DNA from: an uncultured Clostridia bacterium
GTDB taxonomy: Bacteria > Bacillota > Clostridia > Christensenellales > UBA1242
Assembly (NCBI GenBank): GCA_944349615.1
Contig: CALVNK010000002.1
Span: forward strand, 1 to 51,331
Length of the DNA stretch: 51,331 nt
Direction of reading: 5' to 3'
Part shown: in pieces, positions 1-51,331 of the stretch
Layout: every line of letters begins with the position of its first letter
Position numbering within the stretch: position 1 is the stretch's first letter
The notes under the pieces: model-generated
The model's database searches: none
What the model was told of the DNA's origin: nothing
Seen by the model: the letters and a program-made list of their open reading frames with translations, nothing else
Made by a program: the position numbers and the translations under genes

Positions 1-1423
1 CCTTGCTTTCTGCCCCATACTTACTTTTAATAAATAAAACTACTAGCACAACAACACACTTAACCAAAAACCTTGAAAACACAAGTATAACAAGTGATAA
101 GAACATTGTACAGCCGAAAAATACAATCATCCCTAGTCCGTTTTGTACGCTCATTGCCTGCACTGGCATGGAGGAGTCAAATTTTATAATATCAAGTAAA
201 AATCCAATAATGAGAAGTGCTATTGAATTTGCAAGGTTATATGAAAATGTAAAATAACCAGTATACGCGCCTGCATTGTTTTCTCCTGTTTGATACATCT
301 CAAGTGTTACACAATCGGCATACATTGAAAAAGGCAAGCAGTACATAGCGCCTGCCCCAATTCCACAGAAAATAAGGCAGAATATGGCAATTATAAACAT
401 ATACTCGTTTGGTATATATTCTCTAAATAAAAATGTTATCACCGTCAAAAAAATGCCAAAAACTATGATTGATAAAGCAATAATCAGCGAGCGTTTTTTA
501 TCTATGCGGTTTGAAAGATATACCCACAAAGGCTGAGAGCAGATTGCACCGCCAAAAAGAGCAATCAATACAACAGATATTTGTGACGACGAAAAGTGAT
601 AACAATATGTGAATAGATGCATACCAACAGAAGTCAAAAATGCAGATGCAATTGTTGCGAATGAATAACCAAGTATGACCGTTCTAAAGTTCTTTTTCTT
701 AAGCACATTAAAATATCCGTTTAAAAGGCGCGAAAAACTAAATTTTTCTTTAGGCAATGCCATATTGTAAACATTGTTTTTGCGGACATACTTTAAAGTT
801 GAAAAAATTGCGATAAGACCAAAAATAATCAAAAGTGCCGAATTTATACATGCGATTTTGATATAGCCGTCCTGAGTATGCTGATTTTGTATACCAATTG
901 ATATTGATGGCATAAAGAAATACATTAAAATACTCGGCAAAATCATACCGATTATATTAAAAACAGTCTTAAAACCTTGAACTTTAGATTGCTCATTGTA
1001 ATCTGGAGCGATATCAATAGCAAGTGCGGCAAAAGGAGTACCAAAGCATGTGTTGGCACTTTCTATTGCAAGCATGCTTATAAGCAAATATAAAAATTTA
1101 CCCCCTTGCGATAGCGAGGACGGCATAGACCAAATACAGATGTTGATAAAAGCGATCACAAAGATGGCAAAAAACATAAATCCTAGTCTTTTACCAAAAA
1201 ATTTATTCTTGGTGTTGTCTGATAGGTAACCAACAAGCGGATCACTGACTCCATCCCAAAGTGAAGAAATGGCAATTGCAATGCCGACAAGTGAGCCAGA
1301 AATTCCCATGACAGCAGTCGCAAAGAACATAATAAAGTTATTCAATGTCTGTGACATCGAACTATAACCTAGCCCACCTATTCCATAGCATAATTTATTG
1401 TAAAACCTTAAATTTTTTCTCAC
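1..1423 (-). CDS. GPH-family (MelB/YicJ-like) glycoside:cation symporter, C-terminus cut by window edge
   Basis: Absent from the ORF track because there is no stop inside the window. My translation of the minus strand is open from GTG 1421-1423 to position 1: VRKNLRFYNKLCYGIGGLGY...SLWDGVSDPLVGYLSDNTKNKFFGKRLGF. This contains the D-x-x-D-P-x-x-G loop typical of GPH sugar symporters, plus roughly twelve hydrophobic segments. Confidence 0.75.
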   Translation of the reverse strand, partial: MRKNLRFYNKLCYGIGGLGYSSMSQTLNNFIMFFATAVMGISGSLVGIAIAISSLWDGVSDPLVGYLSDNTKNKFFGKRLGFMFFAIFVIAFINICIWSMPSSLSQGGKFLYLLISMLAIESANTCFGTPFAALAIDIAPDYNEQSKVQGFKTVFNIIGMILPSILMYFFMPSISIGIQNQHTQDGYIKIACINSALLIIFGLIAIFSTLKYVRKNNVYNMALPKEKFSFSRLLNGYFNVLKKKNFRTVILGYSFATIASAFLTSVGMHLFTYCYHFSSSQISVVLIALFGGAICSQPLWVYLSNRIDKKRSLIIALSIIVFGIFLTVITFLFREYIPNEYMFIIAIFCLIFCGIGAGAMYCLPFSMYADCVTLEMYQTGENNAGAYTGYFTFSYNLANSIALLIIGFLLDIIKFDSSMPVQAMSVQNGLGMIVFFGCTMFLSLVILVFSRFLVKCVVVLVVLFIKSKYGAESK

Positions 1424-1481
1424 TAAAATAAAATATGTGGACAAGCAATCAAATATACTTTAGAAAATTAAAAATGAAAAT

Positions 1482-1536
1482 AAAAAAAACAGGCATCTTT
1501 GAAGTGCACTCCCAAAGTGCATCTCACTTTTGCCTG
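1482..1536 (-). terminator. Rho-independent terminator
   Basis: On the minus strand: CAGGCA...TGCACT-TTGGG-AGTGCA...TGCCTG long imperfect hairpin followed by T8, 46 nt after the stop of 1582..2316. Confidence 0.65.
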
Positions 1537-1581
1537 CTGTAATGGTTTATAAATTTATCGATCTGCAAATATCGTTGAAAA

Positions 1582-2316
1582 TTACTCCTCTTCTTCATTT
1601 TCTGTTTCTACAGTTTCGCTGACATTTGGTGTTAATAACTTTTGAGCAATTTCTACACGCGAATAGTTGAAAAGAGCAAGTTCGTTTATATATCTATCGA
1701 TGACTTTTAATATTTCTTGATTTTCTTTTTCGTTCTGCTCTCCGATTGGAAGATGAAGAGTTACGCTAGGTTTTTCAACTTTTACATTAGAAACAACATC
1801 TTTATATTCTACATTCTCAAAATATATTTCTGCTCTATAACCTGTTCCACAAATAATCCTATACTTATCTGCTTTATTTGTAATTTCAATCTTAGGCATA
1901 GTCCTTTTAACAATGGAGTCAAGATCGACAGTAAACGCCGAAGAAAAAGCATTCTCAATGGCGGACGCAATGAAAAGTGAGAAATCTTTTGGTTGATCTT
2001 CTTTATCAATCTCACCTAGCACATATTTCTTGCTAGGTTTTTTTAATGCTCCTGGAAGATAACTTATTTTTCGTATTTTAAGTGCGACCTTATCATTTTC
2101 GCAGTCTTTTGAAAGCACGATACCAGAATTTGAAAGCATATTATCGGCAACATCATAGGTAATCTCTTTCGCATTATATTTTCCTACATATTCCAGCCTA
2201 TAATATTTTAAATGACTATCAAATTTCTTTTTAATCTCTTTAAAGGTAGCAAAACCTAGAAGCATAAAGTGATAGGTCGTGAAATTTTCTTTTTCAAGTT
2301 TATTGAGTTTTTTCAT
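1582..2316 (-). CDS. Hypothetical protein (244 aa)
   Basis: Track ORF 1582..2343. Start moved to ATG 2314-2316 (MKKLNKLEKE) behind AAAAGGGGG. No motif I can name. Acidic C-terminal tail ETENEEEE. Confidence 0.6.
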   Translation of the reverse strand: MKKLNKLEKENFTTYHFMLLGFATFKEIKKKFDSHLKYYRLEYVGKYNAKEITYDVADNMLSNSGIVLSKDCENDKVALKIRKISYLPGALKKPSKKYVLGEIDKEDQPKDFSLFIASAIENAFSSAFTVDLDSIVKRTMPKIEITNKADKYRIICGTGYRAEIYFENVEYKDVVSNVKVEKPSVTLHLPIGEQNEKENQEILKVIDRYINELALFNYSRVEIAQKLLTPNVSETVETENEEEE

Positions 2317-2456
2317 ACGCCCCCTTTTCTTTATATTGTACAATTTTTACATTGAAAAATCAAACAATTGCAAGTATTTTTTATCTTTTACAATAATTTT
2401 GCTAAAAAAAGAATATTTAAATCAAAAAAGAAAATGATAAAATAAAGGAGATATTT

Positions 2457-3053
2457 ATGGAGTTTAATGAAAGCAAAACAAAGGAAAATATAGCGCGTGC
2501 ATTTGCTGGACTATGTCAAGATGGTGCAAGATATCAATTTATATCTAAAAGTGCAATGAGCGAAGGTTTCGTTTTTATAAGCGACTATCTAAAGACAATT
2601 GCAAAGCATAAGATGGCACATGCGTCTATCCTCTATCAAATCATGCTGGAAGAAAGTGGAAAAACTAAAGATAATGTTGAGATAAATGCAGGATATCCGT
2701 TTGAAAATTACATTCTCAAAACCTCACTGCAAGACTCAAGTGATATTGAAAGGTATGAAGGAGAAAATCTATATTCTTATTTTTCATCCATTGCAAAAGA
2801 TGAAGGCTACAGCGAAATAGCCAAAAAATTTGAATATATGGCAGAAATCTATTCATCCTTTGCTCGCAATTTAAATACGCTTGCAACCCTTTTTGACGAC
2901 AATAAATTGTATACAAATAAAAATAAAATAAAATGGCATTGCACAAATTGCGGATATGATCATTTCAGCACAACTGCACCTAAAACCTGTCCACTTTGCT
3001 GTTATCCTCAAGGATATTATAAGATAGAGATTGACGAAGAAAAAAGAAAATAA
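2457..3053 (+). CDS. rbr: Rubrerythrin (ferritin-like domain plus C-terminal rubredoxin-like CxxC..CxxC)
   Basis: RBS AAAGGAG. N-terminal TKENIARAFAGLCQDGARYQF ferritin-like helices. C-terminal WHCTNCGY...CPLCCYP four-Cys site. Confidence 0.85.
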   Translation: MEFNESKTKENIARAFAGLCQDGARYQFISKSAMSEGFVFISDYLKTIAKHKMAHASILYQIMLEESGKTKDNVEINAGYPFENYILKTSLQDSSDIERYEGENLYSYFSSIAKDEGYSEIAKKFEYMAEIYSSFARNLNTLATLFDDNKLYTNKNKIKWHCTNCGYDHFSTTAPKTCPLCCYPQGYYKIEIDEEKRK

Positions 3054-3061
3054 AAATATAC

Positions 3062-3099
3062 AAAAAAACTTTGGTATAAATATTGTACCAAAGTTTTTT
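3062..3099. terminator. Bidirectional rho-independent terminator between rbr and hup
   Basis: AAAAAAACTTTGGTA-TAAATAT-TGTACCAAAGTTTTTT: hairpin flanked by an A-run and a T-run, between convergent genes. Confidence 0.75.
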
Positions 3100-3121
3100 A
3101 ATCTAACAAATAATTAAACAA

Positions 3122-3397
3122 TTAAGAGTTAACGTTGTTTTTGAAGCTGTCGCCAAACTTGAAATTTGGAACATTGCTTGCAGGAATTTTGACCTTTTCT
3201 TTTGTCATAGGATTGATACCTTCTCTAGCTGCTCTCTTTTTCATCTCAAAAGTACCAAATCCAGCGATCTGTATTTTTTCTCCTCCTCTTAATACATCCG
3301 CGATGGTTTCAACCATTGCATCAAAAGCAATACCTGCATCCTTTTGAGTAAATTGTGCCTTGTCTGCAAAGGCTTTGATAAATTGTTGTTTATTCAT
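3122..3397 (-). CDS. hup: HU family DNA-binding protein
   Basis: 91 aa. MNKQQFIKAFADKA...GEKIQIAGFGTFEMKKRAAREGINPMTKEKVKIPASNVPNFKFG matches the HU/IHF fold signature (GFGxF, R-x-G-R/I-NP). RBS AAGGAGA. Confidence 0.92.
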   Translation of the reverse strand: MNKQQFIKAFADKAQFTQKDAGIAFDAMVETIADVLRGGEKIQIAGFGTFEMKKRAAREGINPMTKEKVKIPASNVPNFKFGDSFKNNVNS

Positions 3398-3492
3398 TAT
3401 CTATAATCTCCTTTTTTAAATTGACTTAACGCCTATTATTATTCTAGCATATTCAATTCTATTTTCAAAACAAATTTAGCAATTTTCAAAAT

Positions 3493-4401
3493 TTAGATAG
3501 GGAATGAAAAATATGCTAGAAGTTCTTTCCATAATAATTCTACTATCCCACCTAAATAATTAAGATATCCCTTAATCCCTGAGTTGTTGCCGATGACATC
3601 ATGGACAATTGACACAACTTTCCCCACAATATGATCCACATCTCTTGTACCGGTCACTCGTGCGTCTGTACTTCCTGTACGATTATCGCCCATAAAAAAG
3701 ACTTGATCTGGATCTTCTTCAGTTTTATCCTGTCCTATTTGAAAGAATTGTGCTTGATAAGTAATATTATTATAATTAAATTGTAAAATCTTACAGTTAT
3801 TTGGTTGAATAAAATTAACAAAAAATGAAGGCTCATATTGCATTTCGCTTTCTACTATTAAACTGCCATTTTCAATTTTCCCAGTCTGAGCGCCTTGGTA
3901 ACCTTGCAAAAGAGACCATTCTTGGTAACTTGATATATAGTCTTCTTGCAATATTTCTACAATATTAGAGCCTGATTTCTGTCTTAAAGTTCTATATTGC
4001 CACTCTATCTGTCCATTTTCTTGAGTAATTGGCAACTTGACTATCGTCACATGGTCGCCTTCTTTAGCAATCACTCGTTTAATTATCGAGTAATCTTCGT
4101 CGCCTTGCTCCGGGACACTTAATACAAAAATGTCACCATAATCTACATCTTGAGTATACTTAATAAATACTGCATCTTGAAATGATCCTCTTCCTTGTAT
4201 ATATATAGGATCTGAATTTAGAGTTGGTTGCATGGAGGTGCCTTGAATAGTAACATAACCAAATGTGCTATCAAATGCAATACCAAAAATTAGTATAAAT
4301 AAAAAAATAAATAAGACTGCATAAATGAACCTATTAAAAATTCTATAGGATAATTTATTTTCCTTCTCTATTTGGTAATAAGTATACAACGGTTCGTTCA
4401 A
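3493..4401 (-). CDS. lepB: Signal peptidase I (S26), unusually long with an internal insertion
   Basis: Boxes GTSMQPTL, IKRVIAKEGD and GDNRTGSTDAR. N-terminal TM anchor FIYAVLFIFLFILIFGIAF. Start is TTG 4399-4401 behind AAAGGAG and overlaps the queH stop (TTGA). Confidence 0.85.
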   Translation of the reverse strand: MNEPLYTYYQIEKENKLSYRIFNRFIYAVLFIFLFILIFGIAFDSTFGYVTIQGTSMQPTLNSDPIYIQGRGSFQDAVFIKYTQDVDYGDIFVLSVPEQGDEDYSIIKRVIAKEGDHVTIVKLPITQENGQIEWQYRTLRQKSGSNIVEILQEDYISSYQEWSLLQGYQGAQTGKIENGSLIVESEMQYEPSFFVNFIQPNNCKILQFNYNNITYQAQFFQIGQDKTEEDPDQVFFMGDNRTGSTDARVTGTRDVDHIVGKVVSIVHDVIGNNSGIKGYLNYLGGIVELLWKELLAYFSFPI

Positions 4402-4943
4402 ATTTCACTCCTTTCTCTCTTTGAGAATTTGCAACCGCAATAGTTTTGTCTGTATAGATTGTACTGTCTTGACAATTCTATGCTTCTTTTATATCCATCT
4501 TTCTTTTTAAAATTGGCTTCTAAATATTCAATACCAACCTCATTTGCAACGGATTTTCCGATTTCATTTAAAATTTCCGCATTCTTATAAGGACTTACCG
4601 AAAGCGTTGTTGTGAAAATATCAAATCCAAGTTCCTTTGCTTTTTCTGCTGTTTTTTTAAGGCGCAATTTAAAACAAACAGGACATCTTGCACCGCCTTC
4701 TTTTTCATTTTCCAGTCCTTTGACTTGTGACAAAAATTGATTTTCGTCATACCCGTCTTCGATTACATCTATATTTTTCTCTTTGCAATAACGCTTTTCT
4801 TCTTCTAGCCTATGATAAAACTCGACGCTACTATCTATATTAGGATTATAATAATATATAGTAATATTATAATCATTAATTAATCTCTCTATGACAGCAG
4901 TGCTACAAGGCGCGCAACATGAATGCAATAATAGTTTTTTCAT
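4398..4943 (-). CDS. queH: Epoxyqueuosine reductase QueH (DUF208)
   Basis: LLLHSCCAPCS at the N-terminus and YRQNYCGCKFS at the C-terminus are the characteristic QueH cysteine motifs. 181 aa. Confidence 0.85.
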   Translation of the reverse strand: MKKLLLHSCCAPCSTAVIERLINDYNITIYYYNPNIDSSVEFYHRLEEEKRYCKEKNIDVIEDGYDENQFLSQVKGLENEKEGGARCPVCFKLRLKKTAEKAKELGFDIFTTTLSVSPYKNAEILNEIGKSVANEVGIEYLEANFKKKDGYKRSIELSRQYNLYRQNYCGCKFSKRERSEI

Positions 4944-5404
4944 TCTACCGTCCTTAAAATCTCGATTAAGTCATTAAAAAGAGTGCTTTCTTCTGATAAT
5001 TTTTTCAAATCTTCGTCAAATTTATTTAGAGTTATCATAAAGCAAGCAAGGCAATCGCCACAATTTACAAAGACCTGTATGTTATAAATCACCTTTTCAC
5101 TGAAACCTTTAATAACATACATAGGAAAATTAAAGCCGTTCAGTTTTATTACAAATTGGTCTTGATATTGAAATTTGTCTGTGAGAGTATTATATTTTTT
5201 AATTAGATTTTGATATCCTGCAAAAAACTCGTCTGGATCTCTATGCACTTCAAAGAGTGAAATCACTCTTCCATCATCAGAAAGATAGTTTTCTTTATTG
5301 ATAAAACCCTGACCATTCATTATATTATATCTATCCTTAGTCAAATGCCAACCTTCTGGCAAGGTAAAGGACATCTCATTCAGCGTATCGATGACTCTTC
5401 GCAT
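4940..5404 (-). CDS. Hypothetical protein (154 aa)
   Basis: Track ORF 4940..5449. Start moved to ATG 5402-5404 (MRRVIDTL) behind AAAGGAGAAG. Overlaps the queH start by 4 nt, so likely in an operon with queH-lepB. Confidence 0.6.
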   Translation of the reverse strand: MRRVIDTLNEMSFTLPEGWHLTKDRYNIMNGQGFINKENYLSDDGRVISLFEVHRDPDEFFAGYQNLIKKYNTLTDKFQYQDQFVIKLNGFNFPMYVIKGFSEKVIYNIQVFVNCGDCLACFMITLNKFDEDLKKLSEESTLFNDLIEILRTVE

Positions 5405-5556
5405 ATCTTCTCCTTTTGTAAGTATAAGACGCTTGAAAAAAAAAGTCAACTAATGCAATGACTTTTCATATTTTTAATCTATAAAATATATATCTAACTA
5501 ATCTCTACAAAAACCAACTATCTCTTTCATTTAAGGCATAGATAGCTTTGATACAT

Positions 5557-5895
5557 CTAGTAAGCCGAATTAATTGCATACATCATCATATCGTTGACAT
5601 TGTTGTTTGTAAGATAGTAGATAAGAATTTTGCCTTCCCTTCTATATGCTACAATATTTTGATCCTTTAGTTGCTTTAACTGATGTGATATAGTCGTTTG
5701 ATTAATATTTAATATCGCAGATAAGTCATTGACACACATGCTTGTCATTGAAAGACAAGTCAATATCTTAATGCGAGTGGAATCAGAAAAATTTTGAAAG
5801 TAATCAGCAAGTTTAGATATATCTCGCTCTCTTGGCATACTCTCTAGTATAGTTTGTTTGTTTCTCTCCGATAATAATAAAAATTTATTTTGCAT
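5557..5895 (-). CDS. ArsR/SmtB-family winged-helix transcriptional regulator
   Basis: FSDSTRIKILTCLS..MCVNDLSAILNINQTTISHQLKQLKDQNIVAYRREGKILIYYL. Start moved to ATG 5893-5895 (MQNKF) behind AGGAGAG. Confidence 0.85.
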   Translation of the reverse strand: MQNKFLLLSERNKQTILESMPRERDISKLADYFQNFSDSTRIKILTCLSMTSMCVNDLSAILNINQTTISHQLKQLKDQNIVAYRREGKILIYYLTNNNVNDMMMYAINSAY

Positions 5896-6071
5896 TTTTT
5901 CTCTCCTTTTGTTAACAATTTTTTTTCTTTTTTCATAAATATTTATGTAATCACTTTCAAGGTTGCACATATTTTACTACATTATATTTTTACTACTACA
6001 TAAGATAAATTGCAAAAGAGAAAATTATCGAATTTTGTATAATTTTAGATTTTTTTGTTTAAGGGGGTAAC

Positions 6072-6272
6072 ATGAACAATACAACACAATATATTTTATT
6101 CGTTCTTCTATTGTCAGTCATAACAAATGCAACTGACACAAATCTCAATACTAATACAAACTTCTTGCTTCTTCTGCTTTTAGCACTTAATGGTCAAAAT
6201 TATAATAACAATAATTGTTGGGGCTGTGGACAAAATACTTGTCCAGGACAAAATAACGGGCTATTCTTTTAA
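6072..6272 (+). CDS. Small hydrophobic Asn-rich peptide with C-terminal CWGCGQNTC motif (66 aa)
   Basis: Strong RBS TAAGGGGG 5 nt before the ATG. Divergent from the ArsR gene. Followed by three stacked hairpins. Two Leu-rich segments, then NNNNCWGCGQNTCPGQNNG. Confidence 0.55.
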   Translation: MNNTTQYILFVLLLSVITNATDTNLNTNTNFLLLLLLALNGQNYNNNNCWGCGQNTCPGQNNGLFF

Positions 6273-6303
6273 TTGTTAAGTTTGCTATCATCGACAGGAA
6301 AAC

Positions 6304-6378
6304 GGCTGTCTTTCTAAGACAGCCCAAAGGGCAAAAAGCCCTTTAAATTTTGCTTTTGCAAAAGCAAAATTTTGTTTT
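6304..6378 (+). terminator. Three consecutive hairpins; terminator cluster
   Basis: GGCTGTCTT-TCTA-AGACAGCC, then AAAGGGC-AAAAA-GCCCTTT, then the palindrome TTTTGCTTTTGCAAAAGCAAAA followed by TTTTGTTTT. Confidence 0.6.
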
Positions 6379-6568
6379 CATGTATTTTTTTATTGAAATT
6401 ATCAATCAAATTTAATGAAAAAATATAAAATAAATTAAAATTATTAAAATTTTTTAAAAAAAATAAAAAAAATATGTAAAAATGTTTTGAATATATATTT
6501 TTTTATGCTATTATAAACTTAACGAAAAAGCAAAAAGCTTTTAATTTTAATAAGGGGGATATAATATT

Positions 6569-6940
6569 ATGATGTCTTTATTAAATGTTGCTTGGAGTTG
6601 GACTGAATTTTTTCAAGGCCGAAATGTTGGCGGAGATGGTAGTAAAGAAGTACTAGAAGAGGTTTTTGGAATTATATCTATTGTTCTTTGGGTTGCTTTA
6701 GGTATTGTAGGTGCTGTCGGTGCGGTTTATGCCATCTATCTTGGCTTTCAACTTGCAAGAGCAGACGAACAAGGTAAGCGTGATGACGCTAAAAAACACT
6801 TGATTACAGTTGTTATTGCAATTGGTGTAACTGTTGCACTTGTACTTATATTCAACACATTTATGCCAGCCCTTATCTCTGCATTTGTTCAGCCTGAATC
6901 AGTTAATTTCGGTGAACAGTCATCACCACAAATACCTTAG
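6569..6940 (+). CDS. Small two-TM membrane protein, paralog 1 (VirB2/TrbC-pilin-like topology)
   Basis: RBS TAAGGGGG. Hydrophobic helix IISIVLWVALGIVGAVGAVYAIYLGFQL, charged loop ARADEQGKRDDAKKH, second helix LITVVIAIGVTVALVLIFN. Aligns along its length with 7335..7736. The function is inference only. Confidence 0.6.
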   Translation: MMSLLNVAWSWTEFFQGRNVGGDGSKEVLEEVFGIISIVLWVALGIVGAVGAVYAIYLGFQLARADEQGKRDDAKKHLITVVIAIGVTVALVLIFNTFMPALISAFVQPESVNFGEQSSPQIP

Positions 6941-7003
6941 CCACTGGTTTTATTCACTTGTTTAGATAAATAACTTGATTTTAAACTACTAAAATTTCAA
7001 CTC

Positions 7004-7041
7004 AAAGACAAATAACTTATGAATGGTTATTTGTCTTTTTT
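7004..7041 (+). terminator. Rho-independent terminator
   Basis: AAAGACAAATAAC-TTATGAATG-GTTATTTGTCTTT followed by TTT. Confidence 0.75.
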
Positions 7042-7334
7042 AATAATTTGATTTATTTTCTAAATTCTCATTAGGATTTTTTATTTGTCAGAAAAGAGCA
7101 ACAATCTTGTTGTTTTTAGCAAACCTAAAGTTTTTTCAAATGTTAACGCCACACTTTATTGTGGATTTTTGTGGACAGTAAACTTATTATGCAGGCTACG
7201 TTGAGCAAAACAATATCGCGTGAATTTGTTTATCCTATATGTTTCGTAGAAAAATATATTTTATTTCTTTTTTTTAAATTAATTTTCTTGCATATTTTTT
7301 TATAATATGCTAAAATTGAGCATAGGAGAGAGAA

Positions 7335-7736
7335 ATGGCATTTATTTCTTTGCTTGGTTATTATTATAGTGGTGGTTTTGCATGGCTAACTGATGTTTAT
7401 AATGTCTTGCCACCTATTTTGTATTCTATTCTTGCAGTAGTTGGTGCTGCAGGCACTGTTTATTCTATAGTATTAGGTGTCAACCTTGCAAAAAGTGAAA
7501 ACGATGAAAAACGAAAATCAGCAATTTCTAGATTACGTAATACAATAATTGGTATCGGCGTATTATTAGTGCTTGTATTGATAATAAATTTAGGCATACC
7601 TGCCATACTTCATGCCGCATTCCCTGAATATATTACAAAAACACCACCTGCAACAAATACAGAAGAAAATACAGGTGCATCAACTCAGGCATTATCTATC
7701 ATGTTCAATACGGTAAGATATTTAGTTCACCTATAA
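7335..7736 (+). CDS. Small two-TM membrane protein, paralog 2 (VirB2/TrbC-pilin-like topology)
   Basis: RBS TAGGAGAGAG. ILYSILAVVGAAGTVYSIVLGVNLAKSENDEKRKSAISRLRNTIIGIGVLLVLVLIINL parallels paralog 1. Has its own promoter-like TTGCAT-17-TAAAAT and its own terminator. Confidence 0.6.
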   Translation: MAFISLLGYYYSGGFAWLTDVYNVLPPILYSILAVVGAAGTVYSIVLGVNLAKSENDEKRKSAISRLRNTIIGIGVLLVLVLIINLGIPAILHAAFPEYITKTPPATNTEENTGASTQALSIMFNTVRYLVHL

Positions 7737-7756
7737 TCACATCACAATAATTAAAT

Positions 7757-7794
7757 AACACCTTTAAAATATAAAATTTAAAGGTGTTTTTTAT
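7757..7794 (+). terminator. Rho-independent terminator
   Basis: AACACCTTTAAA-loop-TTTAAAGGTGTT followed by TTTTT. Confidence 0.75.
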
Positions 7795-7865
7795 TGAGTG
7801 AAGTTTAAATTATGGTAGCAAACATCTCTATTAAAATCATATAAAAATTGTGTAAGGAGAAATCT

Positions 7866-8294
7866 ATGCGCAAGTTTTTTTGTTATTACAATAATTTAAC
7901 TGAAAAGCAGGAATTAAGACTGCAGAAATCACCATTTACAAGTACTAGAATTTTGTCTAGTAATCAAAGCACGATGCTTTCTGAAATTCAAGCAATATTG
8001 CAACAGATATACAACGATCTAATTACAATCAAAGAGAAGATCACAGATGAAAATATTTTAAAGAAAATTGACGAAAGTGAGTTATTGTTATCCAACCTAT
8101 ACTATTCTCTCTTTTCTTCGCCACTAGAACTGGTGTCGCCATCGCAAGAAAATATAACTGCAAAGGATCTCGCGATAAGACTTGTTGACAACGCAATAAG
8201 GCTTGTTGAAAAAATAGATATACCTGAGTACAATAGGCTTGCCTCGCTACTAAAAAACAACTTTGACTCAATACATAACAACATAAAACCTTAG
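7866..8294 (+). CDS. Hypothetical helical protein (142 aa)
   Basis: Track ORF 7848..8294. Start moved to ATG 7866-7868 (MRKFF) behind AAGGAGA. No recognisable motif. Confidence 0.55.
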   Translation: MRKFFCYYNNLTEKQELRLQKSPFTSTRILSSNQSTMLSEIQAILQQIYNDLITIKEKITDENILKKIDESELLLSNLYYSLFSSPLELVSPSQENITAKDLAIRLVDNAIRLVEKIDIPEYNRLASLLKNNFDSIHNNIKP

Positions 8295-8563
8295 TTTAAC
8301 AGTAATAAATAAAGCAGAATGAATGAAAAATAAAAAATTACATAATAAATTAATTGCTTGCAAATTCGCCTTGTTTAATAGAAACATTTCAATATTAAGT
8401 TGCATATTATGAGAATGAAACCAAATATATGCATTTTCCGTGAAAATCTACTATGAATTTAGAAGTCAATCTAAAAATCAAAAGACCATAATGGAAAATA
8501 AAAAATTTGTTATTTAAATAAAATACTCCCTTTTAGTCTTTTCAAATGCATATATGGTTTTAA

Positions 8564-9982
<1,419 letters not shown>

Positions 9983-9996
9983 GTAAATTTACAGAT

Positions 9997-10035
9997 AAAA
10001 AAGAAGGTTGTCTTGTGACATCCTTCTCTTTTTCA
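9997..10035. terminator. Bidirectional rho-independent terminator
   Basis: AAAAAAGAAGGTTGTC-TTGT-GACATCCTTCTCTTTTT between convergent genes. Confidence 0.7.
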
Positions 10036-10039
10036 TTTT

Positions 10040-10354
10040 TTATTGGTAATTTTCTAAAAATCTCACTTTTTTATTGTGATTACGCGCATAATCAATTTCT
10101 TTTTTTGTACTTTCGCCTATATAGCCGTTTTTGTTTATAACTAAGATTTCATCAGACAAATCTATCCTTCTATAGTGCATAAGTTTAAGCATTTCTAGTT
10201 TCGATCGTTCAAGTTTAGTTTGTATTTCTTCATCAAAAAATATAGGCGATAAAACCATATATCCTTCGAGTGACAATATCTGTTCTTGCTTTCTAAATTC
10301 ATCTTTAAACCTGGCACTTCCACACAGCGTGATAACCTTAAATTCACCAATCAT
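10040..10354 (-). CDS. Small Rossmann-like protein, possibly nucleoside 2-deoxyribosyltransferase-like/SLOG superfamily
   Basis: 104 aa. RBS AAGGAGAAAG. N-terminal KVITLCGSARFKDEF and later ILVINKNGYIGESTKKEIDYA resemble the small deoxyribosyltransferase-like fold. This assignment is from memory only. Confidence 0.4.
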   Translation of the reverse strand: MIGEFKVITLCGSARFKDEFRKQEQILSLEGYMVLSPIFFDEEIQTKLERSKLEMLKLMHYRRIDLSDEILVINKNGYIGESTKKEIDYARNHNKKVRFLENYQ

Positions 10355-10509
10355 GCTTTCTCCTTAAATTTAGTTTATCATATATTCAATATATTTAAAA
10401 GAAAAAAGCGAAATCTTTAAGACTTCGCAAAAACATTTTAGCCTTTGTCAATACTAATATTTATTTTTCTATCTCTTTCTTAACAAGATGAGAGATTTTT
10501 CTAGATTTT

Positions 10510-10932
10510 TTAATAGTATATAAATTCAGGCAATATTTTGTATTTTTTAAGATCCTTTCTTTTTATCCAAACCATTGTTTGAGTTTGGTTGTCATAATTT
10601 TGTATATTGTCACTTTGTGCAAGAGGATTGTTGTTTTTTAATTTAACATAGTAAATAAAATTTAACTCATGATACTTTGTATTATCAAAAACAAAAAATT
10701 GCTCTGAAATCTTTATTAGTTTAGGTGCAACATTTTCAAGTTTTAATTCTTCCTCTAGTTCTCTCTTAACTGCATCAAGTGTACTTTCACCTGCATGGAC
10801 CCTTCCACCTGGCATATTTAAAAAATCAGTTTTTATGCTCTTTTCGAGAAGATATCGCCCTTTGTTTTCAATAAGCGCGCTCACCCTAAAATTGAATTTA
10901 ATGCCATCGACAAATACTGCAACATCACTCAT
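10510..10932 (-). CDS. NUDIX hydrolase
   Basis: Nudix box GGRVHAGESTLDAVKRELEEELKL. The track starts at TTG 10941; I prefer ATG 10930-10932 (MSDVAVF), about 10 nt after AAAGGAA. Confidence 0.85.
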   Translation of the reverse strand: MSDVAVFVDGIKFNFRVSALIENKGRYLLEKSIKTDFLNMPGGRVHAGESTLDAVKRELEEELKLENVAPKLIKISEQFFVFDNTKYHELNFIYYVKLKNNNPLAQSDNIQNYDNQTQTMVWIKRKDLKKYKILPEFIYY

Positions 10933-10948
10933 AATATTCAAATTCCTT

Positions 10949-11872
10949 TTATTTATTTTTCACATGTATTCTTTTCCTCAACTTTACATTTGAAAGCAAG
11001 AGATATATGCCTAGAAGCAAAATTGTTGATAAGGTTATTACTAAAATTAGTGCTAGTAAAGAAACATCATTGTCAAAAAAAGACATCTTAACATCAAACC
11101 CTGAAGCAATACCATCGACAATTTCTGCTGGAATTGATTTGCTCATTTCTTTTAACGAACCATTTAAAAAACTGTGCCTAAATAAAACTGAAGCATAGGT
11201 CCCTGGCAAAAAAGAAACAAAACTTTGCATTCCTGTTCCCATAGAACTAATAGGCATATATGCCCCACATATAAAACCATACAATGCAGATACAAGTGTA
11301 CATACTCCACTCAACACACCTTGCGAATGAGTAAAATACCAAATGATATTTGCAAGCAGTGTACCAAAAAGTGAAGTAATTATAATACTAAATATGATCA
11401 ATAAAATGTCTACAAAAGAAATATAAAAACCTACAATTGCAAGATATATAAGACCGATGATAAGCAAAACAAAACATACAATTAAGGTTGAAAATAAATT
11501 AGATAATACATAACTGATTTTAAGGGTCGATTTTTTTATAGGCGTAACCATAAAATCTATATTGGTTCTATTAATCTTATCTATTACCATCATACCAGAG
11601 CAGAATGCAACGGTTATACAGGATACAGAGAGTATAGAAGAAAAAAGCCAACCCCCAGTAAAAGCATCAATGATCTTCTTATCCACTTCATAGTCTGCAA
11701 GTATATTAAAAATATTATCTTCATAAGTTGATTTTAAAAAAAGAATAAAAAGTAGAAGCAGAATTATCGGAGTAATTAGAGAAACAAAAAATGTCATTTT
11801 ATCTTTAAAGTATATCTTAACATTTCTTGAAGTTAAATATCTGAGCTTTTTTAACTCTAACTTGAAATTCAT
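10949..11872 (-). CDS. ABC-2 type transporter permease
   Basis: 307 aa with six hydrophobic segments. 4-nt overlap with the upstream ATPase gene. Confidence 0.75.
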   Translation of the reverse strand: MNFKLELKKLRYLTSRNVKIYFKDKMTFFVSLITPIILLLLFILFLKSTYEDNIFNILADYEVDKKIIDAFTGGWLFSSILSVSCITVAFCSGMMVIDKINRTNIDFMVTPIKKSTLKISYVLSNLFSTLIVCFVLLIIGLIYLAIVGFYISFVDILLIIFSIIITSLFGTLLANIIWYFTHSQGVLSGVCTLVSALYGFICGAYMPISSMGTGMQSFVSFLPGTYASVLFRHSFLNGSLKEMSKSIPAEIVDGIASGFDVKMSFFDNDVSLLALILVITLSTILLLGIYLLLSNVKLRKRIHVKNK

Positions 11873-12783
11873 ATATTCTCCTTTAAATTTTTTCCAGTAA
11901 CAGCCAAGAAGACATCATCCATTGATCCTTTGACAATCTCTAGATCTTGAATAAGAGCATTATACTTGACTAAAAAATTTTTTGCATCTTGTGTAGATTT
12001 GAATTTTATTTCTAGGTATTCTTTATTAATTTTAAATGGAATGTCAATATTTTTTACAATTTCTTCAAGACTTTTATCATATTTATATATCTTTAGATAA
12101 TCATTTGCAAATTTGTTTTTTAATGTTATCGGAGAGCCTTCAGCAACAATTTTGCCACTATCTATTATAACAACATTATCGGCGATACTTGCTTCTTCCA
12201 TATAATGAGTAGTTAATAAAACGGTAAGCCCCTTTGTCGACCTTAACTCGTTTATTAAATTCCATACAGTCTTTCTTGTTCTAGGATCTAGTCCCGTTGT
12301 TGGCTCGTCTAAAATTAAAATTTTAGGGTTATGTATCAATGCGCGAACTATATCTACCTTTCGCTTTTGTCCGCCACTCAATTTACCTAATTGTTTTTTC
12401 AGTATATCTTTAAGATCCATTTTTTCTATTAAAAAATTCAAGTTTTCTTTAAACTCGTCCTTATTTAAGCCATATAACATCGCCCTATATCGTATATTAT
12501 CATATACAGTAAGTTTGTTATCCAGCATTGAAGATTGAAAAACTATTCCAATAGTTGGTAAAATTTTTGATATATTATCTATCGATATACCATTTACTAA
12601 ACAATCTCCACTATCTCTTTTCTCTACTCCAACTAAAACATTGATAGTTGTACTTTTACCAGCACCATTTAAACCTAAAAAAGCAAAGAGTTCACCCTCT
12701 TGTACAGAAAAAGAGATATCGTCGACAGCATGTACATCTCCAAAATATTTTATTAGATTTTTTATTTCAATTATGTTATTCAT
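11869..12783 (-). CDS. ABC transporter ATP-binding protein
   Basis: Walker A GLNGAGKST, signature LSGGQKRK, Walker B ILILDEPTTGLD. Start moved to ATG 12781-12783 (MNNIIEIKNL) behind GGAGAG; the upstream track extension has no support. Confidence 0.9.
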   Translation of the reverse strand: MNNIIEIKNLIKYFGDVHAVDDISFSVQEGELFAFLGLNGAGKSTTINVLVGVEKRDSGDCLVNGISIDNISKILPTIGIVFQSSMLDNKLTVYDNIRYRAMLYGLNKDEFKENLNFLIEKMDLKDILKKQLGKLSGGQKRKVDIVRALIHNPKILILDEPTTGLDPRTRKTVWNLINELRSTKGLTVLLTTHYMEEASIADNVVIIDSGKIVAEGSPITLKNKFANDYLKIYKYDKSLEEIVKNIDIPFKINKEYLEIKFKSTQDAKNFLVKYNALIQDLEIVKGSMDDVFLAVTGKNLKENI

Positions 12784-12924
12784 AACTCTCCAACAAAGAT
12801 AGATCAAGTATAACATATTATATATATCTTGACAACTAATATTGAAAATTAAAAATCCGCTAAGTTCTGCTTTAGCGGATTTAATTTGCAAAGTGATTTA
12901 AAATAAATACCGAATACACTTTTT

Positions 12925-13788
12925 TTATTTATTTGCACTAATAGTTATTAGCAAAGAAGATTGAAAATCAAAGATCTTTTGTTTTGCAACCAAAAGCCTT
13001 AATCTTTCTTCGTATTGACTTTTTAGCAAGGATAGAAGTTTGTTTTTTGTATTAGAGTCTACCTTGCTTTTATTTATTACAAAATTGGCATAGGAAAGTT
13101 TTGTTTGATAATTTCTTTCAATTTGGCTTATTGCAATTTGCTTCTTAGACTCGACATCTGGCATATAGTAAATTATTCTATTATAATTAAAATTTATATT
13201 CTTAAAATTGTATTGATATAGTCTTTGCATTGTTAAATCTGGATCTTCCACATACTCTCCAACGCCTGCAATCTTAGGATAACTTATACCACTATAGACC
13301 TTGTTGATTTCATCTTCCAAATACAAAAAAGGTTTATCATTATTTTTGATCATGTCAACACGCATAATGACAAGTTTTCCACCCTTATTCAAAACTCTTT
13401 TCTGCTCTTTGATAAAGTCATCAAAAGGCAAGTGTTCAATAAGGGTATGCGAAAATACGATATCAAAACTATTATCTTCAAAAGGCAAATGCGAAACATC
13501 TGCAACTTGATAATTGACATCAATATTAAGTCGTTTGCTTTCATTTTTGGCAAATTTTATATGATTATTATCTAAATCAATGCCATAAACATCGCAAGTT
13601 GGATAATATTTTTTAATCATATTGGTAAAATGCCCGCTTCCACAGCCAACTTCCAAAATTTTTAAGTTGTTTTGGATATGCAAGAGATTAAACCACAATT
13701 TTCTATTATAAACATTGAATTTTTCTTTGCGAGAAGTGTCTAAAAGTTGAGTTGATTGTACAGTTTCAGACCAAAAAGTGTTCACCAT
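12925..13788 (-). CDS. Class I SAM-dependent methyltransferase with C-terminal extension
   Basis: Motif I ILEVGCGSGHFT, then DVYGIDLD and FDIVFSH. Start at ATG 13786-13788 (MVNTFW) behind GGAGGAGGA. The longer track ORF runs through the tRNA-Ser gene. Confidence 0.85.
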   Translation of the reverse strand: MVNTFWSETVQSTQLLDTSRKEKFNVYNRKLWFNLLHIQNNLKILEVGCGSGHFTNMIKKYYPTCDVYGIDLDNNHIKFAKNESKRLNIDVNYQVADVSHLPFEDNSFDIVFSHTLIEHLPFDDFIKEQKRVLNKGGKLVIMRVDMIKNNDKPFLYLEDEINKVYSGISYPKIAGVGEYVEDPDLTMQRLYQYNFKNINFNYNRIIYYMPDVESKKQIAISQIERNYQTKLSYANFVINKSKVDSNTKNKLLSLLKSQYEERLRLLVAKQKIFDFQSSLLITISANK

Positions 13789-13831
13789 TTTCCTCCTCCC
13801 GATATGAAAAAAAGTACATTTAAAAAACCTC

Positions 13832-13922
13832 TGGCGGAGACGGTGGGATTCGAACCCACGTATCAGTTGCCCGATAAACGCATTTCGAGTGCGTCCCGTT
13901 ACGACCACTTCGGTACATCTCC
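13832..13922 (-). tRNA. tRNA-Ser (anticodon CGA), long variable arm, encoded CCA
   Basis: Folded by hand: acceptor GGAGATG/CGTCTCC (one G-U), anticodon stem ACGCA/TGCGT with loop CTCGAAA, long variable arm, T arm GTGGG-TTCGAAT-CCCAC, discriminator G plus CCA. 91 nt. Confidence 0.9.
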
Positions 13923-14219
13923 ATAAAAAATTTATTAAATTGCTGTTTGATATATAAATAGAACCTTTTTTATTATACAATCAAATCTTAAAATAAACAA
14001 GATAATTTTGATATTTTTTATAAATATTTCATTTTTTATCGCATATAATTATAAGATTTATTTTTTAAATTCAAAAAAATAACAAATTTCAAAAAAAGGG
14101 TTGCTTTTTGCCGACTTTTTTATATAATTAAATTATATGTAATAAATATCAATATTTAAAATTTAACAAATTTTAATTATATTTTAATTTCTAACAATAA
14201 CTATAAAAGGATATTATCT

Positions 14220-15149
14220 ATGGAAAAATTGAAGGTTATTATTGATACAGATCCCGGTGTAGATGACACCGCTTGTCTTACTTTTGCACTCTTTGATCCC
14301 AATGTAGAGGTTAAACTTTTGACTACTGTAGCAGGAAATATTGCTGTTGAAAAATGCACTAGGAATCTACTACATGTTTTAAACAAGTATGGACTTGACT
14401 ACCCTGTCGCAGAAGGCGCAAAGAAGGCACTTTATAGAGAATCTATCAACGCAACTTTTATCCATCAAAAAGAAGGACTAGGTGGCTATACTCCACCTAA
14501 ATTTGTGCCACGCAATATTCTAAAAGATGACGCAGCCGAAATGATGTATAAGGTTTTAAGCGAAGGTGATGGTGACATAGTACCAATCTTGCTCGGTCCG
14601 CAAACAAATATGGCACTGCTTCTCAAAAGACACCCTGACATAATCAAAAAAATTCCTAAGATATACTTTATGGGTGGAGCGCCTTACGGAGTCAAAGGTT
14701 TTCCTGAACATCTTTCCTTCAATTTGACATCAGATCCTGAAGCATTTAAGATTGTAATTGACAGCAAAATTCCACTTGTAATGATACCATCAAATCTTGG
14801 TCGAAATCAGGCACATTACACAGAAGACTTTGTATACCAAATTCGCGACACCAATGAAGTTGGAAAATTCCTTTATCAAATGTATACTAAGTATTGGGAA
14901 CCTGGGTATAACGAAAAGAGAATTAGCACCAATGACACATGTACATTCTTAGCACTTACAAATCCTGAACTTTTTATCACCGACACGATTGATGTCGAAG
15001 TTGATACAGAGGATCAGCCTGGAAGAACCTATGTCACCTTCAAAAAAGACGGACAATGTACAATAATTATGAACTGCCACCGCGATCTATTTTTAAAGGA
15101 AGTAACAAGACGTCTAAAGAGTCTTGACAATGTCAAAGTAAAGCCATAG
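14220..15149 (+). CDS. Nucleoside hydrolase (IUNH family)
   Basis: N-terminal IIDTDPGVDDTACL is the DxDxxxDD fingerprint of inosine-uridine-preferring nucleoside hydrolases. 309 aa. Confidence 0.88.
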   Translation: MEKLKVIIDTDPGVDDTACLTFALFDPNVEVKLLTTVAGNIAVEKCTRNLLHVLNKYGLDYPVAEGAKKALYRESINATFIHQKEGLGGYTPPKFVPRNILKDDAAEMMYKVLSEGDGDIVPILLGPQTNMALLLKRHPDIIKKIPKIYFMGGAPYGVKGFPEHLSFNLTSDPEAFKIVIDSKIPLVMIPSNLGRNQAHYTEDFVYQIRDTNEVGKFLYQMYTKYWEPGYNEKRISTNDTCTFLALTNPELFITDTIDVEVDTEDQPGRTYVTFKKDGQCTIIMNCHRDLFLKEVTRRLKSLDNVKVKP

Positions 15150-15173
15150 ACGACTAATTTATTGAATAAAATA

Positions 15174-15211
15174 AAAAAAGTTGAAATATAAAAATTTATT
15201 TCAACTTTTTT
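15174..15211. terminator. Bidirectional rho-independent terminator
   Basis: AAAAAAGTTGAAATA-loop-TATTTCAACTTTTTT between convergent genes. Confidence 0.75.
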
Positions 15212-15287
15212 ATTATTTTTATAAAAAATTATATATTTTTTGCGTTTTTTTGCGTTTTTTATGTCGATTTTGCTTAATTATTATAAT

Positions 15288-16373
15288 TTAAGCGTCACTA
15301 CCGTCTTTACATTTTTCAAAGAATTTTTCATTAAATTTAACTCTTTCATCATCTGGAGCAAATCCTTTGGAGATCAAATGATAGTGATATGCCTTCTCTC
15401 TGTCACCAATTTTATAATAGCAAACGCATAGTTGCAGGGCTGGAAAAAGTGTGTAGCAGTTTACATCATAAAACGCTCCGCTTGTAGTATCCATCTTCGC
15501 TGAGAGTGCGAGATTATACCAATAGATGGCCGTCAAATAGTCTTTATCATCAAAAAATTGATTTCCAATTTCGTAAAGTATTTCTCCCTTTGGTACGCCA
15601 TAAACAAATGAGCCGAATAGCGCAGTCAATGCGTTTTTCTTTTCTTTTTTTGCCATGTAACATCTAGCAAGATTTAAACACGCTTCAATATTATTTTCTT
15701 TCCACCCTTTCCCCTCTGACAAAAATTGTGAGAACTGATTGATTGCTTGTTCTATCATATTATTATAGTAAAGTTCGCGTGCAAAATAGAATTTTTGTCG
15801 TGGCGAGAAATTGACTTTATTTTCTTGCATTTTTAGATATATGTTAAGATTGCGACTTGTGTAAACCTTTTTCTTTTTGTTGTGATAAATTTTAATATCC
15901 TTATTGTGTACAACTTTTCCACTAGGCACAATAATTTCATGGACTGGATCATGCCATCTTAGATTCTTATCATTCTTGACTATTCGCTCTCTATAGAATT
16001 CAAATTTTGGTTTAAAATCTTTGTCAAAACTTGTGACATACGGACACATGACAACATCAACATCTTCTTTATCCTTCTTCCATTTTTTTATGGCATTTAC
16101 ACTTTCTTCTGTCAATATATCGTCAGCATCAAGCCAAATTATGTACTGATATTTCGCTTTATCAAAAGCAAAATTTCTTGCCTTAGAAAAGTCATCTTGC
16201 CAAACAAAATCATATACATATTTAGTAAATTTTTTCGCCACCTGTTTGGTTTTGTCTTGGCTTCCTGTATCTACAATGATAATTTCATCAGCGTACTCTT
16301 TTGCATTCTTTAGACAGTCACCGAGAGTGCTTTCTTCATCCTTGACTATCATGGCAAGCGATAATTTCTTCAT
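15288..16373 (-). CDS. Family 2 glycosyltransferase fused to a TPR-like C-terminal domain
   Basis: LSLAMIVKDEESTLGDCL...IIIVDTGSQDKT...WLDADD are GT-A/GT2 motifs. The C-terminal half has TPR-like A/Y/L repeats (ARCYMAKKEKKNALTA, AIYWYNLAL, CVCYYKIGDREKAYHY). Confidence 0.8.
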   Translation of the reverse strand: MKKLSLAMIVKDEESTLGDCLKNAKEYADEIIIVDTGSQDKTKQVAKKFTKYVYDFVWQDDFSKARNFAFDKAKYQYIIWLDADDILTEESVNAIKKWKKDKEDVDVVMCPYVTSFDKDFKPKFEFYRERIVKNDKNLRWHDPVHEIIVPSGKVVHNKDIKIYHNKKKKVYTSRNLNIYLKMQENKVNFSPRQKFYFARELYYNNMIEQAINQFSQFLSEGKGWKENNIEACLNLARCYMAKKEKKNALTALFGSFVYGVPKGEILYEIGNQFFDDKDYLTAIYWYNLALSAKMDTTSGAFYDVNCYTLFPALQLCVCYYKIGDREKAYHYHLISKGFAPDDERVKFNEKFFEKCKDGSDA

Positions 16374-16553
16374 AAAAACTCCTAATCAAATTATATGTTA
16401 CAAATTCTAAAAATGTCAAATTATAACAGCAATTTAAAGATAAACTATTAACTAAAAGAATTTATTTAATTAAAAAGATTAATTATAAAAATATGCTACA
16501 TAATATATTTGATAAATATATAATTATCTTTATATATTATTTGTTAAATTATT

Positions 16554-16581
16554 TTGAAATTTTGCTATGCTATGATAAAAT
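16554..16581 (+). promoter_or_regulatory. Sigma-70-type promoter candidate for the giant surface-protein gene
   Basis: TTGAAA, 16 nt spacer, TGaTAAAAT (extended -10), about 30 nt upstream of the RBS. Confidence 0.4.
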
Positions 16582-16612
16582 ATATTTGAAATATATTTTA
16601 AAGGGGTTAAAA

Positions 16613-19600
16613 ATGGTAAGAGTTAGAAAAATATTTTATTCTATTTTAATTTCATTAATTGCTTTTGGCTTTTTAAGCCTTGCATTCTTTACGCCAAAAA
16701 GCAATGACATCTTGTCATCAAATGCTGATGTCACTTATGATCAGATTACTAACAGTTATCCTGATTATCTTAAGATTAAAACCTCAGAGACTTCAGGTAC
16801 TGAAGTAGGTCAAGTTGGCAATGAAATCTTTTTGATGAGAGCAAACTCTTCTATCAGTCCAACTATTGGTACGGATATAATAGAGCAAGGATCGAGTAAT
16901 GCAAATTATGCATACTATCCAGATGAAGAAGGTAACCCTAAGCAATATTACTACTTCACTTTCCAAAACTCTCTTTCACTCTACTATAACCTTACAGCAT
17001 CGGATATTCAAAACGGACAGACTGGTACTAACCTTCTTACTCAGATTTCCAATGGCGCTGGTGGATATGAGGAAAATCGTATAACCTATTATACTTTTAC
17101 ACACGAAAATCCATTTGTACCACCAAATCTTAGCATAACCCCTCAAAGACTAGACATTGACTTTAAACTTAATACTCGCGAGTCAGCTATTACTAGATCT
17201 AATAATAATACGGTTACTCTTTACCAAGAAGGATGCTATACCCTTGCTATTGATGTAAATTATTTCTACACATCTAATGGCGGAGTAAGTTATACTAATA
17301 GCGCTCAAACAATATATTTTACTTTCTTAATTTTTAACACAGATACATATTTTAATGATGCCGGTATGCCACACCTTGCAATGTCATCTAATATGCAAGA
17401 ATCAACTGTAAGTAGCGACACCTATTCTAGATATTATTTTGCAAACTATAACTATGAAAAAAACACACAAAATGATACAACTACTATAACTAACTTCTCG
17501 TTTGATCCTGACAAATATCAAATAAACATTAATTATACCGACCTAAATTCAAATGTTAAAAGAGCCACAATCGTTTACACAAATGGCGAATTTGTTCAGT
17601 ATGATGAAAATAATGCTGTTATTTCAGAAGACGACTACTTTGTGTTTACTGATGTTGATATAAATGATGAAGACCAAAGCAAGACTGGATATATCTTCTT
17701 TACAGACCTTGGCAGTTACGATATCTCCATTCAATATCTATACAAGACTCAAGGACTAAACGGCGAACAAATATACGAACTACCTTTCACCGAACTTAGC
17801 GGAGATAGTGCGATTAACAGCAAACGCCAAAGAATTTATATTTATGGCTATCAAGCAGTTTTCTCAGATTATTCAAATCTCGACCCTGCTACAAACCAAC
17901 CTGCTTCGGTGGAACTTAAAACCTACAACTTTGAAAATGGTACATTCTCAGATAGCGCAGATATCACAGGTGAAGTAAATACATATATCGCTGAACATGG
18001 TAGCAGTACTTCAAAGATAGAAAGTACAGCGTCAAGCACGGCTTATGATGTTGATGATATAAAAGACTATGCACTTAATAGAATAAATCAAGCTGGCAGC
18101 ACACTTTCCCCTGTTTCTACAAATCAAACTCCTATTAAATTCTTGACAAACGCTACCAATTATGTAACAGACACGAATGCATCGAGCACAATTTTTAAAT
18201 TGTCTTATGATACAACTGATAGTCGTTGGGAGGTAGACAGTTCAAGCGATTTTGAAGGCTTCAATCAAAATTCTGCAGGCACATATCTATATGTAATTCA
18301 ATATACCTATGACTATTATATGTCAACAAGCGGTACACTGCAAGGTTCATACTACCACTATCAAATCTTCTTCTTTACTGTGACAAACACAATGCCTAGC
18401 GTTACAGTTGTTGATGACGAAAATTTTGAACAAATCTACACATCTGGATACACTAACAAGGGCGTATATATACTTGACGACTCTATGAATAACATCTATG
18501 ACGCTGAAGTTGAAATAACATTATCAGCACAAAACTATAATGCAGGCTCTAATGTTTACTTCTTCCAAGATGAGAATATTCTAGATCTTCAAAGTTATGG
18601 CATTTATTATGAAAAATTTAAAAATGTGAATGATGTCGTAAATGGCAAATATGGAATTTATATCCCCAAAAACGCATCTTTTGCAAATGCAGAGTTTACA
18701 ATAAAAATTTATTCTGCAAATACTGATAAGCCTAGCACAAGAACATTCACCATCGATACAAGTCCTATAAGTGAACTTCGGGCTACAAATGTTGAGTTTT
18801 CTTCTGGCAACAGTTATCGAATTCTCGACAATCTCTCTTCATACATCACAAATCAGTCGATAACTATGTCTTGGGCAGAAAAGGCAAGTGGAGCGACAAC
18901 CTATGGCTATGTTAAATACATTCCACTTAAAACAATCAACTATTACTCATCACAATCTTCAATAACTACTATTTCTTCACTCTTAGATTTCTGGCTTAAT
19001 TACAACAGTTCTAATCCAAGCGCTCAAGTTCAAGCTACCCTTCCTGTTTCCTACAAGCTAGATATTGAAGAGGGTGCAAGTCAGAGCTGGATTGAGTATC
19101 CAAACTCAAGATCATACTCATCATTCGTGACTTCTAGTTATGTAAAATCAGAAGCGGGAATATATATACTCGAAGTATATGATCAAGCAGGAAATTCTAG
19201 TTTTGAAATCTACATGATCGACAATAGCGAACCTGTATTTGTTCAAAGAACTGTATCATTAGACTTTACTCGCCTTGCTTTAATGGTCAACAACACTAGC
19301 ATTTCAATTCCAGAAGCAGACCCTATTACTGGACAGATTAGCACACAAATCACGATTGAATGGGCAAAACACAAAGCAATCTATCTTGACAATTTGACAA
19401 CGTCTAATCTTAAAAACTACGAGCCTTATGAATATACTATTGGACCTGCACAAGCACAACAAAATTTGACTGCAAAATTGCAAGAGTTCTTTAATTTCGA
19501 CAATCAAAAGATAATAAATGTAAACGATGTACCAGCGCAAGCTGTGACAGAAGAAATAGATGGTTCTCTAACTACAGGTATAGATGACTATGACGGATAT

Positions 19601-22600
19601 TATCTCGTAATTGATATAAATTCTACAGCCTATATTAAAAATTGGGATGCAGACACTTTTTCTCCTCAAAATGTCAGCACTTTAAGCGTACAATTTATAG
19701 ATGAAGAAGGCAAATCAATCGATGCTACATATAGAATTGCAATAAGAGATAGTGCAAATACAAAAACAACAGGCAACCCTACAGTCGACTATACAACCTA
19801 TCCATCTTCTTATATCTCTTTCAATGTATCAGCAGATGCATCAAAGGTGACCGTTAACTATATTGATAGTAATACGGGAAAGCCTAATACATTAAATGTC
19901 TCAAGCTTTGCTCATACTGGAAATCTTTATACAAAAACTAATGAAGATGATTCAATATCATATTCACATATTAAAGAAAATGAATATCAATTAGATGAAA
20001 ATTTATCCTACAAATTCTCATACCACTCACCTATCAATGCAAACAATGCTTTAAGAGTAAATTTCGTACCAGTTGCTGAAAATGGTTCTGAAGTTGACTC
20101 AATAACAATGTACTATTATGAATTTGTTAAAAAATCTGAGACTATAGATGGTAAAACTTATTGGTACTATACAATTTCAAATTCAAAAACACCTACTGAA
20201 ACTAGAGTTATATTCAAAGCAAGCGATGAAACAGTATATCAGCCAGGTCAAGAAGAGGATGCAGAAATCGCATTCGGCGATAATGATAGACCTTCTGCTG
20301 GTAGATATGTAATCGTTCGAGATTATAAAGCAAATTCAACGGTTGATAATTATGACTATTTTAGACGAACAATCACTTTCACTGTTGATACTAATGGAAT
20401 TATAACTAGACTTGAGGGAGTAAGCAACAAAGAAGGATCAGCTTCATCTCTTGAAAGTTTGGTCGGCGGTGATATCATTTTGAGTATGTATTCAAATGAT
20501 GGATATTCTTCTCTAGAGGTATCATTCCCTTCATATAACGAAGATGGACTTTCAAACGGATCCTTCTATACTCAAGGTTCATTCACCTCTGAAAAAGCAA
20601 ATGTTGCGGTTGCAGTCGAAGGAAATAAACTTCCGATGACACTCTATATTCCAAAATATAAATACACAACTACTACATATGAAAAAGAAACTGACACAAA
20701 TAGAAAATATTATGGAGTAGAAGAAAATCAAACCCTTTCTTACCACGGCAATTCACGCGTCGAAAAAGACGAGGCAGGCAGATGGAATGTTATAAGTGAA
20801 GGAGTTGTCATTCAAACTTTTGATTCGCAGGCGCAAGCAGAAAACTATTTAAACAGCAACATCTCAATCAAAGAATATGAAATCGTTGCCAACATCACGG
20901 CGGTGGCAACCGATGAAAATGGCGATGTGATAACCGATGAAAATGGCGATGCAGTGAAAAGATATTATGCTTCATCTTCTGATAATAGTAATGGATATCT
21001 TACTCTTTATGAAACAGATAGTTCATTCAACGTAAGTTCAAATAGCACACCTGTAAATTATTTCTACCTTGCAGGAATATATACAGTTGTTCTATATCAA
21101 GCACGAAACTTGGGTGAAACAGATGGCTTCTATCAGCTTTATAAATTTGCTTTCGAAATTTTAACTCAATCACCTGAATTTGATCTTATCACAAAGGATG
21201 GATATCAACTCTCACCTGCTGGCGACAGCACAGTATATTATACAAATACTGACGAGCTTCGCGTTCAATGGGAAGTGCCTACAAGCAATTATCAAGCAAG
21301 AATTGACACTAAAAATATAACAATCAACTCATCACCTTTAAGAACATATTCTGCAAATGTTGTTACTGAAGGCACTATCCAGTACTTTACGATTGACACC
21401 TCATATCTTCTTGCAAATGCAAATTCCTATGTTGACATAACGTTAAGATTTGAAGGTGACCAAAGTTACTATCGATCTACAACAAAACGAATTTACTTTG
21501 ATAGATCAGCACCACTTGAGAACATTCAATCTTTAATGAGTAAGACTGAAACTGCTACTGATCAAGCATTTACATTAAACTATCAACAAGTCTACATGAG
21601 AAGATATGCAAATCAGGATAATACCGAGCAGACAGTAGCATCTACTGACCAACTATCGACTATGAGTTATTCATACTCAATAGCAACAGGCGACTTTAGA
21701 TATTTCTCATACAATGTGGATATGTCATTCTTTAATTCAACACTCGCAAGCACTCTTATTAATGCAAGTACAAATCGTTACGGAACGCAATATATCTACT
21801 ATAAGACCATTCCTTCAATTGACTCGTACACGCAAGTAGATAAATCATCATTCTCTCAAAGTACTTATAAAGAGATTACCGTAAATGGAGCTAGTAACTT
21901 GTATTCAGGTTATTATGAAATCGTGGAAAGAGACTATGCGGGAAATATGACGGTATATGTTGTTTACCTAATACAAGGAGATGTTGAGACCGATCCAAAT
22001 GTAGACTCCAATGCAATCTCTTATATCAATAACAATAATACTGAAAACATTTCTATTGATTCAAGTGAAATTACAAACGGAATGAATATATATTCAAATT
22101 CTGGCTTTGAAATAACAAATTACAATTACATGTCTGATCCTTGGGCTATGATCTATGTTAGACAAAGCGGATCTTCACTTGTAAAATATATGAAATCTCC
22201 TTGGCTTGAAGAAAATCGTATTTGGAGAATAACTTTCTCTGGAAGTGGTGTATCACTTACTGAAACATCAATTAATGAAATCATGCAAAGCGTTCAGTCG
22301 TCATCTAACAAGCATCAACTCATGTTTGTAAATAGAGCAGATGGTGTATTTAATACCGTTTACCTTACCATAATGGATGCTTCTATATCTGCACAAAAGA
22401 TTGAAGATCCAAATCACACATCAGCAATACTTAATATAAATGTACCAACTCAAGCTCAATATGCTTCAACTGAAACAGCTTATGTATTCCCTACAAAGAT
22501 TACAATCTTGCAATTTACTACGACTGGTTCTAACCCTAACGATTGGAATACAATCTACATAGCAAATCAAGATCCTTATGGCACATGGACTGCTGATAAT

Positions 22601-25204
22601 CGTTATGAAAGTGCATCATCGTATATATCATTCACTACCCTTTCTTCTGGAACGATCTTGCAAATTAGAGTAAACCTTGGCGCAAACTCATCATCTAAAA
22701 TAAGATATGAGATTGTTGATAACTTTGGCAATAAGACAGTTATCATCCAACTTGCGAATGAAATATCATTCAACGAAATCGTTGGCACATCAACTGTCTA
22801 TACTTACACCGAGAGCAATGGCGATACTACATATCTTTCAGACCAAAGCATTATGTTTCAATATAACAATTTACTTTACAGTGTCAAAATTATGAATGGA
22901 GATGGAACAGATATCACTAACACTCTTCCACCGCCTCAAAGTCAAGGAAACAATATATATTCTTATACATTCTCACCTTCTACTTCGACCAACTGGGACA
23001 ATTATTTCAAGGTTGAAATTTCAGATATTGAGAGAGGAGAATGGATTAGAACAATCCATGTTAGGCTCTATTATAAACTTCCATACTTTGCGACAAGTTT
23101 AACTGAAGTTTCATCTGGCGGAATAGTATTCCAAGATAAAGACGGAAAGCCAATTACAAATTATGCTCAAACAACTAATGAAACAGTATATTTTGAAGGT
23201 AGACCATATACTACAACAGGATATTCAATCACAACCTACTCACAAGATGTAACTATGTTCTTTAGAGATGGTCAATCACTCAATTATATCGGACAATATA
23301 ATTATCGACTTGAATATAAATATAGTTTATATCTATCGCGTGATAATGGACAGACCTGGGAAAGCATAAACTCTTCATCATCTGCAACAAGTGGCGTAAG
23401 AATTTCAGGTACAGGGAATTATATCATCTTTGCTAAATATGATGATGAAAATATCTTTACTAACCTATCCAAAATCTATAGAGTTGAAATACTTGATACT
23501 GAATCTTCATTCTACTATATAACACTCGATGGTTTAAATGTCGAAAAGAGCGATATAAGATATGTGGATGCAAACGGAAAAGAGTATGGTTCAACCTATC
23601 TTGTTAGATTAAATCATAATGAAATTAATCATGACGATTTGATTGTCTATGAAGGTGAAGATGATGGTACAACTATTGTTTCAAGACTTCGTATCATTTT
23701 AAATCCCGAACTGAATGTAGATTGCGAATTGAAACCTTGCATTCCTGAAGAAAACGAAGCATTTGTTGATGTTTTCCACTACACTGCTGAAAATGATGAC
23801 GGACAAATCATCTCTCAGGGCGACTTTGCAATCATCTATATACGAGAAAGTAGCGACTTTGTAAGCCTACTCACCTATGAAACTCCCTATGGCACAACAG
23901 GCTCAATGAAATCAAGTTCATCTGTTACAGTTGTCGTAGATAATTCTGCTCAAAGCAGTCAAATGAGAATTAATTACTCATCTATAAACGGAATTGATGC
24001 AAATAGAATCAATATTGAAGTATTAAAATACTTTAATGGTGAATATGTAGAAATATATCCTACTGTTTATAGTAGTGGTGATACTTCTTACATATATCTT
24101 GAAAGAGCAGGCTCTTATAGAATAAAACTCTATGACTCATGTACCCCTGCCAATGTACAACTATTTAGAAATGGCGAATATTTGGATATTATTTTACTAA
24201 ACTCAATACCATTCACTGTATCGCATACAGAAACGACAACAGACGGCAGTGAAACAGTAGAAGAAACAGTTGTGACTGAGAAAATTCAAAATGCTATTTA
24301 TAATAATGCTGTAACAATTTCGCTTTACAACCTTTCAACTTATTATCAAGCAGGCGGATATCCTGTAATAAGCGTACAACGAAATGGATATGATTATACA
24401 AATTATACAAGCAGAAATTATACATATACATTCTCGGAACCAGGTTATTATTCGGTTAAATTCACCGCAACTTCAAGGACAACAAGTTCTGATGGAAGTC
24501 AAGAAACCTTACCTCAAATTAGAGAAGAAGTTTATAACTTTACCATTCTCAATCCAAACGAATCTAGATATGCATTCGAATATACCGAGTATCAAAACTA
24601 TTACATCTCAAGGATATTGAAAAATGGTATAGATATTACTGACGAACTTGCTGAAATTTCAAATTTCTCGACAGTTGTTATCGATGGCAGAACATATTTG
24701 ACAGAACTGAATGTAAACTACCTTGATAAAAAGACAGGAAGCGGTCGATATGAAATTACCGTTAATACCAACCAATCGCAATTTACTAACTTAATCGGCG
24801 AAGAATTCTCTTTCGCATTCTGGATTAATACCGCAACTCCTCCACTATCAATTTCGGTGGCTGAAGGCGAAAGCACAACTTCAAATATAACTATTTCCTT
24901 CAATACTCAAAATCTCTATGACGCAATGGGAGATTGTTACATACAGGTTGGCTCGCAAAGAGTTGAAATATCACAATCTACTCTGCCTACACTTTCAGTA
25001 GGCTATACAATCACAATTTCCGAAACAGGAACATATTATGTGCAAGTCTATTCAATGAGCGGATACTTGCTTTACTCATATAAAGTACAAAAAACCGCAC
25101 CATTAAACGCATTTGCTATAATTGCAATCGTACTCGGAGTCATCGCAGCAATAGTTATTGTGATAATTACAATCAGACTAAGAAAACGCCAAAAAGTTAA
25201 GTAA
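16613..25204 (+). CDS. Giant (2863 aa) membrane-anchored cell-surface protein, beta-rich, adhesin-like
   Basis: Start at ATG 16613 (MVRVRKIFYSILISLIAFGFLSLAFF, a signal/anchor) behind AAAGGGG. The C-terminus is a TM helix FAIIAIVLGVIAAIVIVIITI plus the stop-transfer RLRKRQKVK, with no LPxTG. Composition is rich in S/T/N/Y. Recurrent D-x-AGN/D-N-F-GN strand motifs (YDQAGNSSFEIYMIDNSEP, RDYAGNMTVYVVYL, VDNFGNKTVIIQL) are typical of Ig-like/HYR-type surface domains. Confidence 0.8.
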   Translation: MVRVRKIFYSILISLIAFGFLSLAFFTPKSNDILSSNADVTYDQITNSYPDYLKIKTSETSGTEVGQVGNEIFLMRANSSISPTIGTDIIEQGSSNANYAYYPDEEGNPKQYYYFTFQNSLSLYYNLTASDIQNGQTGTNLLTQISNGAGGYEENRITYYTFTHENPFVPPNLSITPQRLDIDFKLNTRESAITRSNNNTVTLYQEGCYTLAIDVNYFYTSNGGVSYTNSAQTIYFTFLIFNTDTYFNDAGMPHLAMSSNMQESTVSSDTYSRYYFANYNYEKNTQNDTTTITNFSFDPDKYQININYTDLNSNVKRATIVYTNGEFVQYDENNAVISEDDYFVFTDVDINDEDQSKTGYIFFTDLGSYDISIQYLYKTQGLNGEQIYELPFTELSGDSAINSKRQRIYIYGYQAVFSDYSNLDPATNQPASVELKTYNFENGTFSDSADITGEVNTYIAEHGSSTSKIESTASSTAYDVDDIKDYALNRINQAGSTLSPVSTNQTPIKFLTNATNYVTDTNASSTIFKLSYDTTDSRWEVDSSSDFEGFNQNSAGTYLYVIQYTYDYYMSTSGTLQGSYYHYQIFFFTVTNTMPSVTVVDDENFEQIYTSGYTNKGVYILDDSMNNIYDAEVEITLSAQNYNAGSNVYFFQDENILDLQSYGIYYEKFKNVNDVVNGKYGIYIPKNASFANAEFTIKIYSANTDKPSTRTFTIDTSPISELRATNVEFSSGNSYRILDNLSSYITNQSITMSWAEKASGATTYGYVKYIPLKTINYYSSQSSITTISSLLDFWLNYNSSNPSAQVQATLPVSYKLDIEEGASQSWIEYPNSRSYSSFVTSSYVKSEAGIYILEVYDQAGNSSFEIYMIDNSEPVFVQRTVSLDFTRLALMVNNTSISIPEADPITGQISTQITIEWAKHKAIYLDNLTTSNLKNYEPYEYTIGPAQAQQNLTAKLQEFFNFDNQKIINVNDVPAQAVTEEIDGSLTTGIDDYDGYYLVIDINSTAYIKNWDADTFSPQNVSTLSVQFIDEEGKSIDATYRIAIRDSANTKTTGNPTVDYTTYPSSYISFNVSADASKVTVNYIDSNTGKPNTLNVSSFAHTGNLYTKTNEDDSISYSHIKENEYQLDENLSYKFSYHSPINANNALRVNFVPVAENGSEVDSITMYYYEFVKKSETIDGKTYWYYTISNSKTPTETRVIFKASDETVYQPGQEEDAEIAFGDNDRPSAGRYVIVRDYKANSTVDNYDYFRRTITFTVDTNGIITRLEGVSNKEGSASSLESLVGGDIILSMYSNDGYSSLEVSFPSYNEDGLSNGSFYTQGSFTSEKANVAVAVEGNKLPMTLYIPKYKYTTTTYEKETDTNRKYYGVEENQTLSYHGNSRVEKDEAGRWNVISEGVVIQTFDSQAQAENYLNSNISIKEYEIVANITAVATDENGDVITDENGDAVKRYYASSSDNSNGYLTLYETDSSFNVSSNSTPVNYFYLAGIYTVVLYQARNLGETDGFYQLYKFAFEILTQSPEFDLITKDGYQLSPAGDSTVYYTNTDELRVQWEVPTSNYQARIDTKNITINSSPLRTYSANVVTEGTIQYFTIDTSYLLANANSYVDITLRFEGDQSYYRSTTKRIYFDRSAPLENIQSLMSKTETATDQAFTLNYQQVYMRRYANQDNTEQTVASTDQLSTMSYSYSIATGDFRYFSYNVDMSFFNSTLASTLINASTNRYGTQYIYYKTIPSIDSYTQVDKSSFSQSTYKEITVNGASNLYSGYYEIVERDYAGNMTVYVVYLIQGDVETDPNVDSNAISYINNNNTENISIDSSEITNGMNIYSNSGFEITNYNYMSDPWAMIYVRQSGSSLVKYMKSPWLEENRIWRITFSGSGVSLTETSINEIMQSVQSSSNKHQLMFVNRADGVFNTVYLTIMDASISAQKIEDPNHTSAILNINVPTQAQYASTETAYVFPTKITILQFTTTGSNPNDWNTIYIANQDPYGTWTADNRYESASSYISFTTLSSGTILQIRVNLGANSSSKIRYEIVDNFGNKTVIIQLANEISFNEIVGTSTVYTYTESNGDTTYLSDQSIMFQYNNLLYSVKIMNGDGTDITNTLPPPQSQGNNIYSYTFSPSTSTNWDNYFKVEISDIERGEWIRTIHVRLYYKLPYFATSLTEVSSGGIVFQDKDGKPITNYAQTTNETVYFEGRPYTTTGYSITTYSQDVTMFFRDGQSLNYIGQYNYRLEYKYSLYLSRDNGQTWESINSSSSATSGVRISGTGNYIIFAKYDDENIFTNLSKIYRVEILDTESSFYYITLDGLNVEKSDIRYVDANGKEYGSTYLVRLNHNEINHDDLIVYEGEDDGTTIVSRLRIILNPELNVDCELKPCIPEENEAFVDVFHYTAENDDGQIISQGDFAIIYIRESSDFVSLLTYETPYGTTGSMKSSSSVTVVVDNSAQSSQMRINYSSINGIDANRINIEVLKYFNGEYVEIYPTVYSSGDTSYIYLERAGSYRIKLYDSCTPANVQLFRNGEYLDIILLNSIPFTVSHTETTTDGSETVEETVVTEKIQNAIYNNAVTISLYNLSTYYQAGGYPVISVQRNGYDYTNYTSRNYTYTFSEPGYYSVKFTATSRTTSSDGSQETLPQIREEVYNFTILNPNESRYAFEYTEYQNYYISRILKNGIDITDELAEISNFSTVVIDGRTYLTELNVNYLDKKTGSGRYEITVNTNQSQFTNLIGEEFSFAFWINTATPPLSISVAEGESTTSNITISFNTQNLYDAMGDCYIQVGSQRVEISQSTLPTLSVGYTITISETGTYYVQVYSMSGYLLYSYKVQKTAPLNAFAIIAIVLGVIAAIVIVIITIRLRKRQKVK

Positions 25205-25213
25205 AGTCAAAAA

Positions 25214-25246
25214 AGAGATAAATTTCAAAAATTTATCTCTTTTTTA
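25214..25246 (+). terminator. Rho-independent terminator
   Basis: AGAGATAAATTT-CAA-AAATTTATCTCT followed by TTTTT, 10 nt after the stop. Confidence 0.8.
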
Positions 25247-25406
25247 AATAACTAAAAAGCATCAAAAATCAATAGCGAAACTTGATCTTAACCAAATTAT
25301 ATTATAGGTACAATTAACAAAATATCATTTTTATAATGGATAATAATCCTTTTTTTTCTATTGACAATTTTTCGTTGTTTTTATATAATAAAAATGGAGA
25401 TGAAAG

Positions 25407-26951
25407 ATGTTTTTAGAATTTAGTGAAATAAAAAAGTTTAAAACTATAGCAGATTTTGATCAATATAAAAGTAAACTTTATGATGCAAAAAGTGAAGAAC
25501 TCCAAAAAGATATGAATGACACGAAAAATGTGCCACCTTATGCATTAAAAAAATATAGTGAACTTTCTGATGACGAAAAAAGCCAAATGTGCAGATCTTA
25601 TTATACTAACAAACTATATAATATTTATCTTGTAATGGCCTTTCAAAAGGGAGATGAAAAGAACTTAAAAACAATGGAAAAAGAATTCTCGAGGAAAAGT
25701 CAACAGAAATATTTTAGCGAGGAGGAAAGCAGAAATATCCACAAAGAATACCAAGAGGATCACCTTCGTAACTTAAAACAATGGAAAAGTGAATTAAATA
25801 CTTACTTAAATAACATTAGAATTACAATAAAAAGATCAGAACTAAATAAAGAAAACTTAATTTTACTAAAAGAATTTTGCGAAACATTGTTAGATAAGGG
25901 CGAACAGATTTCTATCTATGTACACGATAAACAGCAACAAAACGATGACAGTATAGACTACCTTTACTCTAATCAACAAATAAATCAAATTATCGAACTT
26001 AATAACGATTTATTGAATAAAGGAATGCAAAATCAAATTAGATTCTTCGAAAATCATTTAATCTATTCGGAAATAGATCTATATTCTTCTTGGACTCTAG
26101 ATGATGTTGTTAATGCCAATAAAAATATTGACTCAGTCGTCGATCATATTAAACAAAACAACTATTCACCTTATGAAGCAATGACATATATACACATGTA
26201 TGTAACAAAAAACTTTGAATATAATGACGGCACTCTGGAAGCTTGTCGATCTATTGTTGGAGCATATAAAGGAACTATTGTTTGTGCTGGATATGCTACT
26301 TTAGTTAAGGCAATAGTCGATAAATTGAATGATCCAAATTTACAATGTGACATTTTAGGATGTAATTTCTATAAAAAACAACTATTTGGATATAAAAATA
26401 CTGGTGCCCACTCTCACAATTTAATACACATAAATGACGAAAAATATGGTATCAAAGGACATTACATGGAAGATACCTGTTGGGATGCCAAAAATGACTA
26501 CTATCCTGATGGAAAAGGATTTGCATATTTTATGTATCCTGTATCAGACCTTGAATATTTTAACGGGCTAGTTTATCAACAACAATTTAGTGATTATTTA
26601 TACGACAATATCTTTTTTGATACCCGGGTTTTTGATAAAGGGTTTGAAAATAAACGTGACAAATTTAAGCCTAAAACACCTGAAGTTATAGAAAGATATG
26701 CGCAGGAAAGCAAGGCAATCCCATTAGACACCTTAGAACAGGCAGTTTTTACAGTTTATCAAAGTGTAGAAAAAGATAAGAGCTTAACTGAACAAAAAAT
26801 AGAGGAAAAAATGAAATCATCTACAGAAATAGCAAAGAGATCTTTTACTAATAAGGCACAATCCTGCTTAGTGACTAATAGTAAATATAAAATAAGGCGA
26901 ATAAATAAGAAACCTATTAGTTTGGCTGAAAATGATGGCAGATTAATATAA
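25407..26951 (+). CDS. Transglutaminase-like (papain-fold Cys-His-Asp) domain protein with helical N-terminal half
   Basis: RBS AATGGAGATGAAAG. In the C-terminal half, EAMTYIHMYVTKNFEY, GTIVCAGYATLVKAIV, GAHSHNLIHI and YMEDTCWD match the order and spacing of the transglutaminase-core Cys, His and Asp. Confidence 0.55.
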   Translation: MFLEFSEIKKFKTIADFDQYKSKLYDAKSEELQKDMNDTKNVPPYALKKYSELSDDEKSQMCRSYYTNKLYNIYLVMAFQKGDEKNLKTMEKEFSRKSQQKYFSEEESRNIHKEYQEDHLRNLKQWKSELNTYLNNIRITIKRSELNKENLILLKEFCETLLDKGEQISIYVHDKQQQNDDSIDYLYSNQQINQIIELNNDLLNKGMQNQIRFFENHLIYSEIDLYSSWTLDDVVNANKNIDSVVDHIKQNNYSPYEAMTYIHMYVTKNFEYNDGTLEACRSIVGAYKGTIVCAGYATLVKAIVDKLNDPNLQCDILGCNFYKKQLFGYKNTGAHSHNLIHINDEKYGIKGHYMEDTCWDAKNDYYPDGKGFAYFMYPVSDLEYFNGLVYQQQFSDYLYDNIFFDTRVFDKGFENKRDKFKPKTPEVIERYAQESKAIPLDTLEQAVFTVYQSVEKDKSLTEQKIEEKMKSSTEIAKRSFTNKAQSCLVTNSKYKIRRINKKPISLAENDGRLI

Positions 26952-26956
26952 AACAA

Positions 26957-26986
26957 AAAACAGGATCTGAAAATCCTGTTTTTATT
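26957..26986. terminator. Bidirectional rho-independent terminator
   Basis: AAAAACAGGAT-CTGAAA-ATCCTGTTTTT between the convergent 514-aa gene and rplA. Confidence 0.75.
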
Positions 26987-26996
26987 AATATCATCA

Positions 26997-27677
26997 TTAA
27001 ACAACAGTGTGAACTTTGATTCCAGGTCCCATAGTTGAAGCAATGGTAATATTTTTGAAATATTGTCCCTTTGCAGCTGCTGGCTTTGCTTTTTGAAGAG
27101 CTTCAATAACTGTGTTGTAGTTGTCGATAAGCTTTTCTTTTCCAAAACTTACTTTTCCAAGTATTACATGGATATTGTTTGTCTTGTCAAGTCTGTATTC
27201 AACTTTACCAGCCTTAGCATCTTTGATTGCCTTAACTACATCCATAGTAACTGTTCCGCTCTTTGGATTTGGCATAAGACCTTTAGGTCCGAGTACTCTA
27301 GCAACGCGTCCAACGATACCCATCATGTCAGGTGTTGTGATACATACATCAAAATCAAGCCATCCGCCTTGGATCTTTGCAACAATCTCTTCACCGCCGA
27401 CATAATCAGCACCTGCTTTGACTGCGTCGTCTGCTTTATCACCTTTCGCGATAACTAAAACTCTTAAGTCCTTACCTGTTCCATGTGGAAGAATACATAC
27501 ACCTCTTACTTGTTGGTCAGCATTTTTTCCATCAACGCCAAGTCTAACATGAAGTTCAACTGTTTCATCAAATTTTGCTTTTGGCAATGCAAGGAGTGCA
27601 TCTACTGCATCGACAATATCGAAAGATTTTTGTCTAACTTGCTCGGATGCTTGTCTATATTTCTTACTTACTTTCAT
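26997..27677 (-). CDS. rplA: 50S ribosomal protein L1
   Basis: 226 aa. [36 protein letters not shown]-type motifs (here [14 protein letters not shown]). RBS AAGGAGGAA. Confidence 0.97.
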
Positions 27678-27688
27678 AGCATTCCTCC

Positions 27689-28120
27689 TTACTCATCAAC
27701 CACAGTCACACCCATGCTTCTTGCAGCACCGGCAATCATACTCATTGCTGATTCAACGCTTGTGCAGTTGAGATCTGGCATTTTTTGCTCTGCAATTTGT
27801 CTGATTTGTTCTTTTGTGATTTTTCCGACTTTTGTTTTGTTTGGTACGCTTGACCCCTTATCGAGTCCTATTGCCTTTTTAATAAGGACTGCTGCTGGTG
27901 GAGTCTTAAGTACAAATGAGAAACTTCTATCTGCATAGATAGTAACAACTACAGGTATAACAAGTCCTGCTTGAGATGCTGTTTTCTCATTGAATTCCTT
28001 TGTAAAGCCAGCGATATTGATACCATGAGGTCCAAGAGAAGAACCTACTGGTGGTCCCGGAGTGGCTTTACCTGCTTCGAGTTGTAATTTTACAACTGCA
28101 GTAATTTTTTTCTCTGCCAT
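27689..28120 (-). CDS. rplK: 50S ribosomal protein L11
   Basis: Start moved to ATG 28118-28120 ([26 protein letters not shown]) behind AAGGAGGGA. 143 aa. Confidence 0.97.
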
Positions 28121-28395
28121 TTTTCCCTCCTTATATGTGGTTTTTTTGAGTGGTTGCAGTTCCACTCTCCCACGATTTTTGCGATAATTTAATCAAAATT
28201 CTTTCAATAATCAATAAAATCACTCAATTTTTATCGATTTTATTAATTTTTTTGTTCATTTGATCAAATTATCATGTATATTCAATGCTTTTAATAAACT
28301 CAATTTTTAAATCGAACTATATCAAGATAAAAATTTAAATGTTTATAAAAGCATGGTATACCATAATTAATGGTTTAATATTTTTCAAATGGATT

Positions 28396-29124
28396 TTATG
28401 CATTTATTTTGCGAAGTTGACTTAAATTTAGGTCAACACTTGTCTCTCGACCAAACATCTCGACATTTACAGAAGCAATACCTGTTTCAAGATTGATTGA
28501 AATGATCTGTCCGACCATTCCGTCGAGTGCACCCTCGACGATCTCAACTCTGTCACCTTCTTGAAGATCAACATCAACAGTGATTTTCTCAAGTCTAAGT
28601 TTTACAACCTCATCTTCTGTAAGCGCAAGTGGACGACCTTTAGGTCCAACAAAACCTGTAATACCGCGTGTTCTAGTTACATTATGCCAAAGGTCATCTG
28701 CATATTTCATTTTAACTAGAATGTAGCAAGGCATGGCCTTTCTTTGAACCAGTATCTTCTTGCCATTTTTCTCTTCTACCACATCTTCCATTGGAATTAC
28801 AATGTCAAAAATTCTATCCTGAAGGTTGAATTTTTCAACTACTGTTTCAAGATTGTCTTTTGCAACATTTTCATAGCCAGAGAATGTATGAAGAACATAC
28901 CATTTTGCTGGCAGTGAATCTACAAATTCACGATAACTTTGCTCGTCTTCGCTTAATTCTTTATCTGCGTCTGCAACTTGACTTTCTTCTTGTGCTGTTT
29001 CCGTTGTGTTTTCTTGAATTTGATCTGTTTCAACCTCGTTTTTATCCAAATTTTCTTTATTTTCGTCAATCTGGTCTTCGTTGCTTTGCTCAAGATAGTT
29101 TTGCGTGATTTCTTTTTCTTCCAT
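28396..29124 (-). CDS. nusG: Transcription termination/antitermination factor NusG with ~70-aa acidic N-terminal extension
   Basis: KWYVLHTFSGYENVAKDNLE (NGN domain) and C-terminal KOW (GDRVEIVEGALDGMVGQI). RBS GGGAG before the first ATG. Confidence 0.93.
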   Translation of the reverse strand: MEEKEITQNYLEQSNEDQIDENKENLDKNEVETDQIQENTTETAQEESQVADADKELSEDEQSYREFVDSLPAKWYVLHTFSGYENVAKDNLETVVEKFNLQDRIFDIVIPMEDVVEEKNGKKILVQRKAMPCYILVKMKYADDLWHNVTRTRGITGFVGPKGRPLALTEDEVVKLRLEKITVDVDLQEGDRVEIVEGALDGMVGQIISINLETGIASVNVEMFGRETSVDLNLSQLRKINA

Positions 29125-29142
29125 ATTTACTCCCGTTATCTT

Positions 29143-29628
29143 TTAGGCTCTAATCAAGTTGACAAGAAGTCCTAAACAATAGTCAATTCCAAAAATTACG
29201 ACTGCAAAAACAAGTACTACTACAAGTACTACGCCTGTCTTCTTGCAAACTTCTCCAAAACTAGGCCATGAAACTTTTTTAAGTTCTGAAAAAGTTTCCT
29301 TTGCCTTTCTTTTGAGTTTGCCTTTTTCTTTTTTGTCTTTCTTTTTATCGTTTGTTTTCTTAGTCTTGTTATCTTTAACGTCCTTTTTGTTTGCCTTTTC
29401 AACTTTTTCTTCGGCTTTGCTACCTTTTTTTAAACTGTTTTGCAAACCTGCTTGCTCGTTCTGCTCAACATTTGGCTGAACTATATTTTTATCTTCCGAA
29501 ACAGGCATAGTAACATCGCTTGTTACCACTTCACCATTTAAAGAAGCTTGTGCATTTTCAAGTTCGCTAGATGCAACAGTTTTGACATTTGAATTTTTAG
29601 ACTTTTTCGACTTTTTGTTTTTAGACAT
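29143..29628 (-). CDS. secE: Preprotein translocase SecE with ~100-aa Lys-rich N-terminal extension
   Basis: C-terminal ETFSELKKVSWPSFGEVCKKTGVVLVVVLVFAVVIFGIDY is the canonical SecE TM region. The only upstream in-frame Met codons are M1 and M41, and GGGGG sits before M1. Confidence 0.88.
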   Translation of the reverse strand: MSKNKKSKKSKNSNVKTVASSELENAQASLNGEVVTSDVTMPVSEDKNIVQPNVEQNEQAGLQNSLKKGSKAEEKVEKANKKDVKDNKTKKTNDKKKDKKEKGKLKRKAKETFSELKKVSWPSFGEVCKKTGVVLVVVLVFAVVIFGIDYCLGLLVNLIRA

Positions 29629-29642
29629 AAAACCCCCGATAA

Positions 29643-29804
29643 TTACTTAGTTTCTTTATGAACTGTTCTCTTTCCGCAACGTGAGCAGAATTTTGTAATT
29701 TCAATTCTCTCTGGATTTGAAGCGGTATTCTTGCTTGATGCATAGTTTCTTTCTTGACATTCAGTACATGCAAGAATAATATTTTTGCGTTTTGGTGTAG
29801 CCAT
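29643..29804 (-). CDS. rpmG: 50S ribosomal protein L33 (53 aa)
   Basis: Not in the ORF track (under 60 aa). My translation: [53 protein letters not shown], with CxxC..CxxC. RBS GGAGATG. The track ORF 29621..29821 is a different frame of the same DNA. Confidence 0.93.
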
Positions 29805-30002
29805 TTTTCATCTCCTAACAAAAAACTAACACCCCCTTAAAGAAGTGCTAGTAGTATATTATCACATATTGATCTTATTGTCAACTAATTAAATTAAAAT
29901 TTCTCAATTTATTCTTGAAAGTTAATTTATTACTTTAATGTTATGAGAATATTATTTAAAAAAGTTTTATCTTGATTAAAAGATAATGAAAATTCGTTTA
30001 TT

Positions 30003-30266
30003 TTAATCTTCTATGTCCGCTTGAATAAGCATGGCAAACTCGTCTTTACGCAGAGTAGACCTTACAAGTTCAAAATCAGTAGGAAAGTTATAGTCAAGTT
30101 CATGTTTTTCACAATAGGTAAAATATATTGTCAAACACTCTTTTGCATATAGGTATGCTTCTTCGACAAGATTACCATCAGTAGTAAGTTCAAGGTCTGG
30201 AAATATAACTCTATATACTCCTTCACTATCTTTCATAAACACAGCAGGATAGACAAAACTTTTCAT
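30003..30266 (-). CDS. HicB-like antitoxin-fold protein (UPF0150), no partner toxin seen
   Basis: Start moved to ATG 30264-30266 behind AAGGAG. MKSFVYPAVFMKDSEGVYRVIFPDLELTTDGNLVEEAYLYAKECL matches the HicB N-terminal domain pattern (YPAxF..E.G.Y.V.FPDL....G.t.EEA). Has its own TTGAGT-N16-TGtTAAAAT promoter. Confidence 0.65.
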   Translation of the reverse strand: MKSFVYPAVFMKDSEGVYRVIFPDLELTTDGNLVEEAYLYAKECLTIYFTYCEKHELDYNFPTDFELVRSTLRKDEFAMLIQADIED

Positions 30267-30540
30267 GCAAAACTCGCTCCTTAAGATAGATTTTAACACA
30301 ATTATCGATGAACTCAAAACAAAAATGCGTTTTTTATTACATTTTGATACTATTAATTTAGTCAAAAAAACAAAATTTATTACACTTTATTATTTGCAAA
30401 TGGTTTTTTATTTAAATTTCTAGAAAAAATGTAAATTTGCATAGGAAAGTAGTATATTCAACAAAAAGATGTATAACTTAAAGCCACTTTAAATATCTTC
30501 TACGCTGTATTTTGATTTGTGAATTCTTTACTATTCATAA

Positions 30541-33270
30541 TTAGCTGTTATGGTCTTTATCCCAGCAACAGTTTTTATATTTTTTGCCACTTCCGCAAGG
30601 ACATGGATCGTTTCTGCCTGCTTTTGGCTTATCACTATAGATGGTCTTTTGAATTTGCAATTTTGCCTTGTTTTGCTTTTGAGCGCGTTCTTCTGGCGTC
30701 AGATCCTTACCTGTAAAGAGAATTTTTACAGGCTGTGGCTGAGCGACCTGTGGAGTTTGCTGAATTTTTGCATTGAGAAGCACTTTGCAGGTTGTTTCTT
30801 TGATTTTGTCGATCATGTTGTCAAACATATCAAAGCCTTCCTTCTTATATGCAAGGACTGGATCTTGCTGGCCAAACTGTCTTGACAGAATTTCATCTTT
30901 CATAATCTGCATATCTTCAATTTGACTCATCCAGTTGATATCTACCATACGAAGAAGAACATTGCGTTCAACTGCTTCAAAGTCAATGCCGAGAGCCTGC
31001 ATCTCATCCTGTCTTTGCTCATAGCGTGCTTTGACTATATCAAAAACCTTGTCAATCACATCATCCACATCACAATCTTCAACAAATTCTTCTGTGACAA
31101 TGTTGCTATCCTTTTCAAACAAGCCATTTTCAAGTTCTTTATTAAGTGCCTTTAAATCCCATTCATAGTATGGTTTTTCGTCACTTATAATCTTGTAAAC
31201 GCTTTTTGATATAACCTGTGGGAACATTCTCATGATTTGGTCATGGACAGGTTCGCCATCCAAAACCTTATTTCGCTCGCCATAGATAATCTCTCTTTGT
31301 TTATTCATTACATCGTCAAAGCGGAGTACTGTCTTTCTTATGGTGAAATTTTGAAGTTCTATTCTACGCTGAGAGGATTCAACTTGCCTTGCAACTGCTT
31401 TCATTTGAATAGGAGTTGTGTCATCTATCTTGAAAAATGCCAAAATTTTCTTGAGTTTATCTGTTGCAAATCGCTTAAATAGGTCATCATCAAGACTGAT
31501 ATAGAACACACTTGACCCCGGGTCACCCTGTCTTCCGCTTCGTCCGCGAAGCTGATTATCAATACGCCTTGACTCATGTCTTTCAGTACCTATAATATGA
31601 AGTCCGCCGAGTGCCTTAACCTCTTCCTTTTCGGCGTCTGTAATTTTCTTAAAATCTTCAAATAGTTTTCTGTATTCTTGACGCGCCAAATTCAACTTTT
31701 CGTCATCTATTGTATTGAATGCTGTTGCATAAGAAATCTCCTCCTCTGCAAAGCCTTTCTTACGCATCTCGCTTGTTGCCATAAACTCAGGATTACCGCC
31801 GAGCAATATGTCAGTACCACGACCAGCCATGTTGGTAGCAATGGTTATCGCGCCCTTTCTACCCGCTTGAGCAACAATCTCGCTTTCTTTTTCATTATTT
31901 TTAGCGTTCAACACTTGGTGCTTAATGCCTAAATGTTTGAGCGCTCTTGAAATCAATTCAGATTTATCAATATTGATTGTACCAACAAGCACAGGCTGTC
32001 CGCTTTCTTTGCACTTTCTTATTTCTTCAATAATAGCCGAGATTTTCCCCTTCTCGGTGATATACATAATATCTGGATAATCAACGCGTTTTTTAGGAAG
32101 GTTTGGTGGAATAGAAACAACATCAAGATTGTATATTGTTCTAAATTCTCCCTCCTCTGTCTTAGCAGTACCTGTCATGCCAGAAAGTTTTGTGTAGAGT
32201 CTAAAGAAATTCTGGAAGGTTATTGTTGCAAAAGTTTGGTTTTCATCTTGAATATTCACCTTTTCCTTTGCTTCAATTGCTTGATGTAGTCCAGAGCTAA
32301 ATCTTCGTCCAACAGCAAGTCTGCCTGTAAACTCGTCTACAATCACAACTTCGCCATCTTTTACTATATAATTTTCATCCCTGTGCATGATAAAGTTTGC
32401 ACGCAGTGCATTGTTGATATAGTGAAGTATTTCAATATTTTCAATATCTGAAAGATTGTCAATAGAGTAGAAACGTTCTGCTTTAGTGATACCTTTATCG
32501 GTCAAGTTTATCTGTTTTGTCTTTATATCTATTTCATAGTCATCTTTACGCAGTGACTTTGCAAATTCCTGAGCCTTCACATAACCTTCAGAACTTTTCC
32601 CGCCACGACCACTGATGATGAGAGGAGTTCTCGCCTCATCAATCAAAATACTATCCACCTCATCGACAATGGCAAAGTTGAGCCCTCGTTGCACCCTTTC
32701 GTTTTTATTTCTAGCCATGTTGTCGCGAAGGTAGTCAAAGCCAAGTTCGTTATTCGTTGTATATGTGATATCTGCCATATATGCAAGACGCTTTTGACTA
32801 TCATCCTGACCATTTAATGACACGCCAACAGTAAGGCCTAAAAATTTATAGACCTTCCCCATCCATTCAGCGTCACGCTTTGCAAGGTATTCGTTGACAG
32901 TAACTATATGCACCCCCTTTCCTGCAATTGCATTGAGATATGCAGGCAGTGTTTCAACAAGTGTCTTACCTTCACCTGTGCCCATCTCGGCAATTCTGCC
33001 TTGATGAAGTGCAATCCCGCCAAGAAGTTGCACATAGAAGTGACGCATATTTAAAACTCTGGTCGACGCCTCTCGCACTGCTGCATAGGCCTCTGGCAAA
33101 AGGTCATTTAACGACTGCCCCGCTTTATATCTATCGCGGAATTCATCTGTACAAGCCCGCAATTGCTCATTGGAATACTCTTTATATTTATCTTCTAATG
33201 CCACAATCTTATCTGCAATCTTACTTAGTTTTTTTACTTGTGATTTGTTTTCATTTCCAAAAAGTCCCAT
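30541..33270 (-). CDS. secA: Preprotein translocase ATPase SecA
   Basis: 909 aa. MGTGEGKTL Walker A, DEVDSILIDEARTPLIISG, GRSGRQGDPGSS, and C-terminal zinc motif CPCGSGKKYKNCC. Confidence 0.98.
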   Translation of the reverse strand: MGLFGNENKSQVKKLSKIADKIVALEDKYKEYSNEQLRACTDEFRDRYKAGQSLNDLLPEAYAAVREASTRVLNMRHFYVQLLGGIALHQGRIAEMGTGEGKTLVETLPAYLNAIAGKGVHIVTVNEYLAKRDAEWMGKVYKFLGLTVGVSLNGQDDSQKRLAYMADITYTTNNELGFDYLRDNMARNKNERVQRGLNFAIVDEVDSILIDEARTPLIISGRGGKSSEGYVKAQEFAKSLRKDDYEIDIKTKQINLTDKGITKAERFYSIDNLSDIENIEILHYINNALRANFIMHRDENYIVKDGEVVIVDEFTGRLAVGRRFSSGLHQAIEAKEKVNIQDENQTFATITFQNFFRLYTKLSGMTGTAKTEEGEFRTIYNLDVVSIPPNLPKKRVDYPDIMYITEKGKISAIIEEIRKCKESGQPVLVGTINIDKSELISRALKHLGIKHQVLNAKNNEKESEIVAQAGRKGAITIATNMAGRGTDILLGGNPEFMATSEMRKKGFAEEEISYATAFNTIDDEKLNLARQEYRKLFEDFKKITDAEKEEVKALGGLHIIGTERHESRRIDNQLRGRSGRQGDPGSSVFYISLDDDLFKRFATDKLKKILAFFKIDDTTPIQMKAVARQVESSQRRIELQNFTIRKTVLRFDDVMNKQREIIYGERNKVLDGEPVHDQIMRMFPQVISKSVYKIISDEKPYYEWDLKALNKELENGLFEKDSNIVTEEFVEDCDVDDVIDKVFDIVKARYEQRQDEMQALGIDFEAVERNVLLRMVDINWMSQIEDMQIMKDEILSRQFGQQDPVLAYKKEGFDMFDNMIDKIKETTCKVLLNAKIQQTPQVAQPQPVKILFTGKDLTPEERAQKQNKAKLQIQKTIYSDKPKAGRNDPCPCGSGKKYKNCCWDKDHNS

Positions 33271-33310
33271 CTTATCTCCTTCAAGTCTAATATAATATCT
33301 CTCAATGATA

Positions 33311-33338
33311 ATTTTAACAATTTTTAAATAAAAGTCAA
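33311..33338 (-). promoter_or_regulatory. Sigma-70-type promoter candidate for secA
   Basis: On the minus strand: TTGACT, 16 nt spacer, TGtTAAAAT, about 40 nt before the secA ATG. Confidence 0.5.
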
Positions 33339-33457
33339 ATAGATTTAATGATTATTAAATTTCACAACCTATTCATTTCACGATTTATGCAACTTTTTGT
33401 TGTTTATTTACTAAATTTATTATGATTAATCGCATAAAGTATTTTATCTTACTCCTC

Positions 33458-33486
33458 TTGACGAGCATTGATAAAAATGATATAAT
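33458..33486 (+). promoter_or_regulatory. Near-consensus sigma-70 promoter for the 707-aa gene
   Basis: TTGACG, 17 nt spacer, TGaTATAAT (extended -10). Divergent from the secA promoter. Confidence 0.55.
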
Positions 33487-33500
33487 AAAAAAAGAAGAGG

Positions 33501-35624
33501 ATGAAAATGAGTTTTTTAACAAAATTAAACAGCAATCGCAAAGAATTGCAAAAAAGATTGAAGACGAAAATTGCATTTTTGAAAAATCAAAAAACTTATA
33601 AATCCATAGATTTTTCTGTTTCCAATGGCAATTTCGACAATGCCACAGAGCTTGAGAGTCAATTGTTTGACAAATACTTTGCTGATGCAACAATTCAAGA
33701 TATACTCAATTTTGTAAGTAATGAAAATCTTTACAGACATTTTACATCTATTGCTGATGAGAAAGAATTGAAAAAAATGCTTTTGGTAATTAACAATAGT
33801 TTGCAAAAGAATGGGCAAAAAAGAGCTAAAATGTCACCAAAATATTTTTTTGATGAAACAAATAAAAAAATCCCTAAGAATTTTGCTTTGATAACTACCA
33901 CATTTGAAAAACACAATCTTTCTCGCCTTCAATTTGTTGCAGAAAGGGCTCAAGTTTTTGCAAGGGTTGTTTCCTTTTTAAAAACAAATTATGGAAAGAT
34001 TTATAAAAAAATTGATGATGGCAATAAAGCAAATAGCAGAGAGACCTTTCAAAATCTAGAAAACACCTTGAAAACATATGCTCAAATTTATGCAGGGTCT
34101 TCTATAGAGAGTTTTATAACAGATTTCACTAAATATAAAGATGTTTATAATATAAAAGAAAAAAGCACCTCGACTGAATTCATTATAGCACAGGCAAATT
34201 TTGATCCAAATAAACTAAAGAATATGCTTCTAGCAAATAAAAATCGCGAGCTAGAAAAACTTGATAAAATAGCAGACATTGCTCGTCAGGCAAACAAAAT
34301 AGCATCACAAAAACTTGAAACCAAGACTGAGATGAAAACATCACAAAATTTATTAGATGAAAATATGCAAATACTAAAAAATATACATCTCATTAACGAG
34401 AATTTAAAGAAAAATTATGATGAAATAAATGTAAGATGTATAAACAGCAAAAATGATTGGTTTGAGGCGAACAATAATGAAATATCTGCTAGACTTAAAA
34501 ATATAGCTCAAAATTTTGAACATGTTAGGGTCAACGTTGTATTGAACAACATAAACCATCTAGACACTACACTTTCGGATAATACAGCGTCAGCATCACA
34601 ACTAGAAATATATTCAAGCGCAATAGAAATTGCAAACAATATTCCACAAGATATCTATGGTTATATAGAAAAAGCCCAAGATAAAAATTCAAGTTTAAGG
34701 GTTTATACTTTTAAAAATGAAGATGAAAAGGAAGAAAAAGTAATATTTTCAAGTGAACAATTGAATGTTTTGAAATCACTTCGACAGGCAATAAACTATA
34801 AAAATAATAAAAATAATTATTTAAATAAATTTATTGCTGAAAATATTACCTCTATTGAGGGATTACAAAAATTTGTGGACCTTCTGAAATCTAATTGTAT
34901 GTTCGAAGAACTCCCAGTTGAATCGGTGAATATTTTGAGATTGATTTTGCGTGAGGCATATAAAGGAAATCCTCCTGATTTATGTAAATGTCTTGATTTT
35001 GGCAAAATAGATTACTCGATTTTTGTCAATCATGATGAAAAAATCAATGAAATATTAAAAAATAATGATGAAATTACAAAATCAATGCAATATTTATCTA
35101 ATAAATCTGCTTTAAAAAAAATAATAATGGCAAAAAAACATAATGAAAGACAAATAAACAAAATACCGCATGAAAATATCTTATTAACTAATAGAATACA
35201 CATAAAATCAACAGAGGTAAACCTCAACAATCAAAATCTAAAAAATTTAATTGAAAAACTACAAAATATAAAATCGGAAATAACAACTTGCATTGAAAAA
35301 AATGATATTGTGGAAAACAAAGAACGGGAATTTGAACAAAAAAATCTTATTAGTGATAAAGTATTGCAATTAACTAAATCAATAATAGAAATAATTAACG
35401 ATAATAAGGATAATCTTGTATATATAGATACAATCGAACGACATTTGCTGTCTACCAGCATCGATACTTTAATTGAATTGCTGAACAATGAAATGGACGA
35501 AGTTTATGCAAATCAAATAGCATTATCCTTAAATTCAGAACAAGTGAATATGCTTAAAACCACACTACTTAATTATGTCCAATCAACAAAAATAATTGAA
35601 GAGGAACTTAAGGAGAGAGAATAG
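33501..35624 (+). CDS. Hypothetical 707-aa soluble, predominantly helical N/K/E/I-rich protein
   Basis: RBS GAAGAGGA. No TM segment, no signal peptide, no motif I recognise. Long heptad-like stretches. Confidence 0.7.
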   Translation: MKMSFLTKLNSNRKELQKRLKTKIAFLKNQKTYKSIDFSVSNGNFDNATELESQLFDKYFADATIQDILNFVSNENLYRHFTSIADEKELKKMLLVINNSLQKNGQKRAKMSPKYFFDETNKKIPKNFALITTTFEKHNLSRLQFVAERAQVFARVVSFLKTNYGKIYKKIDDGNKANSRETFQNLENTLKTYAQIYAGSSIESFITDFTKYKDVYNIKEKSTSTEFIIAQANFDPNKLKNMLLANKNRELEKLDKIADIARQANKIASQKLETKTEMKTSQNLLDENMQILKNIHLINENLKKNYDEINVRCINSKNDWFEANNNEISARLKNIAQNFEHVRVNVVLNNINHLDTTLSDNTASASQLEIYSSAIEIANNIPQDIYGYIEKAQDKNSSLRVYTFKNEDEKEEKVIFSSEQLNVLKSLRQAINYKNNKNNYLNKFIAENITSIEGLQKFVDLLKSNCMFEELPVESVNILRLILREAYKGNPPDLCKCLDFGKIDYSIFVNHDEKINEILKNNDEITKSMQYLSNKSALKKIIMAKKHNERQINKIPHENILLTNRIHIKSTEVNLNNQNLKNLIEKLQNIKSEITTCIEKNDIVENKEREFEQKNLISDKVLQLTKSIIEIINDNKDNLVYIDTIERHLLSTSIDTLIELLNNEMDEVYANQIALSLNSEQVNMLKTTLLNYVQSTKIIEEELKERE

Positions 35625-35687
35625 GAATTTATTCCCCTATTTTGTCTCCTTTTTTTGTGATAAACCCTTATTTTAGATAGATGTTAC

Positions 35688-35716
35688 TTGACAAATAATA
35701 ATGTAAGTGTTAATAT
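35688..35716 (+). promoter_or_regulatory. Near-consensus sigma-70 promoter for the 1808-aa gene
   Basis: TTGACA, 17 nt spacer, TGtTAATAT, 35 nt before the ATG at 35751. Confidence 0.55.
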
Positions 35717-35750
35717 ATAATAAATAGATTATAATTTGAGGAGAAAAAAA

Positions 35751-38700
35751 ATGCCAAGAAAATATGGTCTTACAGGTAAGTATCCTGTAACAGTATCAAA
35801 CAAAATCAGCACTAGATTTGGAGATGAGGAGGTCAAATTTGTACAAAACGTGCAAATGAATCTTGATAGTCAAAATCTTTTCGAGCTCAACGAAGCAAAT
35901 AATGACGGCTCAAAGAGTAATGCAACCTCGCCTACCCTTACTATTAATGTTGATAAAGATAATGTCTATTCCGTTTCTTTTAGCGAGGCAGTCGCATCTC
36001 AATTCGAAAAACAGTTCAAAGAACTTGGAATTGATGACGATCACCTTAAGGCAATAATAGATGATAGAAAACTTCAAATAGATAGCAACGATAGTGCTAT
36101 TTCTGTTGAATCAAAAAATAATGAATTTATAGTGACCGTTAAATCTAAAGACGGAAAAGAATATACACTTGTGGCAAATTCAACAGGTGTTAAATTGGAC
36201 TATGGAGAGCATAAATTCGCCTATTCTCTTGGGAAAGATAAGCATCTTGATGTAAATATGCATAGAGATTTTGCAACAAGTATGCTAAAACAAGAAAAGC
36301 CTTTTGCAGAAATTACCGCAAAAGAAAAACAAGATCGCGTTCGTTCAATCCCCCATTATATAATTTATGAATACTGCCAAGGCTTTAAAAATAAAGATGT
36401 GAATATGCAAAGTCCAACAACAATTGGAGATTTTACATTTTATCGCGCACAATTAGACCCAGATAAACAAGGATCAAGTATTACTGATTATGTGTTTATC
36501 AAAGATGAAAAGACAAAACAAGTTTTTCTATATGGAAATGGCGGACTAAATGAGTGTAAAAATTATTTTTTCACACAAGATAAAAATGGAAAACTATCTT
36601 TGGATATTAACTTCAGACAAGGTGGAAAAACAACTGAAATTGACTGCCAAAATCCCAAATTTAAAGAATTTTTCCATAATTTTACACAAATTAATTTACC
36701 ACAAGCAGGTGCTAGTGATAAAGCAGGAAATGTGTTCGAAAAAATTTCAACTCTAGATATTGATGGACAAAAATATGATGTATATCATAATAATCCGACA
36801 GCAACTCTTAATACACGATTTTCTTATACTCAAAAAAAATATGAGCAAGAAAGTATAGTCGCAGATGAAGATGAAATAAACATTGGTCCTACTGGACCTA
36901 CTGGACCAACCGGACCTACTGGACCTACTGGACCAACCGGTCCTACTGGGCCTACTGGGCCAACCGGTCCTACTGGGCCTACTGGGCCTACGGGACCTAC
37001 GGGACCTACGGGACCTACCGAACCTACTGGACCTACCGGACCTACTGATCCTACTGGACCTATTGGACCTACCGGGTCTACTGATCCTATTATTCATACC
37101 GATCCTACTGAGCCTACTGATCCTATTATTCATACCGATCCTACTGAGCCTACTGATCCTACTGGTCCAACCGGTCCTACTGGTGCTGAAGAAATTAACA
37201 ATACCGAAAAGCAAGATCAATCAACCGAAAATAAACCACATTATAAAAAAGTAACAAAAGTTAAGCCTGGAAGAACGGTCGGCAAAGAAACAAGCTATAA
37301 ATATCAAGCCGAAGCGATTGGTATGTCAATGGGAATGATTGGACTATTTTTAGGTATTCTTGCTCCATTCCTTGGTCCTGTTGTGCTTTTTGTTGGTCTT
37401 GGGCTAACTTTAGGTGGTGTTGGGCTTGGCGTACTTGCCGATAAGCTGGAATTTAAACCATATAATATAGCAGAAAAAACCATCACTAAATATGAAAAAT
37501 TAGAAGAAGAAGAGAAAGATTTAGAGAAAGAGATGGAAAAGTCTGCATCTAAATTTATTGATGGCGAAGAGAAACTTGATTCTCTTGAAATAGAAAATCA
37601 AGGATTGGCACAAGATGTAATGCAATTTGCAGATAATGCTGGCGATAGATATCATCCACTACCTGATTTTATTGAACAAGTAAACACCTTTGCTCCTATT
37701 TCTCATCCAAAAGATGAAAATGGTAATGTTATTGTTTCTAACATAGATTATCTTGACAAAGAAAATCTACAATATAGACAAGCTCTGATCGCGGAACTAA
37801 AAAGAATTAACCTGATGCCAGAAGATGAAGCTATAAGAACAAGAGGCTTGGGAAAGAATAAAGAAACTCTTCCAACAAATAAAGAATTAAAACAACAGGC
37901 AATAGAAAGTTTTAAACAACAATTCTATATAACCGATATGAGTCAAGATGACCGAAAAAAAGTTTCCGACACAATTGAGGGACTTTTTGCTAAACCTCAA
38001 CTGCTAGCTGAATTTGTAGATACAGCAGAGAAATATAATAGTGCTCAGGAATCAGAAAACACACTTTTACAATCTCAAAGAAAAGAAATTGCTGGCATGG
38101 ACAATAAAATGCTTGATAAAATCTACAATAATAGTCGATCAAATGCTCAACGACGAGCAAAACTTGACGAAAGACATGCAACTGCCATCATAAGATCACG
38201 AGCAATTAACAACAAGTTAAATACCCAGGAAAATCAAGAATTACTAAATTTAGTACCCGAAGAAGAAAGAGAAATTCATGCTCAATATTTTGCTAATGCA
38301 TCACAGCAACTTGAGAATGAGGTAAATGAAATAAAAGAAATTGCAAAAGACAATGTAGAAAGAATTGCAATTGTTGAAATGCTACCTAAGTATATTGAGA
38401 GTATTCAAGAAGATAACTCAAATTATGCAACCAAACTGCAAGCACAAGAGGCAACTTTAGATTATCTCTATACTTACACTCAAAATTACTATGCTGACGA
38501 TGAAATTACAAGTTTTTTCAAAGATTTGAGACAAACTAATTATGTCACTCCTTCTAAAACGGTTTTGGGTCCTAAGACCTATGATGCATTCGATAAAATT
38601 CGCGAAAGTGGAAATTTAATTTTAGATGACTTGTTAAATGTTGAAGAAACTTCTAAAATTAAAAATCAAATCTTTAATTTTATTGATGATAAGTATGCAG

Positions 38701-41177
38701 ACAAAATTCTAGAAATTTATCAATATGACATTTCATCAACATTGCTTCCATCAGCTTATGATAAAAGCGATAAAAATAAAGAACATTCTTTAGAAAATAT
38801 TGCGTTAAATCTTGCAAAGGCAGACATTGTATCTATGCTTACAAACATAGCATCGCAGACTAACGACAAGATTAAAGTTGATGATAAAGAATATTCTATT
38901 GATGATATTGTCAAAATGGATATAAAGTCAATTAAATCAACTTTTAATATTTATTCAAAAATTATAGATGGAAAAGATGTAATTGTTGTAAATGATCAAG
39001 AATATAGCAACAATGTGACTGATGTTAAAAATGCTCTTGACTTTTTAGCACTGAATAACCAGTTTGAACAGGCTTATATTTCAAAAGTTGATAAGATCCC
39101 TTTTGACACCATAATTGATCAATTAAAACAACTTAATACTTATCCAAGTACAACTGATATAGATTATTTCAATAAAATGATATTAGATGCACCTTTTTTA
39201 ACAAGTCTTAACGATGATTTAAAAGTTAAATTGATAAATATTAGTTATGGACTAGATACTTTAAAAGCAAAATATGACTATCTTATAAAAAATAGAGATG
39301 AATTAAAAAATGATAATGAATTAATGCCTCAAATTCAACAAACTATAAATAATGCAAGAAAAATTATAAGATCTGTAATATATGAGTACTCACATGATTT
39401 AGTTGAACAAACTTCCACCATAAAATCACTAAAAGATCGCGGAAGACATAAAAATAAAATTGATATGATGGCTTCAAGACATAAAATGTATTCTACTATA
39501 GAAAAATATGAGCATGTTGATGAAGTTTTTGGTTTCTTTGTAGATAAAAATATTAATATTGATAAATTTAGAGACCAATATAATTCTCTACTAGATGAGT
39601 ATACAAAAGATGGTAAAACTGTTAGCGCAGGAGAAATAGTAAAACAAACATTGTCTACCTTGATCGGAGACACAAACTCAATAAACGGCCAAACATTTGA
39701 CGAGATTGTAGATACTTTAAAAGATGAAAATGGAATAGTGGACTTTGACAAACTTTCAAATTTTGCACAAAGCGTATTTGATGCAATTGATATGCAATCA
39801 CAATATAAACTTAAATCTCGAGTTCAAAATCATGACGAAAATTTTGTGAATGATGAATATAGGACGCAAAGAAAAGCATTTTTTGATCCTAAGCAACCTT
39901 CTGCTGAAAATATGATGCAAGTTATTATTGAATCAGGTCTTGCTGATATGGACGACATAGTAAGCGCCTTTACAAATCCAGATCTAGAGAAAGGTTTGAA
40001 AGATTTATTGAAAAAATGTGGTTTAAGTAGTGATCAAGTCGATTCGGTCATCAACGCTAAATTTCTTAACACCAAAACACCTTACAAAATGTTCAATTCA
40101 GCACAGCGTAGGTATATAAATTTGAAAAACAGCCTTGCAAAACTAAGAGAACTTGAAGAAAAATATAATGATGCAATAAATGAGCTTACTACTACTGGTA
40201 ATCTTGAAGCATTTAAAAAACTTGACGTTAAAGAATGTGCAAAATATGGCATCAAAATTGATAGGATTTTAAGTGCCATTGAAAAACATAAAAAAGATGG
40301 AACTGAAATCAAACTAGATGATGCTAAAATTGCAAAAGATATTGAAAATAATTTGACATCATTTAGATTAGAGAAAAATGCACTTGCGTTCAATATTGAA
40401 AATCAAAACAAAATTCTCAATTCAACAACTGAAAGAGATGCTCGCTTTGAGCAAGCTAAACTTGATCTTGATGTTTATGAACAGCATGCTGAAGCTTACT
40501 CAGGCAGACTTGAACAAATTACAAAAGTATTCCAAAATCTTGCAGTAACACCTAGTATGGCAAAGCAGTTTATGGAAGCAGTTGCAATCGGAAATATACA
40601 AGAATTTGCCACAAACAACTCTCACATACAAGGTATAGCAGATTTAGAAAACATGACTCAAGCAGAAATTGATAGATATCAATCTTTAGGACTAAGTTTC
40701 AAAGAATTGGAAAAGATTGCAAAATCTTTAAAAGAAGATAAAAATGCTAAAATTTCTGAAAAGAAGATGAAAAAGGCTTTACAAGATCTTGCTCAATTCA
40801 ATCAAGCCCAACAGGAAAATATAAACAAACAAAAACAGATAAAAGAACAAAAGATTAAAAAACAAAGCAAAAAAATCAAAGAACAAGAAAAAGAAGATAA
40901 TACAGATAAACTCGAACGTAAAGATAAGAACAGTTTCCTTGCAAAACTTTTCAACTTTAAAAATGCTACAAAAGAAAAACTTAAAGATGAAAAGGAAAAA
41001 ACGCAAAAACGCGAAGAAGAAAGAGCTAAAGAAGAAAGAGAACGCGAAGAAGCCGATAAACGAGCAAAAGAAACTGAAGAAAAGAGAGAAAAAGGCGAAG
41101 AAGGAGAAGAAGCTTCTCATGACGCTAAGCCTGAAGAGGAAGAAACACGTGAAAGCAATCCAGAAGATGCCATTTAA
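35751..41177 (+). CDS. Giant (1808 aa) chimeric protein: globular N-domain, collagen-like (GPT)n tract, Gly-rich TM hairpin, ~1240-aa helical region, K/E-rich tail
   Basis: Start at ATG 35751 (MPRKYGLTG) behind GAGGAG. 15 consecutive GPT codon triplets run from 36885 and then degenerate into E/D/S-P-T units. Hydrophobic [42 protein letters not shown] at 37311-37443. The C-terminal tail is [41 protein letters not shown]. Confidence 0.8.
36885..37184 (+). repeat. 9-bp tandem repeat (GGN CCT ACN)n with decayed 3' units and an internal 42-bp duplication
   Basis: Direct reading: ggtcctactggacctactggaccaacc... The unit gatcctattattcataccgatcctactgagcctact occurs twice in tandem ([12 protein letters not shown] x2). 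Confidence 0.9.
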
Positions 41178-41207
41178 AGATATGCGCAACTAGAAGATTT
41201 TTCGAAA

Positions 41208-41245
41208 ACGAGAGTAGTGATAAAAACTACTCTTGTTTTTTTATT
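41208..41245 (+). terminator. Rho-independent terminator
   Basis: ACGAGAGTAGT-GATAAAA-ACTACTCTTGT (11-bp stem) followed by TTTTTTT. Confidence 0.8.
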
Positions 41246-41506
41246 TTTTTAAAATACCATATATTAAATGCATCAAATTAATTGTTAATTAAAATTATTG
41301 TTTATATTTTAAAATTTAAAAATTCAAAAAAAATATTTTAAAAATCTTTAAAAATCTATTTAAAAAATATATAATATTTGATATAATAATGCTAGATTTC
41401 TTATCTACAATTTTTTTATGTTTTAAAGAAAAAATTATAAAAATTAAGAAAAATTTGTCGAATTTAAAAAATTAAAAAAAATTACTTAAAAAAGGATAAA
41501 AATTTT

Positions 41507-42601
41507 ATGAAAATCGGAGTTGTTGGATTGCCAAATGTTGGCAAAAGTACACTATTTAATGCTATCACTAATGCAGGAGCAGAGAGTGCTAACTACCCTT
41601 TTTGTACAATAGAACCAAATGTTGGTATTGTCGATGTACCAGATGCACGCCTTGAAACTCTTGGCAAGCTTTATAACACCCAAAAAATCACCCCTGCAAG
41701 TATTGAATTTGTTGATATTGCAGGGCTTGTTGCAGGAGCAAGTAAAGGAGAAGGACTCGGCAACAAATTTTTGAGTCATATCCGCGAAGTAGATGCAATT
41801 GTACATGTTGTAAGATGCTTTCAAAATGAAAAAATTATCCATGTCAATGGCTCGGTTGATCCTATACGAGATATTGAAATTATCAACCTTGAACTTGCAC
41901 TTGCCGATCTTGAACAAGTAAGCAAAATCTACGAAAAAAATGCAAAACTTGTAAAAACTGGTGATAAGAGCTTAATTCAGTCGGTCAACTTAACCGAAAG
42001 AATTAAAAATGCCCTAGAAAACAACCTGCCTGCAAGAAGTGTGACTATTGAAGGCGAAGAAGAAGTCAAAATTATGAAAAATTTACAACTTCTCACGGCA
42101 AAACCTGTAATATATGTCGCAAATATAAGCGAAGACGACATCGGAAAAGAAGATAATGACATGGTGAGAAAAGTAAAAGATTATGCTCAAAAAGAAGGCG
42201 CTAAGGCAATTGTGCTTTCTGCTAAGATTGAGGAAGAACTTGCCGGGCTTGACAAGGAAGAGCGTGAGGCGTTTAAAGAAGAACTTGGTATAAAAGAGAG
42301 TGGTCTTGAAAAACTTATAAGTGCAAGTTATGATTTGCTTGGTCTTATGTCATTCCTGACGGCAGGCGAAAAGGAAGTTCGCGCTTGGACTATAAAAAAA
42401 GGGACAAAGGCTCCGCAAGCCGCTGGCAAAATTCACACTGACTTTGAGAAAGGCTTTATTAAGGCTGAAGTCGTATCATACAGTGACCTGATTGAAGCTG
42501 GATCATTTTTGAAGGCAAAAGAAAAAGGTAAGGTAAGAATTGAAGGCAAAGATTATGTCGTACAAGATGGCGATGTAATGCTGTTTAGATTTAACAACTA
42601 A
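41507..42601 (+). CDS. ychF: Ribosome-binding ATPase YchF (Obg-like)
   Basis: MKIGVVGLPNVGKSTLFNA, DIAGLVAGASKGEGLGN, and a C-terminal TGS-like domain with GDVMLFRFN. 364 aa. Confidence 0.96.
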   Translation: MKIGVVGLPNVGKSTLFNAITNAGAESANYPFCTIEPNVGIVDVPDARLETLGKLYNTQKITPASIEFVDIAGLVAGASKGEGLGNKFLSHIREVDAIVHVVRCFQNEKIIHVNGSVDPIRDIEIINLELALADLEQVSKIYEKNAKLVKTGDKSLIQSVNLTERIKNALENNLPARSVTIEGEEEVKIMKNLQLLTAKPVIYVANISEDDIGKEDNDMVRKVKDYAQKEGAKAIVLSAKIEEELAGLDKEEREAFKEELGIKESGLEKLISASYDLLGLMSFLTAGEKEVRAWTIKKGTKAPQAAGKIHTDFEKGFIKAEVVSYSDLIEAGSFLKAKEKGKVRIEGKDYVVQDGDVMLFRFNN

Positions 42602-42714
42602 GTTGTAAAATTTTTAAAGTTTAGGCATTTATTTAAGTTGTATTATTTTAAATAAATTTCAAAAACCATAAAAAGAAAATTAGCCTTAATAATAAGTTAA
42701 AGAAAAGGAAAAAA

Positions 42715-43104
42715 ATGGAGAATAAAAAATCGTTACTTGAAAAATTATTAAAGACAAATCTTCTTCCACTTGCATTTTTAGGAGATAGTGTCCACACCCT
42801 TTTTGTACGCGAGAACAGCCTTTTGAAAGATGATGCTAAAATGGCAAGCTATAATAGTTTTTCGTCATCAAAATGCAAGGCACAAAACCAGGCAAATACT
42901 TTAAAAAAAATTATAGATAGATTATATGAAGATGAGCTTGAGATTGTAAGGCGTGCAAGAAATGCAAAGCCAAAGCATCATGCCAAAAATTCTACAAGTG
43001 CTGACTATTCTTTCGCTACAGCCTATGAAGCACTAATTGGATATCTATACTTAAAGGAAGATCAAGATAGACTGATTGAATTTTTAAATAGTTCTTTAGA
43101 ATAA
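42715..43104 (+). CDS. mrnC: Mini-ribonuclease 3
   Basis: LAFLGDSVHTLFVRE and ATAYEALIGYLYL are RNase III-like catalytic motifs in a ~130-aa protein. Conserved position upstream of rlmB-sigH. Confidence 0.85.
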   Translation: MENKKSLLEKLLKTNLLPLAFLGDSVHTLFVRENSLLKDDAKMASYNSFSSSKCKAQNQANTLKKIIDRLYEDELEIVRRARNAKPKHHAKNSTSADYSFATAYEALIGYLYLKEDQDRLIEFLNSSLE

Positions 43105-43209
43105 AATTTAGATTGATTGTTAAAACAAATTGAATTAAATATTTATCCTTACATTATTTTTTAAAAAATTCTATAAAATATGCAAGAAAAATGTCGAAAA
43201 AGGAAAATT

Positions 43210-43935
43210 ATGTATATTGAAGGAAAAAATGCGGTAGTAAGTGCCATTAAAAATCAAAAAACTATCAATAAAATTTTAGTTGATAAAAATTTTTCATCTA
43301 GAAAGGATGAAATTATTTCTCTCGCTAGGCAAAATAAAATCAAAATCGAATTTCTGCCTAGAAATATCTTAGATAAAAAATCACAGACTTCTCATCATCA
43401 GGGCTATATTGCCGAGAGCGTTGATTTTGAATATTCAAGCATAGACGATATTTTAAGTAAAGCGAAATCAAGAAATGAAGCCCCTTTTATAGTAATACTT
43501 GACTGCATTCAAGATCCACACAATTTTGGTGCAATCATTAGAAGTTGCGAATGCGCTGGAGTACATGGTATTATCATTCAAAAAGATAGGCAGGTACAAG
43601 TCAACGAAACTGTCATTAAAACGAGTGCAGGAGCTGTCAGCAATATGCTTATATCACGCGTGACAAATCTAAAAGAGGCTATAAAAAAATTGCAAGACAA
43701 TGATGTTTGGATATATGGCACTGACGCAAGTGGCGAAAATGTATATAACTCTTCTTGTAACCAAAGTATTGCTCTCATTATCGGCTCTGAAGGAGATGGT
43801 ATAAGAAAGACAATCTTAGACAAATGTGACAAGGTTTTATCACTTGAGATGAAAGGAACAGTCAATTCTCTCAATGCATCGGTTGCTTGCGGTGTTTTTC
43901 TATTTGAAATTTTAAGACAAAGGAGCCTTAAATGA
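43210..43935 (+). CDS. rlmB: 23S rRNA (guanosine-2'-O)-methyltransferase RlmB (SpoU/TrmH family)
   Basis: Start moved to ATG 43210 (MYIEGKNAV) behind AAAAGGAAA. DPHNFGAIIRS, LIIGSEGDGIR and SLNASVACGVFLFE are SpoU motifs. Confidence 0.88.
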   Translation: MYIEGKNAVVSAIKNQKTINKILVDKNFSSRKDEIISLARQNKIKIEFLPRNILDKKSQTSHHQGYIAESVDFEYSSIDDILSKAKSRNEAPFIVILDCIQDPHNFGAIIRSCECAGVHGIIIQKDRQVQVNETVIKTSAGAVSNMLISRVTNLKEAIKKLQDNDVWIYGTDASGENVYNSSCNQSIALIIGSEGDGIRKTILDKCDKVLSLEMKGTVNSLNASVACGVFLFEILRQRSLK

Positions 43936-44522
43936 ACGATGAAAAACTTATAGAACTTGCACAAAATGGCGATGGCAATGCTGTCAACACCCTACTTATA
44001 AAATATAAGTCACTTGCAAGTAAAATCGCCAGAAGTTACTTTTTGACAGGTGGAGATATCGAAGATATCATTCAAGAAGGTATGATCGGCTTGTATAAAG
44101 CAATTATGCACTTTAATACAAGTAAAAACGCATCTTTTACAACTTTTGCGTCAATTTGTATAAAAAATCAAATTCAAAGTGCCATAAAAGTTGCAAGTTC
44201 AGATAAAAATAAAGCACTATCCTCTGCCCTGCCTATTGCAGAACAAGTGGATGATGACGATGAAGACGGAGAAGTTGAAATTATAATTCCTTCACTTTTA
44301 CCATCACCTGATGATAAGGTCATCTCAAAAGAACATTTGAAGGAAATTGCAACCATTATCAAAAAAACCTTAAGTGATATGGAATACAAAGTTCTTTATC
44401 TATACCTTAAGGGTTACAATTACGATGAAATATCAAAAGCAAGTGGCTTAAACAAAAAAAGCATTGACAATGCACTGACAAGAATAAAAAGTAAACTCGC
44501 GTTTTTGAAAGATGAATATTAA
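43932..44522 (+). CDS. sigH: RNA polymerase sigma factor SigH-like (sigma-70 family)
   Basis: ARSYFLTGGDIEDIIQEGMIGLYKAI..SFTTFASICIKNQI...LSDMEYKVLYLYLKGYNYDEIS...KSIDNALTRIKSKL is colinear with Bacillus SigH. ATGA overlap with rlmB. Confidence 0.85.
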   Translation: MNDEKLIELAQNGDGNAVNTLLIKYKSLASKIARSYFLTGGDIEDIIQEGMIGLYKAIMHFNTSKNASFTTFASICIKNQIQSAIKVASSDKNKALSSALPIAEQVDDDDEDGEVEIIIPSLLPSPDDKVISKEHLKEIATIIKKTLSDMEYKVLYLYLKGYNYDEISKASGLNKKSIDNALTRIKSKLAFLKDEY

Positions 44523-44580
44523 TGTTTTAGCAAAAAAATAGCAAAATGTACAAAAATCAAAGCAAAAGCCTTTGTATTAT

Positions 44581-44608
44581 TTGAAATAAATTAAAGATAT
44601 GATATAAT
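44581..44608 (+). promoter_or_regulatory. Sigma-70-type promoter candidate for metG
   Basis: TTGAAA, 16 nt spacer, TGaTATAAT. The leader is too short for a T-box. Confidence 0.5.
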
Positions 44609-44629
44609 CACACGCATAAGGAGCGAATT

Positions 44630-46642
44630 ATGAACGAGAATTTTACAAGACCAAGACCAAGTTTTCCGAAAAAAGCAGTGGTAACTTCAGGTATGCCTTA
44701 CGGCAACAAACTTCTGCATATAGGACATTTAGGAATGACTATAAGAGCGGACATCTATGCCAGATTTTTGCGTGATCGAATTGGCAAAGATAATGTGATA
44801 TATGTTTCGGGTACGGACTGCTATGGCTCACCTGCTGTTGAATCTTTTAGAAAATTTCAAGAGGAAGGAAATTGCCCTTTTGAAAATATATCCCAGTATG
44901 TAGAGCATAACCATGTCCTGCAAAAGCAAATTTTTGATAAATTCAATATCAGTTTCAATCTTTACGGAGCAAGTGCTCTTGGCAGAAGCGGACAAATTCA
45001 TAACGAAGTTGGAAAATGGTTTGTAGAAAAACTTGCAAAGGCGAATATGCTTTCTGTTCATTCTTCATGGCAATTTTATGATGAAAAGCATGGATGCCTA
45101 TTAAACGGCAGACAGGTTGTAGGCAAATGTCCTATTGAAAACTGCCAAAGTGAAAAGGGATATGCTGATGAATGTGATTTAGGGCATCAATATCTTCCAC
45201 AAGATTTAATAGATCCAGTAAGCACCTTGAGTGGTGAAAAGCCAAAGCTTGTTAAGATTGAAAATCTATACTTTGACCTAGAAAAATGTACTGAAATCTT
45301 AAATGAATGGATAAATTCAATTGATAGACAATCAGACACCTGCAAGTTTATGGTAAAAGAAATAAGAGAGTTCTTTAAAAAACCAGAAATATATATCAAA
45401 CGCGAATATTTTGATAAATTCGACGCTATAAAAGACTCCCTGCCTGCTTTTGAAAAACTTGCGACAAACGAAAAAGCACCAAGTATGACTATAGTGTTTG
45501 ATAAGCTTGAAATGCGTGAGAAAGCCTGCGAAATTTTAGCACAAAACAATATAAGATATCGTACAGGCAAGACTCTTACTCCATTTAGACTTACTGGAGA
45601 TATCGCATGGGGCGCACCTTGTCCTGATATGTATGGACTTAAAAATCAAACTTTCTACGTTTGGCCAGAAAGTCTTTGGGCGCCAATTTCCTTCAGCAAA
45701 GCATATCTTGAACAAATCGGCAAAGATGAAAATGAATGGAAAAAATATTGGTGCAGTGATGATGGACAAGTGTATCAATTCTTAGGCGAAGATAACATCT
45801 ATTTCTATGGTCCAGCACAGCAGGCAATGTGGCTTTATACTCAAGGCGAAAACCCTATTCTCCATCCAGATGGTGACAATCTACGAATTACAAAAATCAA
45901 TCCTATTAAATCCATCTTATATATGGATAAAAAGGCAAGTTCGTCAGGACAAATCAAGCCACCTATGGCAGAAGAGTTCTTAAAATACTATACCCCTGAG
46001 CAAGTGCGAATTCATTTCCTTGCAATGAATCTTGGAAGCAATAATGTATCCTTAAATCCTCAAGCATTCGATCCAGACGCAGATAAAAATGAAATCGATC
46101 CGATGACAAGCGAGGGCAATCTATTGACCAATGTTTACAATAGAATTTTGCGTACCATCTTCTATTCGACGCAAAAGCACTTTGATGGTGTAATTCCTGA
46201 TGGCGTTGTAAATGATGATATAAGAGAAATTTGCAAAAAAGCAATTCTTGACTATGAAAGATTTATGCAAGATAAAAAATTCCATCAAGCGTATGGCACA
46301 ATTGATGTATTTATTCGAAATATAAATAAGTACTGGGTAAAAGAAATCGCAAACGCAGTGACCGAAGAAAGCCTTGCAAAACTTACTGTAAATACTATGC
46401 AAATGATTTTTACTGCAAACGCCCTGCTTCATCCTATAGCACCTGTAGGCACTGAAAATGTCGCCGATTACATAGGACTTGACAAAAATCTTTGTTTCGA
46501 TTGGCAATATATATTTGATGATTTTTATAAAGTACTTGACAAAACAAAATCAAGAAATTTAAAATTTCTAAAAGAAAAAGAAGATTTCTTCAAACGAAGT
46601 CAATATCAACTTGACTTGCTTGCTAAAAATAATAATGATTAA
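44630..46642 (+). CDS. metG: Methionine--tRNA ligase, atypical (KMSKS position reads KASSS)
   Basis: PYGNKLLHIGHL (HIGH), a CPIENC..ECDLGH knuckle insert, YVWPESLWAP, and DKKASSSGQ aligned to G-K-K-M-S-K-S-x-G, followed by YYTPEQVRIHFL (anticodon-domain start). 670 aa. Confidence 0.85.
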   Translation: MNENFTRPRPSFPKKAVVTSGMPYGNKLLHIGHLGMTIRADIYARFLRDRIGKDNVIYVSGTDCYGSPAVESFRKFQEEGNCPFENISQYVEHNHVLQKQIFDKFNISFNLYGASALGRSGQIHNEVGKWFVEKLAKANMLSVHSSWQFYDEKHGCLLNGRQVVGKCPIENCQSEKGYADECDLGHQYLPQDLIDPVSTLSGEKPKLVKIENLYFDLEKCTEILNEWINSIDRQSDTCKFMVKEIREFFKKPEIYIKREYFDKFDAIKDSLPAFEKLATNEKAPSMTIVFDKLEMREKACEILAQNNIRYRTGKTLTPFRLTGDIAWGAPCPDMYGLKNQTFYVWPESLWAPISFSKAYLEQIGKDENEWKKYWCSDDGQVYQFLGEDNIYFYGPAQQAMWLYTQGENPILHPDGDNLRITKINPIKSILYMDKKASSSGQIKPPMAEEFLKYYTPEQVRIHFLAMNLGSNNVSLNPQAFDPDADKNEIDPMTSEGNLLTNVYNRILRTIFYSTQKHFDGVIPDGVVNDDIREICKKAILDYERFMQDKKFHQAYGTIDVFIRNINKYWVKEIANAVTEESLAKLTVNTMQMIFTANALLHPIAPVGTENVADYIGLDKNLCFDWQYIFDDFYKVLDKTKSRNLKFLKEKEDFFKRSQYQLDLLAKNNND

Positions 46643-46652
46643 TTTCTCAAAA

Positions 46653-46698
46653 AAAGATAGTTGTCTATGCTTAGTATAAAAAACAACTATCTTTTTTA
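46653..46698 (+). terminator. Rho-independent terminator
   Basis: AAGATAGTTGT-18 nt loop-ACAACTATCTT followed by TTTT. Confidence 0.65.
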
Positions 46699-46922
46699 TT
46701 CTGTAAATTTTTGCGTTTTATCGTGATTTTTTGATATCGACCCACCTCTTAACTATGACAAGAGAGGATTGGAAAATTCTCAGAAATAATACAAATCTAT
46801 TTCAACCTTTACATCGTATATTTTTTGATTTTAAAAAAAATATATAAAACTTTGGAAATTTTTAAATTATAATTGACAATTATTATCTAGATTTGATATT
46901 CTATGTTTAGGGAGGAACAACT

Positions 46923-47174
46923 ATGAAAAAATTTATTATAACAACTATCGTTTTGCTTTCAGTTGGACTTGCAATGGTTCTTGTAGGAAGTATACTTCAA
47001 GGTATCAACTGGTCAACAGCAGACTTTAATGGTGACCCTTTTGCAAGTGCACTAACTACAATCGGTTATCTTGTTGCAGTTTTAAGTGGCGTTGTGTTGA
47101 CAGGACTTGGAGTATCAACTGCCATTCTTGGCAATTGCAAAAAAGAAAATGAAAAAAAAGATGATGAAAAGTAA
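46923..47174 (+). CDS. Small two-TM membrane protein (83 aa)
   Basis: RBS TAGGGAGGAA. TTGACA-17-TATTCT promoter upstream. Two hydrophobic helices and a KKENEKKDDEK tail. Confidence 0.65.
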   Translation: MKKFIITTIVLLSVGLAMVLVGSILQGINWSTADFNGDPFASALTTIGYLVAVLSGVVLTGLGVSTAILGNCKKENEKKDDEK

Positions 47175-47183
47175 AGCATCTAG

Positions 47184-47213
47184 AAAAATCCTTCTACATT
47201 GAAGGATTTTTTT
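47184..47213 (+). terminator. Rho-independent terminator
   Basis: AAAAATCCTTC-TACATT-GAAGGATTTTT followed by TT. Confidence 0.8.
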
Positions 47214-47256
47214 ATATGTAAATCATCAAACATTTAGTAAAAGCAGAAAATTTAAA

Positions 47257-47283
47257 CAAAAAAAAGACCAACAAAGTTGGCCT
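47257..47283 (-). terminator. Rho-independent terminator closing the tRNA-fMet/repeat locus
   Basis: On the minus strand: AGGCCAAC-TTT-GTTGGTCT followed by T8. Confidence 0.65.
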
Positions 47284-47351
47284 CAAACGGAATAACAACA
47301 AAATCAACACCATATTTAAAAGTTGCAAAATTGTTATATCCGTTTTTTTAA

Positions 47352-47776
47352 TGGTTGCGGGAGTTGGATTTGAACCAACGACCGAATACGAGATTATATC
47401 TTCGCTCTGCTTCGATATATCCCTTCGGTCGCATTAAACAATAATCTTCTACTTGTTATTTTTTGAACCAACGACCGAATACGAGATTATATCTTCGCTC
47501 TGCTTCGATATATCCCTTCGGTCGTTACTAAAAAAGGTTAAGATATTATCCTAACCTATAACTTGGCTCTAGGGAGTTGGATTTGAACCAACGACCGAAT
47601 ACGAGATTATATCTTCGCTCTGCTTCGATATATCCCTTCGGTCACATTAAACAATAATCTTTCACTTAGTTATTTTGACCTAACGACCGAATACGAGATT
47701 ATATCTCCGCTTCGCTTCGATATATCCCTTCGGTCGTTACTAAAAAAGGCTAGGATATTATCCTAACCTATAAACT
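47352..47776 (-). repeat. Tandem 212-bp array (2 units) of tRNA-fMet 3'-fragments fused to a conserved 51-nt hairpin, each unit ending in a terminator
   Basis: 47352-47383 is identical to the 3' 32 nt of the tRNA (47777-47808). Hairpin copies GACCGAA..TTCGGTC lie at 47380-47430, 47473-47523, 47593-47643 and 47685-47735. Terminator hairpins lie at 47530-47557 and 47742-47769. Period is 212-213 bp. Confidence 0.9.
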
Positions 47777-47853
47777 TGGTTGCGGGAGTTGGATTTGAAC
47801 CAACGACCTTCGGGTTATGAGCCCGACGAGCTTCCGGACTGCTCTATCCCGCG
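47777..47853 (-). tRNA. Initiator tRNA-fMet (anticodon CAT), encoded CCA
   Basis: CGCGGGATAGAGCAGTCCGGAAGCTCGTCGGGCTCATAACCCGAAGGTCGTTGGTTCAAATCCAACTCCCGCAACCA. Shows the C1-A72 mismatch, A11:U24, and three G-C pairs closing the anticodon stem, all initiator hallmarks. Confidence 0.95.
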
Positions 47854-47888
47854 ACATACTTTAGCAAGTTTTCTTTGCTTGCTATAAT

Positions 47889-47917
47889 AGTATATGCCTA
47901 TTTTTATACTTTGTCAA
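47889..47917 (-). promoter_or_regulatory. Sigma-70 promoter for tRNA-fMet
   Basis: On the minus strand: TTGACA, 17 nt spacer, TATACT, about 35 nt upstream of the mature 5' end. Confidence 0.6.
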
Positions 47918-47993
47918 TAGTTTTTTATAAATTTTTTATAAATTTATTTTTTTAATGGACTTGAATTTTAATCAAAAAATCTCAACTTGAGCT

Positions 47994-48662
47994 TCACGCA
48001 TAGAAATATATGCCACCTATTATGAGAATATATGCCACTATATGTAGTATATTGAGCGAAATAGTCTTTGCCTTACTCTCTTTTGCAAAAGTGTCAGTAA
48101 GGCGTACAATTATTTCAAGTACTGATCCTGCAAGCAATGATAAAGCACATATTAAATGAGATGAGAATGTCACCGCGCTTGCGCTCATAACAAGGAATAG
48201 TCCAAGCACTGTATAGTAAATGGTATTTAAAACAATCTTAGTCACATCATCATACTTCTTGATTGCCCAAATTAAAAGTCCTATACCTGCGCCGAGAAGC
48301 ACTCCACCTACTAGAGCAAACGGACTGAATGGTGCAAGTGCAAGAGCACTGAATGAAAGAAGTAAGGTAAATATTATTTGACTTATATAATAGATTATCT
48401 GTTTTGCTTTTTGGCTGTTAATAGAGGCAAATTCAACTAGATTGATAAGAACATACAAGCCGTAAGCAACTACTATTAAAAGTGAATAGGCATTTATAAC
48501 GCCTGTAAGGTTTGTTATTACAATTGCAAACAATAAAAGTGCAAAAGATGCAAGCACTTTCACTAAAAACCTTTGCCAACTATTTTCCTTTCCGATTATC
48601 GCTTGCAACACCCCTATCACAAGGCAAGCGAGTGCTAATATAATGATTGAAGCCAAAATCAT
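47994..48662 (-). CDS. Polytopic membrane protein (222 aa, ~7 TM), function unknown
   Basis: Continuous hydrophobic segments. No clear RBS. A possible YhhN-like resemblance, from memory only. Confidence 0.55.
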   Translation of the reverse strand: MILASIIILALACLVIGVLQAIIGKENSWQRFLVKVLASFALLLFAIVITNLTGVINAYSLLIVVAYGLYVLINLVEFASINSQKAKQIIYYISQIIFTLLLSFSALALAPFSPFALVGGVLLGAGIGLLIWAIKKYDDVTKIVLNTIYYTVLGLFLVMSASAVTFSSHLICALSLLAGSVLEIIVRLTDTFAKESKAKTISLNILHIVAYILIIGGIYFYA

Positions 48663-48738
48663 AGTTATATTTTAACCTAAAACAAAAATATTACAAAACA
48701 AATTAAATATTTTTTTAAAATTTGATAAAAATATCTAT

Positions 48739-49320
48739 ATGACAGCTTATCAAGATATTATTATAAATAAAATTAAAGATGTTCTTTTGTATATAAGTGC
48801 TTTTGTTCCTATGCAGGCACTTATCCTCATTAAACTTATCATAGAACTTTTGTGTGGCAATATTCCATTAAATGTCCTATCAATCATCTATCTTGTTACG
48901 CTTATTCTTTTAATAACAATAGGCGGTCTTGGCTTGCTTTTAAACACCACCCTTTCAAATGATCAAAGTGGAGTTGTGATAATCCTGCAATGTGAAAACA
49001 TAACTGACAAACATTTTTTAGGATATTTTTCACTCTTTGTACTCTTTGCTTTACAACTTAATCTTACACTTGTCAGCAGTTTTATAACATATCTTTTAAT
49101 CTTAATCTTTATTGGCTTTGTCTATGTCAAAAATTCTCTATTTTATATCAATCCATTTCTTAATATTTTAGGCTATAGTTTCTATGATATCGTGTATACC
49201 GATGAAAAAGGCGAAAATAAAAGTGAAGCCAAGTTCTTCTATAAGGGCGAGCTTCAAACTAAGCAGAAATATAGAGTAATTATAAGAAATCGACATTTTT
49301 CTTTCTTAAGTTTGCATTAA
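48739..49320 (+). CDS. Membrane protein (193 aa, ~4 TM plus C-terminal soluble part), function unknown
   Basis: Hydrophobic segments. No convincing RBS, so the start is uncertain. Confidence 0.5.
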   Translation: MTAYQDIIINKIKDVLLYISAFVPMQALILIKLIIELLCGNIPLNVLSIIYLVTLILLITIGGLGLLLNTTLSNDQSGVVIILQCENITDKHFLGYFSLFVLFALQLNLTLVSSFITYLLILIFIGFVYVKNSLFYINPFLNILGYSFYDIVYTDEKGENKSEAKFFYKGELQTKQKYRVIIRNRHFSFLSLH

Positions 49321-49346
49321 AACCATAAAATTTAAAAAATACAAAC

Positions 49347-49386
49347 AAAAAACTTGCTTTTAAAATAATTTAAGGCAAGTTTTTTT
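49347..49386. terminator. Bidirectional rho-independent terminator
   Basis: AAAAAACTTGCTTTTAAA..TTTAAGGCAAGTTTTTTT between convergent genes. Confidence 0.6.
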
Positions 49387-49402
49387 AATCTTCTAGTTTC
49401 TT

Positions 49403-50095
49403 CTACTTTTCTTCTACACCTTCTACAATCTCACCTTTTTCGTCAATTTCATTTGCTTGATTGTCTTGTTCTTTATTTTCTGTTGGTTTTTGCTGGTCTA
49501 CGGAAGTTATCTTTTTAAACTTAAATACCTTCAAAATAGACGCAACAATCTTATCATTGAAAACTATAAACTTGTCCCAGAAAAACTCGAGAATAAAGTT
49601 GATCACCATCATTAGAATAGTTACAAGTGTACCATTCCACCCGCTTGTTTCAAGTGCATCGCCACCAAAGACAGAAACAGGTATAAATATGACATAGAAG
49701 CAAAGTGCAAGCGTCATTGAAATTGGGACATTGCTTGCCGACTTAAATGTAAACTTCCTATTAAATGTAAAATTCCATAAAACAGAAAGGATGATACCTA
49801 TTAAATATGATGGCCACCAAGGCAGAGCACTTGTCCAATTATATAAAAGTTCGAAAGACAAAAGCTGAATTACACCCGCAGAAAGAGAAAACGCCAAAAA
49901 CTTTAAAAATTGCAAGATTTCCGCCTTATTTATCTTTAACTTTTTCTTTTCGTTTTGGTTGAACTCACTTTTGTTTTCATTTTGGCTTACTATGCTTTCT
50001 TCATTTATTTTATTTTCATCTAAATTTTCAACTTCTAAACTTTCATAAGAAGTGCCACTCTTTTCTTCTAAACCTGTAAAATCATCTTGTTCCAT
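49403..50095 (-). CDS. GtrA-family membrane protein with acidic N- and C-terminal extensions
   Basis: Core FLKFLAFSLSAGVIQLLSFELLY...LWNFTFNRKFTFKS...FFWDKFIVF matches the GtrA-like four-TM pattern. The flanks are E/D/N/Q-rich. Confidence 0.75.
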   Translation of the reverse strand: MEQDDFTGLEEKSGTSYESLEVENLDENKINEESIVSQNENKSEFNQNEKKKLKINKAEILQFLKFLAFSLSAGVIQLLSFELLYNWTSALPWWPSYLIGIILSVLWNFTFNRKFTFKSASNVPISMTLALCFYVIFIPVSVFGGDALETSGWNGTLVTILMMVINFILEFFWDKFIVFNDKIVASILKVFKFKKITSVDQQKPTENKEQDNQANEIDEKGEIVEGVEEK

Positions 50096-50394
50096 GCTTT
50101 AAAGTCCTTTTGTTATAAGTCATTTTAGCATTTTTGATTTTATTTGTAAAGAATTATTTTAAGATCAAAATTTTTTTAGATTTTTATCCTTAAGTTGCAC
50201 AATCAAATATCGACAAATTAAGGCAAATACTTTGAAAAAAATTACTCCTTTTTTTGAAAAGTACTTGCCTTTTTTCTATATATTATATATAATATATATA
50301 TGTATATATAATATAGTAGATAATAGTTTTTTAAGTTTTTAAAAGTGAGAATTTATTATCTTTTTTGTTGCTAATTAATAGGAGAACTTTTGAT

Positions 50395-51331
50395 ATGGAC
50401 GAAATGTTAAATGAAGAAGAAATCGGCAAATCTGTAAAGTATGACGCCTCAGATATTCAGGTGCTTGAGGGGCTTGAGCCTGTACGCAAAAGACCGGGTA
50501 TGTATATCGGCTCAACGGACGAACATGGTCTCCATCACCTTGTGACTGAGGTTGTTGACAACTCGATTGACGAGGCCCTTGCTGGATATTGTACAAAGAT
50601 TGAAGTCGTGATCAATTTTGACGGCTCATGTTCTGTCATTGACAATGGTCGTGGTATTCCTACTGGCATTATACCAAAGGAAAATAAGAGTGCGGTTGAA
50701 GTCGTGCTTACAAAACTACACGCTGGTGGAAAGTTTGGCGGAGAAGGCTATAAAATCTCTGGTGGACTGCATGGCGTTGGTGTTTCATGTGTTAATGCCC
50801 TTTCAAAATATATGAGAGCAGATGTCTATCAAAACGGCCAGCACTATAAAATTGAGTTTTCACGCGGAAAAGTTATATCTCCACTTGAAATCATCGGCAA
50901 GACTGACAAGCGCGGAACTACTATCACTTTCATGCCTGATGACGAGATTTTTGAAACAACAGTCTTTAACTTTGATACTATGAAAAATAGGTTTAGAGAG
51001 ATTGCTTTTCTAAATAAAGGGCTTGTCATTTCTCTGGAAGATAAGAGAGAAGGTCAAGAGAGAAAAGAAATTTTTGAATTTAAGGGCGGAATTGTTGAGT
51101 TTGTAGACTACTTAAACAAAAATCGTGAGACACTTTTGAGCGCTCCTGTTTACTTTAATAAATTCAATAAAAAAAATGGTGAAATTGACAACGAAGTTGA
51201 GGTTTGCTTTCAGTTCAACGAAGGATACAGCGAAATTATCAACGCATACGCAAACAACATAAACACCGAAGAAGGCGGAACGCACCTTGACGGATTTAAA
51301 GCAGGACTTACTAAAGTCGTCAATGATTATG
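50395..51331 (+). CDS. gyrB: DNA gyrase subunit B (type IIA topoisomerase ATPase subunit), 5' part; runs off the window
   Basis: Not in the ORF track. My translation from ATG 50395 behind TAGGAGAA: MDEMLNEEEIGKSVKYDASDIQVLEGLEPVRKRPGMYIGSTDEHGLHHLVTEVVDNSIDEALAGY...LHAGGKFGGEGYKISGGLHGVGVSCVNALS. ParE cannot be strictly excluded from the N-terminus alone. Confidence 0.88.
   Translation, partial: MDEMLNEEEIGKSVKYDASDIQVLEGLEPVRKRPGMYIGSTDEHGLHHLVTEVVDNSIDEALAGYCTKIEVVINFDGSCSVIDNGRGIPTGIIPKENKSAVEVVLTKLHAGGKFGGEGYKISGGLHGVGVSCVNALSKYMRADVYQNGQHYKIEFSRGKVISPLEIIGKTDKRGTTITFMPDDEIFETTVFNFDTMKNRFREIAFLNKGLVISLEDKREGQERKEIFEFKGGIVEFVDYLNKNRETLLSAPVYFNKFNKKNGEIDNEVEVCFQFNEGYSEIINAYANNINTEEGGTHLDGFKAGLTKVVNDY

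What the first reader, a model, noticed from the sequence alone, without database searches (positions are those of the whole stretch)
15288..25246. 2863-aa type-I-anchored surface protein lying divergent to a GT2-TPR glycosyltransferase
Seen:
- A single 8.6-kb ORF with an N-terminal signal/anchor.
- A C-terminal TM helix plus RLRKRQKVK, instead of an LPxTG sortase signal.
- Extreme S/T/N/Y richness and almost no long exact internal repeats.
- Recurring domain-end motifs D-x-AGN at about 19182-19241 and 21926-21970, and D-N-F-GN at about 22719-22755.
- The 239-bp divergent intergenic region is shared with a GT2 catalytic domain fused to TPR repeats.
Established knowledge: D-x-AGN..D..P strands mark Ig-like/HYR-type domains of bacterial adhesins, and TPR-fused GT2 enzymes commonly act on protein substrates.
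Inference: this may be a glycosylated giant adhesin or surface-layer-like fibre. The divergent arrangement suggests co-regulation of substrate and modifying enzyme. The lack of exact repeats, unusual for giant adhesins, suggests many diverged domains, possibly of undescribed folds.
Basis: partly seen in the sequence, partly recalled or inferred. Interest (0 to 1): 0.6.

Follow-up and report, generated by a model that had tools for sequence, protein, structure and literature searches.

The report
Giant membrane-anchored Ig-domain surface protein
This is a real 2863-residue surface protein built from about twenty different Ig-like domains and tethered by a C-terminal membrane helix, conserved across a family of small-genome gut Clostridia, but the neighbouring sugar-transferase gene most likely serves collagen-like spore proteins rather than this giant.

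Summary
It is one 8.6-kb gene (16613-25204, 2863 aa) with a signal peptide, a C-terminal TM helix plus RLRKRQKVK tail, no LPxTG, S/T/N/Y-rich composition, no internal repeats, recurring D-x-AGN motifs, and a GT2+TPR gene 239 bp away on the other strand.

Pfam, NCBIfam and PDB sequence searches find nothing. AlphaFold2 models of residues 38-2330 are confident (pLDDT 87 and 82) and match only tandem Ig-like arrays, so the folds are not new.

The gene is a single-copy, length-conserved (2.4-3.2k aa) core gene:
- It is in 23/24 genomes of its genus.
- It is in 60/80 genomes (43/58 genera) of its roughly 1-Mb-genome family.
- It forms 447 clusters at 50% identity in 1.84 billion proteins.

The glycosylation link is not supported:
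- 38 of 60 family genomes with the giant lack the GT.
- The two genes are adjacent only within part of one genus.
- Across Clostridia the GT sits within 500 bp of a collagen-like (BclA-type) gene in 39/76 loci, as in C. difficile sgtA-bclA3.
- The window's own BclA-like gene lies 5.3 kb away.

First readers of this scan noted the same gene pair on at least six other genomes.

Verdict: a new, unnamed family of a familiar kind of giant surface protein. Interest is moderate.

The parts
16613..25204 (+). Giant gene, 2863 aa plus stop codon
   Evidence: ORF and RBS. Full-length orthologues at 26-94% identity. RNA-library contigs of 8552 and 8652 nt span 16679-25161 and 16606-25214.
16613..16726 (+). 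Signal peptide, residues 1-38, with predicted cleavage after S-N-A38
   Evidence: A basic n-region, a hydrophobic core and an [SA]-x-A site are conserved in all 17 orthologues read. A38 is at least 90% conserved. Cleavage is inferred, not shown.
16727..25090 (+). Ectodomain: about 20 mutually dissimilar Ig-like beta-sandwich domains of 100-200 aa, some with helical inserts
   Evidence: AF2 models of residues 38-1130 (pLDDT 86.8, pTM 0.56) and 1131-2330 (pLDDT 82.1, pTM 0.58). Foldseek top hits are titin, CEA, SbsC, contactin and alpha-2-macroglobulin. VIA-align gives Z 6.1-9.0 to single Ig-like domains. Residues 2331-2826 were not modelled; motifs and an Atlas lead point to Big_13/PKD-type domains.
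17963..18412 (+). Strain-level hypervariable block, residues about 451-600
   Evidence: It is 69-84% identical in homologues that are 93-95% identical overall. The region is rich in indels in the family alignment. One RNA-library contig (X15) replaces 18029-18063 with other letters.
19181..19195 (+). D857-x-A-G-N861 domain-end motif
   Evidence: Invariant in 29 homologues.
20903..20950 (+). 24-nt tandem duplication (two DENGD loops), polymorphic between strains
   Evidence: One copy is absent from contigs of three runs (table 4).
21932..21946 (+). D1774-x-A-G-N1778 domain-end motif
   Evidence: D1774, A1776 and N1778 are invariant and G1777 nearly so.
22718..22732 (+). D2036-N-F-G-N domain-end motif
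   Evidence: D2036 and N2037 are invariant and G2039 is at least 90% conserved.
25091..25111 (+). Juxtamembrane motif K-T-A-P-L-N-A (family consensus [KR]-x-E-P-L-N)
   Evidence: P2830 and N2832 are invariant. The motif is kept in other genera whose ectodomain is only 23-30% identical.
25112..25174 (+). C-terminal transmembrane helix, residues 2834-2854
   Evidence: 21 hydrophobic residues. Together with the tail below, it forms the most conserved block of the protein.
25175..25201 (+). Cytoplasmic basic tail RLRKRQKVK
   Evidence: The family consensus is [KR]LRKRxKV[KR].
16374..16612 (.). 239-bp divergent intergenic region with separate promoter-like sites
   Evidence: On the minus strand, TTGACA-18-TATAAT (12/12) at 16419-16390. 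On the plus strand, TTGAAA-16-TG-TAAAAT at 16554-16581. These are consensus matches only.
15288..16373 (-). Cytoplasmic GT-A (GT2) plus TPR protein glycosyltransferase, SgtA/GmaR-like
   Evidence: Pfam PF00535 at 2e-21. PDB hits GmaR 1e-27 and SunS 6e-14. The DADD motif is invariant in most positions (D82, A83, D85; D84 at least 90%). It has the same length and layout as C. difficile SgtA (PMC7157674). It sits next to collagen-like genes in other Clostridia.
8576..9982 (+). BclA-like collagen protein without a signal peptide; the more likely substrate of the GT
   Evidence: Pfam Collagen at 3.6e-27. BclA_C at 1.2e-6, covering 4-127 of 128 positions but below the curated cut-off. It lies 3-7 kb from the GT in four other genomes of the genus.

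Best explanation
The gene encodes a lineage-specific giant surface protein.

How it is made and held (inferred from sequence):
- It is exported by the general Sec pathway, and the N-terminal signal peptide is probably cut after Ala38.
- The C-terminal helix stops transfer, and the basic tail stays in the cytoplasm. The protein is therefore a type I membrane protein with its N-terminus pointing outward.
- This organism has no detectable sortase, SLH, CWB2 or exosortase machinery, so tethering by a TM helix or a lipid is its way of displaying surface proteins.

What the ectodomain is:
- Its roughly 2790 residues form about 20 different Ig-like beta-sandwich domains. This is shown by modelling for 80% of the length.
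- Fully extended, at about 4 nm per domain, it would reach some 80 nm, enough to cross the wall and project beyond it (inferred).
- The membrane-proximal quarter and the anchor are the most conserved parts. A block in the N-terminal third varies between strains. This fits an exposed, interaction-bearing distal part on a constant stalk.

Most likely role (inferred, about 50%): attachment to, or spacing from, host surfaces, food particles or other cells in the animal gut.

The divergent GT2-TPR gene is not its dedicated partner. It is a cytoplasmic protein O-glycosyltransferase of the SgtA/GmaR type. Its ancestral and most likely substrates are collagen-like BclA-type spore-surface proteins, one of which lies 5.3 kb away.
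For: Gene and topology.

No known family by sequence.

Fold:
- AF2 pLDDT is 86.8 and 82.1.
- Foldseek and VIA-align hits are all Ig-like arrays or single Ig-like domains.

Non-repetitive.

Conservation:
- 23/24 genomes of the genus, and 0/16 other families of the order.
- 60/80 genomes and 43/58 genera of the family, always inside ORFs of 2400-2900 aa.
- 447 clusters at 50% identity, always at the C-terminus of 2.4-3.2k aa proteins.
- The gene converges on rplA in 11 of 20 orthologue loci searched.
- The C-terminal signature is kept across genera.

Variation: a strain-level variable block at residues 451-600 and a near-invariant C-terminal 600 aa.

Anchoring context:
- No sortase, SLH, CWB2 or exosortase found.
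- At least five other giants in the genome have the same signal peptide plus TM plus basic-tail layout.

Presence in RNA libraries: contigs of two chicken-gut metatranscriptome runs (one study) start and stop at the gene's borders.

GT:
- Closest solved relatives are GmaR and SunS.
- Same architecture as SgtA (PMC7157674).
- At least 591 relatives across Clostridia.
- A collagen-like ORF lies in the flanks of 43/76 loci, within 500 bp in 39, and on the same strand in 40 of the 43.
- Family table: giant+GT+ 22, giant+GT- 38, giant-GT+ 3, neither 17.
- Only one SecA.
Against: - No experiment or structure shows surface exposure, signal-peptide cleavage or any ligand.
- pTM values of 0.56-0.58 are higher than usual for freely jointed bead chains. 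The ectodomain may be partly compact rather than an extended fibre, and I could not inspect the coordinates.
- Residues 2331-2826 were not modelled.
- The very strong conservation of the EPLN-TM-RKRxKVK end is more than a plain stop-transfer anchor needs and is unexplained.
- Within the sub-clade nearest the window, the GT-giant divergent pairing is kept in all 10 loci that could be tested. A secondary, lineage-specific link is therefore not excluded.
- Orthology of the GT to C. difficile SgtA was not tested by direct sequence comparison.
- RNA-library contigs cannot prove transcription or give expression levels.
Confidence: 0.6

Rival explanations
1. The giant is O-glycosylated in the cytoplasm by the divergent GT2-TPR enzyme before export, and the two genes are co-regulated from the shared 239-bp region.
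For: - The divergent adjacency is kept in 8/8 testable close orthologue loci, plus G022 and G023.
- The GT is of a protein-modifying type.
- The giant is 21% Ser plus Thr.
Against: - 38/60 family genomes with the giant have no GT at E<=1e-30.
- Outside the genus the two genes are never adjacent.
- Within the genus, G006 (99% complete) has the giant and no GT match, and G011 (99% complete) has only a 23%-identical GT-like match. In G007, G008 and G003 the GT lies on a different contig from the giant.
- GT orthologues occur in at least 8 other families without the giant. In other Clostridia they sit next to collagen-like genes.
- There is only one SecA and no accessory Sec system.
- The promoter-like sites are separate, and the RNA contigs of the two genes are separate.
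Confidence: 0.08
2. The protein is not an adhesin. It is a structural envelope component: an S-layer-like coat, a wall spacer, or a shield that keeps other surfaces at a distance, as described for the giant staphylococcal proteins Ebh, SasG and SraP.
For: - It is a core, single-copy, length-conserved gene across a whole family.
- No conventional S-layer anchoring domains were found in the genome.
- Foldseek hits include the S-layer proteins SbsC, Sap and the Haloferax S-layer protein.
- The moderately high pTM suggests fixed inter-domain packing.
- Shielding by giant surface proteins is documented in PMC6548404.
Against: - No lattice-forming evidence exists.
- S-layer hits are no better than hits to titin, CEA or contactin.
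- The strain-variable distal block is more typical of an interaction surface.
- The genome holds at least 11 other ORFs over 1600 aa, most of them S/T/N/Y-rich surface proteins, that could equally form a coat.
Confidence: 0.22
3. The conserved EPLN motif, TM helix and basic tail form a tripartite sorting signal. An unidentified enzyme cleaves it, and the protein is then attached to the wall or a lipid rather than remaining a plain type I membrane protein.
For: - The C-terminal 35 residues are the most conserved part: 46-74% identical where the ectodomain is 23-54%.
- The motif is kept across genera.
- The layout mimics LPXTG, PEP-CTERM and PGF-CTERM signals.
Against: - No sortase or exosortase was found.
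- No NCBIfam C-terminal sorting model matches above its cut-off. The best is GG_III-CTERM at 15.7 bits against a cut-off of 22.
- Only this one protein in the genome carries the motif.
- The other giants have dissimilar tails.
Confidence: 0.1
4. The N-terminal hydrophobic segment is an uncleaved signal anchor. The protein would then be tied to the membrane at both ends, forming a giant extracellular loop.
For: - The h-region is long (20 residues).
- The putative cleavage site lies 12 residues beyond it.
Against: An [SA]-x-A site at the same alignment position is kept in all 17 orthologues despite low identity around it. That is expected only if the site is used.
Confidence: 0.08

Closest known systems
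Tandem bacterial Ig-like adhesins and surface fibres (SiiE, BapA, LapA; Big_3/Big_13/PKD/DUF5011-type proteins of Bacillota)
   Same: A very long chain of Ig-like beta-sandwiches with G-x-Y...D-x-A-G-N strand motifs, an S/T/N-rich and Cys-poor composition, and a surface location.
   Different: - No Pfam model matches, even at E<=1, apart from PKD at 0.1-0.4.
- The domains are all different rather than repeated.
- The length is constant across genera.
- It is a core syntenic gene rather than an accessory one.
- It is anchored by a TM helix, not by T1SS retention or LPXTG.
Ebh of Staphylococcus aureus (giant surface protein; its C-terminal membrane anchor is recalled from my own knowledge; shielding role in PMC6548404)
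   Same: A giant Sec-exported Firmicute protein held by a C-terminal membrane-spanning segment with a charged tail instead of LPXTG, long enough to span the wall.
   Different: By my recollection, Ebh is built from repeated helical modules, whereas this protein is nearly all beta and non-repetitive. There is no sequence similarity.
Haloferax volcanii S-layer glycoprotein, and the bacterial S-layer proteins SbsC and Sap
   Same: Ig-like domain arrays that appear among the Foldseek hits. By my recollection, the archaeal protein also has a signal peptide and a C-terminal TM-type anchor.
   Different: - No PGF-CTERM motif and no archaeosortase or exosortase.
- No SLH or CWB2.
- No evidence of a lattice.
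- It has about 20 domains rather than about 6.
C. difficile SgtA-BclA3 and Listeria GmaR-flagellin (for the neighbouring GT gene)
   Same: - A GT-A domain followed by TPRs, 361 aa against 358 aa for SgtA (PMC7157674).
- GmaR is the best PDB sequence hit at 1e-27.
- Orthologues in other Clostridia lie directly beside collagen-like G-x-T genes.
- The genome is that of a spore former (Spo0A and SpoIVA).
   Different: - In this window the BclA-like gene is 5.3 kb away, not in an operon.
- The sugar and the acceptor are untested.

Membership tests
Sortase-anchored LPXTG surface proteins | LPXTG-type motif before the C-terminal TM helix and basic tail | tested here: not met
   The motif is K-T-A-P-L-N-A (family consensus E-P-L-N). 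No LPXTG occurs in 29 aligned homologues.
Sortase-anchored LPXTG surface proteins | A sortase encoded in the genome | tested here: not met
   PF04203 was not found in the 94%-complete genome, while the control genomes gave hits.
Pfam bacterial Ig-like families (Big_1-13, PKD, HYR, DUF5011) | A match to the family HMM above the gathering score | tested here: not met
   There are 0 families at E<=0.01 on the whole protein. On slices at E<=1 the only relevant hits are PKD/PKD_4 at 0.11-0.43.
Ig-like beta-sandwich fold class | A predicted 3D structure superposable on solved Ig-like domains | tested here: met
- VIA-align: Z 9.0, rmsd 3.4 over 105 residues; Z 6.1, rmsd 4.4 over 112 residues.
- Only a few domains were individually matched.
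S-layer proteins of Firmicutes | SLH or CWB2 wall-binding domains | tested here: not met
   There is no Pfam hit on the protein, and neither PF00395 nor PF04122 was found in the genome.
S-layer proteins of Firmicutes | Self-assembly into a 2D lattice; very high expression | not testable with these tools
   The runs are kept only as contigs and cannot give expression levels.
Serine-rich repeat glycoproteins exported by the accessory Sec system | SecA2/SecY2 and serine-rich repeats | tested here: not met
   There is one SecA, which scores above the cut-off of the canonical SecA model. No repeats were found.
Exosortase/archaeosortase-type C-terminal sorting signals | A match to a known CTERM model and a cognate sorting enzyme | tested here: not met
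   The best match is GG_III-CTERM at 15.7 bits, below its cut-off of 22. PF09721 was not found.
SgtA/GmaR-type protein O-glycosyltransferases (the neighbouring gene) | N-terminal GT-A domain with a DXD motif plus C-terminal TPRs; cytoplasmic | tested here: met
   - PF00535 at 2e-21, with TPR matches over residues 198-354.
- The DADD motif is conserved: D82, A83 and D85 invariant, D84 at least 90%.
- GmaR at 1e-27.
- The sequence shows no signal peptide or TM segment.
SgtA/GmaR-type protein O-glycosyltransferases (the neighbouring gene) | Genetic linkage to a collagen-like (BclA-type) substrate gene | tested here: met
   A collagen-like ORF lies within 500 bp in 39/76 loci. In this window the BclA-like gene is 5.3 kb away.
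SgtA/GmaR-type protein O-glycosyltransferases (the neighbouring gene) | Transfer of GlcNAc to Thr of G-x-T repeats | not testable with these tools
   This needs an enzyme assay.

The most novel reading that the evidence does not exclude
The protein may be the defining envelope organelle of a whole family of roughly 1-Mb-genome, probably host- or partner-dependent gut Clostridia. On this reading it is a fixed-architecture fibre of about 20 unique Ig-like domains whose every domain has been kept in order across more than 40 genera. Its invariant EPLN-TM-RKRxKVK end would be a new single-substrate sorting or docking signal that couples the fibre to an unknown membrane or cytoplasmic partner.
Probability: 0.12. 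Interest if true: 0.65.

Novelty: new variant of a known kind. Interest (0 to 1): 0.38.

Why it matters
This bacterial family has genomes of only 0.7-1.6 Mb. Even so, it spends about 0.8% of its DNA on this one gene. In this genome about 10% goes to giant ORFs of over 1600 aa, most of them surface proteins. That suggests cell-surface contacts are central to how these uncultured gut Clostridia live.

The giant is an unnamed, well-delimited protein family (447 clusters at 50% identity) that could be given a family model.

Showing that the GT partners with collagen-like genes corrects an inference that first readers of this scan have drawn repeatedly for this gene pair. It also extends the SgtA-BclA3 spore-glycosylation module from C. 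difficile to a broad range of Clostridia.

Tried and rejected
- Sequence searches. Pfam, NCBIfam and PDB sequence searches of the giant found nothing, whether with a single sequence, a 29-sequence profile or slices at E<=1.
- Oversized fold job. A 67-row alignment was too large to fold. It was replaced by alignments of 38 and 37 rows.
- VIA-align. On the 1100-1200-residue models it tests only one or two domains each. It therefore cannot show that the remaining domains lack specific relatives.
- ESM Atlas. For residues 2331-2863 it gave only 0.80-score leads to Big_13/PKD clusters, which are not evidence.
- Paralogues. None of the giant was found in its own genome.
- Sorting system. The motif occurs once in the genome and no sorting enzyme was found, so a general system was rejected.
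- Sequon enrichment. Rejected, with 54 observed against about 51 expected.
- Downstream gene as partner. The transglutaminase-like gene at 25407-26951 was rejected as a partner because it was not detected in any of the 20 orthologue loci searched; in 11 of them the giant converges directly on rplA.
- RNA depth. Depth figures from RNA-library contigs, and the uncovered stretch 25343-26676, cannot be used to rank expression or to prove transcription.
- BclA C-terminal domain search. It found the domain in only 8/24 genomes of the genus. Collagen repeats assemble poorly, so its absence elsewhere is not informative.
- SgtA comparison. No direct comparison of the GT with the C. difficile SgtA sequence was possible, because no reference to that sequence was available.
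Full report
**The gene.** The longest frame runs 16493-25204. It leaves 239 bp (16374-16612) to the divergent gene at 15288-16373. All stated features were found:
- an N-terminal basic and hydrophobic leader;
- a C-terminal K-T-A-P-L-N-A motif, a 21-residue TM helix and the tail RLRKRQKVK, with no LPxTG;
- S+T+N+Y at 38.9% against 24.2% genome-wide;
- D-x-AGN motifs at residues 857, 1774 and 2036;
- a single 24-nt tandem duplication as the only DNA repeat.

A sliding profile-profile self-comparison found no internal repeat above 44% probability. Only the short G-x-Y strand motif recurs. N-x-S/T sequons (54) equal the number expected from composition.

**What the protein is.**
- Pfam, NCBIfam and PDB sequence searches are empty, even with a 29-sequence profile.
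- AlphaFold2 with family alignments gave confident models: residues 38-1130 (pLDDT 86.8, pTM 0.56) and 1131-2330 (pLDDT 82.1, pTM 0.58). Both are almost all beta, with a few helical inserts.
- Foldseek places both among tandem Ig-like arrays: titin I65-I70, CEA, contactins, the S-layer proteins SbsC and Sap, and alpha-2-macroglobulins.
- VIA-align matches single domains to Ig-like folds at Z 6.1-9.0.
- From strand groupings and motif spacing I estimate about 20 domains of 100-200 aa.
- The folds are therefore familiar. The family itself is unnamed.

**Distribution.**
- The genome is a 1.10-Mb, 94%-complete assembly of an uncultured Clostridia bacterium. DNA runs place it mainly in chicken gut.
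- Full-length orthologues at 26-94% identity and 2700-2940 aa occur in 23/24 genomes of the genus and in 0/16 other families of the order.
- With the C-terminal 1033 aa as query, 60/80 genomes (43/58 genera) of the family have a match. All these genomes are 0.7-1.6 Mb. Nearly every match lies at the end of an ORF of 2400-2900 aa.
- An exhaustive profile search of 1.84 billion representatives found 447 clusters. All the full-length ones carry the module at the C-terminus of proteins of 2.4-3.2k aa.
- Homologues from five of six other genera read keep the signal peptide, the composition and a [KR]-x-E-P-L-N, TM, [KR]LRKRxKV[KR] end. Their ectodomains have drifted to 23-30% identity.
- In 11 of the 20 orthologue loci searched the gene converges directly on rplA. 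The transglutaminase-like gene downstream in this window was not found in any of them.
- Conservation is even along the length and highest at the anchor.
- Among near-identical strains, variation concentrates in residues 451-600, while the last 600 aa are almost invariant.

**Anchoring context.**
- No sortase, SLH, CWB2 or exosortase was found.
- The genome holds at least 12 ORFs over 1600 aa, about 10% of its DNA.
- At least six of these, counting this gene, have the signal peptide, C-terminal TM helix and basic-tail layout. Three have lipoprotein signals.
- TM or lipid tethering is therefore the organism's general display mode.

**Presence in RNA libraries.** In two chicken-gut metatranscriptome runs from one study, single contigs of 8552 and 8652 nt span 16679-25161 and 16606-25214. 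That is the gene and little else. The GT lies on separate contigs. This is weak evidence for a monocistronic transcript; contigs cannot prove transcription or give levels.

**The glycosyltransferase.**
- It is a cytoplasmic GT-A plus TPR protein. Its DADD motif is conserved: three positions invariant and the fourth at least 90%.
- Its closest solved relatives are the Listeria flagellin O-GlcNAc transferase GmaR (1e-27) and the peptide S-glycosyltransferase SunS.
- C. difficile SgtA, which glycosylates the collagen-like spore protein BclA3, has the same size and layout: 358 aa, GT-A at 1-260 and TPR at 262-358 (PMC7157674).
- The GT is adjacent and divergent to the giant in all 10 testable loci of the nearest sub-clade.
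- Elsewhere in the genus it lies on another contig (G007, G008, G003), is not found (G006, 99% complete), or is represented only by a 23%-identical match (G011, 99% complete).
- Full-length orthologues occur in at least 8 other families of the order that lack the giant.
- Across the family the counts are giant+GT+ 22, giant+GT- 38, giant-GT+ 3 and neither 17. The two genes are never adjacent outside the genus.
- A scan of species genomes found at least 591 relatives. In 43 of the 76 loci that could be scored, a collagen-like ORF lies in the flanks: within 500 bp in 39, and on the same strand in 40 of the 43. The window's whole genome holds only two such tracts, both in this window.
- The window's BclA-like gene (8576-9982; Collagen 3.6e-27, BclA_C 1.2e-6) lies 5.3 kb from the GT. 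It lies 3-7 kb from the GT in four other genomes of the genus.
- The organism has Spo0A and SpoIVA, one SecA and no accessory Sec system.
- The GT is therefore best read as an SgtA-like enzyme for collagen-like spore proteins. Its pairing with the giant is a local gene-order feature.

**Verdict.**
The glycosylation and co-regulation half, and the hint of new folds, are not.
- The function (adhesion or spacing) remains inferred.
- The unusually conserved C-terminal signature is unexplained.
- First readers of this scan noted the same gene pair on at least six other genomes.

Noticed in passing
whole genome G000 (contigs C12, C4, C85, C8, C25, C22, C17, C42, C39, C19): A 1.10-Mb genome carries at least 12 ORFs over 1600 aa, including two of 6880 and 6875 aa. 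Together they make up about 10% of the DNA. Most are S/T/N/Y-rich and have either a lipoprotein signal or a signal peptide plus C-terminal TM helix and basic tail.
   Followed up: partly
window 20903-20950: The 24-nt tandem duplication (two DENGD loops) is a strain polymorphism. Contigs from three runs lack one copy.
   Followed up: yes
window 17963-18412, and 17096-17116, 18029-18063: A block at residues about 451-600 is 69-84% identical between strains that are otherwise about 97% identical. Short segments are replaced outright in related strains' contigs: 17096-17116 in all four runs and 18029-18063 in one. This suggests diversifying selection or cassette exchange.
   Followed up: partly
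window 25407-26951: The transglutaminase-like gene between the giant and rplA was not found in any of the 20 orthologue loci searched. In 11 of them the giant converges directly on rplA.
   Followed up: partly
window 8576-9982 and 36830-37093: The only two collagen-like (G-x-x) tracts of at least 10 repeats in the whole genome both lie in this window. One is the BclA-like gene and the other is the (GPT)n stretch of the 1808-aa protein.
   Followed up: partly
G000 contigs C27, C8, C44: Three separate matches to the Spo0A C-terminal domain score above Pfam's cut-off in a 1.1-Mb genome. One is strong (133 bits) and two are weaker (75 and 54 bits).
   Followed up: no
window 13835-13922 (-): A tRNA gene overlaps the 5' part of the ORF called at 12925-13980. 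The methyltransferase must therefore start further downstream.
   Followed up: no
window 16390-16419 (-): A perfect TTGACA-18-TATAAT match sits only about 17 nt upstream of the GT start codon, leaving almost no leader. A sigma-A-type consensus is not what one would expect for a sporulation-specific sgtA-like gene.
   Followed up: no
loci L053, L066 and many of L039-L112: GT2-TPR orthologues in cultured and uncultured Clostridia, such as Ligaoa zhengdingensis and Lentihominibacter hominis, lie directly next to one or two collagen-like genes. This looks like a widespread sgtA-bclA-like module.
   Followed up: partly

Follow-up and report, generated by a model that had tools for sequence, protein, structure and literature searches.

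A giant, unannotated protein of uncultured gut Clostridia with a predicted membrane hairpin and an exchangeable collagen-like spacer

What kind of protein joins a globular domain, a run of collagen-like triplets, a pair of hydrophobic helices and a very long helical arm in a single chain, and on which side of the membrane do its parts lie? These questions are raised by one gene in the window, that is, the whole stretch of 51,331 nucleotides that was analysed. The features of the gene and of its product are collected in Table 1.

Table 1. Positions of the giant gene, its expression signals and the modules of its product within the window.
Feature	Position	Strand	Basis or remarks
Coding sequence, 1808 aa	35751..41177	+	Uninterrupted ORF from ATG 35751, stop codon included
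Sigma-A-type promoter, TTGACA-17 nt-TAATAT with TG extension (TG-n-TAATAT)	35688..35716	+	Sequence; element kept across orthologous loci
Ribosome-binding site GAGGAG, 7 nt 5' of ATG	35738..35743	+	Sequence
Intrinsic terminator, 15-pair stem and T-run	41204..41240	+	Sequence
N-terminal globular domain, aa 1-378, beta-rich, family-specific	35751..36884	+	Profile search, AF2
Low-complexity spacer, aa 379-505	36885..37265	+	(GPT)15, degenerate xPT units, duplicated 12-residue unit, acidic/basic run-in
Charge-free hydrophobic hairpin, aa 522-563	37314..37439	+	Two helices of ~20 residues, PFLGP turn; second helix rich in GxxxG
Conserved membrane-proximal helical core, aa 566-925	37446..38525	+	Best-conserved part of the arm (24 members)
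Variable middle arm, aa 926-1300	38526..39650	+	Lowest occupancy and identity in family alignment
Distal helical arm, aa 1301-1700	39651..40850	+	Conserved motifs: a 19-residue motif; AVAxGNIQEF...SLGLS
C-terminal module, aa 1701-1808	40851..41174	+	K-rich basic run, short hydrophobic motif, K/E-rich then acidic tail

The gene, its family and its chromosomal setting

An uninterrupted reading frame with its own promoter, ribosome-binding site and terminator had been proposed for this locus, and each of these elements was found in its place. The mechanically called frame begins at a TTG codon just five codons upstream of the ATG, leaving no room for a hidden signal peptide, and the highest 12-residue Kyte-Doolittle mean within the first 60 residues is 0.09, in agreement with the claim that the N-terminus carries no secretion signal. 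A strong sigma-A-type promoter of the form TTGAC(A/T)-17-TGn-TAxxxT, located 30-44 nt before the start codon, was recovered in all ten of the orthologous loci examined, and GGAG-type ribosome-binding sites occur at the equivalent position in most orthologous loci examined.

A profile search with the N-terminal domain against 1.84 billion representatives returned 35 matches, of which approximately 32 appear to be genuine. The matches that were fetched were all giant proteins with the domain at or near the N-terminus, the exception being a fragment at a contig end (P0041). The family comprises around 32 clusters at 50% identity, mostly of 1444-2249 aa, the source records of which are uncultured Clostridia and Firmicutes MAGs, and the sole name given to it in databases is "hypothetical protein [Clostridia bacterium]". 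The N-terminal domain and the arm always co-occur, and the predicted domain order is kept across the family. A beta-rich N-terminal domain is followed by a spacer of low complexity and then by a hairpin that turns at a central Pro/Gly, and the chain closes with an all-helical arm and a charged tail. Searches of Pfam, NCBIfam, PHROGs, PADLOC and PDB sequences, and Foldseek searches of PDB and BFVD, yielded no significant match to the giant protein, in keeping with the earlier statement that no described family has such a domain order. Judging from these searches, the giant protein is a member of an undescribed, unannotated and clade-restricted family, confined to uncultured gut Clostridia. Comparison with orthologues gave dN/dS values of 0.26-0.32, pointing to selection that is purifying but relaxed. 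These values, and the dozens of homologues with a common architecture, indicate that the ORF is a real gene under constraint, and more than a product of chance.

The chromosomal position of the gene is fixed. We found ychF directly downstream of it in 11 of the 11 lineages examined, and, on contigs that extend far enough, secA upstream in divergent orientation, with a gene for a 707-aa protein placed between secA and the giant gene in the closest relatives. The order secA (reverse strand), giant gene, ychF, mrnC, rlmB and sigH, or the part of it covered by the contig, was recovered at loci L001, L002, L004-L008, L010, L011 and L013. Within the window, the neighbours are secA, ychF, a sigH-like gene, mrnC, rlmB and genes for ribosomal proteins and RNA modification, as on a Bacillota-type chromosome. 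An anti-phage defence protein was considered and set aside, as the PADLOC defence models matched neither the N-terminal domain, nor the arm, nor the upstream 707-aa protein.

The N-terminal part of ~378 aa, described beforehand as beta-looking, corresponds to a beta-rich domain that is present family-wide. In the AF2 model, aa 14-175 are confident (pLDDT in the 80s) and aa 180-377 poor, and the domain has no PDB match by fold or sequence. A membrane remodeller of the dynamin, mitofusin or atlastin type was rejected: a Walker A motif is missing from the entire giant protein, and 23 members have no dynamin or GBP Pfam match.

A hydrophobic hairpin and the orientation of the protein

The two Gly-rich hydrophobic helices that had been predicted (37311-37443) proved to be a single charge-free stretch of 42 aa, the sole hydrophobic stretch in the giant protein, modelled by AF2 as a helix-turn-helix with helices at aa 517-541 and 543-563 (pLDDT only 60-76). 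Each of the 25 members examined has one charge-free stretch of 37-49 aa, which almost always contains a central Pro or Gly, and in the comparison with L001 the hairpin has the lowest dN within the gene. The hairpin length, central turn and AF2 model are best read as the original prediction had it, with both large parts of the protein on the same side of the membrane. The flanks carry mean charges of +3.7/-2.9 on the N-terminal side and +4.1/-2.3 on the C-terminal side (25 members), a bias that is weak, and is absent or reversed on the N-terminal side in several members. Taking the positive-inside rule together with the hairpin length and the AF2 model, the topology is most likely N-in/C-in: no signal peptide was found at the N-terminus in ~25 family members, the turn is uncharged, the flanks tend on average to be slightly basic, and any other arrangement of the N-terminal part would require ~400-750 aa to pass through the membrane.

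We tentatively favour, at a probability of roughly 45%, a vegetatively expressed scaffold or tether bound to the cytoplasmic face of the membrane, anchored by the central two-helix hairpin, the two large parts being cytoplasmic. The suggested role is an argument from architecture, as no partner, enzymatic motif or homologue indicates a function. Among the functional options first put forward, a membrane-tethering cytoplasmic element would fit best, and no evidence was found for an organiser of a surface fibre layer. In such a protein, made in growing cells, a low-complexity spacer, flexible or extended, would keep the beta-rich N-terminal domain tethered to the membrane at a distance that can vary. 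In the present strain this spacer happens to be (GPT)n, and its composition might be free provided that it is rich in Pro, Gly and acidic residues or otherwise non-globular. The ~1240-aa arm would form a chain of alpha-helical bundles that either follows the inner face of the membrane or extends away from it, and the terminal basic-hydrophobic-acidic module could touch the membrane or a partner.

The N-terminal domain might instead be exposed on the cell surface by a Pro-rich, wall-spanning spacer, as in Gram-positive surface proteins and TonB, and serve as an adhesin, a receptor or a phage target under diversifying selection, which we regard as unlikely. The Pro-rich or acidic repeat spacers of the family (GPT, EPKPES) do resemble wall- or periplasm-spanning regions, and their repeat number is polymorphic. 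Divergence is also very fast compared with the flanking genes: identity between family proteins is 21-58% where that of SecA is 79-98% and that of YchF 83-100%. The rate of evolution of the giant protein is roughly tenfold that of the neighbouring genes. We further identified two recombinant islands of divergence, the first covering the C-terminal half of the N-terminal domain and the spacer, and the second the middle arm (38283-39482, with 72-89% nucleotide identity against a background of 98%). However, this second island lies beyond the hairpin in sequence, and a surface position would require the whole N-terminal part to be translocated without a signal peptide. As a charge-free stretch of this length with a central Pro or Gly amounts to two spans, an external N-terminus would also imply an external C-terminus, and hence the export of a highly charged arm of 1000-1600 aa. 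Moreover, the uncharged turn and on average basic flanks are the opposite of what an out/out arrangement predicts. On the cytoplasmic reading that we favour, the two islands suggest modules that either meet a partner which itself varies or are under little constraint.

Two observations sit uneasily with a cytoplasmic scaffold. Fast evolution, recombinant islands and variable repeat number are more typical of surface-exposed proteins, and one member of the family carries an N-terminal extension of BspA-type leucine-rich repeats (LRR_5), a domain that is common in surface proteins.

A collagen-like tract as a variable spacer

The 15 perfect GPT triplets reported from position 36885 are present (aa 379-423, ending at 37019), encoded by synonymously varying codons, and decay as described into E/D/S-P-T units and a duplicated 12-residue unit. 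A comparison between strains, as had been proposed, showed L019 to be identical to the present sequence, and L014 and L018 to be identical apart from nine additional GPT triplets, so that the copy number is polymorphic at 15 versus 24, the exact number being uncertain in short-read assemblies. At the conspecific locus L016, an acidic D/N/S/T linker replaces the GPT tract between flanking DNA that is ~98% identical. In other orthologues, the spacer consists of GPTGPDQT octads, which are out of Gly-X-Y register, of EPKPES repeats, of G/S/D-rich runs, or of helical sequence. Since most orthologues lack the tract, as does a strain with nearly identical flanks, it is, on the family comparison, a swappable spacer and not a defining surface stalk; its location is most likely cytoplasmic.

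These observations bear on a second alternative, which is that the protein is made in the mother cell as a spore or exosporium morphogenetic protein, and is anchored on an exosporium-like layer or on the outer membrane of the forespore, where it presents a collagen-like filament in the manner of BclA. Triplets of the BclA type, the lack of a signal peptide, the nearby sigH-like gene, and a second protein of the same genome (8576-9982), which genuinely matches Collagen (E 3.6e-27) and matches BclA_C below threshold, are all in its favour, and we nonetheless judge it very improbable. In addition to its absence from most orthologues and from the conspecific strain, the collagen tract scores 23.6 bits against Pfam Collagen (PF01391), below the gathering score of 27.2, and the weak NCBIfam matches to the collagen-like adhesins SclB, Lcl and SclA (45.9, 30.5 and 18.8) fall short of cut-offs of 325, 500 and 400. 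Unlike BclA, Scl1, Scl2 and Lcl, the giant protein also lacks a signal peptide, an LPXTG motif, a BclA_C domain and a trimerising head, and no BclA-type exosporium-targeting motif was apparent by eye. The promoter at all ten loci is of the sigma-A type, not of the sigma-E or sigma-K type, and the synteny is with housekeeping genes, both of which disfavour the mother-cell assembly envisaged in the original prediction. [quoted passage not shown] The collagen stalk reading is not upheld.

The helical arm and its resemblances to known systems

The ~1240 aa that follow the hairpin are rich in K, D, L, I, E and N, and the tail contains 27% E and 22% K, confirming by composition the helical arm and charged tail that had been described. 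AF2 modelled aa 505-925 from an alignment of 21 sequences as all-alpha, with helices of up to 59 residues (pLDDT 79.4, pTM 0.61), and Foldseek identified no fold match to the helical core in PDB or BFVD. The middle arm has a dN/dS of 0.47 against L001. In the distal arm, self-BLAST detected no internal repeat, and there is no PDB sequence match. Towards the C-terminus lies a hydrophobic motif of 10 residues (40929-40958), and in most family members a basic run is likewise followed by a hydrophobic motif and an acidic end. This conserved motif was considered as an amphipathic membrane-targeting helix, and was rejected on its unremarkable helical hydrophobic moment, a point that counts against the favoured reading.

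Phage tape-measure and minor-tail proteins are likewise long and helical, with internal hydrophobic segments. A mobile-element remnant of this kind would share the general composition of the giant protein, and minor-tail and tape-measure proteins are the top BFVD matches in Foldseek (E 0.05-2, the lowest being 0.049, with TM ~0.1), but it is effectively refuted by the lack of any match in PHROGs or relative among 2.9 million viral contigs (IMG/VR), by the housekeeping neighbours, with no phage genes nearby, and by the fixed chromosomal position across the clade. An assembly artefact that fused two genes across the repeat, to which the start of contigs P0001, P0004 and P0005 just past the repeat and the absence of the exact 1808-aa sequence from the protein collection searched might point, has next to no credibility, as full-length, uninterrupted ORFs span the spacer in L014, L016, L018 and L019, from several samples, and, irrespective of spacer type, in all orthologous lineages, the repeat is synonymously heterogeneous, and N-terminal domain and arm are always found together.

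Several known systems resemble the cytoplasmic tether that we favour. ZipA and FtsK join a membrane anchor to a globular domain by a flexible Pro/Gln-rich tether, and the giant protein would similarly hold a globular domain at the inner face of the membrane, on a long tether that is biased in composition and varies in length, although with the order inverted, its head being at the N-terminus, and with no sequence or domain match. The Mycoplasma terminal-organelle proteins HMW1, HMW3 and P65 are large, cytoplasmic, membrane-associated structural proteins with acidic Pro-rich domains, and, like the giant protein, contain both helical stretches and low-complexity regions that are acidic and Pro-rich; they belong to the Mollicutes, however, lack a hairpin anchor, and show no homology to it in Pfam scans. 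For the arm, a plausible functional analogy is with EzrA, a division regulator of Bacillota of described structure (PMC4243239), which in growing cells likewise combines a membrane anchor with large all-helical cytoplasmic bundles. EzrA nevertheless has one N-terminal transmembrane helix and ~560 aa, where the giant protein has a central hairpin, a 1240-aa arm and an additional spacer-borne beta-domain at the N-terminus, and no EzrA Pfam match was found in 23 members (E <= 0.05). Foldseek of aa 505-925 against PDB gave a spectrin entry that is not significant (E 4.3, TM 0.12). The resemblance to EzrA, ZipA and FtsK is one of apparent logic, without homology.

Finally, the chlamydial Inc proteins possess a bilobed hydrophobic domain of ~40-60 residues that forms a hairpin (PMC3048545), and a domain of this type is recognisable in the giant protein and in the 25 members, at the lengths given above. 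Inc proteins also have their termini on the same side, long helical or coiled-coil soluble parts, fast evolution and no Sec signal. They are, in contrast, type III secretion substrates of Chlamydiae in a host-derived vacuole, whereas the present gene is located beside secA on the chromosome of gut Clostridia, with no type III secretion genes within the window, and its product is approximately ten times larger than a typical Inc.

The giant protein family and its genomic setting

We found that the giant protein belongs to an undescribed family, confined, as far as relatives can be detected, to a single clade of uncultured gut Clostridia. When the collagen tract was masked, a word-indexed search returned just seven relatives, all metagenomic, and an exhaustive search of 1.84 billion representatives with a profile of the N-terminal domain (N-domain, aa 1-378) gave 35 matches. 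Of these, 21 are complete giant proteins, 1444-2249 aa in length, that carry the N-domain at or near the N-terminus. The domain order of the original prediction (N-domain, low-complexity spacer, membrane hairpin, helical arm and charged tail) is real and kept in the family. The other genuine-looking matches are short and are probably contig-end fragments; P0022, P0036 and P0037 were rejected as spurious, being tandem-repeat proteins that match only query residues ~105-189, several times each. The family comprises roughly 30 sequence clusters, with proteins of 1400-2250 aa. Its species-representative carriers are MAGs of uncultured Clostridia, Clostridiales or Firmicutes; the cluster records hold no informative name or taxonomy, and the sole name in any source is "hypothetical protein [Clostridia bacterium]". 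Two homologues have extra extensions before the N-domain, P0028 (aa 1-~120) and P0019 (aa 1-~240); in P0028, which again has no signal peptide, the extension is a BspA-type LRR_5 domain (E 4.5e-19).

The gene itself, its expression signals, the start of its GPT repeats, its hydrophobic segment, arm and tail were all found where they had been predicted (see table).

Features of the giant gene and of other genes and sites in the window
Feature	Position	Strand	Description
Promoter of giant gene	35688-35716		TTGACA-17-TGtTAATAT
Ribosome-binding site of giant gene	7 nt 5' of ATG		GAGGAG
Giant ORF	35751-41177	+	ATG to stop, 1808 aa
GPT tract	from 36885		15 perfect triplets, then xPT units and a duplicated 12-residue segment
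Charge-free hydrophobic stretch	aa 522-563		sole hydrophobic segment
Terminator of giant gene	41204-41240		15-pair stem and T-run
First divergence island	36183-37382		49-89% nucleotide identity to L016; C-terminal half of N-domain, and spacer
Second divergence island	38283-39482		72-89% nucleotide identity to L016; middle arm
Collagen-like gene	8576-9982	+	468 aa
Methyltransferase ORF	12925-13980	-	351 aa, mechanical ORF
tRNA-Ser(cga)	13832-13922	-
Second giant gene	16493-25204	+	2903 aa
Promoter of 707-aa gene	33458-33486		TTGACG-17-TATAAT
707-aa gene	33501-35624	+	soluble helical protein, between secA and giant gene
Insertion/deletion	47283-47882		44-58% gap columns against L016
tRNA-Met	47777-47853
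193-aa gene	48739-49320	+

The expectation that no described family has this domain order agreed with searches of Pfam, NCBIfam, PHROGs, PADLOC and the PDB, by sequence and with Foldseek, none of which gave a significant match. A Pfam scan of 23 family members identified no domain in common, and PDB sequence searches with the arm and with profiles of the N-domain, the core and the full-length protein found nothing significant. We found no Walker A motif in the giant protein, and a literature search on giant proteins and transmembrane hairpins in Firmicutes listed nothing of apparent relevance. The AF2 model of the N-domain, from a four-sequence alignment, is beta-rich, confident over aa 14-175 and poor over 180-377; its best Foldseek match to the PDB (E 0.019, TM ~0.1) is not significant. 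The membrane-proximal core (aa 505-925), the best-conserved part of the arm, is modelled as all-alpha with helices of up to 59 residues (pLDDT 79.4, pTM 0.61), and its best Foldseek matches (E 0.76 in the PDB, 0.049 in BFVD) are likewise not significant.

The last ~1240 aa are rich in K, D, L, I, E and N, with a tail of 27% E and 22% K, and self-BLAST detected no internal repeats in the arm. Most family members end in a K-rich run, a short hydrophobic motif and an acidic tail; the motif SFLAKLFNF was considered as an amphipathic membrane-targeting helix and rejected, its hydrophobic moment being unremarkable. Tryptophan is absent from all 1808 residues and from the closer orthologues (P0003, P0006, L005). 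Distant members have 0-8 tryptophans, mostly 1-8, and other window proteins contain it, with 18 in the 2903-aa protein.

The genomic setting is fixed. The gene ychF lies directly 3' of the giant gene in every locus examined, followed by mrnC, rlmB and a sigH-like gene wherever contigs extend far enough, and on the 5' side every contig long enough to include a complete divergent gene has secA there. Even members with only ~20% identity to the window protein keep this synteny. A promoter of the form TTGAC(A/T)-17-TGn-TAxxxT stands 30-44 nt 5' of the start codon in 10/10 loci, the most divergent members included, and most of the ten have a GGAG-type ribosome-binding site after it. An extended -10 promoter this close to consensus, and this constant in position, suggests that sigma-A drives expression in growing cells, and argues against mother-cell expression specific to sporulation. 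Proteins of 1400-2250 aa, at a fixed secA/ychF site and behind a strong conserved promoter, represent a large outlay for small, low-GC gut bacteria, and despite that investment the family has had no name, domain or structure.

The variable spacer and the conserved hairpin

From one lineage to the next, the spacer that links N-domain and hairpin changes in composition. It is (GPT)n in the window protein, (GPTGPDQT)n in locus L005 and homologue P0003, an octad out of Gly-X-Y register, (EPKPES)n in L006, G/S/D-rich in P0006, and helical plus acidic in P0007, L007 and L008. Among conspecific assemblies, L019 encodes an identical giant protein, and those of L014 and L018 are 100% identical bar nine extra GPT triplets (24 vs 15), copy numbers that are uncertain since they derive from short reads. 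L016, with an identical YchF and flanking DNA of ~98% nucleotide identity to the window, carries an acidic D/N/S/T-rich linker and no collagen-like sequence whatever. The giant protein scores under the threshold of Pfam Collagen and an order of magnitude under the cut-offs of the NCBIfam collagen adhesin models, and without glycosylation of its threonines a (Gly-Pro-Thr)10 peptide is reportedly a random coil (PMC11923368). Because of this variation between lineages and strains, the sub-threshold scores and the peptide data, the GPT tract most plausibly represents one among several compositions that would suit a non-globular, variable-length leash; the collagen stalk is not the defining part that the original prediction had made of it. 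Neither a BclA_C domain nor an LPXTG motif was found in the giant protein, which also lacks what BclA/Scl proteins should have, an export signal, a trimerising domain and a tract conserved in orthologues, and it is not a member of that group. The family is a clear case in nature of a collagen-like repeat as one interchangeable spacer solution, and a caution that a Gly-X-Y tract need not be a surface stalk.

The anchor is well kept, with exactly one hydrophobic stretch, of ~40-48 aa, in each full-length member examined. In 25 members this stretch is free of charge over 37-49 aa (mean 43), with Pro or Gly near its middle in nearly all (IPGVG, LGPI, PFLGP), and AF2 (21-sequence alignment) predicts helices at aa 517-541 and 543-563 separated by a one-residue turn, consistent with the two-helix hairpin first proposed. 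GxxxG motifs are abundant in the second helix, and, compared with L001, no part of the giant gene shows less non-synonymous divergence than the hairpin. The 15-residue flanks are mildly net positive on average on both sides, the N-side flank being neutral or net negative in several members. With two spans, the N- and C-terminal parts would share one side of the membrane, as had been supposed, and we infer that both are likely cytoplasmic, because signal peptides are absent from all members, the N-terminal part spans ~400-750 aa, the turn carries no charge and the average charge of the flanks is basic. In the window protein residues 1-60 are not hydrophobic, in keeping with the missing secretion signal originally noted, and the mechanical ORF starts at a TTG just five codons 5' of the ATG, so that no signal peptide is hidden upstream.

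Mode of evolution and proposed role

Across the compared loci SecA retains 79-98% amino-acid identity (dN/dS 0.02-0.03) and YchF 83-100% (dN/dS 0-0.03), against 21-58% for the giant protein (91% to L016) with dN/dS of 0.26-0.32. As neighbouring genes reach at most 0.06, bar one mrnC comparison at 0.12, the giant gene is constrained, yet about ten times freer in its evolution than its neighbours; its dS is also higher than theirs. Against L016, two islands of divergence (see table; dN/dS ~0.25, dS ~0.47) interrupt a gene of otherwise ~93-100% identity, the background being ~98%. The mosaic pattern points to recombination, and with these values the islands look like imported diverged alleles, rather than products of positive selection in place. 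Recombinant islands between near-identical flanks make the giant gene useful as a strain marker, and their contrast with the flanks makes it a candidate interface in a conflict or partner-matching process. Part of its interest lies in this joining of a conserved architecture to cassette-like hypervariability.

We infer, with a probability of roughly 0.45, that the giant protein, made in growing cells, acts at the cytoplasmic membrane face as a scaffold or tether. The hairpin would fix the protein in the membrane, a leash free to vary in length and chemistry would hold the N-terminal domain, and the helical arm would present a large interaction surface. By analogy, it would work most like a tethered head of the ZipA/FtsK type combined with a helical membrane scaffold of the EzrA type (PMC4243239), although the anchor differs from that of EzrA. 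Chlamydial Inc proteins, whose organism and secretion context differ, have a bilobed hydrophobic domain that the anchor resembles (PMC3048545). The giant protein falls within none of these groups, their family models, that of EzrA included, giving no match; its predicted role would be a new variation on a known theme, the helical, membrane-anchored scaffold that bears a tethered head. Such a scaffold would be a lineage-specific addition to bacterial cell organisation in a group not yet cultured.

A more speculative extension joins these elements into a new inner-membrane skeleton or tether of this one lineage, facing the cytoplasm from its hairpin anchor, in which the head domain and middle arm (aa 926-1300) would behave as recombination cassettes swapped among strains, possibly owing to contact with a variable partner, phage proteins for example. 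The leash could then be a genuine cytoplasmic collagen-like segment and, if (GPT)n were glycosylated and trimerising, a rare use of the collagen triple helix inside a bacterial cell.

We consider it doubtful that the head is instead exposed at the surface, as the repeat spacers, the fast evolution and the one LRR_5-bearing member might suggest, given the lack of a signal peptide in any member, the two-span anchor and the charge pattern of the hairpin. The earlier idea of a collagen stalk assembled onto the spore or exosporium from the mother cell does not hold, and is improbable in view of the sigma-A-type promoter, the synteny and the unconserved collagen tract. A phage tape-measure-like remnant is effectively refuted; the giant protein had no match in PHROGs, and an N-domain scan of IMG/VR found no relatives. 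Least probable of all, and also effectively refuted, is an assembly chimera, a worry disposed of by the identical or near-identical ORFs of L019, L014 and L018, the intact gene of L016 and the spacers of other lineages; the GPT codons moreover vary synonymously, so there is no collapsed perfect repeat. Functions other than those considered take up the remaining probability.

Other genes and sites in the window

The 707-aa gene is found only in the closest relatives (the window, L001/L005, L014 and L016) and is absent from L002, L004, L006-L008 and L011. It is as relaxed as the giant gene (dN/dS 0.21-0.25), with a high dS of 1.54 against L001. The sole match of its product is a weak ESAT-6-like one, far under the cut-off; it was rejected as a paralogue of the arm, to which it has no similarity.

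The 468-aa protein contains GATGPTGPT-type repeats (Pfam Collagen, E 3.6e-27) and a sub-threshold C-terminal BclA_C match (28.8 vs 38 bits), without a signal peptide, and its gene explains why GC peaks at 43% at 8-10 kb. Copying of the GPT DNA from this BclA-like gene was rejected, as identity is just 81-92% over short stretches, expected from shared codons. The exact sequences of this protein and of the giant protein are absent from the protein collection, probably because of repeat variation. The 2903-aa protein, S/T/N/Y-rich and without a Pfam match, begins with a hydrophobic signal or anchor and has a transmembrane segment (aa 2865-2899) at its C-terminal end, as would fit a surface protein; at the corresponding position L002 and L011 encode proteins of comparable size (2882 and 2801 aa, respectively).

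Beside tRNA-Met, the insertion/deletion relative to L016 may mark a small integration or deletion hotspot. Homologues of the 193-aa protein in L002, L016 and L017 carry the precomputed label PF28043:KwaA, a Kiwa defence component, unlike the window copy of this protein, for which a Pfam scan at E <= 0.001 gave no match. Finally, the methyltransferase ORF as listed overlaps tRNA-Ser(cga) at its 5' end, so that the gene must really start further downstream.

Follow-up and report, generated by a model that had tools for sequence, protein, structure and literature searches.

Organization of the tRNA-fMet locus

The window analyzed here, a 51,331-nucleotide stretch of contig CALVNK010000002.1 from an uncultured Clostridia bacterium, contains a leftwards-transcribed initiator tRNA-fMet gene followed by a tandem array in which partial copies of the 3' part of the tRNA are joined to bulged hairpins (Table 1). 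ARAGORN, the Rfam tRNA model, the promoter motifs and terminator T1 agree that this is a genuine initiator tRNA with its own promoter and then a terminator, as the first-pass annotation of this DNA had proposed; the C1/A72 mismatch and the three G-C pairs of the anticodon stem (GGG/CCC) can be read directly from the sequence. It is the single tRNA-fMet gene of the genome, in an assembly that is 94% complete. Both cloverleaf finders (ARAGORN and the Rfam tRNA model) return it as their sole match in the locus; the array units lack the acceptor 5' strand and the D arm. The tRNA-fMet promoter is the only good promoter-like site directed into the array, and the units have none of their own. Terminator-like sites were called at 47769-47747, 47557-47535 and 47284-47264, inside the T1, T2 and T3 intervals of Table 1.

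Table 1. Features of the tRNA-fMet locus, listed in the direction of tRNA transcription.
Feature	Coordinates	Strand	Description
tRNA-fMet promoter	47889-47917	-	TTGACA, 17 nt, TATACT
Initiator tRNA-fMet	47777-47853	-	ARAGORN; Rfam tRNA, 64.2 bits; CAU anticodon
Unit 1	47564-47776	-	213 bp, by alignment
Terminator T1 of tRNA-fMet	47742-47769	-	10-bp stem and T run
Hairpin A1	47684-47736	-	53 nt; loop CGAAGCGAAGCGGAG
Decayed half T arm and AT-rich spacer	47645-47683	-	Half T arm GTTAGGTCAAAA; spacer ~30 nt
Hairpin B1	47592-47644	-	53 nt
Direct copy of tRNA positions 46-69	47564-47596	-	Variable loop and T arm, with variant acceptor end CTCCCTAGAGCCA
Unit 2	47352-47563	-	212 bp, by alignment
Terminator T2, copied from T1	47530-47557	-	C-to-T changes preserve G-U pairing
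Hairpin A2	47472-47524	-	53 nt
Half T arm and AT-rich spacer	47432-47471	-	Half T arm GTTGGTTCAAAA
Hairpin B2	47379-47431	-	53 nt
Exact copy of tRNA positions 46-77	47352-47383	-	Variable loop, T arm, acceptor 3' strand and CCA; distal end of array
Terminator T3	47254-47284	-	End of intergenic region, before a convergent 83-aa ORF and metG

Tandem Repeats Finder reports a period of 212 with 2.2 copies and 91% matches, and alignment resolves the two units of about 212 bp that had been described behind the tRNA. Between them they hold four bulged hairpins, two full T-arm/acceptor copies, two half T arms and one copied terminator. The first-pass annotation is correct in nearly every detail: the internal unit does close with the terminator of the tRNA (T2 differs from T1 by two substitutions and one indel), the distal copy keeps a perfect acceptor 3' strand and CCA, the middle copy has a diverged acceptor, and a second hairpin with half a T arm is present in each unit. 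Its hairpin length is the exception, as the four bulged copies are indeed there but measure 53 nt including the closing pair, not 51 (or 51-52) nt. Three of the four loops are identical (GCAGAGCGA) and the fourth reads GCGAAGCGG; the 5' arm of hairpin A1, CGACCGAAGGGATATATC, is related to the reverse complement of tRNA positions 36-50. The variant acceptor end of the middle copy recurs in one relative (G021), and a similar end, CTCCAAGAGCCA, is found in another (G015). Derivation of this end (TAGAGCCA) from another tRNA was considered and rejected, as no tRNA of the genome has such an end.

The hairpins fold with predicted energies of -22.6 to -26 kcal/mol (z -3.4 to -4.7). The first-pass annotation had allowed for either a dispersed repeat or a unique locus, and the 21-nt 5' part of the hairpin proves to be confined to this locus in the 1.1-Mb genome, with four matches versus none expected in shuffles. 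The two units differ at ~9% of positions, so that an assembly can tell apart at least two of them, and the sequence beyond the distal copy is unique.

The hairpin family in the genus

tRNA-fMet matches were found in 143 of 151 genomes of the genus, and about half of these 143 carry extra copies of the tRNA-fMet tail; two or more matches are present in 74 genomes, a number that is an upper bound because some second matches are other things. A common plan is seen in every case retrieved, consisting of an inverted segment from inside the tRNA, either a loop or a module rich in GC, a direct 3' copy and a terminator. The units range from 93 to 213 bp and their inverted, target-derived arms from 8 to 18 nt. 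T stems differ between species (GTTGG, GCAGG, GTAGG, AATGG and ACAGG among them), and each unit carries the T stem of its own species.

The hairpin core of the type seen in the window (GGGHTATATS..RATATAAYC) is present in 31 of the 151 genomes, with no matches to a reversed-pattern control, and almost all of its matches lie at the tRNA-fMet locus on the strand of the tRNA. A search of 301 genomes of the order with the corresponding model (R1) recovered it within the genus only, apart from two spurious matches in coding regions. Its stems (type C) are nearly invariant in sequence, and the covariation that the first-pass annotation had suggested looking for does not rise above that of shuffled controls.

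The content of the tRNA-fMet locus is different in each of the nearest relatives by tRNA identity (G050, G083, G045, G089 and G130), and its turnover among close relatives is fast. In three genomes (G083, G131 and G007) it is the CCA of the distal unit, not that of the tRNA, that borders an older element scar or a different element, which supports an outward displacement of older copies. Near-identical strains in which copy number might vary were sought in JGI metagenomes, with no match.

Related arrangements at other tRNA genes

The same plan occurs at five to six other loci of the window's genome, behind tRNA-Arg(ACG), Lys(UUU), Leu(CAA), a second Met(CAU) gene, Ile(GAU) and possibly Val. 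Each has a terminator, an inverted copy of the T-arm or anticodon region, at least one hairpin module, and a direct copy of the last 17-40 nt of the tRNA. The second tRNA-Met(CAU) gene may be of the elongator or Ile2 type. The Leu and Met cassettes have a second hairpin module in common, which is present in this genome as 12 dispersed copies. Between genomes G000 and G005 the tRNA-Ile cassette shows 99% identity, with the homology ending exactly at the distal CCA, again supporting outward displacement of older copies, and pairing in its hairpins is kept between species by compensatory changes.

A GC-rich module of ~50-90 nt is found beside or inside pieces of tRNA in many gut Clostridia genomes and, within the genus, at tRNA-fMet, Thr, Ile and Arg loci. 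Its predicted structure is supported by covariation, with 93.8% of cells paired and 17 cells changed on both sides, a score reached by none of 500 shuffles; it has no match in Rfam. Related modules lie in both orientations relative to the tRNA, being antisense at Thr, Leu and Arg loci, and modules are shared by different tRNA types and by non-tRNA sites. The window loop CGAAGCGAAGCGGAG differs at one position from the 3' hairpin of the module, CGGAGCGAAGCGGAG; the module's model (R2) has no match in the window, and the link between window loop and module amounts to ~15 nt. No recurrent ORF or protein adjoins the module at 24 Clostridia loci. A phage origin of the module was rejected, as its 13 matches in viral contigs are all chance similarities in GC-rich coding DNA, and inspection by eye gave no convincing fit to a hammerhead, K-turn or sarcin-ricin motif.

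Proposed interpretation as tRNA-end cassettes

We give about an even chance to the array being a set of non-coding, protein-less insertion cassettes of tRNA ends, amplified by unequal recombination. Cassettes of this kind are apparently undescribed, and our literature searches returned no description of cassettes with inverted arms. Each consists of its own terminator, a foldback hairpin, and a direct repeat of the tRNA 3' part that runs up to the CCA. The 5' arm of the foldback is an inverted copy of the tRNA segment with which the fragment begins, and its tip carries a loop or else a GC-rich hairpin module in which GNRA loops and G-A mismatches abound; the window has four such hairpin sub-units in its two 212-bp repeats. 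The units of the window, with terminator, inverted tRNA segment, hairpin core and direct 3' copy, have this composition, as do those behind several other tRNA genes of the genome.

A cassette may enter at or inside the 3' part of a tRNA gene, supplying a new 3' end and terminator so that the gene stays whole, and displacing the older 3' end downstream. The resulting direct repeats of 30-45 bp could then support unequal homologous recombination and give rise to tandem copies. Hairpin stems might be kept either because a folded single strand is the form that spreads, or by correction of the palindrome at the DNA level through template switching. No clean pair of empty and filled alleles was found, which counts against the cassette interpretation, and we therefore infer the inserted segment and its direction. 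Also against it are the shortness (~15 nt) of the link between the window loop and the GC-rich module, the lack of covariation above controls in the type C stems, the features described below that would equally fit a selected RNA, and the results of a search for a candidate enzyme, with no recurrent ORF near the modules, no small GIY-YIG nuclease near tRNA-fMet in the genus and no integrase arm sites in the units; the restriction of the window's hairpin to one locus counts against mobility of the hairpin itself.

Extra hairpins, which may help to stop transcription from the strong tRNA promoter, are most likely the host's sole gain. The arrangement is of wider relevance, as it recurs at numerous tRNA genes within one 1.1-Mb genome and, beyond it, in a large genus of uncultured gut Clostridia. 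If mobile, these cassettes would offer a compact means of colonizing essential single-copy genes while leaving them whole, and would rapidly alter the structure of tRNA loci; if transcribed, they would form a class of tRNA-trailer RNAs absent from present catalogues. In both cases they bear on the assembly of such genomes, on tRNA annotation, where pseudo-tRNA calls are to be avoided, and on island prediction, where the same holds for false att sites.

A more specific and rather doubtful proposal is that the cassettes are a new protein-less, target-templated mobile element of small-genome bacteria, whose active form is a folded single strand of DNA or RNA. Its inverted and direct arms would either replicate the 3' part of the tRNA gene or guide the element to it, and a host recombinase or nuclease might engage the element in trans through the GC-rich module with its GNRA loops and G-A mismatches. 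By copying its arms anew the element could switch to any other tRNA, which would explain both why a single module family is present behind the genes for fMet, Thr, Ile, Arg, Gly and Leu and why the arms match each host tRNA.

Possible expression of the units as RNA

The first-pass annotation had raised the possibility that the units are mimics of the T arm and acceptor of the initiator tRNA, interacting with formyltransferase, IF2 or other partners. The five or six other tRNA genes with cassettes of the same plan (Arg, Lys, Leu, Met and Ile genes among them) argue against mimicry specific to the initiator, and we also note the modules in both orientations, the units without promoters and the decaying T loops of the relatives. 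The units thus probably do not work as mimics of the initiator tRNA.

A different proposal, which we consider unlikely, is that the units are expressed as structured RNAs by read-through from the tRNA promoter and RtT-like processing, giving hairpin/T-arm/CCA RNAs with a role of their own. Such RNAs might be decoys or sponges for enzymes or toxins that act at tRNA 3' ends, or take part in the processing of tRNA precursors. The units always lie on the strand of the tRNA in the genus, and several of their features also fit a transcribed and selected RNA: loops are mostly C-GNRA-G or C-GNA-G, mismatches in the stems are G-T in 29 cases versus A-C in 10, and the last 13 nt including the CCA are intact while T loops decay in the units of many relatives, with the terminal ACTCCCGCAACCA preserved. 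This terminal sequence pairs in many units with an acceptor-like 5' strand (CGGGAG) that varies with the tRNA of the species. In four genomes (G106, G137, G016 and G146) the hairpin itself acts as the tRNA terminator, being followed by a T run in G106 and G137, and the compensatory changes in the tRNA-Ile cassette hairpins point the same way.

Against this, a terminator precedes every unit and no unit has a promoter, the stems of the type C hairpin do not covary above controls, at Thr, Leu and Arg loci related modules have the orientation opposite to that of the tRNA, the content of the locus changes quickly among close relatives, and the sharing of one plan by many tRNAs speaks against a role specific to the initiator. 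The Rfam searches point in the same direction, as nothing beyond the tRNA reaches the gathering score at the locus and RtT is absent even at E values up to 10; the loci of nine relatives, searched at E values up to 1, gave the tRNA only, with no RtT, ribozyme or sRNA family.

Integrative elements and possible attachment-site scars

Elements of 10.8-14.4 kb with a tyrosine integrase are integrated in the tRNA-fMet gene of relatives (G057, G044 and G095), a point that the first-pass annotation had proposed to check. Their att repeat is 45 bp long, corresponds to tRNA positions 33-77 and has neither an inverted arm nor a hairpin, and at these loci the hairpin units are found beyond attR, on the downstream side of the native terminator.

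The units could be ordinary scars of such elements, that is, attR-type or cis-mobilizable remnants of repeated integration by an integrase into tRNA-fMet with later loss of the cargo. This is unlikely. The window does have direct repeats of the 3' segment of the tRNA (positions 46-77 and 46-69) downstream of an intact gene, and an integrase family does use this gene in the genus; the elements of the relatives, however, are not bounded by these repeats, as their genuine repeats begin at position 33, and the absence of a hairpin from the att repeats together with the position of the units outside attR makes simple att scars improbable. Target-derived inverted arms of 8-18 nt are not predicted by Campbell-type att sites. 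The arm repeats of the elements (TTGACACC-type or TTGACTCTC-type) are absent from the units of the window, and element-arm scars in relatives differ in appearance from the hairpin units. Where elements abut distal units (G083, G131 and G005), no far-end att copy is present within 7-19 kb. The earlier proposal of nested scars of a tRNA-fMet-targeting element thus stands in part, as the locus is an insertion hot spot and a history at the DNA level fits best, but the units are not the att scars of the integrase element.

A palindromic att site of a large serine recombinase was also considered and rejected, with no recombinase gene at any hairpin locus and loops that vary from 3 to ~130 nt. No small GIY-YIG nuclease lies near tRNA-fMet in the 151 genus genomes; apart from UvrC, the matches to PF01541 are a few small ORFs located on different contigs or at a distance from tRNA-fMet.

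Partial tRNA genes are routinely taken as integrase footprints. That reading fails here on anatomy, given the target-derived inverted arms, the conserved hairpin modules and the lack of a protein partner in cis. The tRNA fragments left by integrative elements, such as attL/attR pairs, CIME accretions and tycheposon stacks, nevertheless resemble the units in being direct repeats of a tRNA 3' end downstream of an intact gene. They also resemble them in where they start; the fragment starts in the anticodon, variable and T loops are similar to the integrase sublocations in tRNA genes catalogued by Williams (2002), as cited in PMC9897764. Several copies may likewise be stacked at a single hot spot, the older copies lying further outward, and stacking by sequential integration that pushes older copies outward is known from tycheposon elements (preprint 10.1101/2020.12.28.424599). 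The units differ from such fragments in having no integrase or cargo, in being only 93-213 bp long, and in carrying a target-derived inverted arm, a hairpin or module at the junction, and a terminator of their own.

Duplication and decay, or misassembly, as possible origins

Plain tandem duplication of the tRNA and its terminator, by slippage or unequal crossing-over and with loss of 5' parts from the extra copies, is a decidedly improbable origin of the array. Complementary arms would then have evolved, or have been copied by template switching, because free 3' halves of tRNA-fMet, once transcribed by read-through, would make the precursor misfold or sequester the processing enzymes. The copy of the tRNA's terminator in internal units, the identical units inside the arrays of several relatives, and the masking by pairing of both tRNA-derived single strands in most units are all as duplication would predict. 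However, the same conserved hairpin is found in 31 species with otherwise unrelated flanks, modules are shared between different tRNA types and non-tRNA sites, the proximal and distal terminators of single units differ, and losing a harmful fragment would be simpler than masking it. An assembly artefact of a repeat, conceivable in a draft metagenome-assembled genome of 85 contigs, is very improbable given the ~9% divergence of the units, the unique distal flank and the analogous arrays in dozens of independently assembled relatives.

Comparison with other repeat families

The RtT repeats (Rfam RF00391) at E. coli tyrT are tandem repeats of ~180-210 bp directly behind a tRNA gene, each closing with a copy of the 3' end of the tRNA; their function is, to our knowledge, unexplained. 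The array is reminiscent of RtT in both respects, but differs in having terminators between the units and an inverted tRNA segment inside them, and has no match to the Rfam sequence or structure.

REP/BIME-type and other small palindromic repeats, and the mobile GC clusters of yeast mitochondria, are similarly short GC-rich hairpins in AT-rich genomes, with variable loops and covarying stems, located in intergenic regions after genes and sometimes nested or in tandem. Unlike REP/BIME repeats, the cassettes have closing arms copied from the neighboring tRNA instead of constant element ends, are strongly associated with tRNA genes, and are linked to no RAYT-type or other transposase; nor does the window's hairpin, with one locus and target-derived arms, form the many dispersed copies with constant ends of a REP or MITE family. 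The cassettes carry no genes and lack the R/L box consensus of integron attC sites; they share with attC and with the attP of CTX phage an architectural resemblance only, in bulged hairpins, one arm that replicates the target, and tandem cassette arrays.

Organization of the tRNA-fMet array

The array behind tRNA-fMet is real, and the first-pass annotation described it accurately. The genuine initiator tRNA with its own promoter (near-consensus, TTGACA-17-TATACT) and terminator is borne out by the matches tabulated below; the gene has the C1/A72 mismatch and, as read from the sequence, an anticodon stem closed by three G-C pairs. Tandem Repeats Finder recovers the claimed tandem array with a period of 212 bp, 2.2 copies and 91% matches, and both units have the same order–terminator, hairpin, half T arm, AT-rich spacer of ~30 nt, hairpin, and full T arm with acceptor strand–including the half T arms noted earlier beside a second hairpin copy in each unit. 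The four hairpins, said to differ almost only in the loop, align with the loop of the first copy as their sole difference, the first base aside, and the tail copies reported as perfect and diverged prove to be an exact distal copy and a middle copy terminating in CTCCCTAGAGCCA. Predicted folding energies of the hairpins are -22.6 to -26 kcal/mol (z-scores of -3.4 to -4.7), and the 21-nt 5' part of the hairpin gives four matches against none in shuffles, all at this locus, with no further occurrence elsewhere in the 1.1-Mb, 85-contig genome.

The reading we favour for the array is a stack of reduced copies of a protein-less tRNA-end cassette, composed of a terminator, an inverted arm of a tRNA segment, a hairpin or module, and a direct tRNA 3' copy ending in CCA; we give about an even chance to the array's units being cassettes at the DNA level.

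Features of the tRNA-fMet array and related loci (G000, the genome of the window; other G-numbers, genomes of the same genus; C, contigs; L, fetched loci)
Feature	Coordinates	Strand	Basis or location
Initiator tRNA-fMet	47853-47777	minus	ARAGORN tRNA-Met(CAU); Rfam tRNA model 64.2 bits
Promoter of tRNA-fMet	47917-47889	minus	upstream of tRNA
Terminator 3' of tRNA-fMet	47769-47747	minus	predicted from sequence
Unit 1	47776-47564	minus	alignment
Unit 2	47563-47352	minus	alignment
Four hairpins, 53 nt each (A1, B1, A2, B2; A1 nearest the tRNA)	47736-47684, 47644-47592, 47524-47472, 47431-47379	minus	alignment
Cassettes behind Arg-ACG, Lys-UUU, Leu-CAA, second Met-CAU, Ile-GAU	G000 C5:26916-27150, C12:100-320, C14:5700-5944, C27:9330-9700, C29:12075-12251		outside window
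GGGTTCCCTRAAAAT-ATTTTTAGGGTGA repeat, e.g.	C14:5844, C27:9584, C13:24303, C18:17467, C23:173, C24:58, C37:11044		G000
tRNA-fMet elements	L022 = G057:C4:30300-44700; L023 = G044:C1:1500-16300; L024 = G095:C6:38300-49500		
Module GCCGAGC-hairpin-GCGAACGCCACGRAGC-loop-GCGRAG	L114-L193, e.g. L149, L158, L160, L169, L191	either	gut Clostridia assemblies

Related units across the genus

BLAST searches with the tRNA located a tRNA-fMet gene in 143 of the 151 genomes of the genus, with at least two matches in 74 of the 151, a count that is an upper bound. In the ~70 loci fetched for comparison the extra copies are invariably downstream and on the strand of the tRNA, and share a common plan: a terminator, a short arm that repeats a stretch from inside the tRNA in inverted form, a loop or larger insert, and a direct tRNA copy, carrying the T stem of its own species, that runs from the point where the arm starts to CCA and is usually followed by another terminator. 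A candidate cassette with a GIY-YIG nuclease was rejected, as no small nuclease of this kind lies near tRNA-fMet in the 151 genomes.

The units take three forms, types A, B and C, with those of the window belonging to type C. In type C, tRNA positions 36–50 recur as their reverse complement in the 5' arm, (C)GACCTTCGGGTTATAT. Most tips consist of a C-GNRA-G or C-GNA-G loop, of a CGAAGC..GCGRAG extension, or of ~70 nt of inserted AT-rich sequence; in the window, CGAA has replaced TTCG, and the outer stem is thereby extended to 8 bp. In many type C units the T stem is joined to a strand resembling the acceptor 5' strand (CGGGAG, paired to CTCCCG), and this strand tracks the species' own tRNA (GCGGAG/CTCCGC in G131, GGGAGC/GCTCCC in G106). 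Type A consists of GGGTTATG, a GC-rich module of ~85 nt, and TCTAACCCGAAGG onward, and type B of the reverse complement of positions 47–60, a short GA-rich loop, and GGTTCAAATCC onward. The hairpin core pattern occurs in 31 of the 151 genomes, nearly always at tRNA-fMet (reversed-pattern control, 0), and a covariance model of the type C hairpin built from 21 units (R1) found it, among 301 genomes of the order, in this genus only.

That the units are functional RNA we consider unlikely. They lie consistently on the tRNA's strand in the genus and have GNRA or GNA loops, stem mismatches are more often G-T than A-C (29 to 10), the terminal 13 nt with CCA are kept as T loops decay, and in four species the hairpin doubles as the tRNA terminator; however, each unit is preceded by a terminator, a promoter scan of the array gave no unit a promoter of its own, covariation in the stems, proposed earlier as a check, was not found beyond controls for type C, at other loci a related module lies on the strand opposite the tRNA, and the content of the locus changes fast among the closest relatives. 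Compensatory changes in palindromes can also be produced without selection by template switching (quasi-palindrome mutagenesis).

Several loci have further features. The third tRNA-fMet tail copy of L041 (G120:C61:36086-37900) has a GC-rich insert of ~100 nt within the T loop; an insert that is also GC-rich but of other sequence, GTCGCAAACTACGC..CCCCACAAATC..GATTTGCGGGG, comes after CCA in G098, G107 and G115, and a P-loop ATPase gene, by eye like a zeta-toxin-type kinase from its GPNGSGKST motif, is immediately downstream of the locus in L028 (G089) and L044 (G141).

Integrative elements at tRNA-fMet

Relatives do carry an integrative element at tRNA-fMet, as had been suggested for checking: three genomes (G057, G044 and G095) have a 10.8–14.4-kb element in this gene, whose right end encodes a tyrosine integrase, whose arms contain direct repeats of the TTGACACC type, and whose flanks are formed by a 45-bp repeat of tRNA positions 33–77. 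Its attR has no inverted arm, and a full element flanked by exactly the hairpin sequences was not seen. The hairpin units of G057 and G095 are located past attR and the native terminator, and the element's left-arm scars in several other species, TTATAAATAAAGGG..TAGCGATTTT, bear no likeness to them. The suggestion that the array represents scars of a tRNA-fMet-targeting element holds in that an integrase element does use this gene, but not for the hairpin units, which lie outside attR and are unlike its scars. By these comparisons the units are unlikely to be simple att scars of this element, and plain att scars are a doubtful account of them altogether; we give little weight to duplication and decay, and next to none to an assembly artefact.

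If the units are cassettes, they would enter at the tRNA, displacing the old 3' end outward. A scar or element abutting the distal CCA is expected from such entry, and in G083, G131 and G007 it is the distal unit, not the tRNA, whose CCA borders on a left-arm scar or another element; a search of 7–19 kb for a far-end att copy of elements abutting distal units gave none. An element with a replication-protein-like ORF lies directly after the CCA of tRNA-fMet in G005:C1 (L009/L095) and of a distal type B unit in G007:C4 (L047/L096), with no far-end repeat within 17 kb.

Cassettes behind other tRNA genes

Behind each of five other tRNA genes of the genome come a terminator, T-arm or anticodon-region sequence in inverted copy, at least one hairpin, and a direct copy of the last 17–40 nt, the duplication often reaching into the terminator. 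Since the same plan recurs behind Arg, Lys, Leu, Met and Ile genes, a role tied to formyltransferase, IF2 or initiator identity, as in the earlier proposal of initiator mimics, is unlikely. Counterparts of the tRNA-Ile cassette have 99% identity in G005 and 78–79% in G014 and G015, with homology stopping exactly at the distal CCA and hairpin pairing preserved via compensatory changes. Downstream (C29:12290-12650), repeated TAGGCACAGGA motifs like integrase arm sites precede a minus-strand ORF, and this may be an integrated element using the distal tRNA-Ile copy. The genome also contains 12 copies of a second hairpin module of ~35 nt, GGGTTCCCTRAAAAT-loop-ATTTTTAGGGTGA, whose loops vary; they lie in the tRNA-Leu and tRNA-Met cassettes and at non-tRNA sites. 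A tRNA-Val gene (C6:572-647) is possibly followed by a decayed cassette.

Comparison with known systems

The nearest described things include the RtT repeats behind E. coli tyrT; the RtT model of Rfam has no match on the window locus. Att-type tRNA fragments and their accretion have been described for integrative elements (PMC9897764), and outward stacking for other tRNA-targeting elements (10.1101/2020.12.28.424599). RtT repeats, att-type fragments and REP-like palindromic repeats are all near, but differ from the cassettes in lacking the combination of target-derived inverted arms and a structured, protein-less module, which is likewise absent from folded recombination sites such as attC, where there is resemblance only. 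We found no account in the literature of protein-less tRNA-end cassettes with target-derived inverted arms. The bolder reading by analogy, that the cassettes might be programmable or integron-like, seems improbable.

A GC-rich module in gut Clostridia

A scan of bacteria and archaea, with each species represented by one genome, matched the core conserved in type A inserts to ~20 AT-rich gut Clostridia assemblies, besides chance matches in GC-rich genomes. In consensus the module runs from a hairpin and YTNAGCC-GAGC through a variable hairpin, GCGAAC-GCCACGRAGC and a GNRA/GAA loop to GCGRAG-TA; the variable hairpin covaries in an 18-sequence alignment (pairing in 93.8% of cells, double-sided change in 17, and no shuffle out of 500 with as high a score). 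The module adjoins or sits within pieces of tRNA-Gly, Thr, Leu, Arg, Ser and fMet genes, in either orientation, and here too the inverted arms that close it derive from the target. It has no match in Rfam, is absent from viral contigs, and has no recurrent ORF beside it at 24 Clostridia loci. A model of the module (R2) gives strong matches at tRNA-fMet loci in the genus; at tRNA-Thr, Ile and Arg loci, as well as some non-tRNA sites, it matches a variant, GCGAACGCCAAG..CTTA.

The window has no full module by R2 and comparison, but a single position separates the loop of hairpin A1, CGAAGCGAAGCGGAG, from the 3' hairpin of the module, CGGAGCGAAGCGGAG, and type B loops, CTTAGCGAGC..GCGAGC, are similar to the module's 5' part; from these short similarities we infer that the window's hairpins may be reduced derivatives of the module. 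In gut Clostridia assemblies the module is sometimes upstream of the tRNA gene, in tandem with 5' tRNA fragments, and in one Lachnospiraceae assembly it is present on at least four contigs.
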